DNA from: Promethearchaeota archaeon
GTDB lineage: Archaea; Asgardarchaeota; Lokiarchaeia; Sigyniarchaeales; SOKP01
Direction of reading: 5' to 3'
DNA: 64,000 bases
Assembly: GCA_048941265.1 (NCBI GenBank)
Contig: JBHLNT010000001.1
Coordinates: 32,001-96,000, forward strand
In this document: positions 1 through 64,000 of the stretch, one piece after another
Numbering within the stretch: position 1 is the stretch's first letter
How the letters are laid out: every line of letters begins with the position of its first letter
Program-made: the position numbers and the translations under genes
The notes under the pieces: generated by a model
What the model saw: the letters and a program-made list of their open reading frames with translations, nothing else
Told to the model about the DNA's origin: nothing
The model's database searches: none

Positions 1-633
1 TTAACTACATTAGAATCCTCTGATGGGAATGATATTTTGTCAATAGCATGTAATCTCCTTGTTGATAAGGACTTTATAATTCTATGTCCCGCTGGAAATT
101 TTGGTCCTGAATCATATACAATTGGAAGTCCTGCAGCTGCTCAAAAAGTTTTAACAATAGGATCACTTACAAAGGAAATGACAATTGCGTATTATAGTGG
201 AAGAGGTCCAACTTTAGATAATAGACTAAAGCCTAATATATGCTTACCAGGTTCAAAAATAGAAATTCCTATATCAAATAAGCGTCGCATTAGATTTTCA
301 GGAACTAGTGTTTCTGCTGCTTTGGCATCAGGTTTAGTTGCTTTACTAAAAGAATATACTCCAAATATATCATATAAAGAATTAATGAATTTATTCCATA
401 ATGTTAGCATTGATCTAAATTACGAAAATATCTCTCAAGGATATGGAACTGTAAATATAATGGAAATTTTCAGAAGATTAGGATATTACCAACAAGCAAT
501 AAGGATCATACCTTATAAAGATTTAATTAAAAAGTCTTTAAAAGCATCTATTGAAATTATAACCTTTTTGATAATTATATATTTGATAGTTTATTTTTTT
601 AATTTAATTTACTTGATTTATAATATATTTTAG
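1..633 (+). CDS. Subtilisin-like (S8) serine protease, 3' part, with C-terminal membrane anchor (5' truncated by window edge)
   Basis: Frame open from base 1; PAGNFGP oxyanion motif, IGSPA, YSGRGPT..KPNI, catalytic-Ser segment FSGTSVSAALASG, QGYG; hydrophobic C-terminal helix. Confidence 0.88.
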   Translation, partial: LTTLESSDGNDILSIACNLLVDKDFIILCPAGNFGPESYTIGSPAAAQKVLTIGSLTKEMTIAYYSGRGPTLDNRLKPNICLPGSKIEIPISNKRRIRFSGTSVSAALASGLVALLKEYTPNISYKELMNLFHNVSIDLNYENISQGYGTVNIMEIFRRLGYYQQAIRIIPYKDLIKKSLKASIEIITFLIIIYLIVYFFNLIYLIYNIF

Positions 634-686
634 AAAGCTTTAGAGAGAGGATATAAATTTTTCCACTATTTCACGTAGCAGTTCCG

Positions 687-1205
687 TTGCTTTTATTTGA
701 GATTCCTAGATTAAAGAAAAAGTATCGTATAAATAGACTTTCTTTAATTATTGGTTCGATGTTTCCAGACATCATTGATAAAACCATTCTTTTTTCAGGT
801 TTAGGAAGTGGTCGCTTTTATTTCCATACATTATTGTTTGCTTTTTTAAGTTTTAGTATTCTTTTCTTAATAACTAAAGGGAATAAAGAAGTAGCTTATC
901 CATTTTTAATTGGTATTATAATTCATTTATTATTAGATTTGCCTGGTATTCCAATATTTTATCCATTTATAGAATATGAGATTATAATTGTTCACGATCC
1001 AATTTCTCATTGGTTTCATACACTTTTAACTAACCCCATTATACAAATTACAGAAATCATTGGCGCAACTTCCTTGATGTTCATTATTTTGCATAATAAA
1101 TTATATAAATTTGAAAATTTTATCAATTATTTGAAAACCAGCCCTCGTTTACCGCCTATATTTGCATCTGAAACAAAACAAGAAATTCAAATCGTAGAAG
1201 ATTAA
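687..1205 (+). CDS. Membrane-bound metal-dependent hydrolase (YdjM-like)
   Basis: GSMFPDIIDK, RFYFHTL, HLLLD motifs in hydrophobic helices; frame extends upstream to ATT at 657 (IFPLFHV), adding the family's first His. Confidence 0.8.
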   Translation: MLLFEIPRLKKKYRINRLSLIIGSMFPDIIDKTILFSGLGSGRFYFHTLLFAFLSFSILFLITKGNKEVAYPFLIGIIIHLLLDLPGIPIFYPFIEYEIIIVHDPISHWFHTLLTNPIIQITEIIGATSLMFIILHNKLYKFENFINYLKTSPRLPPIFASETKQEIQIVED

Positions 1206-1318
1206 ATTATATTAATTTTATGAGATGATAAACCTCAAATAAGGAATTTTTTTATTTTTAAAGATTGCGGAGAAAATACTAGTTAAATGTATTGAAATAA
1301 TTTTTATTCTGAAGTATT

Positions 1319-2059
1319 ATGTCAAACCAAACTAAAATTCTTCAAATTATTGTGGATCATAGAGAAGGAAAATTAAAAGAGTTGTTAGACAAGAAGAAAG
1401 ATATAATAAATTATGAATCAAAACAATTAGATATCGCAGATATAATTATATCTAAAGATGTAGCAATAGAAAGGAAAGAAGGCTTTGATTTCGTGACCTC
1501 TATCATGGATAATCGCTTATTTGAACAACTTTTAAGGTTAAAAGAAACCTATCCTTGCCCCATTCTTATCCTAGAAGGCTTGAACGATGAAGTATTTGAA
1601 AATACTGGGATGAGAATCTCTTCCATTTATGGAGCGCTTTCATTTATATCTTATAAATTAGGCATCGCTGTAATTCCAACGAGGAATATAGAAGATACTG
1701 TTATAGTGATCGAAAGAATTGCTTATCGGGAACAAATAAAAGATGATATGCCTTTATTATCAAGAAAAGCACCGAAAGAAATGTCTGTTGAGCATAGAAG
1801 GACTTTTATCGTGGAAGGTTTTATAGATATTGGCCCTAAAAAAGCTAAAGCACTAATCGAAAAATTTAAAACTCCATATAGAGTTATAAAAGCTATAAGT
1901 AAAACAGAAGTTTTATATACAAGAACAGGAAATCCTAAAGATATAGAAGGTCCTCTTAAAGAAATTCCCGGGATTGGATGGAAATTTGTACACAAAAACA
2001 AAGAAATCCTATTCGGCAAAATTTCTAAGAATCCTCAGAAAAAACTGGATGAGATATGA
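1319..2059 (+). CDS. xpf: XPF/ERCC4 structure-specific endonuclease, short helicase-less form
   Basis: VDHRE, LDIADII, ERKxxxDFVTSIMDNRLFEQLLRL nuclease motif; two HhH-like motifs; C-terminal QKKLDEI resembling a PIP box. Confidence 0.88.
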   Translation: MSNQTKILQIIVDHREGKLKELLDKKKDIINYESKQLDIADIIISKDVAIERKEGFDFVTSIMDNRLFEQLLRLKETYPCPILILEGLNDEVFENTGMRISSIYGALSFISYKLGIAVIPTRNIEDTVIVIERIAYREQIKDDMPLLSRKAPKEMSVEHRRTFIVEGFIDIGPKKAKALIEKFKTPYRVIKAISKTEVLYTRTGNPKDIEGPLKEIPGIGWKFVHKNKEILFGKISKNPQKKLDEI

Positions 2060-2271
2060 GATTGTATATGATGTGTAAAAAAAATTACTTTAAAAATACA
2101 ATCAAATTTGGTTTAGGCCAGTTTTAATTTGTGTAGTAATTTCTAAGGAATACAATGATGAAAAATTAGGAATATTTTAATTGTTTAAATCCTCGTGTAT
2201 ATGAATAAAAATTTCTCTTCTTATATATTTCGGAAAATGGGTTTTACCTATACCTTTTTTAAAAGTTGTCT

Positions 2272-2712
2272 TTAGTTTATTGTACGTCGAGATAATTTAT
2301 TAGCTTTTTTTTTATACAAGTAAGTAAAATAATAATTTGAGCCAAAATAGAAGCCTGCCCAAGAAGGCATAAAGATTAGTGTAATCAGTAGATCCATCCA
2401 TACTATAACAATTATAACACCTAAAAATACAAATATTGGAATTGATACATAAAATGCTATTTTATTCATCAATAACGTACGCTCATAATAAGAAATGAGA
2501 TTTCTTTGCTGCTTTGGACTAAGAACTGAAAAATGAGTGGGACATAATTTGTAATTCGCACATTTAAGACAATAAAGCTCATTACATACCACACAAGTTG
2601 TGTAATTTAGAATCTTTCTGCCTTTATATCCATATTCTTTTGTTAAATATCTTCCACATACCGGACATTTTCCAATTATTACATCATTATATTCGTTTTC
2701 AGATATTACCAT
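2272..2712 (-). CDS. Zn-finger membrane protein, unknown function
   Basis: CPVC, CVVC..YCLKC, CPTH cluster followed by two hydrophobic helices. Confidence 0.65.
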   Translation of the reverse strand: MVISENEYNDVIIGKCPVCGRYLTKEYGYKGRKILNYTTCVVCNELYCLKCANYKLCPTHFSVLSPKQQRNLISYYERTLLMNKIAFYVSIPIFVFLGVIIVIVWMDLLITLIFMPSWAGFYFGSNYYFTYLYKKKANKLSRRTIN

Positions 2713-2939
2713 ATTATTTTCGTAAATATATTTCTGAAATTAAAAAGATATAGTATTCTAAAATATATAAATACTAGAAGTTCAGTAAAATTAGTCTATT
2801 TTGCTCATTACCTCTTATTAACCAATATGAGAAGTGAGGTTGTTCAAAAAAAAAGGAGGAAATCTTATTTAGACAGATCAAGTGATTTTTTCAGTAAAAA
2901 ATTGATGAAATTTGAATATTTAAAAAAGGAAAAAAAATT

Positions 2940-4202
2940 TTAGAGGATATTTCTATATCTTCTTAATAAATTTTGGATAATAAATAGTTGAATGTTGCGG
3001 GCTCCTCCGATAACTTCTTCTATTTTACTCGTGTCCATATACTCATCTATAGGAGTATTGTCAGTTACACTTATTCCTCCCATTTGTTGTTGCACTTCAT
3101 AACAAATCTCGTGAGTAAGTTTAGATACAGAATACTTTCCCTGTGAAGATACGCCTGCTACCCATTTTTCTGCAACCTTACTAGGTTTTTCTGCAAATAA
3201 AATTTTTTCATCATATATAGTGGCAGCTTGAAGGGCTAATGATGTAGCAGCCGTAGTCTTTGATAATAGATCAGCTAATCCAAAGCCAACACCCTCGAAC
3301 TTTATCACTTCTTGCCCAAATTGTTTACGTAAATTCGTATAAATTATACCGTAAATAAGCCCTCCCCAACAGATCCCAATTCCACTCCCCATGATACCAA
3401 GGCGTTCGGGGACTAATCCTTCGAATAATCTAATATAACCGTCTCCATCATCCGCTAAAATATATTCTTTAGGGACTTTCACATTGTTCATAATGGTATG
3501 CGCAATATGAACTCGAGGTACTGATGAAATGTTTAGTCTTCTCGTTTCAAATCCAAATTCCCGCTTTATCATAGACTGTACCATTGTTTGTCTTGGATGT
3601 TCTTTATCATATACTCCGTAGCAGCAAATATAATCTGCTTTAGGTCCATTGGTAGTATAGACTTTTTCTCCATTATATATAACACCATCATCAACTTTTT
3701 TACATGTCATAGTCATATTTACTGCATCAGAACCCCGTTTTGGTTCAGTAATACCAATGCATCCAATTTTTTGGCCAGACATCAATTCATCTTGAACTTT
3801 CGATATGGCATCATTTTGACCCCCGTGGTGGAAATAATGAAATGTAGGATTACCACATAAAATTCCACTAGCTAAACGAGCGAGTTCAAGTTGGGGATCT
3901 AAGAGGGATAAATGTGTTGCCATTAGTATCTCCTTCTTCATACCATAAGGGGTGAAATCTTTCCATTTATTAATTCTTTGCATATATCCACTTTTCCCTA
4001 ATTCAGGAAAGAGTACGTAAACATCTTGAGATTTGTCTATTTTTGATTCTAACTCTAAGCAAAATGTTTGGAGTTCTTGACAAAATTCGATTTCTTCTTG
4101 GTTCAACATAGCAAATACATTATCATTAAAAATTTTGAAGACATTCTCTAAATTCATTTTTTCGAGAATGCTATCATTTATTATCTTCTCTTGAAACTTC
4201 AT
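2940..4202 (-). CDS. Acyl-CoA dehydrogenase family protein
   Basis: GITEPKRGSD, YNGEKVYTTNG, RKQFGQ, QQMGGI, IEEVIGGA motifs. Confidence 0.92.
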   Translation of the reverse strand: MKFQEKIINDSILEKMNLENVFKIFNDNVFAMLNQEEIEFCQELQTFCLELESKIDKSQDVYVLFPELGKSGYMQRINKWKDFTPYGMKKEILMATHLSLLDPQLELARLASGILCGNPTFHYFHHGGQNDAISKVQDELMSGQKIGCIGITEPKRGSDAVNMTMTCKKVDDGVIYNGEKVYTTNGPKADYICCYGVYDKEHPRQTMVQSMIKREFGFETRRLNISSVPRVHIAHTIMNNVKVPKEYILADDGDGYIRLFEGLVPERLGIMGSGIGICWGGLIYGIIYTNLRKQFGQEVIKFEGVGFGLADLLSKTTAATSLALQAATIYDEKILFAEKPSKVAEKWVAGVSSQGKYSVSKLTHEICYEVQQQMGGISVTDNTPIDEYMDTSKIEEVIGGARNIQLFIIQNLLRRYRNIL

Positions 4203-4379
4203 ATTTTCTCAATAAGGAGTTAATTTATGATTTTTATAATAATTTAATAAGTATTTACTTACAATTAAAATTTAATTTTAGATTCCCAATATGAAATTAT
4301 TAAATAATGATAAAATTATTATAATTTTAATTTAATTATTAAAATAAGAAAGAATGAATTAACTCGAAGTTAGATAAAG

Positions 4380-6128
4380 ATGGCAATCCTCCTTATTATG
4401 CTGATTATTCTTGCATCCATTATAATTCTCATTCTTTTACTAGTGTTTCGTTATCGTAGTTTTTTCGGCAAGATAAAAGTAATAAAAAGAAAAAAAGAAA
4501 AAGAAAAGTCATTAGACGTGGCATTAGAAAAATATGTAAGAGAAGAAAGTAAAGAGCCCATGAAACAAAAATTAGAAAAAATAACTGAAATGATTGCTCA
4601 AACTGAAGCATATATCGAGGATACAGTAAAGAAAAAGGTCAGGGTTGCTAAAAGTCAACTCAAAGTTAAAGAAAGTGAAGAAGCATTAATTAGTAAAGCT
4701 AAGATGGAATATAATACTTTTATTTCAGACTTTAAATCAGCAATGCCTAAAACAGAGAAAGAACGAGTTCAGGATATGAAAGAGCTTAAAAGTGCGATAT
4801 TAATGCTCGAAACTTTTGATGAAGAATCTTATGAGGCAAAACCTAAGGAATATGATGCGGGATTAGGTATGTTTTATGATAAGATGTCGCGCCGGTTCCT
4901 TTCTATCATAAATGAAAATAATCTGAACAAATATGATTTTATACCTATCCACGAGATAAAATATTATGCTTTTTCAAATATCAAGAATATAAAAAACGAT
5001 GACATTTTACCTATTTTAAACGTAATGAAAGATACAGAACTTTTGCGTAATTTAATCGAAATAAATCCTACGTTTCAAATCATTGTATTTAATAATGGGG
5101 AGAAATTAGATTTAACTTTCCCTGAAAAAGTTCTTTTAACATTTGCTTATGAAGAAGATATACTTACTAATCAAAAATTAATAGAGTTAACTGATTGGAA
5201 AGAGGATTATGCCAATAAAATTATTGAAGGTTTAAAGGATAAAGGTCTCATTAAGTTTGAAAATGAAAAAATTACAGTTGAGAATTTTGGAAGTGTGGAG
5301 GAACGGAGAAATTGGAACAAAATAATTCAAAATAAAATAGAAGAAGAGAAGAAAAAAGAAGAGGAAAAACGTAAACAACAGTTAGAAAGAGCCGCAAAGC
5401 TGAAAGAACGCTTAGGAGAGGTTGAAGAAGCAGTTATCTCAAAAGAGTCTGACTCTGAAAAAGTATTAAAACAAGAGCCAAGTAAAATTAAATTCAAGCA
5501 AAAACCTGCAATAAAAAAATTACCAAAACTTGAAGGAGAAATTAAACCAGAAGAGGTCACTAGTAAAGATAAACTTAAGGAAGAACAAGATATTAAGGAC
5601 AAGGATGATTTAATCGGAGCCATGGAGGCCCTTGACATAATAGCGCCCGCGAAATCGGTAGAAAAATTAGAATTAAAAGGAGATCTACTAGAAGAAGAAA
5701 TTTCCAATCTTGAAGAATTAATCCCTGAAAAAATATTAAGTTATCATGAAAAATTCACGTTGATTAATGGAGGTTTGTCTCAATATGAAAAAATAAAGCG
5801 ATTTATTGAGCGGGAGTTAGGAAAAATATCCGATGATTTGATAAAATCTGTACTTGAACAGCTAATAGAATTGCAGATGATACATGGCATATATAAAATT
5901 GGAGATTATGATTTTTACCTTTTTAATGAATTGTCACTAACAGAGGATGAAAAAACATTCATTCAATTTGCTATTAACAAGAAACCTATGTTTAAGGAAG
6001 ATTTTATACAAGGATTAAATTGGGATGAGGAAAAAATTTTAAAAACTATGAAAACTCTTCAAGAAAAAAGTATTTTAAGAATTGAAAACAACGAAATTAT
6101 TATCCCTGGGATAATTCAAAATAGATAA
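4380..6128 (+). CDS. Single-pass membrane protein with coiled coils and two EAP30 (ESCRT-II Vps22/Vps36)-like tandem winged-helix modules
   Basis: N-terminal 23-aa TM followed by basic patch; GLGMFYDK..LTFPEKVLL..W..IIEGLKDKGLI module; charged linker; NGGLSQYEKI..ISDDLIKSVL..LTEDEK..LNW..IIIPG module. Confidence 0.7.
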   Translation: MAILLIMLIILASIIILILLLVFRYRSFFGKIKVIKRKKEKEKSLDVALEKYVREESKEPMKQKLEKITEMIAQTEAYIEDTVKKKVRVAKSQLKVKESEEALISKAKMEYNTFISDFKSAMPKTEKERVQDMKELKSAILMLETFDEESYEAKPKEYDAGLGMFYDKMSRRFLSIINENNLNKYDFIPIHEIKYYAFSNIKNIKNDDILPILNVMKDTELLRNLIEINPTFQIIVFNNGEKLDLTFPEKVLLTFAYEEDILTNQKLIELTDWKEDYANKIIEGLKDKGLIKFENEKITVENFGSVEERRNWNKIIQNKIEEEKKKEEEKRKQQLERAAKLKERLGEVEEAVISKESDSEKVLKQEPSKIKFKQKPAIKKLPKLEGEIKPEEVTSKDKLKEEQDIKDKDDLIGAMEALDIIAPAKSVEKLELKGDLLEEEISNLEELIPEKILSYHEKFTLINGGLSQYEKIKRFIERELGKISDDLIKSVLEQLIELQMIHGIYKIGDYDFYLFNELSLTEDEKTFIQFAINKKPMFKEDFIQGLNWDEEKILKTMKTLQEKSILRIENNEIIIPGIIQNR

Positions 6129-6182
6129 TTAAATTTTAAATAAATATTAAAAGCAAACAAATAAATAATTGAGCAGAAAATT

Positions 6183-7856
6183 ATGGTTATGATAATTATT
6201 ATTCAAATTTGTTTTATTGGATTAATAGGTATTTTTTCTCTAAGAGAAAAATTGAGAAAAAGAAGAATAAAAAAAAAGGAAGAAATTGAAGAATTAATTG
6301 ATAAATATGTAGTCGAAGAGAAAAAAAGCATATTAAGACAGAAGTTAACAAAGGTTTTTGAATTAATCACTAAAACTGAAGATTATCTCGAAAGAATTGT
6401 TAAAAGAAAAGTAAAATTCTATGAAGATGATTATACATTTTCTGAAGCTGAGAAGGATCTAATTAAAAAAGCTAAATCTGAATACGATTCATTTTTCTCA
6501 GAATTTAAATCGGCATTACCCAAAACTGAAAAACAACGAATATTAGATATAAAAGAGCTTAAGAATGCAATTTCAATACTGGAATCATTTGATGCAGAAA
6601 CTTATGAAGATAAGGAAAAAGTCTATGATGCGGGAACAGGTATGTTCTATGATAAAATGTCTCGTAAATTTATGTATCTCATGGATGAACACAACTTGAG
6701 TGAATTTACTTTTGTACCTATCCAAAGAATAAAATATTATGCATTTTCAACTATAAAAAATATAAAAGATGAGGATTTCATCCCCGTCTTAAGTGTAATG
6801 AAAGAAACTAATCTTATAAGTGATATTATAGAAATAAACCCTCAGTTTCAAATTATAGTGTTTGATGAGGAAAAAAAAATAGTGTTATCCACCCCCGAAA
6901 AAGTAGTATTAAGTTTTGCCTATGATGAAGATCCCTTGACTCTTCATAAACTAATGGAATTAACCCAATGGAAACAAGATTATGCTAAAAAAATACTAAC
7001 TGAATTAATTAACAGAGAAATTATCTCTATGGAAGATGAGGTTATAAAAGTTAAGAATTTTGGTGAGAGTAATGAAAGGATCAAATGGAATACTTTAATT
7101 GAAAATAAAATTCAGCAAGAGAGAATAAAAGAAGAGAGAAAATACGAAAAAAAGAAAGAAAGAGAGCTTCAATTTAAAACAAAAATAGTAAAAGAGAAAC
7201 AAATTTTTGATGAGAAAATCTCTGAGCCAGATAAGGAGGAAGTCCTTGAAGAAATCAAGTTTAAAGAAATACCATCCGTAAAAGTGCTTCCTTCCCCACA
7301 GAAAGCATTAGAAATAGAAAAAAAGAAGGGAACTGAAGAAATGACCGATGTTATAGACGCTTTAGATAATATTATGCCAACAGAATCAACAATTAATAAA
7401 GAAGTTGAAGAATTGCTAGAAACTGAAAGTCCGGATTTGCAAGATTTAGTTTCTCAAGAAATATTAAACTATCATGAAAATTTTTCTTTAATTAATGGAG
7501 GAATTTCTCAATATGAAAAAATTAAAAAATATATTGAGCAAGAATTAGAAAATGTACCAGAAGAAATGTTAAAAAAGACGTTGGAACAATTATGGGAATT
7601 ACGACTTATTTATGAAATAATTAAAATAGGGGATTATGATTTTTTCTTGTTTAACGATGTTTCTCTTAAAGATGACGATAAGGAATTTTTAAAATTTGCT
7701 ATTAACAAAAAACCTATGAAAAACGAAGATTTTATTCAAGGTCTTAATTGGGAAGAGTATAAAATAACATGGACTATAGAGAGACTACAAGAAAAAGGGT
7801 TGTTAAGAAAAGAAAATGATTATATTATTATTCCAGGGATCGTTCAATTAGAATAA
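6183..7856 (+). CDS. Tandem paralog of 4380..6128 (TM plus two EAP30-like modules)
   Basis: Colinear similarity with the previous ORF (FKSAxPKTEK, YDAGxGMFYDKMSR, EINPxFQIIVF, INGGxSQYEKIK, KIGDYDF, AINKKPM, IIIPGI). Confidence 0.7.
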   Translation: MVMIIIIQICFIGLIGIFSLREKLRKRRIKKKEEIEELIDKYVVEEKKSILRQKLTKVFELITKTEDYLERIVKRKVKFYEDDYTFSEAEKDLIKKAKSEYDSFFSEFKSALPKTEKQRILDIKELKNAISILESFDAETYEDKEKVYDAGTGMFYDKMSRKFMYLMDEHNLSEFTFVPIQRIKYYAFSTIKNIKDEDFIPVLSVMKETNLISDIIEINPQFQIIVFDEEKKIVLSTPEKVVLSFAYDEDPLTLHKLMELTQWKQDYAKKILTELINREIISMEDEVIKVKNFGESNERIKWNTLIENKIQQERIKEERKYEKKKERELQFKTKIVKEKQIFDEKISEPDKEEVLEEIKFKEIPSVKVLPSPQKALEIEKKKGTEEMTDVIDALDNIMPTESTINKEVEELLETESPDLQDLVSQEILNYHENFSLINGGISQYEKIKKYIEQELENVPEEMLKKTLEQLWELRLIYEIIKIGDYDFFLFNDVSLKDDDKEFLKFAINKKPMKNEDFIQGLNWEEYKITWTIERLQEKGLLRKENDYIIIPGIVQLE

Positions 7857-7917
7857 TTTAACCAAACATTGATCTGTATATAAGTTTAAAGAAAATCTTT
7901 AAAAATTGAAACTATGA

Positions 7918-9669
7918 TTAATAATTATTTTTTACATTATCCATAACAGTTTCAATTTCATTTAAATAGGTATCTCGTTTTCCAAAAATATAAAATCTAA
8001 CTTCAGGTCCTGTACCCGAGGGGCGAAAGTATAGCGTGGAATCTTTACTTTTTAATTGGTAGATATCTATCATATTATTATTATCAGATAAAGCTTGTAC
8101 ACTATAGTGTTTATCTTTTATTTCTATAGTTTTATTATGATTTCTTTCAAAATTTTTCATAATCTTTACTTTCTCCTCATCAGTTGCCGGTATTGTTTGA
8201 TTTATTCCCATTATTGACCAATCGATTGATTGAGATATAATATATCCTCTGCAAATAAGTTCAGTAATTAGTACTAAAGCAGGAACCGGATATTTATCAG
8301 CTATTAAAGGTAAAGGGGAAGAAAAAGAAAATTCTCTTGTATCTGAATTTCTTGATACATTTAAAATGTTAATCGTATGCCCTCCCGATTCTTCCCACAT
8401 CACTGTGACAAATTGACTTTCCTCTAAATGTTGTTTTTCCATTAAATCAATAATCTTTTGGTTCAATGGGATAGGATTGTCTATTTTTATCAATTCTTTA
8501 TTATCTCCTTGCATATAAAGGATGGCAGTATCAATCTTAGACTTTTCAACTTCTATTCCCATTAGAAAATATAATATCACTCCTAAATGTTTATAGCCCA
8601 CGCCAGTCAAAATATTCATAAAGCTAGTATCATCACTTCTTAAGTCAGTTGGAATCGTCCGGATATTGATAATTTTTTTATTGAAATCTTTAGCTAAAAT
8701 GTTATGCATGGCAGAATAAATTTCATTTGGGATATATATGAAATACTGATCATCTCGCTTCACATAAAGAGCAATTCTGTCGCGATCAGCATCAAGCAAT
8801 AGCGCTAAATTTGAGTTGGATTCAGTCATTACTTTCTGCAACTTTTCCTCCTTAATCACTTTGATGGGATTAGGGGGATTTATTTCTTCATTTATTAAAA
8901 TTACATTTGCTCCATAATCTTTAAATAAATTTACGATGCCACGTGCTTCACCTAAATATGGCCAGATTATTATATTTCTATTCTTCAAACTTTTTATTTC
9001 CAATACATCAGCCAAAATCCCTTTCACATATTCATTATTTCTTTGAATGGCATCCGTGAGTATTGGCTTAAAATCAGTTTTAAAATAAATTTCTTTATAG
9101 TTTTTTGCTAGTTCAGAAATTTGCTTAAATAAATCCCCTGACATCGGAATAGGGTACTCAATATAAAATTTTATACCATTCCAAGATAAATCATTATGAC
9201 TTGCCGTAAGTACAATCACAAGATCAATGTCATCATATAATGCTACTGATGCTGCACCATAAGGGGATGAAACTTTAGACTCCCCTGGAAAATCGTCTTG
9301 GTAATAAATTTCATATCCATCATATGCAAAAATTTGTGAAATATAATTTAGGAGGATATCTTTGCTTGGTCTATCATCAGTAACAATTAGAACCTTTAAA
9401 TTCTGGCCATTTTTAATCTCTTTGAATTTGTCACTAATTGCTTTTGCAACTCGTAGGAATAAGAAGAGCTTTCGATTAGTTAAGAAGTATTGATCGTCGG
9501 CAAGGATATCATATATTTGAATTCTCAAACCAGATGTAGGTGCGACTATTGGATCAATTATGTTTATTTCTTCTTCAATTAACTCTGGTAATATCAATTT
9601 TTTAATTCCATTTTTACCATCAGTCATTTGGAGATCTTCAATTTTATATTTGAACAATTTATCCACCAT
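7918..9669 (-). CDS. Phosphohexomutase (PGM/PMM) family protein, divergent
   Basis: TASHN phospho-Ser motif, DADRDR metal loop, EESGG sugar loop, RPSGTGPEVRFY. Confidence 0.88.
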   Translation of the reverse strand: MVDKLFKYKIEDLQMTDGKNGIKKLILPELIEEEINIIDPIVAPTSGLRIQIYDILADDQYFLTNRKLFLFLRVAKAISDKFKEIKNGQNLKVLIVTDDRPSKDILLNYISQIFAYDGYEIYYQDDFPGESKVSSPYGAASVALYDDIDLVIVLTASHNDLSWNGIKFYIEYPIPMSGDLFKQISELAKNYKEIYFKTDFKPILTDAIQRNNEYVKGILADVLEIKSLKNRNIIIWPYLGEARGIVNLFKDYGANVILINEEINPPNPIKVIKEEKLQKVMTESNSNLALLLDADRDRIALYVKRDDQYFIYIPNEIYSAMHNILAKDFNKKIINIRTIPTDLRSDDTSFMNILTGVGYKHLGVILYFLMGIEVEKSKIDTAILYMQGDNKELIKIDNPIPLNQKIIDLMEKQHLEESQFVTVMWEESGGHTINILNVSRNSDTREFSFSSPLPLIADKYPVPALVLITELICRGYIISQSIDWSIMGINQTIPATDEEKVKIMKNFERNHNKTIEIKDKHYSVQALSDNNNMIDIYQLKSKDSTLYFRPSGTGPEVRFYIFGKRDTYLNEIETVMDNVKNNY

Positions 9670-9840
9670 GTAATGATAACTAAAAATTTTAAATTATTAG
9701 ATTTAAGTAATTGAAAAGTTAAAATTTTTATTAAATTATTTTAATCCTCAAATTAGAGATTTTCTCGAATTTTTTGCTGCTTACTTACATACAAAATTTT
9801 TGATACACATTTTAGATTTAAAAAATTAATCTTTAAAAGT

Positions 9841-10710
9841 CTATTTTTGAGAATAGATCTGATTGATTGCTTCTTTTAATATGGCAAAAATTTTTTCTCT
9901 ATAATTTGGATTAATTGCAATCATGCCATGAACTTTAATCGGTGAAGGAAGATTCTCAGGTTGGAAGAGAATTTTCTCACAAAATTCGGGAGTGAGCCGA
10001 TTAGGAAGGTCTTGTTTATTAGCAATTCCAATTATCAATGTATCCTTATGATATTTTCCTAAGATATCACTTATGATTTCCTTTGATGCATTTAAATTCT
10101 CAAATGTAGAATCTAATACTAAAAGTGCAATGTGAGTCCCTTCTAATAGACTTCTCCATAATGAGTGAAACTGACGCTGACCAGCAAAGTCCCAGAAAAT
10201 AACTGGTAGATTTCCAAGTTCAGGACTCTCATAATTGGCTATATCAGCAGTTATGGTAGGAACGTATTCTAAGTCAATATCTTTACCGCATATTAAATGT
10301 AGTAGCGTTGTCTTCCCAACCCCTCCATAACCTATAATAGATACCTTAACTGCACCTAATATCACATTATCAATAGCTTTTTCAAATCTGTCAAAAACCG
10401 AACGATCTCCATCCCAAGCCCCACCTTCAAAAACCATCCCATATTCATCAATGAATTTAGCCCTAATGCTATTAATTTTTGAATTTATATGTGCATCATC
10501 ATCTTCCAAATCAGCACATACTACAATAATTAAAGATCCTACAATTGTATAGAAATATTTAAAATCTTCAGTGGCAGTGGATTTTATATCGGATTGGCTA
10601 ATCTCTTTTATAAATCCCGAAAAAGCAGAAAGAAAACCAGATAAAAGATCACGATCTATTTCAGTATCACCATAATTTCTGAAGAATAACGATTTTCCGT
10701 CTTTGAGCAT
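9841..10710 (-). CDS. Longin-domain plus small GTPase (Arf/Rag-like) fusion
   Basis: N-terminal longin-like domain (DGKSLFFR..DLLSGFLSAFSGFIKEI); GYGGVGKTT, YVPTI, WDFAGQ, NKQD; probable true start ATA at 10731. Confidence 0.85.
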   Translation of the reverse strand: MLKDGKSLFFRNYGDTEIDRDLLSGFLSAFSGFIKEISQSDIKSTATEDFKYFYTIVGSLIIVVCADLEDDDAHINSKINSIRAKFIDEYGMVFEGGAWDGDRSVFDRFEKAIDNVILGAVKVSIIGYGGVGKTTLLHLICGKDIDLEYVPTITADIANYESPELGNLPVIFWDFAGQRQFHSLWRSLLEGTHIALLVLDSTFENLNASKEIISDILGKYHKDTLIIGIANKQDLPNRLTPEFCEKILFQPENLPSPIKVHGMIAINPNYREKIFAILKEAINQIYSQK

Positions 10711-10860
10711 TATGTTGACGTATTGTATTATATTTTACCACTTCAGAAGTTTTTTATTTATGTACTATATTATTAAAATATATTTATTAAATAAACTTGA
10801 TAAATTAAAAATTATTTTTTTCCAAAATTTAGATCTTTATTTGAAACAGAGGAATGTTTA

Positions 10861-11487
10861 ATGCCAAAATCGGATGATTTGAATCAGGGAGATATTGCTA
10901 AGTTGATTGAAAATTTAAATGAAAAAATGAACGGATTTTCTTCAATCATTCAAAAGTTCGGATTAGATATTATTACAAAAATGGGGCAAACTAATTCTAA
11001 AATAAAAGTACTTTCTGATAAAGTAGATAAACTTGATAAGACTACTTTAGATTTAAAGGCATTACTTCCAAAATTAACCAATATTATAGATAATCAAAAT
11101 ATTTTGGAATCAGAAATCGATCTTATAAAATCCTTAATTCAAAGAACGAGTACTTCAATGCCACAGAATGAGCTTGAAAGAGAGATTGAAAGAGACGAAT
11201 CTATTACAATGAATAAACAAGAAGTCACTGACCAATTTAAAGAATTACTGAAAATTTTAAATGATACAGAAGAGAACCAAAAGATTAAAAAAGAATTACA
11301 GAAAATAAAGGAAAATATCTTTGAATTTACTGGAGGTCATAAAATTCTTTATGAAATTTCGCAAGTTTTGAACAAAATGAATAATGATCAATCCATTTCC
11401 GAAAGTTTGAGAAAGGAACTTAAGGAAAAAATCGAATTTTGGATTGTTAAGTTGCAAAGCACACCATTTAAAAAAGCAATAAAGTAG
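10861..11487 (+). CDS. Coiled-coil hypothetical protein
   Basis: 208-aa ORF with ATG and upstream GAGG; heptad-rich N-half, helical C-half. Confidence 0.7.
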   Translation: MPKSDDLNQGDIAKLIENLNEKMNGFSSIIQKFGLDIITKMGQTNSKIKVLSDKVDKLDKTTLDLKALLPKLTNIIDNQNILESEIDLIKSLIQRTSTSMPQNELEREIERDESITMNKQEVTDQFKELLKILNDTEENQKIKKELQKIKENIFEFTGGHKILYEISQVLNKMNNDQSISESLRKELKEKIEFWIVKLQSTPFKKAIK

Positions 11488-11538
11488 AAATACTATAATT
11501 CAAAAAGTGGTAAAATATTTAAAATAAAAATTGATTAA

Positions 11539-12108
11539 TTATCCCTTAGTTCTATATGTAAATACTAAGTTAGCAATCTTTTCAAAGATTTCATTAACGC
11601 CATTTCCCGTTAACGCAGAAGTTTCGAAATAAGGTGCATTTAATTCCTCGCTAAGGTGATTTGCCATGGGGAGGATAATCTTTCTTTCATCCTTTAAATC
11701 GATTTTATTTCCGACTAAAATTCGGGGTATCGCGCTAAGTCCATATTTTACTGTGGTATTGTACCAATTCTTAACATTTGAGAATGTGGAACTTCTCGTA
11801 ACATCGAATACAAGCATCATACCATCAGCTCCATTAAAATACGGTTTATGCAGCATGTAGAATTGGGGCTGTCCTGCAACGTCCCAGAGCATTAGATTTA
11901 CTAAAGCCTCTGCACCTTTATCTTTAACTATGACTTGCTCCTTGACAATATTAACACCTACAGTCGGAATATATTGCGTCTTAAATTTTTTTGTAGCAAA
12001 TTTTGTTAGGAGGCTTGTTTTTCCAACCGCCGGATCACCAACCACGATTACCTTAAAGATAGATTCAGTCTTTCCTTGAAATACTATATCTTCATCTTTT
12101 TTCGACAT
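11539..12108 (-). CDS. Rab-like small GTPase
   Basis: G1 GDPAVGKTS, G2 YIPTVG, G3 WDVAGQ, G4 NKID, G5 ETSA; no C-terminal Cys prenylation motif. Confidence 0.95.
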   Translation of the reverse strand: MSKKDEDIVFQGKTESIFKVIVVGDPAVGKTSLLTKFATKKFKTQYIPTVGVNIVKEQVIVKDKGAEALVNLMLWDVAGQPQFYMLHKPYFNGADGMMLVFDVTRSSTFSNVKNWYNTTVKYGLSAIPRILVGNKIDLKDERKIILPMANHLSEELNAPYFETSALTGNGVNEIFEKIANLVFTYRTKG

Positions 12109-12270
12109 AAAGATTACACAATTATTTTTGTATTTTTTTCTGAATTTATTATGAATTAATTATTTAAAATATTTTACATAACTTTAGTTTTTTCATTTTG
12201 ACAGCTAGTTCTTTTAATACTTTAAAAAAGTTACAAAAATATATGGTTAAATTAGATTGCTGAAATAAGA

Positions 12271-12819
12271 TTAGACTTTTAATAAGACTTCTTTAATTAT
12301 TTCAAATCTTGAAAATTTATTATTCTCTCTGGAAATAAAATATACAGAATTTAAAAGAAATCGTAAATCTTTCCAAGAATTTTGTAGTGTTTCTATAATG
12401 TGATCAAGTTTTTCTTTTCCTTTAACCTGACCCACACTTAAATGAGGTGTAAACCCATTTTTGTACTTATTTACATCATCACAATCAGGTACAATTTTAA
12501 GTAATTCCGCTTGAAGTTGAGTAATGGAATTAGTTGGCTCAGGATCTAACCAGATAGTATAATTTTGATGTCGATGACGAAAATACCTTAATTTTCTTAA
12601 AATTATTTCGAAAGAGTGAATTTCTGAACATTTTTTAATAAAACTTTTTTCTAAATCGTCAAATTCAGCTTTAGAGCGAAATGGATATAGTAAAGTGATA
12701 TGGGGCATCCATCTATGAATATGACGATCATAAATTTGCCGTATAGTTTGAATTGGGTCCCATAATTCCTTCGGTGGGATGATTACACACGCAGATGTAT
12801 GCACTTTATTCATAATCAA
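12271..12819 (-). CDS. 2H phosphoesterase / 2'-5' RNA ligase family protein
   Basis: Two HxT/S motifs: PHITL and PHLSV. Confidence 0.88.
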   Translation of the reverse strand: MIMNKVHTSACVIIPPKELWDPIQTIRQIYDRHIHRWMPHITLLYPFRSKAEFDDLEKSFIKKCSEIHSFEIILRKLRYFRHRHQNYTIWLDPEPTNSITQLQAELLKIVPDCDDVNKYKNGFTPHLSVGQVKGKEKLDHIIETLQNSWKDLRFLLNSVYFISRENNKFSRFEIIKEVLLKV

Positions 12820-12914
12820 ATTCTCAATTATTCTTTAAGCAAGGGAAATATTAAAATTATAAGGGTAGCTATTATTTAATTCATATAAGAAATAAAAAAA
12901 AAAGAAAATCTTAT

Positions 12915-13421
12915 ATGAAAATTAGACAAAGGCATTTCATAAAATCCTCTGAAATTAAAGTTCTTCAAGAGGAAATACTTAAAGAACATAGTAACGATTT
13001 TGTGAATCAAATATTTCCCAAAAAATGTAGAGTTGAACTTATTCTTACTGAAAAGGGGGATACCCTATATGCTATCAACAATGTATTGAAATTATGGAAA
13101 TCAAATGAAGGTTATATTCCAGTCCTAACCCTTTTATTAGAGAATAAGGTTAATTTAAAAACAATAGTTGTCGACATGGGCGCTGTGAGATTTGTTACCA
13201 ATGGAGCCGATATCATGCGTCCTGGTATTACAAAAATCGATCCTCAAATCAAGAAAGGCGATCTAGTAAAAATTGTTGATGAGAAGAATAATCGCGCGTT
13301 AGCTGTAGGTAAAGCTATGTTTAATTCCGCAGAAATGGAGAAAATAACCTCGGGAAAAGTGATAAAAAACCTGCATACGATAAATGATGATATATGGCGG
13401 TTTGAAAAACAATTTGGGTGA
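12915..13421 (+). CDS. Archaeal pre-PUA plus PUA RNA-binding protein (MCTS1-like)
   Basis: VVDMGAVRFVTNGADIMRPGI..GKVIKNLH..DDIW. Confidence 0.9.
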   Translation: MKIRQRHFIKSSEIKVLQEEILKEHSNDFVNQIFPKKCRVELILTEKGDTLYAINNVLKLWKSNEGYIPVLTLLLENKVNLKTIVVDMGAVRFVTNGADIMRPGITKIDPQIKKGDLVKIVDEKNNRALAVGKAMFNSAEMEKITSGKVIKNLHTINDDIWRFEKQFG

Positions 13422-13452
13422 AACTGTTAAGTTCAAAAGAAAATTATCAAAT

Positions 13453-13743
13453 TTAAGAAAAAATCTCCTCTCTTAAAATTGAAATAGCAACCTCTTTTTT
13501 TCCATCATTTAATTCATTTATATTTTTACTCTTATGATGATAAGAATCTTTTAGATATTCATCAAATAGAGCCATAATTACAATTAACGCATTTTGAACG
13601 AATAATTTATTATCTTTATCATTAATCTTATACATTAATTCCGTTATTTGGTGGCTTTTCCATAATTCTAATTTAATTGGCTCATTACGAAGGGAATTAA
13701 AATTTTGAAATAAATGATCATAAAATTCCCCTTCGTTAGACAT
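13453..13743 (-). CDS. Small helical hypothetical protein (paralog of 14702..14998)
   Basis: Shares ITELM..NKxFVQNALIVIxAL..ILxxEI with 14702..14998. Confidence 0.7.
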   Translation of the reverse strand: MSNEGEFYDHLFQNFNSLRNEPIKLELWKSHQITELMYKINDKDNKLFVQNALIVIMALFDEYLKDSYHHKSKNINELNDGKKEVAISILREEIFS

Positions 13744-13912
13744 AACATGCTTATTAATTTAAAATTATAATATAAGCTAGACTTTTTAAACGAATTATGT
13801 CCTACTATAACGTAAAATAGAATAACATACTAGATTTCTGATAAGGGTCTTAAAAAGAAAAATTAATTTTATTTCTCATAATAGAATGAATTAATAAAAC
13901 ATTTTTTAAAGT

Positions 13913-14395
13913 GTGATTAAAATGGAAGAGAATTATAACTTTAATTTAGGTAAATTAAAGATAAATCAATTGGGATATCTATATAAAAATATAGAAAAGC
14001 AAATAAAAATCATGGAATCTTTATATGGATGTCCTAAATTTGCAATCTTTGAGAATAAAGATAATATTTTTAAATATCGTGGAAATGATTCGAAAATTAC
14101 TACGCGGATCGCTATAAGTCGTTTATTCAATACACAAATCGAATTAATTCAACTAATTGAGGGGGAATGTATTTTTAAAGAATTTATGGATAGTGGAAGG
14201 GAAGGACTTCATCATTTTGGTATTTTTGTTGAAGATCTAGAACCCTATATTAAGGAATTTAAAAAAAAAGGGATTGATGTGGTACATGCGGGTCAGACTG
14301 GAAAACAGAAGGTAGCTTATTTGGATACTGAAAAAACATTTGGCGTGTATCTTGAATTTCAGCAGACTATAAAAAGGAAAAAGAAAAAATCCTAA
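13913..14395 (+). CDS. VOC/glyoxalase family protein (methylmalonyl-CoA epimerase-like)
   Basis: INQLG, QIELIQ, EGLHHFG, YLDT..GVYLEF; ATG at 13922 is a likely start. Confidence 0.85.
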   Translation: MIKMEENYNFNLGKLKINQLGYLYKNIEKQIKIMESLYGCPKFAIFENKDNIFKYRGNDSKITTRIAISRLFNTQIELIQLIEGECIFKEFMDSGREGLHHFGIFVEDLEPYIKEFKKKGIDVVHAGQTGKQKVAYLDTEKTFGVYLEFQQTIKRKKKKS

Positions 14396-14463
14396 GGGAT
14401 TTTTTAAAAATTTAAAAAGATTGAAAAAAATAAGAAATTCAAAAAAAAATAATTCCCTTCACT

Positions 14464-14676
14464 TTATTTTTCATGTAATAATTTGTTTCTCTTCGCCTTG
14501 TAGTCCGGACAAATCATAAAACTAGGGAAGGTATTACACAATGAATCGTTTTTAGGTAATGTGCATTTGTCATAAAATGCACAAATAAATTCAATCTCTA
14601 AATTAGACTCATTTTTATCCATTGTATTTATTTTTGGTGTTTTTTCTGGTAAATCTTCCATAATATTCGCATCCAA
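14464..14676 (-). CDS. Small Cys4 protein, unknown function
   Basis: CAFYDKC..C..CPDY; TTG start with upstream AGGTG; co-oriented with 14702..14998. Confidence 0.6.
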   Translation of the reverse strand: MDANIMEDLPEKTPKINTMDKNESNLEIEFICAFYDKCTLPKNDSLCNTFPSFMICPDYKAKRNKLLHEK

Positions 14677-14701
14677 TATATAAAGACACCTTTAAAATTA
14701 C

Positions 14702-14998
14702 TTAAATTGAAATTTCTTGCTTTAAAATACTATTTAGGGTTTCTTGCTCTTGTTTGGAAATTTCTTTCAAATCTCTTCCTTTTCTCATTGGAAAATCTGG
14801 TATATAATCCTCCAAGAGGGCAATTATAACAATTAACGCGTTTTGTACAAAGTCCTTATTTTTATTCTCATCTAAGAGAATCATTAATTCGATTATTTTT
14901 TTACATATCAATAGCAATATTTTCTCACTATTTTCATTAATTTGTGAAAATTTTTCCAATACATCAATAAAAAATTGAGTCTCATATTCCTTTTCCAA
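14702..14998 (-). CDS. Small helical hypothetical protein (paralog of 13453..13743)
   Basis: FVQNALIVIIALLED motif shared with 13453..13743. Confidence 0.7.
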   Translation of the reverse strand: MEKEYETQFFIDVLEKFSQINENSEKILLLICKKIIELMILLDENKNKDFVQNALIVIIALLEDYIPDFPMRKGRDLKEISKQEQETLNSILKQEISI

Positions 14999-15408
14999 TC
15001 TAATTTAACAACCCTTACCCTAATGACTTTTAACTTTTAAAAAGAAGAAAAAAATTTAAAATAAAAAAGTGCTGTATTTTTCTAATTTTTCGAGATAGAA
15101 GTACAACAAATTCCAATAGAAAGTGACCTTAAGAAAATAGTCTGTAGTATTCTCTACATTAGTTTTTACTGGTTTATTTATAAATAAAAACAGTTCTATT
15201 TAAAATATGATAAGGTGTGGTAATATGAATAATTTGAAACGTTCAATTAAATATTCATATTATCTATATACCATTTAAAATATGATCTGTGTAATATATG
15301 GTTCTATAATTGAAATATCATTATATTATTTGGATCTTATTCTAAGGATTGCTATTTGATATATGAAGATGATTCTTAGAAAATATAATAAAATAACAAA
15401 AAGGTCGT

Positions 15409-15729
15409 GTGTATAACAGAATGAGTATGTATCGATCCTATCTTTTAAAGAATAATTTTTGGGCAAAAAAAGGAAATGAAAAGGAAGACTTTCAAAATAA
15501 AGAAAAAGTCTTCATCAAACATAATGAAAATATTGGAGGAATCTATGCAATAATTCAAGAGGGAGATAATAGAGGTGTTAAAATTATAGCTAGTGGTGAA
15601 GAACATTTCTTCAATAACTTTGACAGTCTGGATACGTTTTTAAACAGCTTGACACAAAGACAAGATGATTTCATCAAGATTTTGAAAAGAAAGAATATTT
15701 CTAAGCGTTTGAGAAAGTTGGATATATAA
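15409..15729 (+). CDS. Hypothetical protein
   Basis: Open frame of protein-like composition filling the gap before the MFS gene; start uncertain. Confidence 0.55.
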   Translation: MYNRMSMYRSYLLKNNFWAKKGNEKEDFQNKEKVFIKHNENIGGIYAIIQEGDNRGVKIIASGEEHFFNNFDSLDTFLNSLTQRQDDFIKILKRKNISKRLRKLDI

Positions 15730-15850
15730 ATAAATTAGCTTTTTTGATTTTTTCATATTCTTTTATTGTCAAAATTTTTACTAAATTAAATAATGTTAAG
15801 ATCATTAATACTTTCAATAGTCAAATCGGTTTTTAAGGGATAAATTTAGA

Positions 15851-17071
15851 ATGGAAAAAAATTTCCAAAAAAGATATTATTTAATATTTTTCTCTACAAT
15901 TCTTGGACCACTTACAACAAATTCATTAGTTCCAATCTTTGAGGATTTAAGACTTAATTTTGGTTTAAATTCAATTGCTTTAGTTTCGCTAGCAATTTCA
16001 TTTTATATTCTTCCCTTCGCTGTTTTCCAATTATTTGCGGGAACTTTTTCTGATATTGTTGATAAAAAAATTGTTTTAATAATAGGATTTATTATTTTTA
16101 TATTAGGTTTGCTATTAAGTTTAATAGCCGTTTTAATTAAAGTGTTCTATTTATTTCTCTTTGGGTTTTTAATCCAAGGAATTGGTTTTTCTTTTATCAA
16201 TCCTACAATTTTGGCAATATTGAGTATAATTTCTCCTGAAGATAAAAAGGGGATAAATATGGGAATTTATAACTCTTCATCAGGATTAGGTGTAAGTCTA
16301 GGAGCTCTTTTATCTGGATTTCTTGCTAATAATTTTAAGAGCGGTTGGGTTCTATTATTTATAATTAATCCCATCATAGCTTTCTTAGCGTTAATATTAT
16401 TATTAATAGCATTAAAAAAATGCGAACCTCTAATTTGTAGAACTTTTGAGACAACAATAAAACATTCTGCAAATGATAAACCTTCTAAACTCTTTGCTAC
16501 TTTTCAACAATTAAAAGATAATTTAAAGCTACCCATCCTTTTATTAGGTACTGCGGGATTCATCTGCTTTTTTATAGTTATAACATTGACGAATACTTTA
16601 AATGAACAATTACGGATTTCATTATCTGGTTTAAGTGAACAAGAAGTCATTTTTTATGTGAGTTTGATTTTAACAATAAACGGATTGATATCTGTGCTCT
16701 TATCTCCTATAACTGGTTTAATGTTAAAAAAAATTAATCCAAATATAATGCTAGGTATAGGTTTTTTACTTATGTTTACAATGATTTTTATGCCTTATGG
16801 TACTTCCATAACTGATTTTATGGTTATTAGTTTCATAACGTACATTGGTTCAGCATTTGTTTGGCCTGCGTTATTTAAAATTTCGATGAATATAAATCCT
16901 GAGGCAGAGGGTACAAATTCTGCCATAATAAATAGCTTAAGATTCATAGGTTATTCTTTAGTAGGCCCATTTTACTTATTCTTTGGAATTCCTATTATCT
17001 ATTTTTGGGTGATTAGTCTTAATTTTGTAGCAATTATCGTAGTTATCATGTTAAGCAAATTGAAAGTTTAG
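15851..17071 (+). CDS. MFS transporter (drug:H+ antiporter-like)
   Basis: About 12 TM helices; GTFSDIVDKK motif A variant. Confidence 0.9.
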   Translation: MEKNFQKRYYLIFFSTILGPLTTNSLVPIFEDLRLNFGLNSIALVSLAISFYILPFAVFQLFAGTFSDIVDKKIVLIIGFIIFILGLLLSLIAVLIKVFYLFLFGFLIQGIGFSFINPTILAILSIISPEDKKGINMGIYNSSSGLGVSLGALLSGFLANNFKSGWVLLFIINPIIAFLALILLLIALKKCEPLICRTFETTIKHSANDKPSKLFATFQQLKDNLKLPILLLGTAGFICFFIVITLTNTLNEQLRISLSGLSEQEVIFYVSLILTINGLISVLLSPITGLMLKKINPNIMLGIGFLLMFTMIFMPYGTSITDFMVISFITYIGSAFVWPALFKISMNINPEAEGTNSAIINSLRFIGYSLVGPFYLFFGIPIIYFWVISLNFVAIIVVIMLSKLKV

Positions 17072-17078
17072 AAAAAGA

Positions 17079-18506
17079 TTATTTAATTTGGTTTTTACGT
17101 GCTTCTAAAATTTTAGCTCTTTCATTTAGGATATTTCTTACTGTTTTTGAATCCTCTGGATACCATTTCAACGTAAAGAGCCATACCATAATGCCCGGGA
17201 TTATAAATACCAATAACATTAAAATCGTTAATTGGTAATTAGTTCCAGTCATAACTAATAATATTCCTACTATAATTGCTCCCAAGCCCCACCCTATACT
17301 CTCAACCAGTTGATTCCAAGACACTATCTTGCCCTGGGCTTCAGGTAAATTTATTTCTTGTATAAGGGGAGCTTGATTTACCATGAATAAGCTCCCAATC
17401 ACGTTTGATGTAAAAAACAGCATACCCATTACCCAAATTATTGGTAGAGAAAATAAATATGGAATGTCTTGTCCTTCAGATACAGAAAAATGAGGCAACG
17501 GAATAAAAAAGATAGCCACAAAACTTACCATTCCAAAACTTAGCGAGAAGATTATAAAATAAATTCTCCTAATTGGATGTTCTTTGCAAACTTTATCAGA
17601 GAGCCAACCAAAAGCTAATTGCCCGATTAATCCTGCGGTTAATCCAAACACAATCATAAAGACCGCAGTAAATATAGGGGAAAGATTATGAGGAGGAGTT
17701 TGAATATAAGGCAAAATTAACAGAATGGCACTTCCCATTAGAATATTCGAAGAAATACCCTCTACTAGGGCAACTATATTAGTTTTGCTGAACATGGTTT
17801 TTTTCATCATTTCACGATCAATTTGAAAATCATACTTAATATCATCATGTTTAAGAATCTGCATTAATTCTATTTGTTGAGCACCTCTCTTTGGCTCATC
17901 CATATGTATGAAAAAGATGAATCCAGCAAGTACTATTAATACGCCTAAACCCCAAAAATATTCCCTCCAAAAACCATATTGGACAAAAAAGGAAGCTACT
18001 AAAAATCCAAATGTCATAAATAATCCCATCATGAGCCCCATGACGCCAAAAAAACGTGATCTATGGGATTTTGGAACCAGATCATTTGAGAGAGAAGCAA
18101 TTGAGGGCCACGATCCCCCTGCGAATAAAGCAAAAATGAATATAAAAAATAAGAAATAAAGCCATGTCTCAAAACCTTTTCCCTCTTCCGCAAAACCCAA
18201 CATAGCAATGCTAAAACCTCTAAAAATGGAAATCATAAAGAGGATTTTCGTACGACTAAATTTATCGATTAACATTCCAAAAAAAAGACCGCATAAAGAG
18301 GAAACCCAAAATAATACAGTTAACAATATCCCAATTTCTAAGGCATGATAGGGCTCATCTGGCCACATTATAAGAGATAATTGAACAATTAAGATGGTGA
18401 AACCAGCATAGGCCAAAGTTTGAAGACCTCCCAGGAGATAGAGAGACCAAAAAGTTCCATGTATTGAGAATTCTGAATTTGATGTATCAGCAGGTTCCTC
18501 TGGCAT
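17079..18506 (-). CDS. MFS transporter (Spinster-like)
   Basis: About 12 TMs; GMLIDKFSR and GWLSDK motif A; EPKRG after TM6 as I recall in Spinster-family MFS. Confidence 0.85.
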   Translation of the reverse strand: MPEEPADTSNSEFSIHGTFWSLYLLGGLQTLAYAGFTILIVQLSLIMWPDEPYHALEIGILLTVLFWVSSLCGLFFGMLIDKFSRTKILFMISIFRGFSIAMLGFAEEGKGFETWLYFLFFIFIFALFAGGSWPSIASLSNDLVPKSHRSRFFGVMGLMMGLFMTFGFLVASFFVQYGFWREYFWGLGVLIVLAGFIFFIHMDEPKRGAQQIELMQILKHDDIKYDFQIDREMMKKTMFSKTNIVALVEGISSNILMGSAILLILPYIQTPPHNLSPIFTAVFMIVFGLTAGLIGQLAFGWLSDKVCKEHPIRRIYFIIFSLSFGMVSFVAIFFIPLPHFSVSEGQDIPYLFSLPIIWVMGMLFFTSNVIGSLFMVNQAPLIQEINLPEAQGKIVSWNQLVESIGWGLGAIIVGILLVMTGTNYQLTILMLLVFIIPGIMVWLFTLKWYPEDSKTVRNILNERAKILEARKNQIK

Positions 18507-18729
18507 AATTTTTTTATACCATATTATCTTTTTAGTTTTAAACTGTAGAATGAGATTTCAAATTTTAAGATATTGAAAAGTAAATATGAGAATTAACCAT
18601 TATTATAAGATAAGACTTAAGAAAAAAATTTGAGATTTAAAATACGATGTAATTTTTTGATACTTATTTTTATAAACCTTGATCTCGTTTATATTTACAA
18701 TGTCTTATAAATAAATTAAATTTAATAAA

Positions 18730-20133
18730 ATGAGCGTATCTCAAAAACAAAATGTAGGTTCTGATGAATCTAGATATTCTTCTAAAATTCATTTATCATA
18801 TAGCCTTGGGAGCTTTTTCGACACTTTTTACGTGGCAAGTTTTACTGTCCGCGTTATATATTTTTACGAGAATGAACTCTTCTTATCCATTGTATTGATA
18901 GGTACTGCTTTTATTATATATGGTTTTTGGAATATGATCAACGATCCTTTGATTGGGTGGTTTGCAGATAAAGAAACGCGATTTACTAAGCGATGGGGTC
19001 GGAGATTTCCATGGTTTTTTATAGGCGCTATAAGTATAAATTTTGTTTATATTTTTATATATACAGTTCCTGTTAACGATCAATTAGGAATGTTTATATG
19101 GCTGCTGGTAATTATTTGTTTATTTGAATTATGTTATTCTCTTTGGCAAGTTAGTTGGCTTTCTCTCTATCCCGATAAGTTTCGCTCCCAGAAGGAACGA
19201 ACGAAATTAGGAGCATTAACTACCATATTTGGTCAATTAGGGACAGTTATGGGAATTGTGATTCCTCCTTTATTTATCATATATGGAAATGTCGAATCTT
19301 ATATTTTTGCCGCGATAGCAGTAGCTATTATTTCGCTTATAATCGCCTTGCTCATTATTCCAGGTATGCACGAGGATGAAGATATAATCGCACGCGAACT
19401 TAAAAACATCCAAGAACAAAAGAAAGAAGAGGAATCGTACTTACAAATAGTAAAATTCTCTATGAAGGAAAAAAATTTTGTCGCTTATGTTCTATGGTAT
19501 CTTTGCTATTATATGCTTCCCTTATTGATGCTCTCATCACTTTCTTATTGGGTCATTTATATTGTAAAATATAGAAATCCAATGATAGAAACATTATTAG
19601 CGGGGATTTTTATGATAGGTGCCTTAGTATCAGTTCCGTTATGGTTAAAAATGGGGAGAAAGTTTGGTATACGAAAGATTTACATTTATGGGAGTTTGAT
19701 GGCTTCAATTTGCTTTATTCCGCTGATATTCGTTTCTGATCTAACTCTCACTCTTACATTTCTTTTTCTAATTGGATTTTTCTATGGATCTTGTTGGACA
19801 TTATTATATCCCGGATTCTCTGAGGTAATGGATGAGCTTGTGGTCAAAAGTGGAGAACGTAGAGAAGGTGCTTACACAGGAATTAGAACCTTTATTGGAC
19901 GGTTGTCCTTTGTGCTACAAGCGGTCATTTTCTCAATAGTTCATACCACCACAAAATTCGAAGCTGGAGCAGAAACCCAAAAACCATTAGCATTATGGGG
20001 AATACGAATTATCATGGTAATAGCTCCAATGGTATTTCTTTTCATTGGTTTCCTTCTTATGGCAATCTTCTATGATCTTACCCCCGAAAAAGTGAACGCT
20101 AATAAAGCTCTATTGAAAGAAAAGAATTTTTAA
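18730..20133 (+). CDS. GPH / MFS_2 cation symporter (MelB/MFSD2-like)
   Basis: WNMINDPLIGWFAD..RWGRRFPW, GERREGAY. Confidence 0.92.
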   Translation: MSVSQKQNVGSDESRYSSKIHLSYSLGSFFDTFYVASFTVRVIYFYENELFLSIVLIGTAFIIYGFWNMINDPLIGWFADKETRFTKRWGRRFPWFFIGAISINFVYIFIYTVPVNDQLGMFIWLLVIICLFELCYSLWQVSWLSLYPDKFRSQKERTKLGALTTIFGQLGTVMGIVIPPLFIIYGNVESYIFAAIAVAIISLIIALLIIPGMHEDEDIIARELKNIQEQKKEEESYLQIVKFSMKEKNFVAYVLWYLCYYMLPLLMLSSLSYWVIYIVKYRNPMIETLLAGIFMIGALVSVPLWLKMGRKFGIRKIYIYGSLMASICFIPLIFVSDLTLTLTFLFLIGFFYGSCWTLLYPGFSEVMDELVVKSGERREGAYTGIRTFIGRLSFVLQAVIFSIVHTTTKFEAGAETQKPLALWGIRIIMVIAPMVFLFIGFLLMAIFYDLTPEKVNANKALLKEKNF

Positions 20134-20399
20134 ACCTTTTTTTTATTTTTTTTAAGAATCTTATTTTAACCAGGTAGAGTTATTGAATTATGTTTATTCG
20201 CTTTTAATTAATATCTCCTATGGTTTGGTAAATATACTTTTGAATTTGAATATAAATAAACTATTGCACGCTTTTTTAGAACAAAAATATAAAATTTAAT
20301 ATCATAAATGCCTTAATAAATCAAATATAATAGTGAAGTTAAGGTTTAAAAATCCTGAAAAGAGCGCTAATTAGAGCAGATGGAAGTAATAAAATCGGA

Positions 20400-21371
20400 A
20401 TGGGCCATTTAACAAGGCAAATAGATATTGCAAATGAGTTAAAGAAGCTCAATTATAACATAATATTTCTCTCAAAAAACTATCCAGAAGGAATATTATT
20501 ACTTGAAGAAAGTCAGTTTGAAATTATAAAATTATCAACAGAATACCAAACGATAAATGATTCAATTCAAGAAATAAACGAGGTATTAAATTCCTATAAT
20601 AAAATCTTTGATTTTATCATATTAGATCTTTTTGAAGATTTTGATAATCAAGAATATTTAAACAATTTAAAGCTCTTTTGTAGCAAATTGTTTGTTTTAA
20701 GCGATGAGCCAAAACAGTTCTATATTCAAGTGAATGCTGTTTTCGCTTTTAGCGAAAATCAAGAGTCATTTAACTATAATAATTTGAGAACTAAATACTA
20801 TACTGGTCTAAAATACTTTCCTTTACACTCTAAATTCCAGGAAGTACCAAAGAAAAAAGTCAATAAAAAAGTTAGTAAAGTTCTTATTACTTTTGGTGGA
20901 AGTGATCCTAATAATTTTTCAGGCAAATTGGTAAGTTCCTTAAAGCAACTTGATCTAAATGTAATATATACGCTAATCCTAGGTGCTGGATATTCGAAAG
21001 AGAATTATCATGATATTATGAGGGAAAAATTTGATAATCTCATAATTAAAACGAATATAAAAAATATGAACGAGTATTTAATAGAAACGGATATTTGTAT
21101 TTGCTCAGCAGGAAATACAGTAATAGAAGCATTGGTATGCGGAGTCCCTTGTATTGTCCTTCCTCAAACTAAATTAGAAAGTGAACGCGCTAAAGCTTTA
21201 GAAAAAAAACAATTGATTATTAATAAGGGATTGGAATTTACTACTAAGAGATTAATTACTGTAATTAATAACCTACTTTCTGATTATTCACTAAGGAAAA
21301 AATTGAGCAAAAATGCTCAAAATTATTTAGATGGAAAGGGCATTAAAAGGATTGTAAATATAATTTCTTAA
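20400..21371 (+). CDS. PseG/SpsG-like UDP-sugar hydrolase (GT-B fold)
   Basis: (RADGSNKI)GMGHLTR, LITFGGSD, DICICSAGNT..E, DGKG; frame extends upstream to CTG at 20355. Confidence 0.85.
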   Translation: MGHLTRQIDIANELKKLNYNIIFLSKNYPEGILLLEESQFEIIKLSTEYQTINDSIQEINEVLNSYNKIFDFIILDLFEDFDNQEYLNNLKLFCSKLFVLSDEPKQFYIQVNAVFAFSENQESFNYNNLRTKYYTGLKYFPLHSKFQEVPKKKVNKKVSKVLITFGGSDPNNFSGKLVSSLKQLDLNVIYTLILGAGYSKENYHDIMREKFDNLIIKTNIKNMNEYLIETDICICSAGNTVIEALVCGVPCIVLPQTKLESERAKALEKKQLIINKGLEFTTKRLITVINNLLSDYSLRKKLSKNAQNYLDGKGIKRIVNIIS

Positions 21372-21553
21372 GAGGAAAAAAAGTTTTAAAAGAATGAAGC
21401 TTAAAGTCCAAAATCCTAATGTATTTTATTAAAAATTTTTACATCTTAAGGAGATAATATCTTTAAAATTATTAGACTTCTTGTAATGTTTAAATGTTTA
21501 TTTAATTTAATTAATCAAATATTTGTTTATATAAAACTTAAGATACTAGAATT

Positions 21554-22315
21554 ATGAAAAACGACCAGTTAATAGAAAAACTCCGAAAACGGGAACTTAA
21601 AGCAGTAGTATTTGATTTCGATGGTACAATCTTAGATATTAAGAAACCTCTTGAAAAATCTATTGAAGAAGTCTTTACTGAGAAAGGTATTGCTTCTGAC
21701 TTAGAATCATCTGTACTTGAAATTGGTGCTGTGCTCGAATCTATACAAGGATACCCTATTCCTAAAATTTTACTGCAATCATATGACATTTTCCAACAGA
21801 TAACAACGCTAGAAAAATTAACTTTCTTAAAAAAATTTAGAGTTGCCTTGAAAATTTTCGCTAAATATCAAACTTATTCTAAAGAGGCTGAATTATTCCC
21901 CGGTATAAAACCACTATTAGAATATCTAAATAAAGGTGCAGACCTTTATATTATCTCTCATAATCAAACAAATAGTGTTAGAGAACACCTTCAAAAAGAA
22001 GAAATTGAAAAGTATTTCAAAGGAGTATATGGAGCTGATGAATTGCCTGCATTAAAACCAAGTCCTGATGCCCTTTTACCTGTCATAGAGCAATACAAAA
22101 ATACCAGCAGTAAGAAATTTTTGATCTTAGGTGATATGCCATCTGATATTGAATCTGGTCAAGAAGCAGGAGTTCATACCATTGGAATCGCTAGTGGAAT
22201 CAGTAAGAAGGAGATACTGGAGAATTGTAATCCCGATTTATTATTCGATTCAATTATTGAATTGAATGAATTACTTGGTATAAATAATGGTCGTAGTTCG
22301 GATTCTAAAGTTTAA
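21554..22315 (+). CDS. HAD-superfamily phosphatase (first gene of lipid operon)
   Basis: FDFDGT, ISHN, KPSPD, GDMPSD motifs I-IV. Confidence 0.9.
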   Translation: MKNDQLIEKLRKRELKAVVFDFDGTILDIKKPLEKSIEEVFTEKGIASDLESSVLEIGAVLESIQGYPIPKILLQSYDIFQQITTLEKLTFLKKFRVALKIFAKYQTYSKEAELFPGIKPLLEYLNKGADLYIISHNQTNSVREHLQKEEIEKYFKGVYGADELPALKPSPDALLPVIEQYKNTSSKKFLILGDMPSDIESGQEAGVHTIGIASGISKKEILENCNPDLLFDSIIELNELLGINNGRSSDSKV

Positions 22316-22348
22316 AATTAAAAATTATAAAAAATAAAACATAAAAGG

Positions 22349-24043
22349 TTGATGAATATGGAACTTGAAAAATCAGATATAAAACCAACAAAGAAAGAAA
22401 AAATTGGTAAAGAACAAGTAGATTATGATGTAGTGGAACAAGAACTAGAGCTTAAGTATGAAAAAACGTCTCATGATGCGATGTATAAAGTTTTAAAATA
22501 TAATCCTATCGACTGGTTAAATGATAAGTACCGAAAATTTATTGATATGCATCAATTAACTGAGATTGAGGGTCAATTACAATGGTGGGCTGCATATATT
22601 TACGTTAAGGAAATCCTAAGGTTACTTTTCGATCATAAAGTAGAAAATCCCTATAAGACTTTATTTCCTGAATATGGCCCTGGAATCATCATCTCAAATC
22701 ATGAAAGCCATTTTGATCCATTTTTTATTGGAGCTACATGTCATAGACGTATTCGATGGATGAGTAAAATTGAAAACTTTAAGACACCAATTGTAAGAAC
22801 TTTGTTTACAAATTTAGGTGCTTTTAGACTTGATAGAGATAACCCTGAACCAGGTTGGGAGATGGCAAAAGAAGTGATTGATAATGGAGGATGGGTTGGA
22901 ATCTTTCCAGAAGGCACTCGCACAGAAGATGGGTCTCTTGGTGAATTTCATACTGGTGCGGTAAGGCTAGCAATAGAAAAGAAAGTACCTATTGTTCCGA
23001 CATGTGTAATCGGTTCAAGAGCAGCACTACCGAAAGGCAAATTGGTTTTAAAACCAGCTCGTGTAATTACTCGTGCAGGACTTCCGATTTCCTATGATCA
23101 ATATAACATTGATACTGTATCATATCAAGATATTAGAAGACTTTCAGATGAATTACGACAGGAAGTTATTGATTTAATGGAAGGTAATTACCACATTGAA
23201 GGTGAAGAAAAGGTTCAACAGCTTTCCATAGGGGAACCTAAGGATATGGCAGAAAAGCCAAAAGGTAATCCTGTTATGAAATTCTTTAAAAAACTCTCAG
23301 CACATTTCTTACAATTATGGGATGATTCTTGGTATGCCCTCTTAAAATCTTTAGAAGTCTATGGTTTAAAAGATTACTTTGGATCATTCATATATAATTT
23401 ATCGGGTAATATCGTTCATAGCCTCTGCAACCTTATGCTTCCATATAAAGTCATTGACTACGACAAATATATTCCCAAAAAAGCTGAAACTGGTGCCCTT
23501 ATATGCTCAAATCATAATTCAGAATGGGATGTAATAATACTAGCAACAAGTTTTCAGCAATGGGGTGGTCATTATATCTATCAACAATCAAAAGAATCAC
23601 TCTTTAGATATCCTGTTGTAAACGCTTGGGTAAGGTCTTGTAGAGCATTTCCACTTAAAAGAGGTGAGCACGATGTTGGTTCTTATAATTATGCTTTAGA
23701 ACGCTTAAAAGAGGGAAAATGGATAGTAATCTATCCAGAAGGCACAACTAATACGGGAGGCGGGAAATTATTAGAAGGACACACTGGTGCTATGCGTTTA
23801 GCTATAGAAGCAAAAGTTCCAATTTATTTAGTTGGAATCACTGGAACTGAAGATGTCTATCCAAAACGGGCCAAAATGCTTAATTTCAATAAAGGAGTTA
23901 TATTGAAAGCAGGAGAACCATTTATGGAGCATCAAAATTACTGGGACAAACCTATGCCTAGCTATAGTGAATTAAGGAATCTTACCACAAAAATGATGGC
24001 AAGAATAAAAGACTTGCTTATGTATGACGATAAACGAGCATAA
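22349..24043 (+). CDS. plsC: Tandem double-domain PlsC/LPLAT glycerolipid acyltransferase
   Basis: Two complete domains: NHESHFD + FPEGTR and NHNSEWD + YPEGTT, each followed by GAxRLAIE. Confidence 0.9.
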   Translation: MMNMELEKSDIKPTKKEKIGKEQVDYDVVEQELELKYEKTSHDAMYKVLKYNPIDWLNDKYRKFIDMHQLTEIEGQLQWWAAYIYVKEILRLLFDHKVENPYKTLFPEYGPGIIISNHESHFDPFFIGATCHRRIRWMSKIENFKTPIVRTLFTNLGAFRLDRDNPEPGWEMAKEVIDNGGWVGIFPEGTRTEDGSLGEFHTGAVRLAIEKKVPIVPTCVIGSRAALPKGKLVLKPARVITRAGLPISYDQYNIDTVSYQDIRRLSDELRQEVIDLMEGNYHIEGEEKVQQLSIGEPKDMAEKPKGNPVMKFFKKLSAHFLQLWDDSWYALLKSLEVYGLKDYFGSFIYNLSGNIVHSLCNLMLPYKVIDYDKYIPKKAETGALICSNHNSEWDVIILATSFQQWGGHYIYQQSKESLFRYPVVNAWVRSCRAFPLKRGEHDVGSYNYALERLKEGKWIVIYPEGTTNTGGGKLLEGHTGAMRLAIEAKVPIYLVGITGTEDVYPKRAKMLNFNKGVILKAGEPFMEHQNYWDKPMPSYSELRNLTTKMMARIKDLLMYDDKRA

Positions 24044-24062
24044 GAAGCGAGAGGTTTAACTG

Positions 24063-25142
24063 GTGGAAGCGACGGAAAAATCGTCAGGTACAAAAATCAA
24101 GGTTGGTATACCTAGAGCACTTCATTTTTATAGGTACTTTCCTTTTTGGAAAAAACTTCTTGAAGAATTAGATGTGGAAATTATATTAACACCTAACACT
24201 AACAAGAAGATTGTAGAGGAAGGTGTAACTCATGGGTTTGGTGAGTTATGTATACCTGTAAAAATTTATTATGGACATGTAATGAAATTAATACGGGAAC
24301 ATCCCGATTTAGATTTCTTATTTGTACCTCGATATGTTTCAGAAGTAAAAGAAGCATACTTTTGTCCTAAATTTCTGTCGTTACCAGATGTCATAAAAAT
24401 TTTGCCGAACGCTCCAAAACTTTTGACTTTTGAAGTTAATATAAAAGAATTTCCAATTGCCACAGCAGCCGCTGAACTTGCTAAACAATTAGGAAAAAGC
24501 CAATCTAAAGGATTAGATGCATATAAGAAAGCGCAAGAATATTTTGATGAGTATCATAAATTTTTAAGGGAAGGTGCCCCTGTCAATCATGCACTACGAT
24601 TAGTAGAATATAACCGTCCTTTCACTTTGCCAAAAAAGAAACGTAAGGGCGATATTAAGTTCTTGTTATTAGGACATGCATATAATATTTTTGACACATT
24701 TATTAATCTAGATTTTCAAAAAAAATTACAAGATCAAAATGTTGAGGTTTTAACTATTGAAAATCTGCCAGAATCAATATTCAAGGTACCAGTTATCGTG
24801 AATAGGCGTTTGAGAAACTATTGGAGACATGAGGAGGAAATCATGCAATCAATTAGGTACTTTATGACGAAAGGACGAAAAGAAATCGATGGAGTGGTTT
24901 TTCTTATTAGTTTTGCTTGTGGACCCGACAGTCTCATTTCCGAGTTAATAATGAGAGATATGAAAGTCGTAGGGCTTCCATTTTTAGAGATAATAATGGA
25001 TGAACATTCTGGTGAGGCGGGTTTGCTTACAAGAGTTGAAAGTTTCGTAGAGATGGTAAGAAGGAAGAAGCAAAAACTCTCAGAATTAGAAAACAAGCAA
25101 AAACTTGGAGTTTTAGAAGAGATTGATACTTCATTTGCCTAG
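24063..25142 (+). CDS. DUF2229 / 2-hydroxyacyl-CoA dehydratase-like Fe-S subunit A (PlsA/Ger-type reduction domain)
   Basis: VGIPRAL..FPFW, ELCIPVKIYYGH, FCPKF, LLGHAYN, SFACGPDS, DEHSGEAGLLTRVESF. Confidence 0.85.
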   Translation: MEATEKSSGTKIKVGIPRALHFYRYFPFWKKLLEELDVEIILTPNTNKKIVEEGVTHGFGELCIPVKIYYGHVMKLIREHPDLDFLFVPRYVSEVKEAYFCPKFLSLPDVIKILPNAPKLLTFEVNIKEFPIATAAAELAKQLGKSQSKGLDAYKKAQEYFDEYHKFLREGAPVNHALRLVEYNRPFTLPKKKRKGDIKFLLLGHAYNIFDTFINLDFQKKLQDQNVEVLTIENLPESIFKVPVIVNRRLRNYWRHEEEIMQSIRYFMTKGRKEIDGVVFLISFACGPDSLISELIMRDMKVVGLPFLEIIMDEHSGEAGLLTRVESFVEMVRRKKQKLSELENKQKLGVLEEIDTSFA

Positions 25143-25147
25143 GAGGT
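25141..25147 (+). promoter_or_regulatory. Shine-Dalgarno-like AGGAGGT overlapping the upstream stop codon
   Basis: 8 nt before ATG 25156; similar motifs precede 24063, 27602 and 28325, consistent with a polycistronic mRNA. Confidence 0.7.
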
Positions 25148-25155
25148 ATTAAAAA

Positions 25156-26340
25156 ATGTTAATTTCCTTTCCAAATATGGGCCCAAACTGGGTAGCATTC
25201 AAATCTTTATTCGAGTCTTTGGATTTAGATGTCATCGTACCTGACCCCACAAACCGAGAAGCGATTAAAGTAGGTGTTAAATATAGCCCAGAATTCGTAT
25301 GTTTCCCATTTAAGGCCACCCTCGGAGATTTTAAAAATGCATTGGATAAAGGTGCTGATACTCTCGTGATGGCAATTGATTGCGGACCATGTCGCTTTGG
25401 CTTCTATGCTTCTGTTCAAGAGAGACTTTTGAGGGATATGGGTTATGATGATTTTACATTAATTCCCTTAGATCAAGCAGACTTACTCAATTTTAAATGG
25501 GTAAAAGCTCTTGAAGAAATTTCAGGAATGCAAGGTTTAGTTAAATATCCTAAATTTGTAAAGGCTGTCATCATATTTTTAAAAAAAGCTAAATTGTTAG
25601 ATGATATTCAGACTGCAGAAGGTCTTTTCAGGGCTTATGAACGGAATCAAGGAGATACTACTCGTACTGTAAAAAATTTATTAAATTATCTTGATCAAAC
25701 CAATTCCATTTCTGAATTACGTAAATTTCGAAAGGTAATTTTAGATTTATTTAGTCGGATTGATATTGATAAAAATATTAGTCCTTTGAGAGTAGGGCTT
25801 TCAGGTGAGATTCATATAAGTTTAGAACCATATGTTAATCTAGATATTCGGAGAAAATTGGGTGAAATGGCGGTTGAGATCCATCAATCTCTAAGTCTAT
25901 ATGATTGGGTAGTCCATAAATTTCACTTAAATTATCACAGAAAATGGCTTGAACATCTTGCCCGACCGCATGTACCGATGGATATAGGCGGAGAATGTGT
26001 CTGGGTATTAGGAGAATATATAGATAAAGGCAAGGCATCCTTCGATGGCTTCGTTCATGAATATCCGTTTACGTGCATGCCGGAAGTTGTAGCCCGGACG
26101 ATTATTACTAATAAGCTTAAGAAAATATATGATTTACCGGTATTATTTTTCTCCTTCGATGAACAGAGTGGTCTTGAGGGATTTCGTACCCGTCTTGAAG
26201 CGTTTTGCGACCTCATGCATTCCCGACGTGATCAAGAAATAAAAAATAATCCCGAATTTTCGGCAATAGGAAAGAAGATTTATCCACATTTTGGAAATCA
26301 TTTTTATGATGAATGTTATCAAATAATTAAAGCTTCATAG
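25156..26340 (+). CDS. 2-hydroxyacyl-CoA dehydratase-like Fe-S subunit B (PlsR-type)
   Basis: SPEFVCFPFKATLG, GPCRFGFY, VGLSGEI, PFTCMPE, DEQSGLEGFRTRLEAF. Confidence 0.85.
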   Translation: MLISFPNMGPNWVAFKSLFESLDLDVIVPDPTNREAIKVGVKYSPEFVCFPFKATLGDFKNALDKGADTLVMAIDCGPCRFGFYASVQERLLRDMGYDDFTLIPLDQADLLNFKWVKALEEISGMQGLVKYPKFVKAVIIFLKKAKLLDDIQTAEGLFRAYERNQGDTTRTVKNLLNYLDQTNSISELRKFRKVILDLFSRIDIDKNISPLRVGLSGEIHISLEPYVNLDIRRKLGEMAVEIHQSLSLYDWVVHKFHLNYHRKWLEHLARPHVPMDIGGECVWVLGEYIDKGKASFDGFVHEYPFTCMPEVVARTIITNKLKKIYDLPVLFFSFDEQSGLEGFRTRLEAFCDLMHSRRDQEIKNNPEFSAIGKKIYPHFGNHFYDECYQIIKAS

Positions 26341-26354
26341 AGGATATATGGAAG

Positions 26355-27377
26355 ATGGTACAAGTTTCAGATAAAATTATTAAAGACGATGGTAAAAAAG
26401 ACGCATTTTTAGGTATAGATGTAGGGTCAGTATCCCTTAAATTCGTGTTAATGGATAGAGATGGTAATGTGCTTACTTCAGTTTTTCTCAGAAATCGTGG
26501 TTCTCCTATTGATTCCGTTAAAGATGGAATGTCAAAATTGAGGGAGCAAATAGAAGCAGATGATAATTTACAAGGATATGCAATTCGTGCATGTGGAACT
26601 ACTGGATCTGCGAGATATTTAACTAAAGCGGTTGTAGGAGGCGACATTGCAAAAACAGAGATCATTGCCCACGCAGTAGGGGCTCAATCAGAATATCCGG
26701 ATGTACGCACAATTTTAGAGATTGGAGGGCAAGATTCTAAAATAATTATTCTTCGTGATGGAATCATAGTGGATTTTGCTATGAATTCTGTTTGTGCCGC
26801 AGGTACCGGCTCATTCCTTGACCACCAAGCGTCGAGATTAGATCTACCCATCGAAGAATTTGGTGATTGGGCGGTAAAATCGAAAAATCCTTTATCAATC
26901 GCGGGCAGGTGTACTGTTTTTGCCGAATCAGATATGATTCATAAGCAAAACGCAGGGTATTCTCGAGAAGATATTATTGCGGGATTATGTGATTCATTAG
27001 TACGAAATTATCTAAATAATTTAGCTAAAGGAAAAGAATTAGAAGAACCCGTTGTCTTTCAAGGGGGAGTATCCTTTAATAAGGGTATTGTTCAAGCCTT
27101 TGAAAGACATTTAAACTGCAAAGTTGTAGTCCCAAAATATAATGTACTGATGGGAGCTCTTGGAATGGCAATTCTTGTTAGAGACCATTTCTTGCGTAAT
27201 GAGACTGAAACTGCTTTTAGAGGGCTTGAAGTAGCAGAAATTAAATTTGTAACCTCTGCTTTTAATTGTGGGGATTGTCCCAATAATTGTGAAATTATCC
27301 AGGTAAAAATGCCCGAATTGGGCAATGAAGTAATAGCCCGCTGGGGCAGCAGATGTGGAAAATGGGAGGTGTTTTAA
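26355..27377 (+). CDS. ATP-dependent CoA-enzyme activase (BadF/BcrA/HgdC ASKHA ATPase, archerase)
   Basis: GIDVGSVS, TTGSAR, EIGGQDSK, MNSVCAAGTGSFLD, CTVFAESD; extra C-terminal CGDCPNNC..GSRC cluster typical of DUF2229-associated activases. Confidence 0.93.
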   Translation: MVQVSDKIIKDDGKKDAFLGIDVGSVSLKFVLMDRDGNVLTSVFLRNRGSPIDSVKDGMSKLREQIEADDNLQGYAIRACGTTGSARYLTKAVVGGDIAKTEIIAHAVGAQSEYPDVRTILEIGGQDSKIIILRDGIIVDFAMNSVCAAGTGSFLDHQASRLDLPIEEFGDWAVKSKNPLSIAGRCTVFAESDMIHKQNAGYSREDIIAGLCDSLVRNYLNNLAKGKELEEPVVFQGGVSFNKGIVQAFERHLNCKVVVPKYNVLMGALGMAILVRDHFLRNETETAFRGLEVAEIKFVTSAFNCGDCPNNCEIIQVKMPELGNEVIARWGSRCGKWEVF

Positions 27378-27586
27378 AAACGTCCAAACTTTTAAAAGAT
27401 TTTTTAGAATTAGGAAAAGAGTTAGGAAAGGAAATTTTTGAGACGGCTAGCCATAGGGCTAAGCTTTCAACAATTTTTGATTTATTTACAGAAAAAGTTA
27501 TACCCTCTTTCGTTTCCGAAAAGGAACTGAAAGAATATTATGAAAAAAGAATGGAAGAAGTAAATGATTTTATTATTAAATTATAA
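27353..27586 (+). CDS. Small amphipathic helical protein in lipid operon
   Basis: Overlaps the activase stop and fills the gap to the next SD; start uncertain (ATG 27362 possible). Confidence 0.6.
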   Translation: MWKMGGVLKTSKLLKDFLELGKELGKEIFETASHRAKLSTIFDLFTEKVIPSFVSEKELKEYYEKRMEEVNDFIIKL

Positions 27587-27601
27587 GAGGAGGAAAAAAA
27601 T

Positions 27602-28291
27602 ATGGCTCAAAATGTAGCAATATCGGAAGAAGAAAAACCAAAATTAAATAAAAAACAATTACAGGAGGATGCTTTATACGGTCTAGCTAAAGCAGTAGGA
27701 GGTGCCGTATTAAAGAATTTTGCGGGGTTAAAACTCGAAGGGGAAGAAAATATCCCTTATAGAGGAAGAGCAATCTTAACAACTATAAGTAAAAATGTAA
27801 TACGTGATATGCTAATTTTATCACAATTGACAGGCAGAAAAATCCATTTCATGCTACCAGCGAAATTGATGAAACATCAAGTTGCGGGTCCAATATTTAA
27901 ATCTCTTGGGATGATTCGAGGTACAGAGAGTAAAGATGATACTGAACCGATTGATAAAGTATTCGAAATCATAAATGAAAAAGGGGATTTAGTTGCTATG
28001 ACCCCGGAAGCAAAATATGATCGAGATATACAAGTCAAATCCGTGGCAGGTATAATTAAATTCGCTGTAGCTGCTAATGCTCCAATAATTCCAATCGCAG
28101 TGACTAAAGAAAAGGCAAAATTATTTAATTTGATAACTATCGATGGTATAAAGGTAAAGGTTGGTAAGCCTATTCCTGTTTCAAAGAATTTAAGTCGAGA
28201 AAAATACCGCGATCAGAGATATGAATTAGCTGAGGACATAGTGAACATTATCGATTCTCTAAAATATACGCCAGAACAAGATGAGGACTAA
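27602..28291 (+). CDS. PlsC-like acyltransferase-fold protein lacking the catalytic His
   Basis: LEGEENIP, RKIHFM, MTPE, APIIPIAV, VKVGKPI fit the LPLAT fold; NHxxxxD replaced by TISKNVIRD. Confidence 0.78.
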   Translation: MAQNVAISEEEKPKLNKKQLQEDALYGLAKAVGGAVLKNFAGLKLEGEENIPYRGRAILTTISKNVIRDMLILSQLTGRKIHFMLPAKLMKHQVAGPIFKSLGMIRGTESKDDTEPIDKVFEIINEKGDLVAMTPEAKYDRDIQVKSVAGIIKFAVAANAPIIPIAVTKEKAKLFNLITIDGIKVKVGKPIPVSKNLSREKYRDQRYELAEDIVNIIDSLKYTPEQDED

Positions 28292-28324
28292 TAATTAGAA
28301 AATTAGATAAAAAATAAAAAAGGA

Positions 28325-28600
28325 GTGAAAAAAGATATGGAAAATCAAGATAATCCAAATATAGAAAAAGCTAAAATTGATTTACCGGAATATACCAAAA
28401 AATTAGAAGAAAAGGCAAAAGAGGCTCTAAACCCGGATAAGATGAAAGAGATGATTTCAGATTTGAAAGTAGACAATGTTGTAGGGGACCTTTTCTATGA
28501 ATCTGTAAAGCTATTCTTTGATATTGGATTCGATCTTGCTGATAAGCTAAATCTTGATTTAATTCAAGATTTTATCAAAAAAGATAATGAGAAAAAATAA
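28325..28600 (+). CDS. Small acidic amphipathic helical protein (last gene of operon)
   Basis: AGGAG upstream; ATG 28337 likely start; followed by T-rich tracts. Confidence 0.7.
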   Translation: MKKDMENQDNPNIEKAKIDLPEYTKKLEEKAKEALNPDKMKEMISDLKVDNVVGDLFYESVKLFFDIGFDLADKLNLDLIQDFIKKDNEKK

Positions 28601-28640
28601 ATAAAAAATTTTTTTGGTATTATTTTTTTATCTTAAACTG

Positions 28641-28660
28641 GACCTTTAGGTTTTTTTTTT
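28641..28660 (+). terminator. Putative oligo-T terminator of the lipid operon
   Basis: T10 run (28651-28660) after a short ACCT/AGGT stem between convergent genes. Confidence 0.35.
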
Positions 28661-28734
28661 GTTAGATTTTGGGATATTAACGAAAAAAGGAAACAAATGA
28701 GAATAATAAATTTATTAAATTTAAAAAAGAGGCT

Positions 28735-29223
28735 TTAATACCTTGTTCTTGTTGACTGAATTCGAAGTTTGGCTTTAGTTTTCTCATCCTTGTCCTGTAA
28801 AATAATGTAACTCGTTTTTTGGGGTAGTTTTATTTCAATTTTCTGTTCGGCGATTGTTTGGTCTTTCTTCAAATGGTCTTGTTCTCTTAAAATAAGATTT
28901 AAATTAACAACTAGCGGTTTTCCTTTTCTAACTGTTTTAAATTCACTCCAAATCGTCATGTCTGCTCGACTTGTGAATTCTTGATTTCTCTGTAATTTAA
29001 TTACCCCCTTATGAGGGAATCGAGATTTTAGCATTTTATCACCATCAATCCGTAGATAAAACTCTCCTACTCTGCCAAGAGAATCATAATCTTTAAGAGT
29101 TTTCAGAGACATAAGATCTACACTTATCTGGAATCTTTCTTTTTCTTTTCCGACATTATCTTGGGTAAATGTTTCTCCTTTTGCATGAGTTTTTTTCCCT
29201 TTCACATAAACTCTTCTTGCCAT
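28735..29223 (-). CDS. Stand-alone C2-like beta-sandwich protein
   Basis: Beta-strand pattern with LKDYDSLG..EFYLRI and LILREQDHLKKDQTIA resembling C2 loops 1 and 3. Confidence 0.55.
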   Translation of the reverse strand: MARRVYVKGKKTHAKGETFTQDNVGKEKERFQISVDLMSLKTLKDYDSLGRVGEFYLRIDGDKMLKSRFPHKGVIKLQRNQEFTSRADMTIWSEFKTVRKGKPLVVNLNLILREQDHLKKDQTIAEQKIEIKLPQKTSYIILQDKDEKTKAKLRIQSTRTRY

Positions 29224-29367
29224 AAAATATCACTTTATATATTTAATTGTAAAATGACTGAAAGCAAAAATTTTTTTGATTTTGTAGACATAATCTAAAT
29301 TTTTCTATAAAAATCTTTCTCATACAAAATATTTAGCAATTTTGTTAAATAATGTTAATATGATGAA

Positions 29368-30135
29368 TTACCCAATATTTGATTTATCTTTAAAGTGGTA
29401 TAGTATTGCAAGGTTATTCCATGCGATTTCATATTTCGAATCAATTTTTAAGGCTTGTTTAAATGCAGATATTGCTTTTTCAGCTTCATCTATATTTTTA
29501 TATGCTATACCAAGTTTATTCCAAACAGTCTTATTGTTCGGATTAATATTTAACGAGCGTTTGAAGAATTTTATAGCATTTAGAAAGTCATTTTTATTGA
29601 AATAATAGATACCTATTTTCTTCCATATTTTTCCGTTAATAGTATTTATATTAAATTCCTGCTTTCCCGGATTTAATGCCTCATATAATTTGTTTATACG
29701 TTTAAGATCTAAGCCATAATAATTCCATTCATTAAATAATTCGGATTTAATTATCATAGCGTGTTCATGAGCCTTGCTTGCTTTATAAAAATCTCCTATT
29801 TTAGTATAAACCTCACTGAGATTTGCCCATCCACTCTTGTTATTGGGATCTATCTCAAATATCCTTTTAAAAACCTCAATCGCCTTATTGTAATCATGAT
29901 TATCAAGATAAACCTCCCCTAAAGCATTGAGAATTTTCATGTTTTTGGGATCAATTTGTAATAAATATTTGAAAATCTCAATGGATTTTTCAAACATTTT
30001 CGCGTATTTATACGCTAATCCAAGGTTAAACCAGATTGGCAAATTTTTTGTGCCCATTTTTAATGCATTACTAATAACACTAAGTTTAATTTCTGGGTTT
30101 TTCTTGTTTTTCTCAGATTTAATTTCAATGGACAT
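29368..30135 (-). CDS. Tetratricopeptide repeat protein
   Basis: Repeated W-x-NLG..Y..A..F..AL..DP units. Confidence 0.9.
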   Translation of the reverse strand: MSIEIKSEKNKKNPEIKLSVISNALKMGTKNLPIWFNLGLAYKYAKMFEKSIEIFKYLLQIDPKNMKILNALGEVYLDNHDYNKAIEVFKRIFEIDPNNKSGWANLSEVYTKIGDFYKASKAHEHAMIIKSELFNEWNYYGLDLKRINKLYEALNPGKQEFNINTINGKIWKKIGIYYFNKNDFLNAIKFFKRSLNINPNNKTVWNKLGIAYKNIDEAEKAISAFKQALKIDSKYEIAWNNLAILYHFKDKSNIG

Positions 30136-30285
30136 CTCTTACCAATTTTAAAAGATTTTCGAGTTTTTGATATTTTTTTAGATTTAACTATTTAAAGACG
30201 CATTATTTTGATTAAAAATCAGAAAGATAAATAAGAACCATTCGCAGTTTGACTTTTATATGATAAAACAAAGAACCGTTAAATC

Positions 30286-31248
30286 TTATTTATAATTTAT
30301 GATAACTACACCTATTAGCACGATTATTGCCCCGATAATATTCAATAGGAGTATGGTCTCCGTTCTTTGAAATAGAAAGGAAAATATTAGTGTAATAAAT
30401 GGCTCTATATATAAAAATGATGCGACCTTTGATGATTGAAGCTTTTTTTGGGAGTAATTCCAGGTATAATATCCAAATACAAAGCAAATTAATCCTAAAT
30501 AAATTCCGCATAGTAAAAGTATAATATTTAGGAAATTAATAAGAAAAATATAAAGCTGATTGCTTATTACAACAAAAATGAACAGCTCTAAGCAACCCAA
30601 ATAGCAAATATATTTTAATATTTTAAAATCTGATTGAATATCATGAAATTTTTCTAAGTGCTTAATAATGGTTGAATAAGTTGCCCACAATATAGGTGTA
30701 AGTAAAATGAATACATATCCAATAAATGATGGTGATGCAGGGGTAAATTTTGATATATCACCTCCCGTAATTAAGAAATATGAGCCTACTGAGGCCAATA
30801 GAAAACCAACAATTTTTAATTTGTTTAATTTTTCTTGAAAAAAAATTAGTGAAAATACCGCAATTATTACTGGTGAAACAAGGCAATCATATAATGCGGG
30901 AATTGAAGGTCCGATTAACTCAACGGCAGAATATAAAAAAAAGAGATAAAGTGAGATTCCTGAAAAACTCGCTAATACAATTAAAATCCAAAAATTTAAC
31001 GATGGCATAGAGTCTATTTCCTGAACTTGAATTTGGGGTATCTTGCATTTTTTTCTCAATTTAAGATAGATATCTAAAATTAAGAATGATAACGAGGCTA
31101 CAAATAAACGATATAATGCTACTGATAATGGCGGGATGTATTCAACTGCTATATGAACTATTATAAATGAGATACCCCAAAAGGTAATCATAAGAATTAA
31201 TAAAACATAAACGAATATAACCTTAAAATTAAAAGAATTAGGATTCAT
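30286..31248 (-). CDS. EamA/DMT family transporter
   Basis: WGISF, YRLFVAS, FFQEKL, FLYIEP; about 10 TMs. Confidence 0.9.
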   Translation of the reverse strand: MNPNSFNFKVIFVYVLLILMITFWGISFIIVHIAVEYIPPLSVALYRLFVASLSFLILDIYLKLRKKCKIPQIQVQEIDSMPSLNFWILIVLASFSGISLYLFFLYSAVELIGPSIPALYDCLVSPVIIAVFSLIFFQEKLNKLKIVGFLLASVGSYFLITGGDISKFTPASPSFIGYVFILLTPILWATYSTIIKHLEKFHDIQSDFKILKYICYLGCLELFIFVVISNQLYIFLINFLNIILLLCGIYLGLICFVFGYYTWNYSQKKLQSSKVASFLYIEPFITLIFSFLFQRTETILLLNIIGAIIVLIGVVIINYK

Positions 31249-32173
31249 AATTAATAATTACTACCGCGATTAAAACGATTATACCTCCTATTATGTTCCA
31301 AACTACAATGACTTCACTTCTTTGAAGTATAAAGGAGAAGAATAGAGTTAAGAATGGTTCAACATAGAGAAATGAAGCTACCTTAGCGGATTTTAAGTTT
31401 TTTTGCGAATATTGCCAAATATAATAACCAATAACATAGCATCCTACACCTAAATAAAGTGCACATAACAAAATCAAAATATTAAAGAAATTTGAAATAA
31501 AAATGTATAATTCTCCATTAATTATGACTAATATAAATAACTCAATGGTGCCAAGATAAGCAGTATATTTTAATAATTTAATGTTAGATTTTTTTCTCGT
31601 AATTTTTTTTGTAACTGTGGCATATACAGCCCACAATAATGGAGTTGAAAGAGCCAAAATATAGCCTATGAAGTTAGGAGATTGCGGAGTGAGATTTTCA
31701 ATATTTCCCCCCGTAACCAAGAAAAAACCGCCAATTGAGGCAATAATAAAACCAGCTATTTTAAGACTAGTTAATTTTTCATTAAAAAAAATTAAAGCTA
31801 ATAAAGTAATAATAACCGGAGCTAACAAACACACAAATAAGGCTGGTAATGAGGGGCCAATCAAACTTATTGCAGTGTATTGAGCAAAAAAGAAGAGAGA
31901 AATACCAGCAAAGCTAGCTATTACAATTAAAGTCCAATCATTTTCATTGAATTTGACATTATCCTCTTTTTGTTGTTTATTATTTACTCCTTTTTTTTTA
32001 TTAATTTTTAAGTAAATATCAATGATTAAAAACGATAATGATGCTACTATGAAGCGGTATAGTGCTATTGATAATGGAGGAATGTAATCTAAAGCAATAT
32101 CCGCGAGGATAAAAGAAAAACCCCAGATAACAATCATTAAAAGTAGTAGAATATAAATCAATAACATCGTCAA
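31238..32173 (-). CDS. EamA/DMT family transporter (tandem paralog)
   Basis: WGFSF, YRFIVAS, FFNEKL, FLYVEP; overlaps its paralog by 11 nt. Confidence 0.9.
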   Translation of the reverse strand: MTMLLIYILLLLMIVIWGFSFILADIALDYIPPLSIALYRFIVASLSFLIIDIYLKINKKKGVNNKQQKEDNVKFNENDWTLIVIASFAGISLFFFAQYTAISLIGPSLPALFVCLLAPVIITLLALIFFNEKLTSLKIAGFIIASIGGFFLVTGGNIENLTPQSPNFIGYILALSTPLLWAVYATVTKKITRKKSNIKLLKYTAYLGTIELFILVIINGELYIFISNFFNILILLCALYLGVGCYVIGYYIWQYSQKNLKSAKVASFLYVEPFLTLFFSFILQRSEVIVVWNIIGGIIVLIAVVIINYES

Positions 32174-32259
32174 TCTTAGAAATTTTTATTAATAGTACAT
32201 TAATCCAATAAATCAAAATTTAAAATTTAAATGGTTTAATTGTTAATAATAAATTAAAT

Positions 32260-32907
32260 TTGTTAATTATATTATCGGAAAGAAATTCGTTGAAAAAGAT
32301 TGCTTTTTCCTTGAATGTTGGACTCATAGGTTCAAATAAATATGCAAATGTATTTGGAAAAAAAGTATTTATAGAATCTTTGAAAAAAATTACTATTAAG
32401 AGCAAACTGCCAAATGATTCTAAAATTACAAAAGTGGGTCCCGAATTATTAATTATCTTTAAAGAGATTCCGATAAAATTGAGAGTATTTTTTGCCGAAA
32501 ATTTTAATGATTTCATTTATGATTATGAAAAAATAAAAAATTTTGATGTAATCATTCTTTTAATAAATATGCGTGATTCAAGCTCGCTTAACTCATTAGA
32601 TAAAGATTCATTTGAAGAATTTAAAGATTATTTCTCCTTTAAGAATGGGATATCTATTTTAGCTGGAATGAATTTTACAGAAGATAGTAATACCGAAAAA
32701 ATCCGCATAAATCGTGATCAACTAATCGAAAAAGCTAAAGAACTAGATGTAATATATGGATATGAAATAACTGCTGATAAGGAAGAGAATTTTAAATTTT
32801 TTAATCGAATTTTAAGTGATTTCATTTTTAAATTTCAATATTCCTCCCCGGAATTATTTGATTTGGCAAAATTATATGGTAAAGAACTTATAGAAAAATC
32901 CATGTAA
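32260..32907 (+). CDS. Degenerate Ras/Rab-fold protein (pseudo-GTPase)
   Basis: Segments match Rab order (LNVGLIG, IKLRVF, FDVIILLINMRDSSSL, ISILAGMN, AKELDVIYGYEITA) but G motifs are absent; TTG 32290 likely start. Confidence 0.6.
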   Translation: MLIILSERNSLKKIAFSLNVGLIGSNKYANVFGKKVFIESLKKITIKSKLPNDSKITKVGPELLIIFKEIPIKLRVFFAENFNDFIYDYEKIKNFDVIILLINMRDSSSLNSLDKDSFEEFKDYFSFKNGISILAGMNFTEDSNTEKIRINRDQLIEKAKELDVIYGYEITADKEENFKFFNRILSDFIFKFQYSSPELFDLAKLYGKELIEKSM

Positions 32908-33069
32908 AAAAAAAAAGAATTTCTTTTTATCATTTTCAAACAAAGCTTCAAATTTAAAATGAATTTTAAAAAGTGTATTTTATAAAAGATTTTAAATCCT
33001 AAAATCAATTAATACATAAATAGTAAAAAAATAAAATGTATAAAAAAGTTAGGAGTCTGATATTTTAAA

Positions 33070-33264
33070 ATGAGTGAAGAACCAGAAGGTATCTTGGAGA
33101 TTGAGAAGACTGAGGGGAGGCGTCGTTGCCCCCGCTGTAATAACGAAAATAAGCTAATGATTCATGAATCCATTGATAAGGAAAATATCGTTATGGATTA
33201 TCCGCGTGTTTACGGAAAGAAATTCAAATGCGGACAATGCGGACAAGAATGGCGTGAAAAATAA
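33070..33264 (+). CDS. Small Zn-ribbon protein
   Basis: CPRC..CGQCGQEW; AGGAG upstream. Confidence 0.75.
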   Translation: MSEEPEGILEIEKTEGRRRCPRCNNENKLMIHESIDKENIVMDYPRVYGKKFKCGQCGQEWREK

Positions 33265-33359
33265 AATATGAATAGTCTTTAAAAAATTCCTTTTTTTACC
33301 TTACTTTTTTTAATCCATTCCACACTTGAGTTTGTAAATATTTAAAACAAGTGTTAACT

Positions 33360-36080
33360 CTATTGATACTTTTTCTTAAGATATTTATCAATAGCTTTCG
33401 CTGTTCTTTTTCCAGCACCCATGGCAGATATCACAGTAGCACTCCCAGTTACTATATCTCCACCAGCAAATACACCCTCTAGGTTGGACTGACCATTCTC
33501 ATCAATTTCAATATAACCCCTTTTATTTAATTTTAGATCAGGGATTGTTTTGATGAGAGTTGGATTGGCTCTAGTTCCAATAGCAATGATAATTGTGTCT
33601 GTTTCTATTAGATACTCTGAGCCCTGAATTGATATGGGACGCCTTCTCCCAGATTCATCAGATTCTCCTAACTCCATCTTAATTACTTCCATAAACCTTA
33701 CATTAGCATTCTCATCCCCTAAGAACCGTACTGGATTTGTTAAAAATTTGAACTCAATCCCTTCCTCTTTAGTATGATGATATTCCTCTTTTCTTGCTGG
33801 CATTTCTACTTCGGATCTTCTATAGACGATAACGACTTTCTCCGCACCTAACCTGAGCGCTGTTCTTGCGGAATCTAAAGCTACGTTACCTCCTCCTATA
33901 ACAGTTACTATTTTGCCAATTTTAATTGGTGTATCATAATCAGGAAATCTATAAGCTTTCATTAAATTTGATCTTGTAAGAAATTCATTTGCCGTTAAAA
34001 CACCGTTTAAATTTAATCCCTCAACATCCATAAGTATCGGTAATCCTGCACCAACTCCTATAAAAAATGCTTTAAATCCCATTTCTTTTAAATCCTCAAG
34101 ATCTAAGGTCTTACCAATAAGAGTATTATATTGAATTTTGACATTTAGCATTTTTAATGTTTCAATTTCATCATTTACAATTTCTTTTGGCAATCTAAAT
34201 TCAGGGATGCCATAGGTGAGCACACCACCTCCAGTATGGAATGCTTCAAAAATGGTAACATCATATCCTTCCATCGCTAATGTTCCGGCACATGTTATAC
34301 CAGCAGGGCCTGAACCAATTACAGCAACTTTAATATCATTAGGGAGTTTACAATCAGGACATTCTTTAAGTCTATTAGTTCTTTCCCAATCAGCAATAAA
34401 TCTCTCCAAATAACCTATAGCTATAGGCTCTCCCAAAGTATTTAATATACAAGTTTGTTCACATTGTATCTCCTGTGGACATACTCTTCCACAAATCGCA
34501 GGTAATAAATTGCGTGATTTAATTTCTCGAAGTGCTTCAAAATATTTCTCTTCTTTTAAAAGATTTATAAATTTAGGAATTCTAATCTTTACAGGACACC
34601 CTTCTACACAAAGAGGTTTACCACATTGTAAACACCTATAGGTTTCTAATTTAACCATCTCTGTAGTTAAACCCTTAGAAACTTCTTCAAAGTTTGTAAT
34701 TCTTATATCTGATTCTTGCTCAATCATGTAAGGCCTATGAAGCTTTCTATATTTATTAATTTTCGACTCCGCTATTCCACTAAGATTAATAAAATTTTTA
34801 TTATCCTCCTGCATTTCGCGTGCAATAATCATATTCAGATCTAATGCTTTTTGAAAAAATTCTGCACCCTTTTCAGTTCGAATTATCACAGTAGACCATC
34901 CATTCCCAGATCCAGCAGAGCCAACTGAAATATCGGCTTGTTCAGCTGTAAAATCATCACAATAGAAACAACCAAATCGACCATATTTTTTAATTCTTTC
35001 TATTGGTATATCATAAACTTTGTTATTTTTATTATAGATAATAAATCTCTCTTTAGTGATGTCCATCTTCTTGATATCCCCCGGTCTACGTAGAAACTCG
35101 TTCTTTAAAAGTTCCACAATTTTCACATAGTCAAACGATTCCATGCAAAAAACTCCGATCTTAATTACAATATTGTCATAAAATGATTTATTTAATGGAT
35201 AGAAAGACATTTTTTTTAGTGCCTCCATTATACAAGGAGTGCCCACCACAGCAATATTCTGGTAATCCTTTAAATCATGTAAAATCTTTAAAGTAGGAGA
35301 ATTTGTATATTTAGTACCCGCAGTTTTTAAAAGATCTTGTTCATTTTCGATAAATACTGGCATAGGTTTTAATGGTTCTACTGCAGTTCCAATAGCTAAA
35401 GCTCCATTAATCAACTTTTGTTGAAACGCCATTTTTAATAATGATGTGACTACTCCCCCATCTTGAGCAACTCTTTTTATTTGAGTATTAGTTGTTTGAG
35501 CTATGTAGATATTATGATAGTAATTAAATTGTTCCAAATACTTTAAAACTGTAGAGCTGCTTTTTTGAGATCTTTTTAAAGTCATAGGAAAGAAAGCTCG
35601 TGGACAACAAGTATAACATAATCCACAATCAATGCAAGCATCGTAATCAATTTCAAAAGTACTCTCATCATAAGCTATAGCTTCTATAGGACAGATTGAT
35701 ACACATAATCCACAGCCACAACAAAGATACGTTTCTCTAATTAAGGAAGCATTAGGAAAAATTCTCTTTTTTTCAAATTCATCAATTTTTTCTTGGAAGA
35801 ATCTCGGATTTTTACCAACATTTTCTAATAATCCTAATTCTTTTAAATACTCTAAATTATAGATTAAAAATTGTCTGGATAGATTTAATTCATTTTTAAG
35901 ATTTTGAATGTCTATAATACCATGTTCCTTGATTTTTTCTAGAATTCTATATCTCTCTTGCTCAGCATCAATTACAGATTTAATGAAATTTTCATATTCA
36001 ATTTCATTATATTTTCCTGCTTTTAGGATTTTATTTTTATTATTTAAAAGTATTTGGATTAAAGGAGTCTGTTCTTCCAT
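33360..36080 (-). CDS. wHTH-ferredoxin-FrhB(F420)-NfnB/GltD-like fusion oxidoreductase, copy 2
   Basis: 2x CxxCxxCxxxCP; FrhB motifs QDGGVVT, AGTKY, VGTPC, FCMESF, ADISVGS; NfnB motifs RCLQC, CGRVCPQE, GSGPAG, GGGNVALD, YRRS, GGDIVTG. Confidence 0.9.
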   Translation of the reverse strand: MEEQTPLIQILLNNKNKILKAGKYNEIEYENFIKSVIDAEQERYRILEKIKEHGIIDIQNLKNELNLSRQFLIYNLEYLKELGLLENVGKNPRFFQEKIDEFEKKRIFPNASLIRETYLCCGCGLCVSICPIEAIAYDESTFEIDYDACIDCGLCYTCCPRAFFPMTLKRSQKSSSTVLKYLEQFNYYHNIYIAQTTNTQIKRVAQDGGVVTSLLKMAFQQKLINGALAIGTAVEPLKPMPVFIENEQDLLKTAGTKYTNSPTLKILHDLKDYQNIAVVGTPCIMEALKKMSFYPLNKSFYDNIVIKIGVFCMESFDYVKIVELLKNEFLRRPGDIKKMDITKERFIIYNKNNKVYDIPIERIKKYGRFGCFYCDDFTAEQADISVGSAGSGNGWSTVIIRTEKGAEFFQKALDLNMIIAREMQEDNKNFINLSGIAESKINKYRKLHRPYMIEQESDIRITNFEEVSKGLTTEMVKLETYRCLQCGKPLCVEGCPVKIRIPKFINLLKEEKYFEALREIKSRNLLPAICGRVCPQEIQCEQTCILNTLGEPIAIGYLERFIADWERTNRLKECPDCKLPNDIKVAVIGSGPAGITCAGTLAMEGYDVTIFEAFHTGGGVLTYGIPEFRLPKEIVNDEIETLKMLNVKIQYNTLIGKTLDLEDLKEMGFKAFFIGVGAGLPILMDVEGLNLNGVLTANEFLTRSNLMKAYRFPDYDTPIKIGKIVTVIGGGNVALDSARTALRLGAEKVVIVYRRSEVEMPARKEEYHHTKEEGIEFKFLTNPVRFLGDENANVRFMEVIKMELGESDESGRRRPISIQGSEYLIETDTIIIAIGTRANPTLIKTIPDLKLNKRGYIEIDENGQSNLEGVFAGGDIVTGSATVISAMGAGKRTAKAIDKYLKKKYQ

Positions 36081-36102
36081 TTTTAGATACCTTAACTTTA
36101 AT

Positions 36103-36132
36103 CTAAGATACCTTACTTTTGTACTTTTCTAA
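36103..36132 (-). repeat. Relic copy of the nfnA 3' end (duplication junction)
   Basis: TTAGAAAAGTACAAAAGTAAGGTATCTTAG vs 38886..38857 TTAGAAAAATACGAAAGTGAGGCATCTTAA, 25/30 identical, all differences transitions. Confidence 0.75.
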
Positions 36133-38855
36133 TGTTTTTTGAAATATTTACTCTTTAGATATTTATCAATAGATTTCGCAGCCCTTTTTCCAGCTCCCAT
36201 AGCGGAAATTACAGTAGCACTTCCAGTTACTATGTCTCCCCCCGCAAATACTCCTTCTAAATTAGTTTGACCATTCTCATCAATTTCTATGTAACCCCAC
36301 TTATTTAATTTTAATTCTGGAATCGATTTAGTTAGAATGGGATTGGCTCTGGTTCCAATAGCAACAATGATCGTGTCGGTTTCTATTAAAAATTCTGAAC
36401 CTTGAATTGGTACGGGGCGCCTTCTTCCAGATTCATCAGGTTCTCCTAATTCCATTTTAATTACTTCCATAAACCTTACATTAGCATTCTCATCACCTAA
36501 AAATCTTACTGGATCTGTTAAAAAATTGAATTCAATCCCCTCTTCTTTAGCATGATGATATTCTTCTTTTCTTGCTGGCATTTCTACTTCTGACCTTCTA
36601 TAAACGATAATTACTCTATCTGCACCAAGCCTGAGGGCGGTTCTTGCTGAATCCAAAGCTACATTGCCTCCTCCTATAACAGTAACAGTTTTTCCAATTT
36701 TGATGGGAGTATCATAATCAGGAAATTTGTATGCTTTCATCAGATTTGCCCGTGTAAGAAATTCATTTGCCGTTAATACCCCGTTTAAATTTAATCCATT
36801 CACCTTTATAAACATCGGTAATCCTGCACCAACTCCTAAAAAAAATGCTTTAAATCCCATTTCTTTTAAATCCTCAAGTTCTAAAGTCTTTCCTATTATA
36901 GCATTATAGTGAATTTTCACATTTAGCATCTTTAATGTTTCAATTTCATCTTTTACAATTTCTTTTGGTAATCTAAATTCAGGTATTCCATAGGTGAGTA
37001 CCCCTCCTCCAGCATGGAATGCTTCAAAAATAGTAACATCATAGCCTTCCATCGCAAGTGATCCAGCGCATGTTAAACCTGCTGGACCTGAACCAATTAT
37101 TGCTACCTTTATACCATTGGGAGGTTTACAATCTGGACATTCTTTAAGTTTATTATTTCTTTCCCAGTCAGCAATAAATCGTTCTAAATAACCTATAGCA
37201 ACAGGTTCACCCAAATCGTTTAATAAACATTGTTTTTCACATTGAATTTCTTGAGGGCAAACTCTTCCACAAATCGCAGGTAATAGATTTCGTGATTTAA
37301 TTTCGTGAATAGCTTCTATAAATTTCTCTTCTCTTAAGAGTTTTATAAAGTTAGGGATTCTGATATTTACAGGACAGCCAATAATACATTGAGGATTCCC
37401 ACATTGCAAGCATCTCTGAGTTTCTAATCTTATCATCTCTAAAGTTAAACCTTTAGGAACTTCTTCAAAATTAGTGGTTCTAATACTTGGCTCTTGTTCA
37501 ATCATTTTTGGTCTGTGTAGCGTCTTATACATCTTTAACTTAGACTTTGCTATCCTACTTAGAGATTTAAAACTTTTACTTTCTTCATCTATTTTCTTAT
37601 TTATTATCATGTGGGATTCGATTGCTTTTTGAAAAAACTCGGCCCCTTTTTTTGTACGAATAATTACTGTTGACCAACCTGGTTCGGAACCAATAGAACC
37701 AACCGAAATATCGGCTTGTTCTGATGTTAAATCATCACAGAAGAAACATCCAAATCTAGCATATTTCTTGATTCTTTTTATGGGAATATCAAACATAGAA
37801 TCATTATTTTGATATATGATTAATTTTCCCTGATTGATATCCATTTTTCTAATATCTTTTGGAGATTGGTGGAACTCATTCTTTAACATTTTAATGATAT
37901 TCTCATAATCAAATGATTCCATACAAAATAAACCTATTTTAAGAACAATGTTATCATAAAATGGCTTATTATTGGGATAAAATGTGAGTTTCTTTAGGGC
38001 TTCCATTATACATGGAGTTCCTACAACTGCCAATCTTTTAATATTCCTGTATCCGTGAAGGATTTGCAGCATTGGAGAATTTGTATATTTAGTTCCTGCT
38101 GTTTTTAAGAGATCTTCCTCATTTTCAATTAATAAAGACCGTGGTTCCAGTGGTTGATCTCCTAATCCTACAGCTAGAGCTCCATCTATTAAATTTTGTT
38201 GAAAGGCCATTTTAAGCAGTGTAGTAACTATTCCACCATCTTGAGCAACTTTCTTTATACGAGAATCAGTGGTTTGGGTGGTATAAATTTCTTGAAAGTA
38301 ATTTATTTGTTCTAAATATTTAATGTTAGGAATATTTTCTTGGGATCTTTTCATTTCCATAGGAAAAAAGGTACGTGGACAACACGCATAGCATAGTCCA
38401 CAATCAATACATATTTTATCATCAATTTCAAAAGTTCCTTTACCGTAACTAATTGCATCAACAGGGCAGACTGAAACGCATAAACCACAGCCACAACAGA
38501 GCTTTTTCTCTCTAATTATTAAAGCGTTAGGGAAGATTTGATTTTTTTTGAATATATCAATTGTCTCTTGAAAAAATCTTGGTGTTTCGCCAATAAAATT
38601 TAAACATCCACATGCCTTTAGATATTCAATGTTGTATAATAGCGTTTTTTCAGATAAATTTAACTCTTTTCTCAATCTTTCAATATCTAATGTTCCTAAT
38701 TCTTCAATTTTTTTTAAAATTAAAGTTCTCTCTCTTTCGGCTTGAGATAATGAATTAACTAAGTCGTTGTATTCCGTTTCATTATATTTTCCAGCATGTA
38801 GTATTTTTTCTTTATTATTAATTAACAAATTAATTAAAGCAACTTCTCTTTCCAT
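36129..38855 (-). CDS. wHTH-ferredoxin-FrhB(F420)-NfnB/GltD-like fusion oxidoreductase, copy 1
   Basis: Colinear paralog of 33360..36080; ATG 38855 lies 1 nt after the nfnA stop and matches the paralog start (ORF track starts at GTG 38870). Confidence 0.9.
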   Translation of the reverse strand: MEREVALINLLINNKEKILHAGKYNETEYNDLVNSLSQAERERTLILKKIEELGTLDIERLRKELNLSEKTLLYNIEYLKACGCLNFIGETPRFFQETIDIFKKNQIFPNALIIREKKLCCGCGLCVSVCPVDAISYGKGTFEIDDKICIDCGLCYACCPRTFFPMEMKRSQENIPNIKYLEQINYFQEIYTTQTTDSRIKKVAQDGGIVTTLLKMAFQQNLIDGALAVGLGDQPLEPRSLLIENEEDLLKTAGTKYTNSPMLQILHGYRNIKRLAVVGTPCIMEALKKLTFYPNNKPFYDNIVLKIGLFCMESFDYENIIKMLKNEFHQSPKDIRKMDINQGKLIIYQNNDSMFDIPIKRIKKYARFGCFFCDDLTSEQADISVGSIGSEPGWSTVIIRTKKGAEFFQKAIESHMIINKKIDEESKSFKSLSRIAKSKLKMYKTLHRPKMIEQEPSIRTTNFEEVPKGLTLEMIRLETQRCLQCGNPQCIIGCPVNIRIPNFIKLLREEKFIEAIHEIKSRNLLPAICGRVCPQEIQCEKQCLLNDLGEPVAIGYLERFIADWERNNKLKECPDCKPPNGIKVAIIGSGPAGLTCAGSLAMEGYDVTIFEAFHAGGGVLTYGIPEFRLPKEIVKDEIETLKMLNVKIHYNAIIGKTLELEDLKEMGFKAFFLGVGAGLPMFIKVNGLNLNGVLTANEFLTRANLMKAYKFPDYDTPIKIGKTVTVIGGGNVALDSARTALRLGADRVIIVYRRSEVEMPARKEEYHHAKEEGIEFNFLTDPVRFLGDENANVRFMEVIKMELGEPDESGRRRPVPIQGSEFLIETDTIIVAIGTRANPILTKSIPELKLNKWGYIEIDENGQTNLEGVFAGGDIVTGSATVISAMGAGKRAAKSIDKYLKSKYFKKH

Positions 38856-38856
38856 T

Positions 38857-39741
38857 TTAAGATGCCTCACTTTCGTATTTTTCTAAGGCTCTGCATTCTC
38901 GATCATAGCACTCCGCTGACATTTTCTCTTGATCAAGAAATCTATTTGCGCGTTTTAAAAGATTATCAAAATCAACTATATGTCCATCAACATCTGGACC
39001 ATCAACACAGGCAAAATAAATATCACCATCGAGTGTTGAAAATCGACATCCACCACACATTCCAGTTCCATCAATCATTATTGTATTCAAAGAAACATAT
39101 GTTTTTACTTTAGGAAAATTTCCAGATCCATTAGTTGTAAGAGTAACATACTTCATCATAATTAAAGGTCCAATTGCGATAACAAGACTAATCTTCTCTC
39201 GCATAATTAGTTCCTTAAGTGGTTCAGTGACAACTCCTTTTATCCCCTCACTTCCATCGTCAGTACAGATGATCAATTCATCACTTACTGAACGCATTTT
39301 TTCTCTCCAAAACAATAAATCCTTGTTTCTTGCACCTATTATTGTTATAATTTTATTTCCTGCTTCTTTTAATTCCTTTGCTTGAGGATAACAAGGCGCA
39401 ATTCCAATACCACCGCCTATAATGACAACCGGATATTCATATTTTTCAATATGAATTTTATTTCCAAGAGGTCCCACAATATCAAGAATCTCATCTCCCA
39501 CGTTTTGATGAGAAAGTAATTTTGTACTTTTTCCAACAACTTGGACTACTATGGTTATGGTTCCCTTTTCTCGATCATAATCTGCTATAGTTAAAGGAAA
39601 CCGTTCACCCGTCTCATTAATTCTTATTAGAATAAAATTTCCTCCATGAGCTTTTCTTGATATGAGTGGCGTATCTAATACCATTTCATATACTTGACCA
39701 CTATTCCCAAGTTCTCGTTTTTCTAAAATTTTAAAAGGCAA
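38857..39741 (-). CDS. nfnA: NfnA/SudB-like FAD/[2Fe-2S] ferredoxin-NAD(P) reductase small subunit
   Basis: GERFPLTIAD, VGPLG, GGGIGIAP, TDDGS, MIDGTGMCGGCR..ACVDGP. Confidence 0.92.
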   Translation of the reverse strand: MPFKILEKRELGNSGQVYEMVLDTPLISRKAHGGNFILIRINETGERFPLTIADYDREKGTITIVVQVVGKSTKLLSHQNVGDEILDIVGPLGNKIHIEKYEYPVVIIGGGIGIAPCYPQAKELKEAGNKIITIIGARNKDLLFWREKMRSVSDELIICTDDGSEGIKGVVTEPLKELIMREKISLVIAIGPLIMMKYVTLTTNGSGNFPKVKTYVSLNTIMIDGTGMCGGCRFSTLDGDIYFACVDGPDVDGHIVDFDNLLKRANRFLDQEKMSAECYDRECRALEKYESEAS

Positions 39742-39896
39742 TACTTTTTCCCCTTTTAGTTTAAAATACTTCCAAATTCTAAGAATTCTAAAATTATTTT
39801 GATTTTTTTAAATTTTTGATTATGATTTAGAAGAAAAATTCAAAAAGAAAAAACTTTTTCTGTAGTTGATATTTGAAATTTTATCTTTTTCTAAAG

Positions 39897-42653
39897 TTAT
39901 AATAGCCATAACATCTTTCCTATAAATGTTGTCAAATCAATGACTTTAAGTTTATTTTTTAACTCGATATGTTCATTTAAATAACAATTAAAATGAGCTA
40001 GGCATTTTGGACAACTAACGATTAAGTATTCTGCACCTGTATCTATTGCTTCATTTATTCTCTGAGCCTGTAGAACCTTAGAATACTCATTACAGGTAAT
40101 ATAAGCAGCAACACCACAACAGGAAGCATCCTTTTTATTATTTTCCATTTCTTTAAATTCAATAAATGGAAGCTTCTCTAATATTTCCCGTGGAGCATCA
40201 TAGATATTGCTCATTCGACCTAGTCTGCACGCATCGTGATAAGTTATTTTGATCTTCTCTCTTGGAGGAAATTTTAAGCCATCCAATAGATTTTCCTTCA
40301 GAATGTATTCAGTAATATGATAGATTTCAAAATCAAATTGAGAACTCCCCTTAAATAGTTTTTTATACTCATACTTCCAAGTATAATATCCTTCTGCACA
40401 GCTAAATATTATTGTCTTAACGCCAGCATCTTTAAACAATTGGACGTTATATTTCGCCAATTTTTCAAAGGTATTTATATCTCCAACCCAAAGACTATCA
40501 TGTCCACAGCATTTTTCTTCTGGTAAAACAACCGGGATAATATCTTTTTGATTTAGAAGTCCTATTACTGCTTTAGGTATTTCTAAATAATCTAAAAGAT
40601 TTCGATAATGAATATTTGGATGTTCGCCATAATGACAATGTTGGATATTTGATTCATCACAAGCATTAGAATAAGCAGTAAGATCTTGATCAGTGCTGCA
40701 ACAAATATTACAACTTAAGCACCTACTTGCTTCTTGGATTGCTTGATCTTGGCTTAGCGCGATCTCTACTTCATCAAAAATCTTTATTCTCTCTTCAATT
40801 GGTAGCATGTCCATATCTTGTCTAAAAGCCGCTTGAGCGTATTTTTTGGGCATGGGGGATATTTTGGAATCACCCTTTCTGACCCTATTTTTCCGTAAAT
40901 CGATGCCCTTCAAAAAACGATCAATTGAAACAGCAGCTTCATAACCATTTCCTATGGCTTTAATCGCTATACCCTTCCCTCCAATTATATCTCCACCCGC
41001 AAAAACTCCAGGAACATTGGTTTCTAAAGTTATATCATCAGCTTGAATATTACCCCATCTATTGATCTCTAATTTATCTTGAAAAGCCCTTCTTACAGAA
41101 GATAATTCTGCTATTTGACCTAAAGCAAGAATCAATATATCTAAGTTCATTTTAAATTCTGAGCCCTCAATTGGAACCGGGCTTCTTCTTCCTGATTCAT
41201 CAGGTTCTCCTAGCTCCATTTGAATACATTCAACTTCAATTAGATTCCCCTCTTTATCCCCGTATAGTTTCACAGGATTAGTTAGAAAGTGAAATTCTAC
41301 ACCTTCTTCTTTTGCGGTTTCAATTTCTTCCCTTAAGGCAGGCATTTCTCTTTCGGAGCGTCTATAAATATCAATAACTTTTTTAGCTCCCAATCTTAGA
41401 GCTGTTCTTGCCGAATCTATTGCTGCATTTCCACCTCCTACTACACCAACGCTTTTTTCTCTGAAATCAAACTCTTTTTTTAAGATATTTCTATCTTTTA
41501 GAAAATCTAAGCTGCCCATAACATTATTAAGATCCTCACCCTCAATTTTCATTTTTCGATAATCTTGTAACCCGACTGACAGAAAAAAAGCTTTATATCC
41601 CTGATTCTTTAAATCATCATATGTTAAATTGGAACCTACTGGAGAATTTGTTTTGATTTCAACACCCATTTTTTCGATAAATTCTATCTCGTAATCTAAT
41701 ATATCATATGGTAATCGATATTTAGGGATACCGGCTCTGAGCATGCCCCCCTTATAGGATGATTCTTCGAATACAGTAGGTTTATAACCCATTCTAGCTA
41801 AATAATATGCAGCTGTCAACCCTGCAGGTCCTGAACCGATTATCGCAACTTTTTCTTTAGTTTGTTTGACAGGTTCAATTTCTGATTGGTTTGGATTCTT
41901 TAATTCCCAATCTGAAATAAAGCGTTTTAATGCCCGGATAGCGACAGGATCATCAATTTCTTTTCGATTACAATAATCTTCACAGGGCTGGGTACAAATT
42001 CGTCCACAAACTAACGGGAAAGGATTTTTTTCCCTAATTAAATCAAGAGCTTCTTGAAATTTTCCTTCACCGATTAAAGAGACATAACCTTGAACATCAA
42101 CTCCTGCTGGACATGCATTTGAGCAGGGTGCAACCGAATTCATAAAAGGGAGACATCCCATAAAATATGCTATTTCTCCCTTATCAGTAATTTTTAAATG
42201 AGTATCATCCAAAAACCCAATTTTATTATATATCTCAATTTCGTCATTAGCCATTAAATAAGGCAAATTTGAATATAATCTGCCATGATGACACTCCAGT
42301 TGTTGATTTTGGAGGGGCTCATACTCAGTAGCTAATGAACGTAATTCTAAAATTATCTCTGGGATATTAACCCCTACGTTATCCTTAGTCATTGGGCAAT
42401 ACTCCATGCACTCCCCACAAGTTAAACAATACCAAATATTGTGCTTCTCTAATACCTCTTCTGGAGGTAGAAATGTTAAATCATTGATTAAATCCCTTGG
42501 ATGAAATATTCCTAAATAAGACAAGGGACATACATTCACGCATCTGTTACAATTAAAGCAATAATTTGCTGCAGCTCTCACCTTTTCAATAAATTCCTTT
42601 GAAATAATTTTTTTTTCCTTATTATGAGTACTTTTATCACTTGATTCGGTCAT
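39897..42653 (-). CDS. HdrD-like (4Fe-4S + CCG) protein with inserted GltD/NfnB-like FAD/NAD(P) module
   Basis: CFNCNRCVNVCP, CLTCGECMEYCP, YFMGC; APCSNACP..GSGPAG..GGGNAA..RCLSC insert; KCCGH, YHDACRLGR, SCCG, SCPKC. Confidence 0.88.
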   Translation of the reverse strand: MTESSDKSTHNKEKKIISKEFIEKVRAAANYCFNCNRCVNVCPLSYLGIFHPRDLINDLTFLPPEEVLEKHNIWYCLTCGECMEYCPMTKDNVGVNIPEIILELRSLATEYEPLQNQQLECHHGRLYSNLPYLMANDEIEIYNKIGFLDDTHLKITDKGEIAYFMGCLPFMNSVAPCSNACPAGVDVQGYVSLIGEGKFQEALDLIREKNPFPLVCGRICTQPCEDYCNRKEIDDPVAIRALKRFISDWELKNPNQSEIEPVKQTKEKVAIIGSGPAGLTAAYYLARMGYKPTVFEESSYKGGMLRAGIPKYRLPYDILDYEIEFIEKMGVEIKTNSPVGSNLTYDDLKNQGYKAFFLSVGLQDYRKMKIEGEDLNNVMGSLDFLKDRNILKKEFDFREKSVGVVGGGNAAIDSARTALRLGAKKVIDIYRRSEREMPALREEIETAKEEGVEFHFLTNPVKLYGDKEGNLIEVECIQMELGEPDESGRRSPVPIEGSEFKMNLDILILALGQIAELSSVRRAFQDKLEINRWGNIQADDITLETNVPGVFAGGDIIGGKGIAIKAIGNGYEAAVSIDRFLKGIDLRKNRVRKGDSKISPMPKKYAQAAFRQDMDMLPIEERIKIFDEVEIALSQDQAIQEASRCLSCNICCSTDQDLTAYSNACDESNIQHCHYGEHPNIHYRNLLDYLEIPKAVIGLLNQKDIIPVVLPEEKCCGHDSLWVGDINTFEKLAKYNVQLFKDAGVKTIIFSCAEGYYTWKYEYKKLFKGSSQFDFEIYHITEYILKENLLDGLKFPPREKIKITYHDACRLGRMSNIYDAPREILEKLPFIEFKEMENNKKDASCCGVAAYITCNEYSKVLQAQRINEAIDTGAEYLIVSCPKCLAHFNCYLNEHIELKNKLKVIDLTTFIGKMLWLL

Positions 42654-42759
42654 TTTTCAAATATAATCATAATTCTCCTTTATTAGTATAATTAAATCGG
42701 AATTTTATATGCAATTATTTTAAATATAAATACATCATATTAAAAAACAATAAATTATT

Positions 42760-43509
42760 TTGGACAAAACTATAAAAGTAAAAATAGGGATTCATTTGAT
42801 ATCGCAAGTCTTGGATCTCGCAAGATTTCTTTTAAATTTTATAGTTTTTGCTTTTTATGGAATCGTTTTTATTTTTTTGGCATATAGAGTTATAAAAAGA
42901 AATAGAACGAGAATTAGCTTTATAATCACAGGCTTTTACTTATCTTGTGGAACAGGTGTCATAGTAGACCTTGTTTATATCATCATTACGCCTCTTATAG
43001 AGGATTTAATACTTTTATTTTTATATTTCATTACAGTCTTCCTTTTAAGCATGTCCTTATGTTTCTTAAACTTATTTGTTATGATGTTATATAAATCAGA
43101 AAGGATTTTTACTACACAAATTCAATTACTCTATTTATTTTTTTTTAGTATATTAATCTTAACACTTTTTCTCATCCCTAATGCTGTTGCTATAAACGAA
43201 AGTACAGGTTGGAGACCAAAATGGAGTCTAGTATTTACGGTTCTCTTTTTGATGATTTGCACTTTTGGAGCGATTATTCCTACTTATTATTATTCCATCA
43301 AATTATATCAAAAAATTGAAAACAAAGATTTAAGAAAAAGATGGCTCTGTTTCATTATTGGAATTTCAGGTTATTTCTTTTTATGTTATGGTACTTCCTA
43401 TTTTTGTTATTTCGGGCACGTCAATTTAATAATTTGGGCCATTATAGCTATGCCCTCCTTAATCAATTTATATCTTATCTATTACGGTATTGGACGTCAA
43501 ATGGAGTAA
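42760..43509 (+). CDS. Stand-alone 7TM membrane protein, paralog 1
   Basis: Seven hydrophobic segments; IPNA..INESTGWRPKWS, RKRW, YYGIG; TTG 42796 possible start. Confidence 0.8.
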   Translation: MDKTIKVKIGIHLISQVLDLARFLLNFIVFAFYGIVFIFLAYRVIKRNRTRISFIITGFYLSCGTGVIVDLVYIIITPLIEDLILLFLYFITVFLLSMSLCFLNLFVMMLYKSERIFTTQIQLLYLFFFSILILTLFLIPNAVAINESTGWRPKWSLVFTVLFLMICTFGAIIPTYYYSIKLYQKIENKDLRKRWLCFIIGISGYFFLCYGTSYFCYFGHVNLIIWAIIAMPSLINLYLIYYGIGRQME

Positions 43510-43667
43510 GAATTAAACGTGTTATTTTGCAAATATTTTATTACTAAAAATAATCTATCTTTTTAAAGTAAAAGAAATTAGACATAAAAAAAATAAAAAT
43601 TTTTATTACAAAAACAGTTTATTTATTATATAATTAGGGATGGGGTAAGTAATAAATATTTAGACAA

Positions 43668-44357
43668 ATGGACGTCGCTCGATTCATTCAAATTTATATT
43701 GTTCAAGGATTAATTGGTTTGTTTTATCTTTATATGTCATATGTAATTCTAAGACGGGATAAAAAAAATCTTCATCTTGCACTATGTGGTTTTTATGTAT
43801 GTGTAGGCTTAGGAGTTATAATAAATATAATTTATGCCTCCTTTTTTGATGAAGCTCTTGTATATCTTCTTCATTTTTTAACGTATTTTTTGCTTTGTTT
43901 TTGTCAAGTTTTCTTACTAATTTTTGTATTAATTTTAACTAAATCTAAGAATATAATTAATCTAAAAGTCCAATTAGTTTTAATTATTACTTTTGGGATA
44001 CTTCTATGTGGACTATGGTTTATCCCGAATGGAATTACGATTAATGAAACCACAAATTGGAAACCTGTTTGGAGCAGGGAATTTTTAATTTATTCTTATG
44101 CTGTTTGTACCTTGTTTACATTTGGACCTTTGATATATTATTCAACAAAGATCTATCTCAAATTAGAGAGTTTATATTTAAAGAGAAAGTGGCTATTTTT
44201 CATAATAGGATTATTGTCTTACTACTTTCTTTATTATGGTACTTCTCTGTCAAATTCTTTAAATGATTCTGGATTTAGATTGATATGGTCTATTATATCC
44301 CTCTTTGTAATACCATCAACATACCTTATTTATTACGGAGTCGGAAGGGAGTTATAA
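43668..44357 (+). CDS. Stand-alone 7TM membrane protein, paralog 2
   Basis: Seven TMs; IPNGITINETTNWKPVWS, KRKW, YYGVG. Confidence 0.82.
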   Translation: MDVARFIQIYIVQGLIGLFYLYMSYVILRRDKKNLHLALCGFYVCVGLGVIINIIYASFFDEALVYLLHFLTYFLLCFCQVFLLIFVLILTKSKNIINLKVQLVLIITFGILLCGLWFIPNGITINETTNWKPVWSREFLIYSYAVCTLFTFGPLIYYSTKIYLKLESLYLKRKWLFFIIGLLSYYFLYYGTSLSNSLNDSGFRLIWSIISLFVIPSTYLIYYGVGREL

Positions 44358-44570
44358 TTAGTAAACTTAACTATTATATGCATATTCATAAAGACACAGT
44401 TAAGCAGATATAATATAGACCATTAAAATAATTTTTGGTAAAAATTCTTCATATGGAATTAAGTTAAATAGAAAACTTAAATTTTTAATGGATTAGTGAG
44501 ATCTTAATACTAATAATATTTTATTTAAAAATTAGAATAAATTAAGTAAAACCAGAGGGAGATCGAATTT

Positions 44571-45287
44571 ATGGTATTTTATCAATTAGATCTTGCTAGA
44601 ATTATTCAAGTATACATTGTTCAAGGTTCTGTGGCAATTTTTTTTGTAATTCTCGCATATAAAATACTTAAGCGTGATACTAAAAGGTTAAATTTAATGT
44701 TTAGCTGTTTTTATTTAAGTATAACCATAGGCCTTATCGTGAATATTATTTATGTTCCTTTGACTATTGAGGCTATTGTATTAGTTCTTTACTATATTAC
44801 AATCTTCTTCATTTTATTAGGACCCATATTTCTTCTTGTGGTTGAATTAATGCTGTTAAAGTCCGAAAAAGTTATTAATACCACTAAGCAATTAACAATT
44901 ATCTTAATTTATGCGATTGCATTATCTTGTATGATATTCATCCCAAATGGAGTCACTATTAATTCTAGCACAGAATGGAAACCAGTTTGGAGTATTCCTT
45001 ATTTTATCTATACAATCACAGTACTCACAGTTGGAGCAATAGTACCATCTTTATATTTTTCTTACCAAATATATAAGCAATTTGAAGATGAAAAGTTAAA
45101 GAAAAAGTGGGGATATTTCATTATTGGTCTTTATGGACTTATTTTTCTCATGTATGGTACATTGACTTCGAATACATTAAATGACCAAACATTTAGGACA
45201 GTATGGGCGATAATATCACTATTTTTAATCACTGTCCCCCCATATCTCGTATATTATGGAGTTGGCAAAGAGCTGGAAGCAGATTAA
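44571..45287 (+). CDS. Stand-alone 7TM membrane protein, paralog 3
   Basis: Seven TMs; IPNGVTINSSTEWKPVWS, KKKW, YYGVG. Confidence 0.82.
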   Translation: MVFYQLDLARIIQVYIVQGSVAIFFVILAYKILKRDTKRLNLMFSCFYLSITIGLIVNIIYVPLTIEAIVLVLYYITIFFILLGPIFLLVVELMLLKSEKVINTTKQLTIILIYAIALSCMIFIPNGVTINSSTEWKPVWSIPYFIYTITVLTVGAIVPSLYFSYQIYKQFEDEKLKKKWGYFIIGLYGLIFLMYGTLTSNTLNDQTFRTVWAIISLFLITVPPYLVYYGVGKELEAD

Positions 45288-45443
45288 AGAAATTAATAAA
45301 TTAAATTCTTATTTTTTTTACTTAAATTTTATTTTTTGGAGATAACTATATATGTATAAGATTAGTAAATAATTTGAATTGTGCAGAATTTCAGTTATTA
45401 TATAGCTTAATTTCTCGGAATTATAATCTCGTATAGAAATTTT

Positions 45444-45797
45444 ATGTCAGTTGTGAGTGAACTTTTACGTGTAAAAGGAATTGGTCCTAAAGCTGCTGAA
45501 AGATTAAATAAAGCAGGGATTAGTTCAATTGAACAACTGGCAAATGCAAAACCCGAAGAATTAGCTTTTGTAAAAGGTATCGGTATCGTTTCAGCGAAAA
45601 AAATAAAGGAAAATGCTCAATATATTTTAAATTTTGAAAGAGGCCTTACAATTGTTTTAGATAAAATCAGAGAAAATTTTTCAAAGAGTTGTCCCAAATG
45701 TGGAGGAGATATGGAAAAAAAATTCATAATCTTAGGACCTGAAAGGAGAATATCCGCAAACCAATGTAAATTATGTAAATTCTATATGCCCAGTTGA
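45444..45797 (+). CDS. Helix-hairpin-helix plus Zn-ribbon protein
   Basis: VKGIGPKAA and VKGIGIVSA HhH motifs; CPKC..CKLC. Confidence 0.82.
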   Translation: MSVVSELLRVKGIGPKAAERLNKAGISSIEQLANAKPEELAFVKGIGIVSAKKIKENAQYILNFERGLTIVLDKIRENFSKSCPKCGGDMEKKFIILGPERRISANQCKLCKFYMPS

Positions 45798-45867
45798 AAA
45801 CAGTTGCAAATTAATTAAATAATAATTAGATAAATCAATTATAAAGATAATATTAAACTTTTTCAGA

Positions 45868-46890
45868 TTAAATTTGAAAATATAAGAGTTTTAAAATAGC
45901 ATAAAAACCAAAAAATCCAATTAATAGTAAAGCTTCCCATTTCTTAAGAGTTTTTTCTGTCCATAAAAAACAATAAGATAAACACAAGGCAATAAAAAGC
46001 ATAGGGATATCAAAAGTTATTATAATGAGTGCTACATTAAACTCTGAAATTACAGCACCTAAACCTGTTGCTAAAAGAATATCACAAATATTTGATCCTA
46101 GAATATCACCTACGGCAAGTCCCTCTGATCTTCGACGTAGAGCAGTTAAATCGGCTGCTAGTTCTGGTAAACTAGTACCTACTCCAACAATTAATATTCC
46201 AATAACGTTTGCAGGAATATCCAAAGATTTTGCCAGTTGAATCGAAAAAATAATAGTAGTTTCAGCAGCTATTAGCAAAATACAAAGCCCAATTAAGAAG
46301 ATTCCGATATCTTGCTTCAATGTTGTATTTTTAAGGATTTGTTCCATAGGCTCGAAATAATCCTGTTCTAATTCATCCTTTTCATAAAATTCTTCTTTAT
46401 ATTTTTTTTGTTCAATCTTTCTTTCACTAATTATGATTAAAACCAAATACATAAAATATGTTATTATCATTATTGAAGCTTCAATACGGGTTATCACTCC
46501 ATCAACAGCACATAATAAAAACACGATTAATGAAATAAATAACATAAGACCCTCTCGCTTTAATACCCATTTATTAACAAATATTGAACGACTTAAACCT
46601 AAAATACCTAGAATAAGCGTTATTTGGCAAAAGAAAGAACCTACTTTATTCCCAATTACAATTCCATCTATATTACTTGAAACACCTGCTAATTTATCAA
46701 TTCCGCCTGATATACTTATAGCAATTTCAGGTAAACTAGTGCCAATTGCTAATATCGTGAGTCCGACCATTAAATGACTGATTTCTAGGCGGTAAGCAAT
46801 GTTTTCCAAACTTCTTATCACTAACTTCGAACCAAAATACAATGCAATAAAACCAACTAAAATCATTAAAATTGTAATCAGTAAAATCAT
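45868..46890 (-). CDS. Na+/Ca2+ antiporter (CaCA, YrbG-like)
   Basis: Two alpha repeats GTSLPE with GNKVGS / GDILGSN. Confidence 0.93.
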   Translation of the reverse strand: MILLITILMILVGFIALYFGSKLVIRSLENIAYRLEISHLMVGLTILAIGTSLPEIAISISGGIDKLAGVSSNIDGIVIGNKVGSFFCQITLILGILGLSRSIFVNKWVLKREGLMLFISLIVFLLCAVDGVITRIEASIMIITYFMYLVLIIISERKIEQKKYKEEFYEKDELEQDYFEPMEQILKNTTLKQDIGIFLIGLCILLIAAETTIIFSIQLAKSLDIPANVIGILIVGVGTSLPELAADLTALRRRSEGLAVGDILGSNICDILLATGLGAVISEFNVALIIITFDIPMLFIALCLSYCFLWTEKTLKKWEALLLIGFFGFYAILKLLYFQI

Positions 46891-47242
46891 ATTTTCAACC
46901 TTTCACTAAAATGGTGAATTTTTAATCTTTAGTAAAACTCTTCCCATCAAACAGAATAACTAATTCTAATTATTGATAACTCTAAATTATTTTTTAAACA
47001 AGAGACATCTAACTCATTAGGATTTGCTCAGGTTGTATATAAATCTTAAACATTTTTTAAATAGTATAGATGGGGATTATTGTTTCCAAATATATTAGAA
47101 TAAAGTAATATATAAATGTATCCTTTTTTTGCACTAAAAAAATACAAAAAAAAAACAACTAAATTCCTAAATTTAGACAAAAATAGGATAATAAAATGAC
47201 ATTTGATAAAGTTATTAAAGAAATAATTTTAGAATATATTTA

Positions 47243-47416
47243 ATGGATAATGAAAAAAATAAAGATATGCACGAATTGCATGTTACGCTTGAAAAAGAAG
47301 TGTTCGATAGATTAGAAACTATTAAAGATTATCATGGAATAAAGAATCTTACTGAAATTGTTCGATTTTTAATAACGAAAGAATATAGACACATAAAAAA
47401 GTCTGAAAAAAATTAG
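47243..47416 (+). CDS. Small ribbon-helix-helix (CopG-like) DNA-binding protein, 57 aa, absent from ORF track
   Basis: MDNEKNKDMHELHVTLEKEVFDRLETIKDYHGIKNLTEIVRFLITKEYRHIKKSEKN*: strand LHVTL, helix, G turn, TEIVRFLI helix. Confidence 0.75.
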   Translation: MDNEKNKDMHELHVTLEKEVFDRLETIKDYHGIKNLTEIVRFLITKEYRHIKKSEKN

Positions 47417-47459
47417 CGATTCTTATAATCTTATTTAAAAAAATTTCAATTTTTAGCTA

Positions 47460-48215
47460 TTATTTAATTCTCTTCATTAGTGCCGTAAAAATTTCGCTAG
47501 CACTACCTCGTAAAAAAATGTCAGCGAGATTGTCCATAACCGTACTTTCTCTATTGATAAAAATAATACTTGCTCCATATTGTTTAGCGATGGTCGGCAT
47601 GAAATTCGCGGGTGAAACTACTAAAGAACTCCCTACCATAAGAAAACAATCACATTCTCTGCAAGCATTCATTGCCCCCTCCATAACACCCATAGGTAAG
47701 GATTCTCCGAATAGGATCACTTTTGGTTTAATATAACCAGAACATTCGCATATAGGATATTTAACGCTTTTAGTATCAATATCCTTGTAATGGAACTCTT
47801 TCCTGCATTTTATACACTCTAAAATACCAAATTGTCCGTGAAGTTCGTAAATATTAGCCCCATATTCTCCACTTCCGGCTTTTTGATGAAGCATATCTAC
47901 ATTCTGAGTGATTAAAGCTTTAACTTTTCCAAGTTTTTCTAATTCTGCTATGGCTTTATGAGCGAGATTTGGTTGGGCTTCAGATACAAGATCTTCCAGC
48001 TCTTTGTGCATTTCCCAGAATTTAGAGGGATCATCTAAAAAGTAATCATAACTCGCATAAATAGCAGGATCATATCGACTCCAAAGCCCCCCCTCACTTC
48101 GAAAATCATCAATTCCGGATTCTGTTGAAATACCTGCCCCCGTAAAAACAACAATATAATTAGCTTCTTTAATAATATTTGCTGCGTCTGTTATTTGTTT
48201 TTCATCTATCATCAA
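47460..48215 (-). CDS. cobB: NAD-dependent protein deacylase (sirtuin, Sir2/CobB)
   Basis: TGAGISTESGIDDFR, ITQNVD, ELHG, Zn Cys pairs, GSSLVV. Confidence 0.95.
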   Translation of the reverse strand: MMIDEKQITDAANIIKEANYIVVFTGAGISTESGIDDFRSEGGLWSRYDPAIYASYDYFLDDPSKFWEMHKELEDLVSEAQPNLAHKAIAELEKLGKVKALITQNVDMLHQKAGSGEYGANIYELHGQFGILECIKCRKEFHYKDIDTKSVKYPICECSGYIKPKVILFGESLPMGVMEGAMNACRECDCFLMVGSSLVVSPANFMPTIAKQYGASIIFINRESTVMDNLADIFLRGSASEIFTALMKRIK

Positions 48216-48457
48216 AATTAATTTACAACTTTATTATATTTAATATTATAATTTGTAAAATATCGATTTTAACCTTTTAAATAAAAGTGAAAAATTGTAG
48301 GTTTAATATTATAACAGGATTATATTTAGGACGTATTTAAGCCCACCATAGCTAGTAACTATGTATTCCTATATTCGGTGGATTGTAAGCATTGTCAAAT
48401 GTTTTTTCAGAGAGAGATGAATTTTTACAGCTTCGAGTATAAATTCTTCAATATTCT

Positions 48458-49141
48458 CTAAAAATTATAATATTTTCCTTTATCCTTCAGCCTATAAAAT
48501 CCAAATCGTTCTCTCCTTCTATCTCTCATCGCTAAACTTTGCCAATTCATATCTTTAGTATAGAATTCAAATTTATGAAGTTTTAATGCATCATATAATT
48601 TAAATCTCAAATTACCTATACGAATCTTTATTAGATTTTCCCCTTCTGCCTTTAAAGGATTATATAAAGCAAATACAAAGAATTCGAGGTTATCTAGATT
48701 CAAATCTTTTGCTACTTTTATTGCTATGTCATGAGTAGCTTGATGGTCGGGATGTTTATTGTTCCCACTTGGAATCACAAATCTTGTTGCTTCCTTAACA
48801 ATATCTTTAATTTTCTCTACAGCATCATTAATATGCTCTTTTAATTCTTGATCATAGAACTTCAAGAAATGCCTATTTTCTTTTTTAACACCCAAGAATT
48901 TACCTGCAGCATCTGCTTCTAATAATCTAATTCTTGCTAACTCTTCCTCGGTTATTTTAGTTTCCTCGCAATCTTCAAGCTCACCTAACTCTCTCGCTTT
49001 TCGATAACCAGCTCTTCCATCTGTAAACCAAATGATATGAACCTCATGTCCTTCTTCAAGCCATTTCATGATTGATCCCCCTGCTCCAAAACATTCATCA
49101 TCCGGATGGGGTGCAAACACAAAAATTTTAATGATATTCAC
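48458..49141 (-). CDS. PIG-L/LmbE family N-deacetylase
   Basis: APHPDDE, TDG, R..EA, HPDH. Confidence 0.9.
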   Translation of the reverse strand: MNIIKIFVFAPHPDDECFGAGGSIMKWLEEGHEVHIIWFTDGRAGYRKARELGELEDCEETKITEEELARIRLLEADAAGKFLGVKKENRHFLKFYDQELKEHINDAVEKIKDIVKEATRFVIPSGNNKHPDHQATHDIAIKVAKDLNLDNLEFFVFALYNPLKAEGENLIKIRIGNLRFKLYDALKLHKFEFYTKDMNWQSLAMRDRRRERFGFYRLKDKGKYYNF

Positions 49142-49350
49142 TTAAATCTGTAATTTTATTGTATAACTATTATTTTCGAGAATATAATAGATTATTCCCT
49201 AAATTTATTATATAGAATTAAAAACTATTTAAAATAGAATAAGAATATGTAAAAAATTGCTCCATTAGCAATCTTTATATTTTTATTTAAAGAATTATAT
49301 ATTTAATAAATATTTTATAAATTAAGTGATCTTAATAGGAGAAAATTAAA

Positions 49351-50811
49351 ATGAGTGAGGATATCGGTATAGGTGAAAAGGAAACTTATGCACATTCAAA
49401 ATATATCATGGCTAGTTATGGTTCCAGAGAAATGTTTGGCCAATGGATCGCAGCAGCCTTTGGATTCATGGTTTTTTTCTATTATGAGGCAGTTGTAGGC
49501 TTAGATGTAGTTTTAGCTGCTTTTGCATATGTTTTATACTCAATTTGGAATGCGATTAATGATCCTTTTTTTGGATACATAATGGAAAAAATTCATATGC
49601 CCTGGGAAAAAAAATGGGGAATAAAAAGATTTCCATGGATAATTCTTGCAGCTTTCCCATGGTTAATTTCTTTCTCATTAATTTTTATGGTACCCGCTGA
49701 ATGGGACCCAGTATCCAATTCAAATGACAATTGGCCTGTATTTTTTTGGTTCTTAATTACTATATGCATTTACGATACTCTTAATACATTATTTGATGTA
49801 AATGTTCTGAGCCTCTATCCAGATAAATTCCAAGGTCTTAATGAACGTAGGACAGTCCAAGGATTTGGAACGATCTTAGGGATAATCGGACTTGTAATGG
49901 CAGCCACCATCCCGCCATTATTTATAACTACAGGAGTAAGAGAAACATACGTAACAGCCGCCCTCGTGACCACTAGTTTTGGAATGGTTATACTTTTAAT
50001 AGCAATTCCTGGAATTTGGGAAGATAGAAAAACAAGGGAACTTTATAAAGTAAGGCGTCAAAAATTAGAGCCTAAAGAATCAGAAAATTTTTTCAAGTCA
50101 GCTAAAATTGTAATTAATAACAAAAACTTTATAGCAAAAGTAACTCTTTTCTTTGGGTATCAAGTAGGGGCTGTTATGTTACAGTATTCCGCTTTTTATG
50201 TTGTTACATATATTCTAGATGAAGAAGCAATAGTTATTACTTATCTTTTAGGATCTATGCTTATTGGAGCTATTATCTCAATTCCAATTTGGGTTTTTCT
50301 TTCGCATAGGTTAAATAATAATAAAAAGATTAGCGTAATGGGTGCCATCGTAATGTTTGTTTCGTTTATTCCTATGATCTTTGTTTCTGATTTATTAGGT
50401 TGGATATTGCTTTTGATTCTTTTTGGAGTTGGACTTGGTGGTCAATGGTTTTCTGATCCTCCAACATTGGCAGATGTAATAGATGATGCAACTGTTAAAA
50501 CTGGAAAACGACAGCAAGCAATTTATTACGGTTTTCAAGCTTTTTTTATCCGATTAGGTTACGCAACAATTGCTGTTACCATTGCAATCGTACATTCATT
50601 AACAGGTTTCGTAGAGGGTGCTCCAAGTCTCGCAGAATTGAAAGCGAGAAGCCCAACGCCTGAATTAGCTTTATTCGGAATTCGAATCCATGCAGCCATA
50701 GTTCCAGCAATTTTAATTATAGTTACAGTGCTTATTTTCTGGAAATTTTACGACCTTACACCTGACCATGTTGCTAAAAATAAGGCCAAATTAAAAGAGC
50801 TTGGACTATAA
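49351..50811 (+). CDS. GPH / MFS_2 cation symporter (MelB/MFSD2-like)
   Basis: WNAINDPFFG, RFPW, ADVIDD..TGKRQQAIY. Confidence 0.92.
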   Translation: MSEDIGIGEKETYAHSKYIMASYGSREMFGQWIAAAFGFMVFFYYEAVVGLDVVLAAFAYVLYSIWNAINDPFFGYIMEKIHMPWEKKWGIKRFPWIILAAFPWLISFSLIFMVPAEWDPVSNSNDNWPVFFWFLITICIYDTLNTLFDVNVLSLYPDKFQGLNERRTVQGFGTILGIIGLVMAATIPPLFITTGVRETYVTAALVTTSFGMVILLIAIPGIWEDRKTRELYKVRRQKLEPKESENFFKSAKIVINNKNFIAKVTLFFGYQVGAVMLQYSAFYVVTYILDEEAIVITYLLGSMLIGAIISIPIWVFLSHRLNNNKKISVMGAIVMFVSFIPMIFVSDLLGWILLLILFGVGLGGQWFSDPPTLADVIDDATVKTGKRQQAIYYGFQAFFIRLGYATIAVTIAIVHSLTGFVEGAPSLAELKARSPTPELALFGIRIHAAIVPAILIIVTVLIFWKFYDLTPDHVAKNKAKLKELGL

Positions 50812-51005
50812 TAATATTTTTTTTAATTTTTTAATTTTTCATTCTTTTTGCTTAAAAGTATATCAATCCTTACAGCAATATTTAGATATATTTAAAATTA
50901 TTGAATCGATTGGTTTTGAGGGGAAAGTAAATAAAATTACAATTTAATTTTTATAATTACAAATTTGAAAAGAAAAAGAGTAAATAATAAAGTTTATTGG
51001 CTTAT

Positions 51006-52418
51006 CTAATTTTTTTCAATCTTTTGACAAATTCTATCTATTTTTTCTAAGGTTTTATCAACGATTTCATCAGTATGCTGCATACACGTATAAAATCTGC
51101 TACCTGCAACTGAAATTAAATCTTCGTCAATTAATGCTGCTCCCATTTGTTCCATAAAATGCTTTCTTTCTGTAATTTGTCCAATATGCTGCGGGTTTTT
51201 TAAGTCTAAACCAAATACACAACTAGTGTGAAAGTGGACAGTAGCGTTATAATTATATGAAAACCATGGTAGATTATGTTTTGCAAATAGTTCATTCATA
51301 CCTTCGGTCAATCTTGAAGCGGCTCTCCCTGCTTTTTCTGTAGCATTCGTTTCTTCAACAAGTTTAATTGCCCAATATGCAGCGGCACATGTTAAAGGAT
51401 TAGCTGCTATAGTTCCTCCAGTGTATGCTCTTTTTGCCCCTCCACCAACCCCCGCGGCAACCGTAGCCATGACATCTGCTCTCCCACCAAGAGCTGCAGC
51501 TGATGGATACCCATGCCCAACAATTTTTCCAAATACAGACAAATCTGGTGTGTACCCAAAATATGCCTGTCCCCCTCCCATGTGCAATCTAAAGGCACAT
51601 ACGACTTCATCCGATATTAATAGAGCACCATTTTCATGACATAATTCTTCTAATTCTTTATTAAATTCAGGTCTCACTGGCATTGCACCAGATTCACCGC
51701 CCATCGGTTCTATTATTACTGCAGCTACTTTACGTTTTTCTTTAAACATCCTCCTCATTTCCTCTATATCATTAGGAGGACAAGCGTCAATCCATTTGTA
51801 GATATCTTTAGGCATACCATGTGATTCTAAAGTTCCAGTACCGGGAATATGCATATCATAAACTAATTGATCACTCCACCCATGATAGCTCCCGCCCATT
51901 TTAATAACCCATTTCCGGTTAGTAAACGTCCTTGCGACCCTAATTGCTAACATATCAGCCTCAGTTCCTGTTTGTAACCATCTTATTATTTCACAGGAAG
52001 GAAAGTGTTTTTGTAGTGCCTCGGCGGCTAAATATTCATATTCTTGAGTTATACCGTGGCAAGGACCAATATCTCTTATAAGTTCTAATATTTTATCTGT
52101 ATGTGGCTTATAATTATGGCCTAAAATAATCGGTCCTCCACACATAAGATAATCTGTTAGTACTACATCATCAATCGTTTCCATATAGCAGTCATATACC
52201 CGTTTACTAGTTAACGGAAAAGGATAATTGAAAGCAAGATTATGCTCCACACCACCTGGTAATATTTTCCTAGCTCTTTCAAAAGCTTCTTTAGATTTCG
52301 CATGATTTTTCTCATACCGCTCGACAATTGCTTTCAGTTCATCAGTTTTAAATTTGCTAACTGGTTGATTGACAATATTTTTGATTTTTGCTATTTGATC
52401 TTCATATTTCATACTCAT
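51006..52418 (-). CDS. Class III PLP aminotransferase (glutamate-1-semialdehyde aminomutase-like)
   Basis: GPIILGH, TGTEA, SYHGWSD, IIEP, SDEV, PDLSVFGKIVG (PLP Lys), GGTIAANP. Confidence 0.88.
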   Translation of the reverse strand: MSMKYEDQIAKIKNIVNQPVSKFKTDELKAIVERYEKNHAKSKEAFERARKILPGGVEHNLAFNYPFPLTSKRVYDCYMETIDDVVLTDYLMCGGPIILGHNYKPHTDKILELIRDIGPCHGITQEYEYLAAEALQKHFPSCEIIRWLQTGTEADMLAIRVARTFTNRKWVIKMGGSYHGWSDQLVYDMHIPGTGTLESHGMPKDIYKWIDACPPNDIEEMRRMFKEKRKVAAVIIEPMGGESGAMPVRPEFNKELEELCHENGALLISDEVVCAFRLHMGGGQAYFGYTPDLSVFGKIVGHGYPSAAALGGRADVMATVAAGVGGGAKRAYTGGTIAANPLTCAAAYWAIKLVEETNATEKAGRAASRLTEGMNELFAKHNLPWFSYNYNATVHFHTSCVFGLDLKNPQHIGQITERKHFMEQMGAALIDEDLISVAGSRFYTCMQHTDEIVDKTLEKIDRICQKIEKN

Positions 52419-52653
52419 TATAGCTCAATTTCCTAATTTTTAAGTTTTAGAATTTTAAGAGTCTTAATGATAAATTCTTATTTAAGTGAATTAATATAGG
52501 ATTCAAAAATAAGTTTTGGTTTAACATGATTTATCGAATATCAGTAAATATAAAATAAAAATGACTAATATCTTCGTTTTTTAAATTTAATAAAAAACTG
52601 TATAACTATGACAAAATAAAAATTAATTAACAAATACAGAATTAGTATTAATT

Positions 52654-54279
52654 ATGACAATTCAAGAAAAGAAATATATTTTAGCCATTGACCATGGCAC
52701 ATCTGGAGCTAAAACTGCTATCTGTTCTACACATGGAGATGTAGTTGATTGGATTTTTGAGGAAGTACCACTACATGTTTTTGAAGGAGGTGGTGCTGAG
52801 CAAGACCCTAAAGATTGGTGGAATGCAATAATGAATACCGCTAAAAAACTTATTGATAAAGGGCATGTACCAGTTGAAGAAATCGTAGGTGTGTGTAATA
52901 CAAGTCAATGGTCGGGTACTGTGGCAGTAGATAAAAATGGAAATCATTTAATGAATGCCATCATATGGATGGATACCCGTGGTCAACCTTATATAAAGAA
53001 GCTTCATAAGAGTTTATTACAAGTAGATGGATATTCTATTCTTTTAGCTCTTAAATGGATTAAGATAACTGGTGGAGCTCCAACCTTATCAGGTAAGGAT
53101 CCTATTGCTCATATATTATGGATCAAAGATCAGCACCCTGACATTTACGAAAAAACATTTAATTTTTTAGAACCACACGATTTTATAAATCTTAAATTAA
53201 CAGGAAAATTTGCTGCTTCATTTGCGTCTATTCATAATCACTGGCTTACAGATATTAGAGATATTAAAAATATTACCTATTCCAAGAAATTAATAAAAAA
53301 AGCCAAAGTAACACCTGATAAATTTCCTTCTGAATTGAAAAATTCTATTGACGTTTTAGGACCAATCACAAAAGAAGTAGCTGATACATTAGGTTTAGAA
53401 AAGAGCACAAAAGTATTAATGGGTGCGCCTGATTTGCATGCCGCGACTATTGGTTCCGGGGCCGTGAGAGATTATGAAGGGCATCTTTGTATTGGTACTT
53501 CAGACTGGCTAATTTGTCATGTGCCATTTAAAAAGACAGATATGTTTCATGGGATGGCGAGTTTTCCATCAGCAATCCCTGGCAGATATTTTTTAGCTAA
53601 CGAACAGGAGATTGCGGGAGGAGCTTTATCTTATCTTAGAGATAATATTCTCTATCATAAAGATGAATTGTTAGGAGAAGAAGCTGTTCCTGACGTTTAC
53701 AAAATTTTCGATAAAATCGTAGAAAATACCCCTGCTGGAGCAAATAATCTTATTTTTACTCCATGGCTTTATGGAGAGAGAACCCCTATAGATGACCATA
53801 CAATTAGAGCGGGTTTGCATAACATTTCACTAAACACTACACGTGAACATTTAATACGAGCAGTATTTGAGGGAGTTGCCTATAATGTAAGATGGCTTTT
53901 TTTCTATGTAGAACAATTTATTAAGAAATGGGTAAAAAAAGAGAGGCCTGGCATGAAAAAAACTGATTTTATTATGCCTGAGATTAATATTATCGGTGGA
54001 GGTGCTAATAGTAATGTCTGGTGTCAAATTTTTGCAGATGTGCTTAATAGAAAAATAAAACAAGTAGAAAATCCAATACAAGCCAACGCGCGGGGTGCTG
54101 CATTTATAGCTTCGGTTGGTTTAGGTTATATTGATTGGGAGCATATCCCTAAACACGTTAAAATCTCAAACGTATTTACACCCAATCCTGAGAATAGACA
54201 ACTTTATGATAAACTTTACGCGGAGTATCTTAATATTTACAAACTTATGAAAAAGTGGTATAAACGCCTTAATGAATAA
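52654..54279 (+). CDS. FGGY-family carbohydrate kinase (xylulokinase-like)
   Basis: AIDHGTSGAK, AEQDP, WMDTR, IGTS, PWLYGERTP, RAVFEGVA, GGGA. Confidence 0.92.
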   Translation: MTIQEKKYILAIDHGTSGAKTAICSTHGDVVDWIFEEVPLHVFEGGGAEQDPKDWWNAIMNTAKKLIDKGHVPVEEIVGVCNTSQWSGTVAVDKNGNHLMNAIIWMDTRGQPYIKKLHKSLLQVDGYSILLALKWIKITGGAPTLSGKDPIAHILWIKDQHPDIYEKTFNFLEPHDFINLKLTGKFAASFASIHNHWLTDIRDIKNITYSKKLIKKAKVTPDKFPSELKNSIDVLGPITKEVADTLGLEKSTKVLMGAPDLHAATIGSGAVRDYEGHLCIGTSDWLICHVPFKKTDMFHGMASFPSAIPGRYFLANEQEIAGGALSYLRDNILYHKDELLGEEAVPDVYKIFDKIVENTPAGANNLIFTPWLYGERTPIDDHTIRAGLHNISLNTTREHLIRAVFEGVAYNVRWLFFYVEQFIKKWVKKERPGMKKTDFIMPEINIIGGGANSNVWCQIFADVLNRKIKQVENPIQANARGAAFIASVGLGYIDWEHIPKHVKISNVFTPNPENRQLYDKLYAEYLNIYKLMKKWYKRLNE

Positions 54280-54450
54280 ATTATACCAACAGTTTTCTAT
54301 ATTACATCAAGTAGAAATACTTTTTTTTATTTTATTTGTTAATATTAAATTTCTTTTTAATTATTTACTGGAATAGTCAGTTTTTATAACCTATGGATAA
54401 TTAATTATTTAAATATTACACTATACAATTGAATAATATTAACAGTAAAA

Positions 54451-55317
54451 TTGGCGATAAAAATGGTAAAGGATGAATTAATTGAAGCTCAACCTTTTAA
54501 GGGAAAGGTTGCCGTAATTCCCGGAGGTTCTAAGGGAATGGGAAAGGCTATAGCTAAGGTTTTTGTCCAATTAGGAGGGAGCGTATGCCTTATAGCAAGA
54601 GGCATTGAAACATTAAAAGAAACTGAGGAAGAATGTAATAAGTTAAAGACTGAAGATTCCCAATTTGTTGAAATTATTTCCTGTGATACAACCGATATGG
54701 ATAAATTAAAGCCACTTTTAACAGATTTTATTAATAAACGCGGAGTTCCCGATTATCTTTTCAATTTTGTAGGTTATGCGTATGCACAATACCTTGAGAA
54801 GTTAACACTTGAAGACTTTAAAAATAATATGAACGTAAATTATTATGGCCAGTTAGTTCCTACTCTCATAATCATGCCTCATTTTATGGAAGCTAAAAAG
54901 GGATATATTACTTTTACATCTTCAGTTATGGGATTTATGGCAATCATGGGATATGCAACTTATGTACCAAGTAAGTATGCCATTTTTGGCTTAGCTGAAG
55001 TATTAAGGCATGAATTATTACCTTATAACATTAAAGTTTCAATATTATTTCCTGTAGATACTGATACCCCAGGATTAGCGGAAGAGAATAAAATAAAACC
55101 AGAAGAATGCAAAATTATTTCAGAATCAAGCACACTTATGACCGCAGAAGAAGTAGCTGATAAATTTATTGAGGATATTTTAGAAGAGAATTTTGAGATT
55201 TTACCTGGTGAAGCTAAAATGCAATTAAAATCGATGCGAGAAAATCCTGACGATATTCGTGGAGTAACAGACATGCTTTATAAAAGAGCAAGGAGAAAAA
55301 CTAAAAAAAAGATTTAA
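54451..55317 (+). CDS. SDR oxidoreductase, 3-ketodihydrosphingosine reductase (KDSR/Tsc10)-like
   Basis: GGSKGMG, YVPSK catalytic motif, KDSR-type FPVDTDTPGLAEENKIKPEECKIISE; ATG 54463 possible start. Confidence 0.85.
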   Translation: MAIKMVKDELIEAQPFKGKVAVIPGGSKGMGKAIAKVFVQLGGSVCLIARGIETLKETEEECNKLKTEDSQFVEIISCDTTDMDKLKPLLTDFINKRGVPDYLFNFVGYAYAQYLEKLTLEDFKNNMNVNYYGQLVPTLIIMPHFMEAKKGYITFTSSVMGFMAIMGYATYVPSKYAIFGLAEVLRHELLPYNIKVSILFPVDTDTPGLAEENKIKPEECKIISESSTLMTAEEVADKFIEDILEENFEILPGEAKMQLKSMRENPDDIRGVTDMLYKRARRKTKKKI

Positions 55318-55444
55318 TTTCATATTTTTTCATATCTTCTTTATTTTTGAGAGCACGTAGAAAAAGTAATTTAAAAGATAATTAAGCAAATTATTACTAA
55401 TTTTTTTAAGAAAATTTTATAAAAATTAAAGTGGAGAAAATTAT

Positions 55445-56857
55445 ATGAGTTCTGAAAATGAATTTATTGAAAAATTACCAAAAAGGTCAAAAGTAGCTTA
55501 CGGAGGTGCAAATACTTCAAGTAACATTTTATCTGGTATTGGATTCGCTGCCATTACCTTTTATTATAACGTTAAATTAGGATTAAGCGCGGAACTAATC
55601 GGAATTGCTTGGTTAATTTTTGCAGTTTGGAATGCTATAAATGATCCCTTATTTGGATATATTGAAGATAGAACTAAATCAAGATGGGGACGTCGAATCC
55701 CTTATCTTCGATTTGGTGCACCAGTGTATTGTATTTTATTTATATTAATCTGGTTTCCACTTGTAGATATTACAAATGAAATTGCGCTGTTTTTATATCT
55801 ATTGTTTATTCTTTTTGCATTTGACACAATATTTACCATAATCGGATTGATAACTTATTCATTACCTGCTGAAATGGCAATCTCTTCGAAAGAGCGAGCG
55901 AGTTTGTTAGTTTATTCCACTTTAATTGGATCGATCGGTTATATAGTCACATATGTATTACCTGTTTTATTACTTACAGGGGGAGATTCAACGGGAATCG
56001 ACCCAAGCTTTATAATAATTATGAGTATAATAGGTATAACCTGCAGTTTAGTCTTATTTATATCAAGCTATTTCATTAAGGATTATAGATTTGTCCGACT
56101 CGAAGAACCATTAGGAGTAATTGATGCTGTTAAAGAAACTTTCAAAAACAAACCATTTTTAATTTTTGAAACAACTGTTTTTGCGATGTTAGTAGCACAA
56201 ACCATCCTGCTTACTGCAATTTTTTATTATATTGATTTTGTTTTAGAATTAAGTGGAATTTTGTCCATTATACCGATTTTACTTGTAATTCTAATGATCT
56301 TCGCATTCGTTTATATTTTTAGTAAATTAATAAAAAAATACGGTGTTAAAAAGGTCTACATTTTAGGCTTAATTTTAACTGGCTTGGGATTTATCTCATT
56401 ATTAATTCTAGGATGGAGTTTAAGTACAGCTATAATTAGTTTAATATTGATTGGAATTGGACTTTCAGACGTAGTAATTACAGTTCAAATAATTTTTGCA
56501 GATACTGTAGATTATGACGAGGTCCGTACTGGAAAGCGTAGAGAAACTACATATTCTGGAATGGAAGCTTTAATTACAAAACCAGCAATTTCACTAGCAA
56601 ATTGGCTTTTCCTTATTACTATCTCTTATTATGGATTTCAAGAAACTGCTAAAACTCAATCAGATAGCGCGATATTAGGGATAATGATCGGCTTAACTAT
56701 AATACCAGCGATTTTTGTATTGGTAAGTGCTGTAATCATGAAATTTTACCCCTTGGATGGCCCTGAATGGATTGAGCAGAAATTAAAATTAAATCGAATT
56801 CATGAGGAGAAAGAAAAAGAATATATTAAATTTTTAAGAGAACAGGGTGAAATCTAA
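55445..56857 (+). CDS. GPH / MFS_2 cation symporter (MelB/MFSD2-like)
   Basis: WNAINDPLFGYIEDRTKSRWGRRIPY, ADTVDYDEVRTGKRRE. Confidence 0.92.
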   Translation: MSSENEFIEKLPKRSKVAYGGANTSSNILSGIGFAAITFYYNVKLGLSAELIGIAWLIFAVWNAINDPLFGYIEDRTKSRWGRRIPYLRFGAPVYCILFILIWFPLVDITNEIALFLYLLFILFAFDTIFTIIGLITYSLPAEMAISSKERASLLVYSTLIGSIGYIVTYVLPVLLLTGGDSTGIDPSFIIIMSIIGITCSLVLFISSYFIKDYRFVRLEEPLGVIDAVKETFKNKPFLIFETTVFAMLVAQTILLTAIFYYIDFVLELSGILSIIPILLVILMIFAFVYIFSKLIKKYGVKKVYILGLILTGLGFISLLILGWSLSTAIISLILIGIGLSDVVITVQIIFADTVDYDEVRTGKRRETTYSGMEALITKPAISLANWLFLITISYYGFQETAKTQSDSAILGIMIGLTIIPAIFVLVSAVIMKFYPLDGPEWIEQKLKLNRIHEEKEKEYIKFLREQGEI

Positions 56858-56874
56858 GTATTTAAATAGAAAAA

Positions 56875-57180
56875 TCATGGAACTACAATAGATTTTACTC
56901 CTTTATATTTATTTTCTTTTTCAAATGCTTCTGCTACGTTATTAATTTTATATTTAGTTGTTACTATTTTATCTACTGGTATCACTCTATCAAGTGCCAT
57001 TTCGAGAAATTTAAGCGCTACATCGAATGTTTGGTGAGGAATAGCAAATTGCCCTATTAAAGCGATATCATTAAAACATAGATATTGAAATGGGCTTATT
57101 TCTACTTTACCAGTTTCAATGAAATTACCTAATTCTAGATAAGTTCCCCCTCGACGAGCCATTTCCAAACCTTCTGTCTT
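56875..57180 (-). pseudogene. C-terminal fragment of a Zn-dependent (MDR) alcohol dehydrogenase
   Basis: EGLEMARRGGTYLELG..IVTTKY..AEAF..GVKSIVVP is the MDR C-terminus; in-frame TAG at 57199-57201, no catalytic or Rossmann N-terminal part. Confidence 0.75.
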
Positions 57181-57295
57181 ACCATCTCTTCTTATTACCT
57201 AAAATAATTATTTATCAGATCTTAAATAGATTAATTATTCATATATATATTAATTCAAGAAAGTCTTTCAACAAAAAAAAAAAAATTGGAGTAAT

Positions 57296-59155
57296 TTAAC
57301 CTTTAATTTCTTTACCTTTCTCCATTTTATCGAGATCTTTTTCCTGTAATTCTCTACGTTGAACCTTTCCAGTCATGGAAACGGGCATTTTTCTCACGAA
57401 TTCGATCATGCTAGGTGATTTCCATTTCGCCATGTTATTTAAGCACCATTCTTTCAATTGGTCACTAGTTATATCCTTCCCCTCCTTGAAGCCTTTCTTA
57501 AGAGTTACCCATGCTTTAACTTTTTCACCCATCATTTCGTCGGGCAACCCAGCAACAGCAACCTCATCAATCATCTCATGATGTCCCATCAAATCTTCGA
57601 CTTCTTTTGGAAAAACGCTATGTCCGGAGACTTTTATCAAGGATTTCTTGCGATCTCGAATCTCAACGAAGCCATGCTCGTCCATGAATCCGATATCACC
57701 GGATAAAAGCCATCTTTGACCATTCCACATTTTTATGTTATCTTCTTGTTCTCTCTGTACACCTAAATATCCTAACATTATATGTGGTCCGGCAATGCAT
57801 ATTTCACCTGTATTTTCAACACCAAAATTATTCATCTCTGGCGTTCCATCGCAAATCGGACCTTTATCAAAATCATCTGCGGGAAATATTGCCCAATCAA
57901 CACCCGGAATTGGTAATCCTAATTTTCCATCTTTAGAGGGGCCCCAGAAAGGATTTATACTTGTTACAGGTGAAGTTTCGGTTAATCCATATCCTACTCT
58001 TATGGGACAAAAGATCTTTTCAAACGGAAGTCGAACGTAGTCGTGGAGTGGTCCTGCGCCCTGTGTTGCATATTTCATTTTTTTATGAAAGTCATATTTC
58101 TTCTTATACTCTTCCTCTCCCATCTCTTCAACATAATCAGTTAACCTTTTAAACAACATCTCTACTCCTGTATATATAATTCCTTTAGGAGCGTCGAGTT
58201 TTGTGATTGTTTCAGATAAAACATCATCTGTGGGAGGTCTTGGGAAGAGAAGCATAACCATCCCCAATGCTAAAGCACCATTCATTACGCAAGTCATACC
58301 AAAGCTATGGAAAAAAGGAATACTACCAATTGTTATCATACCGGGTTCTAAATTTGTCCAGGGTTTTATCATGTATAAATTAGCAACTAAGTTTGCATGA
58401 CTTAGCATTGCAACCTTAGGTAACCCCGTCGTACCACCCGTCATTAAAAAACATGCAGAATCCGTCCAAGGATCAATATCTACTGTTATTTCCCGTGGTT
58501 CTGTTTCTTCCACTATCTTTTTCATCCGATATACTTTATATTGATCAGCTTCATCCGGAACTTTATCTTGAAAGCTAGGAATAGTACCTCTTAGAGCATC
58601 AAAAATAGCACCGCTAGCCGTCACAAAATCTAATAAATTTGTGGAGATAACGGAATGTACCTTTGTTTTTGGCAGAATACTATTAGGTCCCGCAATATAC
58701 AACGCATCCATCATAACAAAGACTTTAGCATCTGTCATACTTAAAGAATGTAATAATTCCATAGGACGATAAGTTGGATTAATACCCTGAGCAACCGCAC
58801 CAATATATTGACATCCCATGTAAGCAACTACGAAATTTATGGAGTTTGGAAGATCAATAGCAACAACATCTCCCTTTCGGATCCCTAATTTATCATAAAG
58901 AAATGTTCCAAACTTTTTCGCCATATTAAATAAAGCTCTAAATGTCACTTTTTCCATATATGGTCCTAATACGGAAATACAAACTACTCGGTCCCAAACA
59001 TCATTATCATCTGCAGACTTTATAAAATTATCCCATAATGGAGCTATTTCTATACCTTCAATATCTTTTATTTGATGAGGTACGCCTTCAGGCCAATATC
59101 CGCCAGTGAACCACACTTTTTTTTCATTCACTAAAAAGTCGTCTAAACTTGTCAT
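57296..59155 (-). CDS. fadD: Long-chain fatty acid-CoA ligase (AMP-binding)
   Basis: MTGGTTGLPK, GYGLTETSP, SGDIG, DRKK, TGKV. Confidence 0.9.
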   Translation of the reverse strand: MTSLDDFLVNEKKVWFTGGYWPEGVPHQIKDIEGIEIAPLWDNFIKSADDNDVWDRVVCISVLGPYMEKVTFRALFNMAKKFGTFLYDKLGIRKGDVVAIDLPNSINFVVAYMGCQYIGAVAQGINPTYRPMELLHSLSMTDAKVFVMMDALYIAGPNSILPKTKVHSVISTNLLDFVTASGAIFDALRGTIPSFQDKVPDEADQYKVYRMKKIVEETEPREITVDIDPWTDSACFLMTGGTTGLPKVAMLSHANLVANLYMIKPWTNLEPGMITIGSIPFFHSFGMTCVMNGALALGMVMLLFPRPPTDDVLSETITKLDAPKGIIYTGVEMLFKRLTDYVEEMGEEEYKKKYDFHKKMKYATQGAGPLHDYVRLPFEKIFCPIRVGYGLTETSPVTSINPFWGPSKDGKLGLPIPGVDWAIFPADDFDKGPICDGTPEMNNFGVENTGEICIAGPHIMLGYLGVQREQEDNIKMWNGQRWLLSGDIGFMDEHGFVEIRDRKKSLIKVSGHSVFPKEVEDLMGHHEMIDEVAVAGLPDEMMGEKVKAWVTLKKGFKEGKDITSDQLKEWCLNNMAKWKSPSMIEFVRKMPVSMTGKVQRRELQEKDLDKMEKGKEIKG

Positions 59156-59341
59156 ATCTTTTCACATTATTTTTTTTTAAGATTATTGTTTATCAATAAA
59201 CTATACGTTTATTAACAATCTCATAAAGAATGCATTGGATTAAAAATTATGCTTGAAATTAGAATAAAGAATAAACAATTCAATTGCATTTTCAATTCTT
59301 TAAATTATACGGACCTATGGTGGCTTAATTTATTTTAATTT

Positions 59342-59590
59342 TTAAAAATATTTACGCCAAAAGATGAGTAAAAGAATTCCAAAAGCCACAATTACAGCAA
59401 TAGATAAAATTTTTATTTCTATAAAGGGAGCTTGATAAAAAATCCACAGAAAAGCTCCGATTCCAGCAAGTAATACTAATGCTATCCCGTTTCTTATTTT
59501 AGAAATGGGTTCACCACAATTCGGGCATATTTTATCCCTGAGAGAACATTGTTTTTTGCAGTAAGGACACCTCATAGATATTTCCTCCAA
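59342..59590 (-). CDS. Zinc-ribbon plus 2-TM membrane protein
   Basis: CPYC..CPNCG then two hydrophobic helices; paralog of next ORF. Confidence 0.75.
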   Translation of the reverse strand: MEEISMRCPYCKKQCSLRDKICPNCGEPISKIRNGIALVLLAGIGAFLWIFYQAPFIEIKILSIAVIVAFGILLLIFWRKYF

Positions 59591-59617
59591 TGGTGAGATT
59601 ATTTAAAATACTTTAAA

Positions 59618-59899
59618 CTAATAAAAAATACCATACATATATTGTAAATACCATAGTAAAAAGATTATATAGATTATTAGCAAGACTATAAAGATCCACT
59701 TTAAGGGGAAAGGAATAAATACCGCACAAACAAGAAGAATAAGAAAGACGACCACATTAAAAATAATATTTCTCTGCCTCTTTTCTGCCTCTATTTTTTT
59801 TCTAACCTCACGAACAGATTTACCACATTTAGGGCAAATATCTGCTCGGGGTGAACAATCGTTCCCGCAATGTGGACACTTCATAGAAATATATTCCAA
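59618..59899 (-). CDS. Zinc-ribbon plus 2-TM membrane protein
   Basis: CPHC..CPKCG then two hydrophobic helices; shares ISMxCP..CS.R..ICP. Confidence 0.75.
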   Translation of the reverse strand: MEYISMKCPHCGNDCSPRADICPKCGKSVREVRKKIEAEKRQRNIIFNVVVFLILLVCAVFIPFPLKWIFIVLLIIYIIFLLWYLQYMYGIFY

Positions 59900-60024
59900 T
59901 AATGATTATTTTTTTTTAACATGATAAAGCGATTAGCTTCTATATTTTTAATAAATTATGATAATTATATTAATTAATTATTTCTTCATAAATATTTAAT
60001 ATTAAATTTCAATCGTTTGATAAT

Positions 60025-60885
60025 ATGGGATTCAAAGAAAAACTCAAGGAAATTCTAAAGGAAAGTTTAAGTGAAGAAGAATTATCGCTCCTCCCAAGAG
60101 GCTTTCAATCAATAGGAAAGGTAATGATAGTGAAATTGAATCCAAAAATACTTAAGAAAAAGGAATTAGTAGGCAAAGCTTGTTTAGAGATAAATCCATA
60201 TATGAAATCGGTATATATTAATATGGGAAAAATAAAAGGTAAATTTCGAGAGCCAGAAAATATAGAACTAATTGCGGGCGAAGATGATCCAATCGTAGAA
60301 CATAAAGAACACAGCGTAATTTATAGATTTGATCTCACTAAAATAATGTTTAGTAAGGGAAACATTAATGAACGAAAATTATTAGCTACTCTAGTTAAGG
60401 ATGGAGAAGTTATAGTGGATATGTTTGCCGGTATTGGATATTTTTCTCTGCCTATCGCAAAAAATTCAAATCCTAAAAAAATCTATAGTATAGAATTAAA
60501 TCCAATTTCACATCAATTTCTTGTTGAGAATATAAAATTAAATCATTTGGAAGATGTAATTATTCCAATTTTAGGAGATTGTAAACAAGAAGTCTTAAAT
60601 TTAAGTAAACAAGGGATAAGAGCAGATAGAGTAATTATGGGGATATTCCCTGCCCCTAAAGCTTTTATTAAAGAAGCACTTACATTAACCAAAGATGATG
60701 GAACAATATTTCATTATGAGGGAGTTGTTGAAAAGGAAAGATACATAGATTTATATGCTGAGTTTAATCATATTGCTGAGGAAAATAAATATATTTGTAA
60801 ATTAATTTCATATAGATTTGTTAAAAGTTACGGGCCTAATTTATATCATGTTGTTTTAGATATCAGAGTTTCAGAAAAAAATTAA
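60025..60885 (+). CDS. taw2: Taw2/TYW2-like (Trm5/Met-10 family) SAM-dependent tRNA-modifying enzyme
   Basis: KIMFSKGNINER, VDMFAGIGYFSLPIA, IELNP, ADRVIMG, VKSYGP. Confidence 0.8.
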   Translation: MGFKEKLKEILKESLSEEELSLLPRGFQSIGKVMIVKLNPKILKKKELVGKACLEINPYMKSVYINMGKIKGKFREPENIELIAGEDDPIVEHKEHSVIYRFDLTKIMFSKGNINERKLLATLVKDGEVIVDMFAGIGYFSLPIAKNSNPKKIYSIELNPISHQFLVENIKLNHLEDVIIPILGDCKQEVLNLSKQGIRADRVIMGIFPAPKAFIKEALTLTKDDGTIFHYEGVVEKERYIDLYAEFNHIAEENKYICKLISYRFVKSYGPNLYHVVLDIRVSEKN

Positions 60886-61026
60886 AAGCTTAATTTTCTA
60901 TATGTTTATAAAAAAGTTAGTAAATTTTAATTTAAGAAATAATAAAATTAATTTATCTAAGAGAAAGATATTAAAAAATATATAATATTATAATTTAAAA
61001 AATTAAATTTACCCAGCTGAGCGATT

Positions 61027-62268
61027 TTGCCTGAAAAGCCGACTATTGGGTTAGATTATTCACATAATAATAAATTAACTTTAGAGGCTTCCAGCTATAA
61101 TGAATTTACAAATTTTTTATTCTCATCTGGCTATAAATTAGGAAGGATTGAAGCCGGATTTGATTCATTAAAAAAATTAGAAAATTATGACGCAATAATA
61201 TTATCCACACCTAATAATAGCAATATAGAGAAGAAAGAATTCGAAATTATAGAAAAATATGTGAAAAATGGAGGAAGTCTTTTAATTATTAGTTCAATGG
61301 GAGGCGATTACACAAATAGAACAAACTTAAATGAGTTAACGCAAAAGTTTGGATTTGAATTTGAATCAGATGAAATAAATGACTCAGTGAATTATGTTTT
61401 CTTCCAAAAAAGACCATTAATAACAAGACTTATTCCACATGTTATAAGCGAACAGGTCAAACAACTTGTATTTTCTTCAGCTTGTTCTTTAAAAGTATTA
61501 GATTTTATAGATGATAAGCAAAATATTAAAATTGAGGTGATAGCTAAATCCGGATTAAATTCATGGCATAAAAAATATAACGGAACTGACTGGATTGAGG
61601 AAGATTGTCCCAAAATTCCATTAATCATAACAGTTGAATACTATAATGGAAAAGTGGTTGGTTTTGGAAATTTATCTATGTTTTCTTCTCTTGGGCATGA
61701 ATATGGTTTTTCTGCTTTTGATAATAATATATTAATAGCTAATACTTTGAAGTACTTGACAAGTAGTGCAATTTCTTCAGGTAAGATTATTAATGTCAAT
61801 CTAAATCTCAGCTTATATTATTGGGCAAATAAAATCCTTGAGGACCAAGATTGGGAAAATATTTCTGATATTATTAACGTTGGTGTGAAATATTTTAAGG
61901 ATAATTATAAAGAAGCCATAGAGGATATAAAGAGGATTCAAGAAGAAAAATTAGAAAAGAAAAAAATATTTGAACAGTCTAAAGAAGAGCAAGAGGAAGA
62001 TAAAATCCTAGACATGGTTCCTGTCAGAAAAAAAGAAGATCTTAAAGATATAATGAATGCTTTAGAAGAACTTACAGGAGAAAAATATGAAATTTCCATT
62101 AATTTAGAGGAAGATAATGAAGATAAATTTTTAATAGAAATTGATGGAGATTTAATAGAATATACCTTGGAAGATGCAGATCAGTTTAATATTGAAACTT
62201 CTAAACATGCAATATGGCATGGGAAGCCTACCAAAGCATTCATAGATTGGCTTAATGAAAAGAAATAA
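61027..62268 (+). CDS. GIFT-domain (IFT52/GldG-like) cytoplasmic protein with C-terminal extension
   Basis: LDYSH, YDAIILSTP, YVKNGGSLLII..GGD..TNLNEL..FG, GKVVGFG..F..DN; no signal peptide. Confidence 0.7.
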   Translation: MPEKPTIGLDYSHNNKLTLEASSYNEFTNFLFSSGYKLGRIEAGFDSLKKLENYDAIILSTPNNSNIEKKEFEIIEKYVKNGGSLLIISSMGGDYTNRTNLNELTQKFGFEFESDEINDSVNYVFFQKRPLITRLIPHVISEQVKQLVFSSACSLKVLDFIDDKQNIKIEVIAKSGLNSWHKKYNGTDWIEEDCPKIPLIITVEYYNGKVVGFGNLSMFSSLGHEYGFSAFDNNILIANTLKYLTSSAISSGKIINVNLNLSLYYWANKILEDQDWENISDIINVGVKYFKDNYKEAIEDIKRIQEEKLEKKKIFEQSKEEQEEDKILDMVPVRKKEDLKDIMNALEELTGEKYEISINLEEDNEDKFLIEIDGDLIEYTLEDADQFNIETSKHAIWHGKPTKAFIDWLNEKK

Positions 62269-62635
62269 ACCATAGTTGAGGACCTACCTATTTTATTTCA
62301 ACCCATATTGATATCTTATCGATACCTATAAAAGAGAGAAAAAATGAACTAGAGAACTTTTGTATGAAAAATTCAAAGAAATAAGTTCAATTAAAATCTC
62401 TTATTCATATTTAGAGTTCATCTTAGAAATTATAAATAATTATTTTAATTTTGATTTATCCGGATTGTCAAGCTATTACCTTCCTGAATTTGGCATATAA
62501 TTATTTTATATTATATTGGGGAGAATTAAGTTATGCTAAATATTTTTAATGTTTAATATTTTGTTTAAATAAGCGTTAATTAGAAATAAAATCGTTCGTT
62601 TTCATTTTCAAGAAGTTTTATTTTAAAGTATAGAC

Positions 62636-64000
62636 ATGGATAAATTTCTATTTATTTTAGGGTCAAATTGGCGACTATCTTTAGCAGAACTCGATAATGT
62701 ATTAAAATATTCCCATTATAAAGGAAAGATAACAGATTATTCTGCTAATATTGCTGTAGTACAATTTGAAGATTTACATAAAGATAGACTATATATTAAT
62801 AAATTAATGGAACTCCAATTCATATTAGGAGGCACCCAAAAAATTGCTAGAATTTTCGATTTCATTGATATCAGAACTATTCAAACCGCTTTTCCTCTAA
62901 TTATTGAAAAATTTAAATTAGCAGAACTTTCTAGAAAAAAGATTATTACAATATTGGATACTTTAGTTGATAAAGTCTTTCGAAACATAAAAAATGAGAG
63001 CTTATTCTTTGCAGTATCAATTTATCCAATTCTTTTTGACGAGGAATACTATAAAAAAGTTTTAGTAAAGCATTTTTTACCATTTCTAAATAAGGAAATA
63101 ATGAAGATATTAAAACAGAAAGGAGCGAAAAAATCATTATATTATGAATATCCTACTAAAAATATTAATTCAGGGAACTTGAATCCAATATTTCCCCACC
63201 ATTTAATTAAATATGGTTTATTTAATCAAGATAGAGCAGAAATTATATTTGGATTTACTGAAGAAGGAGTCTATATTGCAAGAACTTTTACTTGTGATGA
63301 TCCCAATTTTAAAAAAAGGATTGATGAACAACGCCCCCATAAGGAATTTAAAAGTGCTATTTCTCCAAAATTAGCCTTAGTTATGCTGAATTTTTTAAAT
63401 TTATTTGAGCAGAGGGAAAACAAAAAGATTCTTGATCCTTTTGTAGGAAATGGTACAATTCTACTTTTTGGCCTAATTGAAGGCTTTCAAATCTTTGGTG
63501 CGGATTTTGACCCAAAAAAAGTTAATAATACTATTCGAAATTTAAATTGGCTATTGGAAGAATTAGAGGAGCCTATTCCGCCCTTATTAGACGAACGAAT
63601 TAGGAAAATTGATATAAAAATGTTATCACATTACTTTAAACAAGACTTTTTTGATGGAATTTGTACAGAACCTTCTTTAGGGCCATATTATAAGCAAAAA
63701 CCCTATTATTCTGAAGTAATAGAAGTTGTAAATAACACGCTTGAGCCAATGTATGAAGCAATCTTTAAGGAGTCTCATAAAATCTTAAAATTACATGGTC
63801 GTATTTGTATTGTTGCTCCAATAATCAGTACTATAGATGGAGGAGATGTTCAAGTAGATATTATGAAATCTGCTATGAAAAACAACTTTAAATTAATTCC
63901 AATGGTAGATTTAAATCGCATAATAAACAAATCTAATATTAAACTACAATTTGGGAAGCAGCACATAAAAAATTTAATAGATGTAAAAAAGGGTCAAATA
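62636..64000 (+). CDS. Trm11/TrmG10-like RNA methyltransferase (3' truncated by window edge; absent from ORF track)
   Basis: ATG 62636 MDKFLFILGSNWRLSLAEL; RP..ISPKLALVMLN, ILDPFVGNGT SAM motif, GADFD, ICTEPSLGP; frame appears open to the window end. Confidence 0.8.
   Translation, partial: MDKFLFILGSNWRLSLAELDNVLKYSHYKGKITDYSANIAVVQFEDLHKDRLYINKLMELQFILGGTQKIARIFDFIDIRTIQTAFPLIIEKFKLAELSRKKIITILDTLVDKVFRNIKNESLFFAVSIYPILFDEEYYKKVLVKHFLPFLNKEIMKILKQKGAKKSLYYEYPTKNINSGNLNPIFPHHLIKYGLFNQDRAEIIFGFTEEGVYIARTFTCDDPNFKKRIDEQRPHKEFKSAISPKLALVMLNFLNLFEQRENKKILDPFVGNGTILLFGLIEGFQIFGADFDPKKVNNTIRNLNWLLEELEEPIPPLLDERIRKIDIKMLSHYFKQDFFDGICTEPSLGPYYKQKPYYSEVIEVVNNTLEPMYEAIFKESHKILKLHGRICIVAPIISTIDGGDVQVDIMKSAMKNNFKLIPMVDLNRIINKSNIKLQFGKQHIKNLIDVKKGQI

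Follow-up and report, generated by a model that had tools for sequence, protein, structure and literature searches.

Two tandem genes encode paralogous membrane-anchored proteins

The window (the whole 64,000-nucleotide stretch of DNA analysed here) lies on contig C211 of the source genome and contains two tandem genes on the forward strand. Gene A (4380..6128, +) encodes a membrane-anchored double Vps22-like protein of 582 aa and is the less diverged paralogue, and gene B (6183..7856, +) encodes a faster-evolving protein of 557 aa with the same architecture. Both open reading frames are intact, with no internal stops, and the proteins share 51% identity across 533 residues (E 2e-173), in line with the first-pass annotation, which had placed tandem paralogues at 4380..7856 and whose cited motif strings are present in the A and B translations. 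Both proteins share the same domain order: an N-terminal transmembrane (TM) helix and its basic patch, a stretch of long helices, and then a first module (M1), which a K/E-rich linker connects to a second one (M2). Profile-profile comparison of M1 with M2 gave a probability of 97.8% (E 7.5e-13, 130 columns), and the internal repeat was also detectable by BLASTP (A174-307 vs B434-557, 25% identity, E 6e-5). The 91 homologues of A all came from Asgard metagenome bins and were either unnamed or labelled 'hypothetical'.

The TM anchor spans residues 2-23 of A (4383..4448, +; Kyte-Doolittle 19-residue mean 3.65), followed by a basic patch from R24 to K41, and residues 1-20 of B (6183-6242, +; mean 2.77). 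Only one 19-residue window per protein is strongly hydrophobic, at the extreme N-terminus, and residues 25-45 contain 8-9 K/R in A and B (9 K/R vs 2 D/E in A), which bears out the anchor and basic patch annotated earlier. Because the basic patch follows the TM helix, the positive-inside rule predicts that the bulk of the protein is cytoplasmic. A hydrophobic N-terminus was present in 21/28 family ORFs; the TM helix was lost in a four-member clade (L006-L009), which counts against an ESCRT-linked adaptor role.

Long helices occupy residues 31-179 of A (4470..4916, +). In the AF2 model m58aa6fd73372 (model residue + 29 = residue in A), they were placed at model residues 2-23, 26-91, 97-121 and 131-150 with pLDDT 55-80, and they include an invariant GxGMFY motif at A161-166. 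M1 itself comprises tandem Vps22-like winged helices (WH1 + WH2) at A187-299 (4938..5276, +) and at about B177-289 (6711-7049, +). The first-pass annotation had drawn this module at about residues 100-300; the tandem winged helices are there, but the winged-helix part covers only about A187-299, and the long helices fill residues 31-179. Foldseek comparison of the M1 model with SNF8 chains of 217-219 residues gave 221-225 columns (rmsd about 16 A), so the A31-179 helices are partly included in this alignment. An Atlas feature match to an SNF8 cluster scored only 0.77 and serves only as a lead.

The K/E-rich linker (A306-435; 5295..5684, +) is predicted to be disordered near its end (pLDDT < 50 at A400-439). 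Its Glu/Lys character, also annotated earlier, is evident from the composition of A306-445 (24% K+R, 26% D+E). Linker length varies among homologues, with proteins of 503 to 635 aa in the family alignment (A1, 36 sequences). Within the linker lies a conserved linear motif, I-K-F-x-x-K-P-x-V-K-x-L-P, at A370-382 (5487..5525, +), which reads IKFKEIPSVKVLP at B358-370 (7254-7292, +). In A1, F372, P376 and K379 were each conserved in 34/36 sequences, K375 in 33/36, and L381 and P382 in 31/36. A relaxed form of the motif pattern occurred in 30/36 linkers compared with 37/1800 shuffles, and a stricter form was found in 12/28 distant two-module relatives. A further motif, IKDKDDLIGAMEALD, at A405-419 (5592..5636, +), corresponds in the alignment to the N-terminal end of canonical Asgard Vps22.

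M2 is the most Vps22-like part of the protein and consists of a helix followed by WH1 (466-514) and WH2 (522-574), spanning A436-582 (5685..6125, +) and about B411-557 (7413-7853, +). In A, most of this module was modelled with pLDDT above 90.

Both modules are homologous to Vps22

The structural comparisons placed Vps22 on top for both modules. For M2, VIA-align gave Z 13.9 with yeast Vps22 (1w7p_A; 147 aligned, rmsd 3.6) and Z 13.1 with human SNF8 (3cuq_A), these alignments covering 147-148 residues at rmsd 3.6-4.1, and the next match reached Z 8.0 over a single winged helix. Among 350,542 chains searched with Foldseek, the three best matches to M2 were all Vps22/SNF8 (2zme_A, 3.4e-7; 3cuq_A, 1.6e-6; 1u5t_A, 3.7e-6), with rmsd 2.8-4.0 over 141-151 columns, compared with about 9-19 A for the remaining tandem-winged-helix matches. 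For M1, VIA-align gave Z 11.4 with 1w7p_A (rmsd 3.7, 144 aligned) and Z 11.3 with 3cuq_A (rmsd 3.5, 147 aligned), followed by Z 9.4 over 60 residues and one winged helix only. Foldseek matched M1 to SNF8 at 2.4e-6 and 4.7e-6 and to Vps36 at 3.3e-3 to 9.7e-3. The modules had been annotated as Vps22/Vps36-like; the Vps22 half of that assignment stands for both modules, and Vps36 was a weaker match than Vps22 for each.

The sequence profiles agreed with the folds and the tandem geometry. With hhalign, canonical Asgard Vps22 was matched by M1 at 97.3% (E 1.9e-11, 115 columns) and by M2 at 98.2% (E 3.5e-14). The alignment of A400-582 (A2) ran end to end with canonical Vps22 (A7) over 186 columns (98.3%, E 2e-14), its N-terminal part being gap-rich and less certain. 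The alignment with eukaryotic Vps22 stays in register across both winged helices, the conserved W in WH2 included, and M2 shares with canonical Asgard Vps22 a C-terminal ending of hydrophobic residues followed by P-G/S. In a search of 1.84 billion proteins, the M2 profile found single-module EAP30-positive proteins (P0154, P0161 and P0163) at library-wide E values of 3.9e-6 to 3.3e-4, the best being P0154 (E 3.9e-6; EAP30 44.6 bits), and 9/51 scanned matches exceeded the Pfam EAP30 cut-off. Besides more distant members, these nine include P0164 (27.9 bits), a fragment of the anchored family with a TM helix and M1. The same profile caught three multi-wHTH proteins through WH2 alone (P0143, P0158 and P0160), two of which carry TIR domains.

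Other profile searches were less favourable. Pfam EAP30 (PF04157) gave no match to either protein at E up to 1, so that neither reached its gathering score (26.8 bits), and a match at E up to 0.1 was obtained for only 3/36 family members (the strongest at 3.4e-6). Generic wHTH models matched more of the 36 members than EAP30 did (Phage_rep_O 13, NirdL-like_HTH 9, TrmB 8), and WH2 of each module gave sub-threshold matches to MarR, TrmB, Crp-like, DnaD_N and Phage_rep_O models. HMM-only searches of the PDB, which count against the assignment, were not significant for M2 (SNF8 E 0.075) or M1 (SNF8 E 0.75; a MarR protein 0.045).

We nevertheless rejected membership of the MarR/TrmB-type regulators, since the matches to them cover a single winged helix, no model rises above threshold and the modules are acidic. 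Searches of A and B at E up to 1 listed neither the MarR nor the TrmB model; the matches in relatives were weak and confined to one winged helix, and the structural matches covered only about 60 residues of WH2. The possibility raised in the first-pass annotation, that the modules resemble MarR/TrmB more than EAP30 and lack tandem-winged-helix geometry, is not what we found: only Vps22 spans both winged helices. Vps25 (PF05871) was rejected as well, the control hhalign of M2 against the Vps25 alignment giving 0.2%, with the PF05871 matches of the genome on other contigs. M1 and M2 each have two consecutive winged helices in Vps22-type orientation after a helix, and both show profile-level homology to bona fide EAP30 members (canonical Asgard Vps22, all rows with PF04157). 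They are thus true Vps22/EAP30 homologues rather than generic wHTH domains, and we are highly confident that A and B each carry two Vps22 homologues on a membrane anchor.

The architecture differs from described ESCRT-II subunits

Eukaryotic Vps22 is soluble, about 230-260 aa long and built of one module, with membrane contact only via a basic N-terminal helix. The modules of A and B share with eukaryotic Vps22/SNF8/EAP30 (PF04157; 1w7p_A, 1u5t_A, 3cuq_A, 2zme_A) a helix and a pair of winged helices with matching relative geometry, whereas identity is 14-16% and A and B have two modules per chain behind a true TM helix. Eukaryotic Vps36 (2zme_B, 3cuq_B, 1u5t_B) is the second EAP30-type subunit, and its GLUE domain brings ESCRT-II into contact with the membrane; A and B have no GLUE/PH domain or zinc finger, and carry an integral TM helix instead of lipid binding. 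By analogy, the anchored protein could fill a role matching that of Vps36.

A close archaeal counterpart is the Vps22/36-like protein of Asgard archaea (asCOG cog.002769, Makarova 2024), whose whole canonical length aligns with A400-582. In the source genome it is a 238-aa protein on contig C42 (G000:C42, locus L001, 1183-1899). Canonical Asgard Vps22 is soluble and basic (net charge +2 to +7), 71-100% identical among the 120 matches listed, and adjoins Vps25, Vps4 and ESCRT-III, whereas A and B are anchored, have acidic modules, evolve fast and lie elsewhere in the genome. As described in excerpts of Hatano 2022 and Makarova 2024, Asgard ESCRT-II is soluble with one Vps22 module, and its gene lies with vps25, vps4, ESCRT-III or vps23/vps28; A and B differ on both counts. 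According to excerpts of Hatano 2022 (PMC9192718), Asgard Vps22 homodimerises, Asgard Vps25 binds ESCRT-IIIB, and Asgard genomes have one known Vps22/36-like gene each but lack Vps36, which requires Vps22 homodimers to replace the Vps22-Vps36 stalk. Outside Asgard, the archaeal arCOG11741 proteins of haloarchaeal 'Halo_adaptin' ESCRT-like loci also combine an N-terminal helical domain with duplicated wH domains and are described as 'like eukaryotic Vps36' (Makarova 2024, PMC11188069, in excerpt); compared by that description alone, they differ from A and B in having one wH pair and no TM anchor and in lying inside an ESCRT-III/Vps4 neighbourhood. A TM-anchored double-Vps22 architecture, unfamiliar to the first-pass annotation, was also absent from the excerpts of the Asgard ESCRT literature searched.

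Genomic context, distribution and duplication

Profile scans of the contigs of the source genome found Vps25 (PF05871) on C13 and C42, Snf7 (PF03357) on C13, C42 and C335, Vps4_C (PF09336) on C13, C42 and C331, and EAP30 (PF04157) over cut-off on C42 only. None of these was found on C211, which also remained unmatched by PF04157 at E up to 1, and the window indeed lacks Vps25, ESCRT-III and Vps4 genes, as annotated. No ESCRT gene was seen among the neighbours of 27 related loci, which counts against an ESCRT-linked adaptor. The genes that flank A and B, on other strands, instead encode acyl-CoA-dehydrogenase-like and PGM/PMM-like proteins and small GTPases. Two small GTPase genes and one for a coiled-coil protein form a conserved block (in 20, 18 and about 17 of the 27 loci), and the PGM/PMM-like gene is convergent and adjacent in 24/27; in five distant relatives (25-37% identity), it is adjacent in 2/5 and within 5 kb in a third. 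At locus L007, the family protein was 47% identical compared with 68-81% for its neighbours, indicating fast evolution. Neither defence genes nor mobile elements appeared next to the gene in the window or the related loci.

Strong matches to the anchored family (E < 1e-40) were found in 44/400 Asgard genomes, mainly of one order, across which the ORF is kept intact; one large genus of the same taxonomic family mostly lacks the gene (1/54 with a strong match). Vps25 was present in 346/400 genomes, so most Vps25-bearing genomes lack the anchored family and ESCRT works without it, a further point against an ESCRT-linked adaptor. The A/B duplication was seen in a single close relative besides the source genome. 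In the tree, the two paralogues formed sister clades (SH-aLRT 97) with B branches about twice as long, and A was closer than B to single-copy orthologues (43-52% vs 36-43% identity). The pair arose by recent duplication, with B changing faster than A, and the ancestral state is a single gene per genome. A further duplication into A and B had been proposed; the tandem pair is real, but it is a young event shared with one relative only and no general feature of the family.

Possible roles of the anchored Vps22 modules

A and B are single-pass membrane proteins whose N-terminal helix spans the membrane and whose remaining sequence is predicted to lie in the cytoplasm. There, two diverged Vps22 units (helix or helices plus two winged helices) are joined by a linker of about 130 residues that is flexible and charged and bears one conserved short motif. 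We tentatively favour a membrane-tethered ESCRT-II-like adaptor with an ESCRT-linked function, a reading that falls just short of probable. In its favour are the Vps22 fold and profile of both modules, their acidic charge, the membrane anchor, the recurrence of M2 behind other anchors, the intact ORF throughout the order and the published behaviour of Asgard Vps22 and Vps25. The modules would pair in a Vps22-like manner with another Vps22-type module, which could be the second one of that protein, its paralogue or soluble Vps22, and would dock Vps25 and hence ESCRT-III, or parts of ESCRT-I. The single-chain pseudo-dimeric core and the A/B heterodimer suggested in the first-pass annotation would be two such pairings. 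Such pairing would place the ESCRT machinery at the cytoplasmic membrane face without a lipid-binding GLUE domain. To our knowledge, Asgard archaea have no GLUE domain, and the anchored family is a concrete candidate for the membrane link of their ESCRT-II. A bolder version, which we consider unlikely, makes the protein the missing membrane-binding half of Lokiarchaeial ESCRT-II and an integral-membrane forerunner or analogue of Vps36: its modules would associate in the manner of Vps22 with Vps36, either with each other in one chain or with soluble Vps22, each would dock Vps25, and ESCRT-III would be nucleated at a fixed membrane spot without ubiquitin, ESCRT-I or GLUE, with the IKFxxKPxVKxLP motif recruiting a further factor.

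Against the adaptor stands a scaffold in the membrane that keeps the Vps22 fold and acts outside the ESCRT pathway, which we regard as somewhat unlikely; it might serve small-GTPase-based trafficking, membrane or cell-envelope biogenesis, or the docking of a lineage-specific partner on the winged helices or the linker motif. The absence of ESCRT genes nearby, the conserved block with two small GTPases and a coiled-coil protein, the convergent PGM/PMM-like gene that persists in distant relatives, the patchy distribution among ESCRT-bearing genomes and the fast evolution relative to neighbours at L007 all fit such a scaffold, and winged helices are general protein-binding modules. However, with the neighbours encoded on opposite strands and a single family of genomes supplying most loci, the conserved gene order may reflect inheritance rather than function, and M2 keeps the Vps22-specific two-winged-helix geometry and the hydrophobic-P-G ending, which suggests that a Vps22-type interface is retained. 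Even if unrelated to ESCRT-III, the family would be a clear case of an ESCRT fold taken up by another membrane task.

Two further readings are less probable still. Four winged helices on a membrane could bind nucleic acid, as a regulator of transcription freed by proteolysis or as a chromosome or RNA tether, and the sub-threshold WH2 matches to the wHTH models listed above, the alignment of MarR-type regulators on WH2 of M1 (Z up to 9.4, rmsd 1.3-3.9 A) and a receiver-domain+M2 fusion (P0103), an arrangement typical of response regulators, would suit this; yet it is improbable, because almost every member has acidic modules (median net charge -5 and -6, positive in only 1/27 and 5/28), which are poorly suited to DNA binding, only Vps22 aligns over both winged helices, and the sequence profile leads to Vps22 and to no regulator family. 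We also know of no Vps22 family member that reads DNA. Very improbable is a decoy or regulator of ESCRT-II, in which anchored Vps22 copies hold Vps22, Vps25 or a virus-encoded ESCRT-recruiting factor and so damp or redirect budding, for example in virus conflicts. Fast divergence relative to flanking genes, the recent duplication with an accelerated copy, the patchy distribution and the repeated loss or change of the anchor would agree with this, but that evidence is purely circumstantial, no defence genes or mobile elements adjoin the gene, and a comparison of M2 with the viral structure library gave 0 matches at E up to 0.001.

Since M2 also appears by itself behind other anchors, it is probably the part that does the core work under the favoured adaptor reading. 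Variants of the family comprise TM+M2 only, M2 fused to half an MFS transporter, the receiver+M2 fusion and soluble forms. The ESCRT-II building block has thus been duplicated and re-used in Lokiarchaeia beyond published inventories, and the isolated M2 behind a TM helix, an MFS half or a receiver domain points to a portable docking module.

Architecture of the paralogous genes A and B

Two intact ORFs on the forward strand, A (4380-6128, +, 582 aa) and B (6183-7856, +, 557 aa), lie 54 AT-rich bases apart in DNA of about 28% G+C, and their products share 51% identity across 533 residues. Each protein has one strongly hydrophobic segment, at its N-terminus (A2-23; mean Kyte-Doolittle score 3.65 for A and 2.77 for B), with a K/R cluster after it; by the positive-inside rule, both are predicted to have a single-pass anchor with the bulk of the chain in the cytoplasm. 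In A, this segment precedes long helices (A31-179), a first winged-helix (WH) pair (module M1, A187-299), a linker containing 24% K+R and 26% D+E (A306-435), and a helix with the second WH pair (module M2, A436-582). The first-pass annotation had described A and B as tandem membrane-anchored proteins with two ESCRT-II-like modules each, and the translations, domain layout and hydrophobicity showed this description to be right, including the motifs that it quoted.

Inside the otherwise variable charged linker, we found an island, I-K-F-x-x-K-P-x-V-K-x-L-P, at A370-382 (window 5487-5525), and the same motif in B at B358-370 (window 7254-7292). Its F, K, P and K residues were retained in 33-34 of 36 sequences, and the strict pattern was present in 12 of 28 distant two-module relatives. 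Judged from these alignments, the island is a candidate docking motif.

The 91 homologues of A all came from metagenome bins of Asgard archaea (assigned to Promethearchaeota or Lokiarchaeota, and in a few cases to Hod- or Thorarchaeota), and not one of them had a functional name. Pseudogenes or an assembly artefact were excluded, since both ORFs are intact and the A/B pair occurs again in another assembly (locus L005); two further sequencing runs, containing 94% and 65% of the sampled words of the stretch, also counter an artefact. The runs containing the stretch comprised nine DNA runs from five studies, with no RNA runs among them. A promoter and terminator scan returned 28 elements, no excess over shuffled sequence (21.1 ± 4.4), using a sigma-70-type consensus that is not meaningful for an archaeon.

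Both modules belong to the Vps22 lineage

With Pfam, neither A nor B matched EAP30, and the only hit, to the Phage_rep_O wHTH model, was below threshold; a whole-genome scan with the EAP30 model recovered the canonical gene (contig C42, 35.5 bits) and missed the window. Among 36 family members, Pfam matched EAP30 in 3 (best E 3.4e-6), Phage_rep_O in 13, NirdL-like_HTH in 9 and TrmB in 8. In an HMM search of PDB sequences, SNF8 ranked first for M2 (E 0.075), and M1 matched a MarR protein at E 0.045 and SNF8 at E 0.75; none of these matches is significant alone.

M2 was then modelled with AlphaFold2 from an alignment of 28 sequences (A2), with pLDDT mostly above 90 in the folded part. Against 350,542 PDB chains, the best three Foldseek matches were human SNF8 (2zme_A, 3.4e-7; 3cuq_A, 1.6e-6) and yeast Vps22 (1u5t_A, 3.7e-6), on which M2 superposed with an rmsd of 2.8-4.0 Å over 141-151 columns. 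All remaining two-WH proteins superposed at about 9-19 Å, indicating that only one WH fits. An aligner independent of Foldseek gave Z 13.9 for Vps22 (147 residues, rmsd 3.6) and 13.1 for SNF8; the runner-up reached Z 8.0 over a single WH. The N-terminal half, modelled from 27 sequences (alignment A3, pLDDT 77), matched SNF8 (2.4e-6 and 4.7e-6), yeast Vps22 (2.7e-3) and Vps36 (3.3e-3) in Foldseek. M1 reached Z 11.4 and 11.3 across 144-147 residues, versus 9.4 for MarR-type proteins aligned over 60 residues of WH2; this margin is smaller than that of M2, yet Vps22 alone covered both winged helices.

Profile-profile comparison was performed with an alignment of the genome's canonical Vps22 and its relatives (A7), all of which carry PF04157. 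M2 matched at 98.2% (E 3.5e-14, 117 columns) and M1 at 97.3% (E 1.9e-11, 115 columns), M1 and M2 matched each other at 97.8%, and A400-582 matched the entire 238-aa Vps22 (186 columns). Vps25, another ESCRT-II protein with tandem WH, served as a control and gave 0.2% for M2 and likewise 0.2% for Vps22 itself, so the M2-Vps22 signal is no general winged-helix effect.

Searched against 1.84 billion proteins, the M2 profile yielded 81 matches at E up to 0.001, including single-module proteins above the Pfam EAP30 cut-off (P0154, P0161 and P0163; 219-257 aa). Pfam analysis of 51 of these matches detected EAP30 at E up to 0.01 in 16 and over the cut-off in 9. P0143, P0158 and P0160 are multi-wHTH proteins matched via WH2 only, two of them with TIR domains, and P0164, considered as a canonical EAP30 protein, was rejected as a fragment of the anchored Vps22-like family. 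The N-terminal helices matched one SNF8-named cluster in the ESM Atlas at 0.77, below the level that shuffled proteins also reach, and this is a lead only. Searching a viral structure library with M2 gave no match at E up to 0.001. Overall, no MarR/TrmB-type match was better in the structural and profile-profile comparisons and the tandem-WH geometry was present, which bears out the earlier assignment to EAP30 over generic wHTH. The placement of M1 and M2 as diverged members of the Vps22 lineage is well supported.

Distribution, duplication and variants of the family

At E up to 1e-5, the M2 profile had matches in 79 of the 400 genomes searched across the phylum. The 44 strong matches (<1e-40) were confined to the family of the window's genome, where 44 of 135 genomes had one, and seven intermediate matches (1e-14 to 1e-26) came from two sister families belonging to the same order; of the remaining weak matches, many lay in frames of about 240 aa, which is the length of canonical Vps22 (frame length only). 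One genus of 54 genomes had a single strong match. Vps25 was present in 39 of the 44 strong-match genomes, the other five being 72-92% complete, but its co-occurrence is non-discriminating because 346 of the 400 genomes have it anyway. This distribution indicates a lineage-specific addition and no core ESCRT part.

Nearly all genomes carried one copy; the tandem pair, the particular feature of this window, was found only here and at L005 (genome G175). In a maximum-likelihood tree of 30 rows (single-module L031 omitted; root on three distant long-branched rows), A, B and their L005 orthologues formed one clade (SH-aLRT 97) with B branches about twice as long, suggesting that the gene duplicated recently and that one copy has since evolved faster. 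Four 540-aa orthologues that form a clade (L006-L009, e.g. L007 9977-11599) had no TM helix and no hydrophobic N-terminus; these proteins begin MKKNIISDFLN and sit on a long stem branch (0.77), and an amphipathic helix may have replaced their anchor.

The full architecture was retained in more distant two-module proteins, 630-770 aa long. A 268-aa form in one genus had the TM helix, a short linker and M2, without M1 (P0100; L031 1664-2470, +), and in a sister family M2 stood behind half an MFS transporter (P0112; L039 9793-11025, -; PF07690, E 8.3e-19). By eye, P0103 looks like a receiver-like domain joined to M2. One M2-like unit was also present in soluble proteins (about 170 aa) whose N-terminus is acidic (P0136, P0139, P0140, P0145, P0146 and P0155). 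Found behind such varied N-terminal parts and alone, M2 looks like a portable working unit.

Comparison with described Asgard ESCRT-II proteins

The sections consulted of Hatano 2022 (PMC9192718) report a single Vps22/Vps36-like gene in Asgard genomes, with Vps36 absent, as well as self-association of Vps22 and binding of Vps25 to ESCRT-IIIB; compared with that set, A and B add anchored two-module Vps22-like chains. The inventory in the consulted sections of Makarova 2024 (PMC11188069) includes a Vps22-steadiness box fusion, Vps25 variants and a two-wH/SB/Zn-ribbon family, and a TM-anchored double Vps22 is absent from that part of the listing. Six locus tags of the family did not occur in the part of the mBio version's supplements that was covered, so a numbered COG in those supplements could still cover the family. 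In the Liu 2020 preprint (10.1101/2020.10.19.343400), one passage refers to "the fusion of two EAP30/Vps37 domains" as an arrangement that eukaryotes have too; the phrase is ambiguous and seems to denote the ordinary protein. In the full-text literature searched, we found no paper stating a TM-anchored double-Vps22 architecture. The proteins represent an architecture new to this known family, relevant to research on ESCRT origins. The accessible part of a 2026 preprint (10.64898/2026.10.28.762692) contains a second small structural cluster of three Asgard Vps22-like proteins, given with no description.

Possible role of the anchored two-module proteins

Our analyses show that A and B are cytoplasmic, acidic, two-module Vps22-like chains on a membrane anchor. 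Vps22 forms a pair with another EAP30-type subunit and also binds Vps25, and Vps25 recruits ESCRT-III. By analogy with these known systems, we tentatively favour a membrane-tethered ESCRT-II-like adaptor, at somewhat less than even odds. Its mechanism is plausible: a module would pair with a second EAP30-type subunit and would bind Vps25, and hence would recruit ESCRT-III. Complex prediction for M2 with the winged-helix part of the genome's Vps25 (residues 120-303) scored 0.00 in two runs whose controls did not fold, and counts neither for nor against the adaptor.

The window was noted in the first pass to lack Vps25, ESCRT-III and Vps4 genes, and this held true. The genome's canonical ESCRT genes are located on C42, where Vps22, a 303-aa Vps25, Vps4 and a Snf7-family gene adjoin one another, and on C13, which carries a second Snf7-Vps4-Vps25 set. 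The absence of an ESCRT neighbour, together with the patchy distribution, favours the main rival to the adaptor, a Vps22-fold scaffold working outside ESCRT, which we consider a serious possibility but would not assume. Nucleic-acid binding is improbable, as the modules are acidic (median net charge -5 and -6). Fast evolution alone suggests a decoy or regulator, and we regard this role as very improbable.

The two Snf7-Vps4-Vps25 sets reflect either genuine ESCRT paralogy or the presence of two strains in the bin, for which contamination was estimated at 4.79%. The C13 Vps25 (299 aa, locus L036) apparently corresponds to P0319, which shares about 64% identity with the C42 copy (L001, L037).

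Gene neighbourhood

The window neighbours include Ras- and Arf/Roc-type small GTPases. We compared gene order across 27 related loci, mostly from one family of genomes. The anchored double Vps22-like gene (+ strand) lies between an acyl-CoA-dehydrogenase-like gene (- strand; 19 of 27 loci) and a PGM/PMM-like gene (window 7918-9669, -, 583 aa; PF02878, E 7.9e-12), which is its convergent downstream neighbour at 24 loci. Within 9841-12108 follow a 289-aa Roc/Arf-type GTPase carrying an additional domain at its N-terminus (about 110 aa; -, 20 loci), a 208-aa coiled-coil protein (+, 18 loci) and a 189-aa Ras-family GTPase (-, about 17 loci); this trio may be a small-GTPase trafficking module. Since the strands alternate and most loci belong to one genome family, the common gene order is weak functional evidence.

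Among five very distant relatives, whose target proteins have only 25-37% identity, the PGM-like gene was convergent next to the target gene in two and at most 5 kb away in a third (L039 7893-9764; L040 10501-12276; L042 2713-4509). Such adjacency is unusually persistent for opposite-strand genes. Elsewhere in the window, a 146-aa ORF (2272-2712, -) contains two N-terminal CxxC pairs, with weak zinc-ribbon-type matches, and a hydrophobic C-terminal half; its sequence suggests a small zinc-ribbon protein bound to the membrane.

What the first reader, a model, noticed from the sequence alone, without database searches (positions are those of the whole stretch)
21554..28600. Candidate bacterial-type acyl-glycerolipid plus ester-to-ether (plasmalogen/Ger-type) synthesis operon in an Asgard archaeon
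Seen: seven to eight co-oriented genes with gaps of 33 nt or less and strong SD motifs: HAD phosphatase, double PlsC acyltransferase, two DUF2229/dehydratase-like Fe-S subunits (three conserved Cys motifs each), ASKHA activase with extra Cys cluster, small ORF, PlsC-like protein, small ORF. Established: activase plus DUF2229/dehydratase-like domains make up the anaerobic plasmalogen synthase PlsA/PlsR of Clostridium perfringens and the glycerol ester reductase Ger of Thermotoga maritima, which convert acyl esters on glycerolipids into vinyl or alkyl ethers. PlsC-family enzymes make those esters, whereas canonical archaeal lipids are isoprenoid ethers made by prenyltransferases. Inference: the physical link to acyltransferases points the radical reductase at lipid substrates rather than amino-acid fermentation. 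This would be a self-contained route (acylate twice, reduce to ether, dephosphorylate) to fatty-acyl, chimeric or storage lipids in the lineage closest to eukaryotes, relevant to the lipid divide. No G3P dehydrogenase or head-group enzyme is in the window, and the direction could be degradative remodelling of scavenged lipids.
Basis: partly seen in the sequence, partly recalled or inferred. Interest (0 to 1): 0.92.

Follow-up and report, generated by a model that had tools for sequence, protein, structure and literature searches.

The report
Lokiarchaeal acyltransferase plus ether-reductase-like operon
A conserved gene cluster in Loki-type Asgard archaea joins the genome's only bacterial-style lipid acyltransferases to a three-part iron-sulfur enzyme that is related to, but distinct from, the bacterial enzymes that turn ester lipids into ether lipids, so it gives a concrete way to test whether these archaea make non-archaeal lipids.

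Summary
Window 21554-28600 holds eight co-oriented genes: a HAD phosphatase, a tandem PlsC acyltransferase, two DUF2229/HGD-D-like subunits, a BcrAD/BadFG activase with an extra 4-Cys tail, a 77-aa ORF, a PlsC-like protein without the catalytic HX4D motif, and a 91-aa ORF.

The three reductase genes together cover the domain set of PlsA/Ger. They keep both Cys triads and the activase 4-Cys motif. In trees, however, they fall in a separate, uncharacterised "split" DUF2229 clade (SH-aLRT 100), not among the fused Act-Act-Red1-Red2 proteins that have the architecture of verified PlsA and Ger.

The linkage to PlsC is strongly conserved. It holds in 21 of 21 family genomes that carry the reductase. 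Three genomes lack both genes. All three PF01553 domains of this genome lie in the operon. In two other families the genes are differently fused. In some genera a plsA-plsR-like cassette sits inside the operon.

Split systems outside Lokiarchaeia (0 of 14 loci) are not PlsC-linked.

The best reading is an acylate-then-modify lipid module, most likely ester-to-ether (confidence 0.4). It is accessory, predicted soluble, and biochemically untested. I found no paper describing this operon. It is a new variant of a known kind.

The parts
21526..21533 (+). TATA-box-like TTTATATA, 20-27 nt upstream of the HAD start codon. Probable operon promoter with a short or absent leader.
   Evidence: Read from the sequence. 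There is no SD-like motif before HAD. Inference only.
21554..22315 (+). HAD-IA type phosphatase (253 aa) with an FDFDGT (DxDxT) nucleophile motif. Its substrate is unknown.
   Evidence: Pfam HAD_2 97.3 bits. The best NCBIfam equivalog is phosphoglycolate phosphatase at 95.1 bits, far below its 225 cut-off. PDB relatives are generic HAD phosphatases. It is found upstream of the tandem PlsC in 8 of 9 f1/f3 loci. In f5/f6 it is fused to an extra 245-aa domain.
22349..24043 (+). Tandem PlsC-family acyltransferase (564 aa; the ATG at 22352 may be the true start). It has two catalytic domains, each keeping HX4D (H118, H389) and each preceded by a long helical pair.
   Evidence: PF01553 184.1 bits in 2 stretches. 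TIGR00530 157 bits, above its 102.95 cut-off. HX4D is kept in both domains of the full-length family-f1 homologues. By sequence the best PDB match is T. maritima PlsC 5kym, E 3.2e-13. In the AF2 model (pLDDT 72) the top folds are 5kym, PatA, GPAT1 and plastid GPAT. No 19-residue window reaches the 1.6 hydropathy cut-off, so no TM segment is predicted.
24063..25142 (+). sub1: Red1-type DUF2229/HGD-D-like Fe-S subunit (359 aa). Cys63, Cys101 and Cys286 are the putative [4Fe-4S] ligands.
   Evidence: DUF2229 156.7 bits. The Cys triad is invariant in 106/106 domains. In the AF2 model (pLDDT 93.4) the top folds are 2-hydroxyisocaproyl-CoA dehydratase, DCCP and benzoyl-CoA reductase BzdNO/MbdON, at TM about 0.5 and 11-15% identity.
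25156..26340 (+). sub2: Red2-type subunit (394 aa). Cys49, Cys79 and Cys307 are conserved.
   Evidence: Weak DUF2229 (37.3 bits) and HGD-D (18.7 bits) matches. It is homologous to the region after Red1 in fused proteins. Cys conservation: 43/43 split; 47/47, 47/47 and 45/47 fused.
26355..27377 (+). ATP-dependent activase (340 aa) of the BcrAD/BadFG type, with a C-terminal CxxCxxxC..C motif. It corresponds to Act2 plus the Cys linker of fused PlsA/Ger-like proteins.
   Evidence: PF01869 161.5 bits. TIGR00241 194.5 bits. It is 44% identical to Act2 of an Asgard fused protein. The 4-Cys motif is shared with the fused forms.
27353..27586 (+). 77-aa ORF of no known family. It overlaps the activase stop by 25 nt and is conserved.
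   Evidence: No Pfam or NCBIfam hit. Homologues of 52-69% identity stand at the same place in L026, L027, L028 and L031, with a further phmmer match of 80 bits at the same place in L164.
27602..28291 (+). PlsC-like protein (229 aa) that lacks the HX4D catalytic motif. It is probably non-catalytic or divergent.
   Evidence: PF01553 39.7 bits. No HX4D in any of 5 stand-alone homologues. In f5/f6 it is fused as the third domain of an 872-876 aa triple-PlsC protein.
28325..28600 (+). 91-aa acidic helical ORF, weakly conserved. Whether it is a real gene is less certain.
   Evidence: No family hit. A 38%-identical match in L027 and an 18-bit match in L164.
28601..28661 (+). T-rich tract (runs of 7, 7 and 10 T) after the last ORF. 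Likely the end of the transcription unit.
   Evidence: Read from the sequence. Inference from the known role of oligo-T tracts in archaeal termination (recalled).

Best explanation
This is a Lokiarchaeia-specific operon that couples glycerolipid-type acyltransferases to a three-component radical enzyme.

The acyltransferase part is one tandem PlsC with two active HX4D domains plus one degenerate PlsC-like protein. The radical enzyme is ATP-driven and carries [4Fe-4S] clusters. It belongs to the benzoyl-CoA reductase / 2-hydroxyacyl-CoA dehydratase superfamily. Its parts are sub1 and sub2, the Red1 and Red2 equivalents that presumably form a heterodimer, and an activase that presumably acts as a homodimer.

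Proposed course of events (inferred):
1. Acyl-CoA-dependent acylation of a glycerol phosphate backbone, or of a lyso-lipid, creates an ester.
2. The activase injects a low-potential electron into sub1/sub2.
3. Sub1/sub2 reduce the ester carbonyl through a ketyl-type radical, as proposed for PlsA/Ger. This gives an alk-1-enyl or alkyl ether.
4. The HAD enzyme removes a phosphate.

Shown: the gene content, the conserved ligands, the kinship and the conserved linkage. Inferred: the substrate, the direction and the product.
For: 1. The three genes together reproduce the domain set of PlsA/Ger, which is Act, Cys-linker, Red1 (DUF2229) and Red2. Published architectures: BBD... for Ger and Act1-Act2-Red1-Red2 for PlsA.
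2. Residues conserved in 90% or more of 106 Red1 domains are all kept in the window's sub1 and in at least 15 of the 17 class A proteins at each position. They include C63, C101, C286, Y207, D289, D313, H315 and R324. The Red2 Cys triad is kept too.
3. Linkage within family f1: 21 of 21 genomes with class-A sub1 have two PF01553 domains directly upstream on the same contig. Of the 4 genomes without sub1, 3 have no PF01553 at all and 1 has it at a contig edge.
4. In this genome all 3 PF01553 domains lie in the operon.
5. The linkage survives gene fission and fusion. In f2 there are one or two single PlsC genes followed by sub1, sub2 and the activase (5 of 6 loci). In f5/f6 there is a triple-PlsC fusion and a HAD fusion followed by sub1, sub2 and the activase (2 of 2 loci).
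6. In G145 and G019 a plsA-plsR-like two-gene cassette (977-985 aa plus 469-474 aa) is inserted inside the operon.
7. The acyltransferase fold is closest to LPA and G3P acyltransferases.
8. The genome holds 32 AMP-binding (acyl-CoA-synthetase-like) matches, which could supply acyl-CoA.
9. Contigs from a second study bridge the PlsC/sub1 junction (X3 piece 24000-24798).
Against: 1. The window's sub1 is not in the fused clade. It lies in a split clade separated with SH-aLRT 99-100 and is 22-27% identical to fused Red1. No member of the split clade has a known function: my searches for DUF2229 found 4 papers, none on split forms.
2. Other split systems are not PlsC-linked. The count is 0 of 11 loci in two other Asgard families and 0 of 3 bacterial loci.
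3. No named, experimentally verified PlsA or Ger sequence could be placed in my trees.
4. None of the eight proteins has a predicted TM segment.
5. PlsY and ACP were not found, and there is no convincing GpsA, in a genome that is 91% complete.
6. The operon is accessory. G001 (92% complete) lacks both parts. 12 of 68 f1 genomes gave no sub1-like match at E<=1e-40, some of them 99-100% complete.
7. A 2026 paper states that lipid analysis of the cultured Lokiarchaeon showed only archaeal phospholipids, while noting that the method could have missed ester lipids (passage read).
8. Side contexts hint at 2-hydroxyacid or acyl-CoA chemistry. These are a LarA-like gene in one operon, a FAD_binding_4 fusion in the sister cassette, and thiolase and acyl-CoA dehydrogenase genes beside fused paralogues.
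Confidence: 0.4

Rival explanations
1. The radical enzyme works upstream of the acyltransferases, on a CoA thioester. It would dehydrate or reduce a (2-hydroxy)acyl-CoA, as HgdAB/HadBC or benzoyl-CoA reductase do. The PlsC domains then transfer that modified acyl group to an acceptor. The product would be an unusual ester lipid, not an ether.
For: - The fold of sub1 is nearest to 2-hydroxyisocaproyl-CoA dehydratase and benzoyl-CoA reductase subunits.
- A LarA-like gene (the 2-hydroxyacid racemase family) lies inside the f5 operon and near a fused paralogue.
- The nested sister cassette carries a VAO/FAD_binding_4 domain.
- Fused paralogues in f2 are flanked by thiolase-like and acyl-CoA dehydrogenase genes.
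- The genome has many acyl-CoA ligase-like genes.
Against: - No CoA-transferase, CoA-ligase or 2-hydroxyacid dehydrogenase is conserved in the operon.
- PF06050 matches only about 60 C-terminal residues, below its cut-off, whereas DUF2229 is strong.
- In the papers I read, the only DUF2229 proteins with shown activity act on lipid esters.
- The LarA-like gene is in 1 of the 25 class A loci examined.
Confidence: 0.25
2. The module acylates and modifies something other than a membrane glycerophospholipid backbone. Candidates are a soluble or storage compound, an archaeal isoprenoid lyso-lipid such as GGGP, or a lipid anchor. The HAD enzyme would act on a small phosphorylated precursor.
For: - All eight proteins lack predicted TM segments.
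- The operon is accessory.
- The HAD protein resembles small-molecule phosphatases.
- Domain 2 of the tandem PlsC has EGTT where domain 1 has EGTR (that this block binds phosphate is recalled, not tested).
- GGGP synthase and CarS are present, so isoprenoid lyso-lipids exist in the cell.
- The literature has proposed chimeric lipids for Lokiarchaeota (passage read).
Against: - The closest sequence and fold relatives of the acyltransferase are LPA and G3P acyltransferases.
- Nothing in the operon points to another acceptor.
Confidence: 0.15
3. The operon remodels or degrades ester lipids scavenged from bacterial partners, rather than making lipid de novo. The radical enzyme and the phosphatase would process foreign phospholipids, and the acyltransferases would re-acylate the lyso-products.
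For: - No G3P-forming or PlsY/PlsX-type starter enzyme was found.
- MFS transporters stand upstream in the window and in 3 related loci.
- The accessory distribution fits a niche function.
Against: - No lipase or phospholipase is in the operon.
- The tandem arrangement of two active acyltransferase domains suits building a diacyl species.
- PlsA and Ger, as known, are biosynthetic.
Confidence: 0.1

Closest known systems
Anaerobic plasmalogen synthase PlsA/PlsR. In Clostridium perfringens it is CPE1194/1195. Enterococcus faecalis, Lactococcus cremoris and Bifidobacterium longum subsp. suis have a single-gene PlsA.
   Same: - The same building blocks: a BcrAD/BadFG activase, a Cys-rich linker, a DUF2229 Red1 and a Red2.
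- Both Cys triads, and the other residues conserved in 90% or more of Red1 domains, are kept.
- Presumably the same oxygen-sensitive, ATP-driven electron injection.
   Different: - There is one activase domain instead of two, and three separate genes instead of one or two.
- Identity to fused Red1 domains is 22-27%.
- It sits in a separate deep clade.
- It is embedded in an operon with acyltransferases and a phosphatase, which the passages I read do not report for pls genes.
- Its activity is untested.
Glycerol ester reductase Ger (Thermotoga maritima Tmari_0479; Desulfatibacillum alkenivorans SHJ90043) and its fused homologues reported in Lokiarchaeota and Heimdallarchaeota.
   Same: The same domain families, PF01869, PF09989 and PF06050. 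Related Asgard genomes hold fused 1389-1521 aa proteins of this type.
   Different: - The published search for Ger homologues required E<=1e-50 and at least 30% coverage of Ger. Separate subunits of 340-394 aa would be unlikely to pass this (inference).
- This genome has no fused copy: its only 2 DUF2229 matches are both in the window.
- The split clade is distinct.
2-Hydroxyacyl-CoA dehydratases (HadBC/HadI, HgdAB/HgdC), class I benzoyl-CoA reductases, and the double-cubane cluster protein.
   Same: The fold of sub1. A separate homodimer-type activase. Three-Cys cluster sites.
   Different: - Only the last ~60 residues match PF06050, below its cut-off.
- PDB sequence matches are E 8e-4 or worse.
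- Structural identity is 11-15%.
- The activase has an extra 4-Cys tail.
- No CoA-transferase partner is present.
Bacterial PlsC (1-acyl-sn-glycerol-3-phosphate acyltransferase, T. maritima 5kym) and soluble plastid GPAT.
   Same: PF01553 and TIGR00530 score above their cut-offs. HX4D is present. The fold matches, including helices N-terminal to each catalytic domain.
   Different: - Two catalytic domains are fused in one 564-aa protein, and a third HX4D-less paralogue is present.
- No predicted TM segment.
- No PlsY was found to make the lyso-PA substrate.
Uncharacterised split DUF2229 systems of bacteria and other Asgard archaea. NCBI names them 'acyl-CoA dehydratase activase-related protein'.
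   Same: The same three-gene layout of sub1, sub2 and activase, and the same clade. 2726 cluster representatives match at E<=0.001. Atlas clusters are mostly Bacillota and Actinomycetota.
   Different: Only the Lokiarchaeia subclade (34 rows, SH-aLRT 99) is linked to PlsC genes. Outside it the count is 0 of 14 loci.

Membership tests
PlsA/Ger (anaerobic ester-to-ether lipid reductases) | Presence of the BcrAD_BadFG activation, DUF2229 and HGD-D-like domains | tested here: met
   PF01869 161.5 bits. PF09989 156.7 and 37.3 bits. PF06050 26.4 and 18.7 bits, below its cut-off. The domains are spread over three genes.
PlsA/Ger (anaerobic ester-to-ether lipid reductases) | Two activation domains followed by DUF2229 in one polypeptide. 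'BBD' is conserved in all alkyl-ether producers. PlsA is Act1-Act2-Red1-Red2, encoded by genes of 4.2-4.9 kb or by plsA-plsR. | tested here: not met
   One activase domain in a separate 340-aa protein. Red1 and Red2 are separate proteins of 359 and 394 aa.
PlsA/Ger (anaerobic ester-to-ether lipid reductases) | Conserved cluster ligands in Red1 and Red2, and the Cys motif after Act2 | tested here: met
   Red1 Cys triad in 106/106 domains. Red2 triad in 43/43 split proteins and 45-47 of 47 fused proteins. The 4-Cys motif is shared. That these Cys bind clusters is inferred.
PlsA/Ger (anaerobic ester-to-ether lipid reductases) | Phylogenetic placement among proteins of verified function | tested here: not met
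   It falls in the split clade, apart from all 35 fused rows (SH-aLRT 100) and from 78 of 79 fused rows. Caveat: no named, verified PlsA or Ger sequence could be fetched. The fused clade is equated with PlsA/Ger only by architecture and by the match of its taxa to the published list.
PlsA/Ger (anaerobic ester-to-ether lipid reductases) | Formation of alk-1-enyl or alkyl ether lipids under anoxic conditions | not testable with these tools
   Needs expression and lipid analysis.
2-Hydroxyacyl-CoA dehydratase (HgdAB/HadBC type) | Full-length PF06050 match above the gathering score in both subunits | tested here: not met
   Only residues 273-331 and 295-352 match, at 26.4 and 18.7 bits against a cut-off of 28.4. 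The PDB sequence match to HadC is E 8.2e-4 over about 60 residues.
2-Hydroxyacyl-CoA dehydratase (HgdAB/HadBC type) | Shared fold of the catalytic subunits | tested here: met
   Foldseek top hits are 3o3n_B, 3o3o_A and 3o3m, E 1.5e-10 to 2.7e-9, TM 0.47-0.55, 13-15% identity. This shows superfamily membership only.
2-Hydroxyacyl-CoA dehydratase (HgdAB/HadBC type) | Neighbouring CoA-transferase or 2-hydroxyacid dehydrogenase genes (recalled as typical of fermentation clusters) | tested here: not met
   None in the window operon or among its conserved neighbours. A LarA-like gene stands in one related operon.
PlsC / glycerolipid acyltransferase (PF01553) | Family match above the curated cut-offs | tested here: met
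   PF01553 184.1 bits (tandem protein) and 39.7 bits (PlsC-like) against a cut-off of 23. TIGR00530 157 bits against 102.95 for the tandem protein, but 35.2 bits, below cut-off, for the PlsC-like protein.
PlsC / glycerolipid acyltransferase (PF01553) | Catalytic HX4D motif | tested here: met
   Present in both domains of the tandem protein (H118, H389) and in its full-length f1 homologues. NOT met in the 229-aa PlsC-like protein or in its 4 stand-alone homologues.
PlsC / glycerolipid acyltransferase (PF01553) | Acceptor is glycerol phosphate or lyso-phosphatidate | not testable with these tools
   The nearest folds are LPAAT, PatA and GPAT. The acceptor cannot be read from the sequence.
HAD-IA phosphatase | HAD fold with a DxDxT nucleophile motif | tested here: met
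   HAD_2 97.3 bits. FDFDGT at residues 20-25. No NCBIfam equivalog reaches its cut-off, so the substrate is open.

The most novel reading that the evidence does not exclude
Lokiarchaeia carry a dedicated 'acylate, then reduce' pathway that is evolutionarily separate from bacterial PlsA/Ger. It would make fatty-acid-derived ether, or mixed ether/ester, glycerolipids beside their isoprenoid lipids. Possible acceptors are a G1P backbone or an isoprenoid lyso-lipid such as GGGP, which would give chimeric lipids. In some genera up to three paralogous radical reductase systems are packed into one lipid super-operon: the split type, a split type fused to a FAD domain, and a plsA-plsR-like type.
Probability: 0.2. 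Interest if true: 0.9.

Novelty: new variant of a known kind. Interest (0 to 1): 0.66.

Why it matters
Whether the archaeal relatives of eukaryotes can make bacterial- or eukaryote-like lipids is a central open point of the 'lipid divide'. So far the argument has rested on scattered PlsC/PlsY homologues and on fused Ger homologues found by similarity.

This work adds three things:
- In one large Lokiarchaeia family the PlsC genes are not scattered. They are always physically tied to a specific three-gene radical enzyme.
- That tie has survived several gene fusions and fissions.
- PlsA-like cassettes have been inserted into the same operon.

This turns a vague 'genetic potential' into a defined unit of seven or eight genes, about 7 kb long, that can be expressed and assayed. 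It also gives a first functional lead for the large, uncharacterised split DUF2229 family.

The work tempers the claim as well. The enzyme is not an orthologue of PlsA/Ger, the operon is accessory, and no lipid product is known.

Tried and rejected
Anchoring the trees with a named, verified PlsA or Ger failed.
- The genome-contig scan returned 80 loci, nearly all MAGs.
- A search from the 'Thermotogaceae' MAG protein brought no Thermotoga-named hit.
- NCBIfam has no PlsA/Ger model. The fused proteins match only activase and benzoyl-CoA-reductase models, below the equivalog cut-offs.
- No PlsA or Ger structure is in the PDB by sequence.

Expression: no RNA holder is listed for the stretch. This says nothing about expression.

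Read laying: the runs are Logan contigs only, and no listed piece spans the whole stretch. I use only the bridged junctions.

Rejected or unconfirmed leads:
- The upstream GT28/PseG-like gene (20400-21371) as a head-group enzyme of the operon. It has no counterpart in any of the 20 related loci.
- The in-frame 'TGA' flagged in the 800-aa paralogues as selenocysteine. In G020 (L051) the match ends exactly at the gene's stop codon; the other flagged genomes were not checked.
- DegV next to a split system as a general lipid clue. It is a single case.
- The roughly 2-kb gaps between sub1 and sub2 in L024 and L030 gave no match to the paralogue cassettes.

Not run:
- Complex prediction. The sub1/sub2 pairing is a textbook case, and I make no binding claim for the 77-aa ORF.
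- The metagenome-contig scan and the last homologous-protein search were left unused.

Supplementary tables of the papers (for example table S21 and data S2 of the Ger paper) were not seen. They may list which Asgard proteins were counted as Ger homologues.

Literature searches that found no description of this operon.

Full report
OBSERVATION

The gaps are 33, 19, 13 and 14 nt, then an overlap of 25 nt, then 15 and 33 nt.

Pfam and NCBIfam give:
- A HAD-IA phosphatase (21554-22315).
- A 564-aa protein with two PF01553 acyltransferase domains (22349-24043). TIGR00530 scores 157 bits, above its cut-off.
- A DUF2229 protein with a sub-threshold HGD-D tail (sub1, 24063-25142).
- A weaker relative of the same kind (sub2, 25156-26340).
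- A BcrAD/BadFG activase (26355-27377).
- A 77-aa ORF without a family.
- A 229-aa PF01553 protein (27602-28291).
- A 91-aa ORF without a family.

GGAGG-like motifs precede sub1, sub2, the activase and the PlsC-like gene. HAD instead has a TATA-like box 20-27 nt upstream. T-runs follow the last ORF. The unit therefore looks like one operon, which is an inference.

The closest homologues of sub1 (78-92% identity) that carry a name are Promethearchaeota, Lokiarchaeota, Thorarchaeota or Hermodarchaeota MAG proteins. NCBI places the phylum Promethearchaeota in the archaeal kingdom Promethearchaeati. The window's genome is 5.0 Mb in 361 contigs and 91% complete. It encodes GGGP synthase and CarS.

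WHAT THE REDUCTASE GENES ARE

Related genomes of the same order also hold single proteins of 1389-1521 aa. These align, in order, to the activase twice, then to sub1, and in most cases to sub2.

This matches the published architectures. Ger is 'BBD...' (section read). PlsA is Act1-Act2-Red1-Red2. It is encoded by 4.2-4.9 kb single genes, or by the plsA-plsR pair in C. perfringens (passages read).

The window's three genes thus cover the same parts as one fused enzyme, but with a single activase domain. Shared details:
- The Red1 Cys triad (C63, C101, C286 in sub1) is invariant in 106 of 106 domains. So are Y207 and D313. R324 is kept in all but one row, D289 in all but two, and H315 in all but six.
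- The Red2 Cys (C49, C79, C307 in sub2) are kept in 43/43 split and 45-47 of 47 fused proteins.
- The CxxCxxxC..C motif behind the ATPase domain is found in 20/20 split Asgard, 10/10 fused Asgard and 61/70 bacterial fused proteins.

An AlphaFold model of sub1 (pLDDT 93.4) is most like 2-hydroxyisocaproyl-CoA dehydratase, the double-cubane cluster protein and the BzdNO/MbdON benzoyl-CoA reductase subunits. The TM-score is only about 0.5 and identity is 11-15%. By sequence, PF06050 and the PDB dehydratases match only the last ~60 residues. So this is the BCR/HAD superfamily and the DUF2229 family, not a canonical 2-hydroxyacyl-CoA dehydratase.

NOT AN ORTHOLOGUE OF THE FUSED ENZYMES

I made two Red1 trees.

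The first tree had 106 rows. I kept only domains scoring at least 150 bits over at least 250 profile positions. The rows were 17 PlsC-linked split proteins ('A'), 5 FAD-fused ('B'), 5 other split proteins of the same order ('C'), 10 Asgard fused and 69 bacterial fused from the genome-contig scan. A, B and C form one group (27 rows, SH-aLRT 99, stem length 1.37). This group excludes every fused protein. One long-branched pair of fused proteins, L039 and L136, attaches beside it.

The second tree had 124 rows. The bacterial fused proteins were thinned to every third, and one more was added. It also took in 12 split proteins of two other Asgard families, 3 bacterial split proteins and 40 representatives from the 50%-identity cluster library. 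It splits into a fused clade (35 rows) and a split clade (89 rows), each with SH-aLRT 100. Inside the split clade the PlsC-linked proteins, together with the nested FAD-fused ones, form one subclade (34 rows, SH-aLRT 99).

Both trees come from quick searches and carry no bootstrap values.

Identity of sub1 to fused Red1 domains is 22-27%. The split family is large: 2726 cluster representatives match at E<=0.001. Atlas clusters are mostly Bacillota and Actinomycetota. I found no paper on its function.

I could not obtain a named, verified PlsA or Ger sequence. The equation 'fused clade = PlsA/Ger' therefore rests on two things. One is architecture. The other is the match between the bacterial phyla in my set and those listed for Ger homologues.

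LINKAGE TO PlsC

This is the strongest result. I compared the coordinates for the 25 genomes of family f1, including the window's.
- 21 genomes have class-A sub1. All 21 have two PF01553 domains immediately upstream on the same contig.
- Of the 4 genomes without sub1, 3 have no PF01553 match at all (completeness 92, 71 and 72%). In 1 the tandem PlsC lies at a contig edge.
- In the window's genome all three PF01553 domains lie in this operon.

Related genomes are not independent samples, so this is a pattern and not a statistic.

Gene order across loci:
- HAD, tandem PlsC, sub1, sub2, activase, 77-aa ORF and PlsC-like stand without interruption in L027, L028 and L031. L031 belongs to another family, f3. 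L027 also has the 91-aa ORF.
- PlsC and sub1 are adjacent in 9 of 9 f1/f3 loci fetched.
- In family f2, one or two single-domain PlsC genes precede sub1, sub2 and the activase in 5 of 6 loci. There is no HAD there.
- The one f4 locus, a 7-kb contig, shows no PlsC.
- In families f5 and f6 (2 of 2 loci) an 872-876 aa protein joins three PF01553 domains. The third of these matches the PlsC-like protein. A HAD protein with an extra 245-aa domain follows, then sub1, sub2 and the activase.

Both catalytic domains of the tandem protein keep HX4D. The PlsC-like protein lacks it in 5 of 5 stand-alone copies.

Outside this subclade, split systems are not next to PlsC. The count is 0 of 11 loci in two other Asgard families and 0 of 3 loci in bacteria. 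PlsC was sought there with the window's own proteins as queries.

In the phylum-wide sample, 95 of 301 genomes match sub1 at E<=1e-40. High-identity matches are confined to the window's class, apart from one 2.3-kb contig in another family.

A SUPER-OPERON IN SOME GENERA

- In G191, a cassette of a FAD_binding_4 domain fused to a sub1-like domain (812 aa), its own activase and a sub2-like gene sits between sub1 and sub2 of the PlsC-linked system.
- In G145 the same cassette is there. It is preceded by a two-gene cassette of Act-Act-Red1 (977 aa) plus a 469-aa protein, which is the plsA-plsR layout.
- G019 shows the same two-gene cassette and the start of the FAD cassette before its contig ends.

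All genes are co-oriented. Three paralogous radical systems next to the only acyltransferases argue that they share a substrate class.

GENOME CONTEXT

- PlsY (PF02660) and ACP (PF00550) were not found.
- PF01210 gives only weak Rossmann-type matches.
- There are 32 AMP-binding matches.
- None of the eight proteins has a predicted TM segment.
- The model of the tandem PlsC (pLDDT 72) resembles T. maritima PlsC, PatA, human GPAT1 and soluble plastid GPATs.
- No further neighbour is conserved with the operon. The only exception is an MFS transporter in 4 loci.
- Near-identical DNA occurs in runs of two studies. A contig of the second study bridges the PlsC/sub1 junction.

MECHANISM

Most likely (0.4), the acyltransferases build an ester on a glycerol backbone from acyl-CoA. 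The activase then delivers an electron to sub1/sub2, using ATP. Sub1/sub2 attack the ester carbonyl as PlsA/Ger are thought to do, giving a vinyl or alkyl ether. HAD removes a phosphate. Only the parts list and the linkage are shown. The substrate, direction and product are inferred.

The main rival (0.25) has the radical enzyme acting on an acyl-CoA that the acyltransferases then use. It is fed by the dehydratase-like fold, by a LarA-like gene in one operon, by the FAD fusion, and by acyl-CoA genes beside fused paralogues. Other readings are a non-standard acceptor (0.15) and remodelling of scavenged lipids (0.1).

Against any core membrane role:
- The operon is missing from near-complete relatives.
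- A 2026 paper reports that only archaeal phospholipids were shown for the cultured Lokiarchaeon, with a caveat about the method (passage read).

WHAT IS KNOWN AND WHAT IS NEW

Already in print:
- PlsC and PlsY homologues in Loki- and Thorarchaeota (passages read).
- Fused Ger homologues in Lokiarchaeota and Heimdallarchaeota (section read).

The Ger search criteria were E<=1e-50 and at least 30% coverage of Ger. Separate subunits of 340-394 aa would be unlikely to pass (inference). Six full-text searches found no description of a PlsC-DUF2229 operon or of split DUF2229 systems.

I therefore rate this a new variant of a known kind. It is a split, phylogenetically separate relative of PlsA/Ger, tied to acyltransferases in Lokiarchaeia.

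LIMITS

- No verified reference sequence is in the trees.
- The trees come from quick searches only.
- There are no expression data.

Noticed in passing
L164 8207-13001 (G191); L165 5781-10641 (G145); L050-L053; L041: A paralogous cassette. It holds an 803-837 aa protein with an N-terminal VAO-type FAD_binding_4 domain fused to a sub1-like domain, then its own activase and a 444-aa sub2-like protein. By PDB sequence the FAD domain is nearest to cytokinin dehydrogenases, E 5e-19. DprE1 and alkyl-DHAP synthase are far weaker matches. The cassette stands alone in some genomes and inside the PlsC operon in others. In the Red1 tree it nests within the PlsC-linked clade.
   Followed up: partly
L165 10975-15335 (G145); L023 11019-15404 (G019): A plsA-plsR-like two-gene cassette (Act-Act-Red1 of 977-985 aa, plus a 469-474 aa protein with no Pfam hit) is inserted between sub1 and the rest of the PlsC operon.
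   Followed up: partly
L166 11480-12862 (G262); L049 339-1601 (G030): A LarA-like gene (Lar_N plus LarA_C, the nickel-pincer 2-hydroxyacid racemase family). One copy lies inside the f5 version of the operon. Another lies about 3.7 kb from a fused DUF2229 gene. A racemase acting at a 2-hydroxy centre beside lipid acyltransferases raises the untested idea that it interconverts G1P and G3P.
   Followed up: no
L045 13-3306; L047 393-3709; L048; L049: The fused 1389-1454 aa DUF2229 proteins of family f2 are flanked by a thiolase-like gene (476 aa), a 199-aa ORF and, in L045/L047, an acyl-CoA dehydrogenase (393 aa). In L049 there is also an Acyl_transf_3 membrane protein (485 aa).
   Followed up: partly
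L160 7681-8637 (G221): A DegV-family (fatty-acid-binding) gene stands directly upstream of, and co-oriented with, a split sub1-sub2-activase system in another Asgard family. It is a single case among the loci fetched.
   Followed up: yes
window 27146-27679: Summed contig depth in this bin is 5 to 10 times that of its neighbours in all three runs laid (110.8, 19.6 and 59.2). The stretch covers the activase C-terminus and the 77-aa ORF. It may be shared with many related strains, or be repeated.
   Followed up: no
window 17079-21371: Upstream of the operon lie an MFS_1 transporter (17079-18506, - strand), a GPH/MelB-type sugar symporter (18730-20133) and a GT28/PseG-like glycosyltransferase (20400-21371; TIGR03590 118.9 bits, below its cut-off). 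Only the MFS_1 gene recurs near the operon, in 3 other loci. The glycosyltransferase is not conserved with it.
   Followed up: yes
G000 whole genome; window 57764-58957 (-): The genome has 32 AMP-binding (acyl-CoA-synthetase-like) matches, one of them in this window, but no PP-binding/ACP match. This suggests CoA-based rather than ACP-based acyl metabolism.
   Followed up: partly
L168 (G068:C6, 2342 bases): A genome assigned to a different Asgard family holds a 2.3-kb contig with sub1 (80% identical to the window's) and the end of the tandem PlsC. It groups inside family f1 in the tree, so mis-binning is the likely cause.
   Followed up: partly
G020:C247:121-3274: Four PF01553 domains lie in a row in open frames of 508 and 568 aa, upstream of sub1. 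This is a tandem duplication of the double acyltransferase.
   Followed up: no
L033 18137-19258; L035 769-1881; L036 13-570: A radical-SAM gene (373 aa) lies about 5 kb from the f2 version of the operon in 3 genomes. Whether it is related to the membrane-spanning-lipid synthase homologues reported for Asgard archaea was not checked.
   Followed up: no
window 29368-32173 (-): Downstream, on the opposite strand, lie a TPR-repeat protein (255 aa) and two adjacent EamA-family transporters (320 and 311 aa).
   Followed up: no
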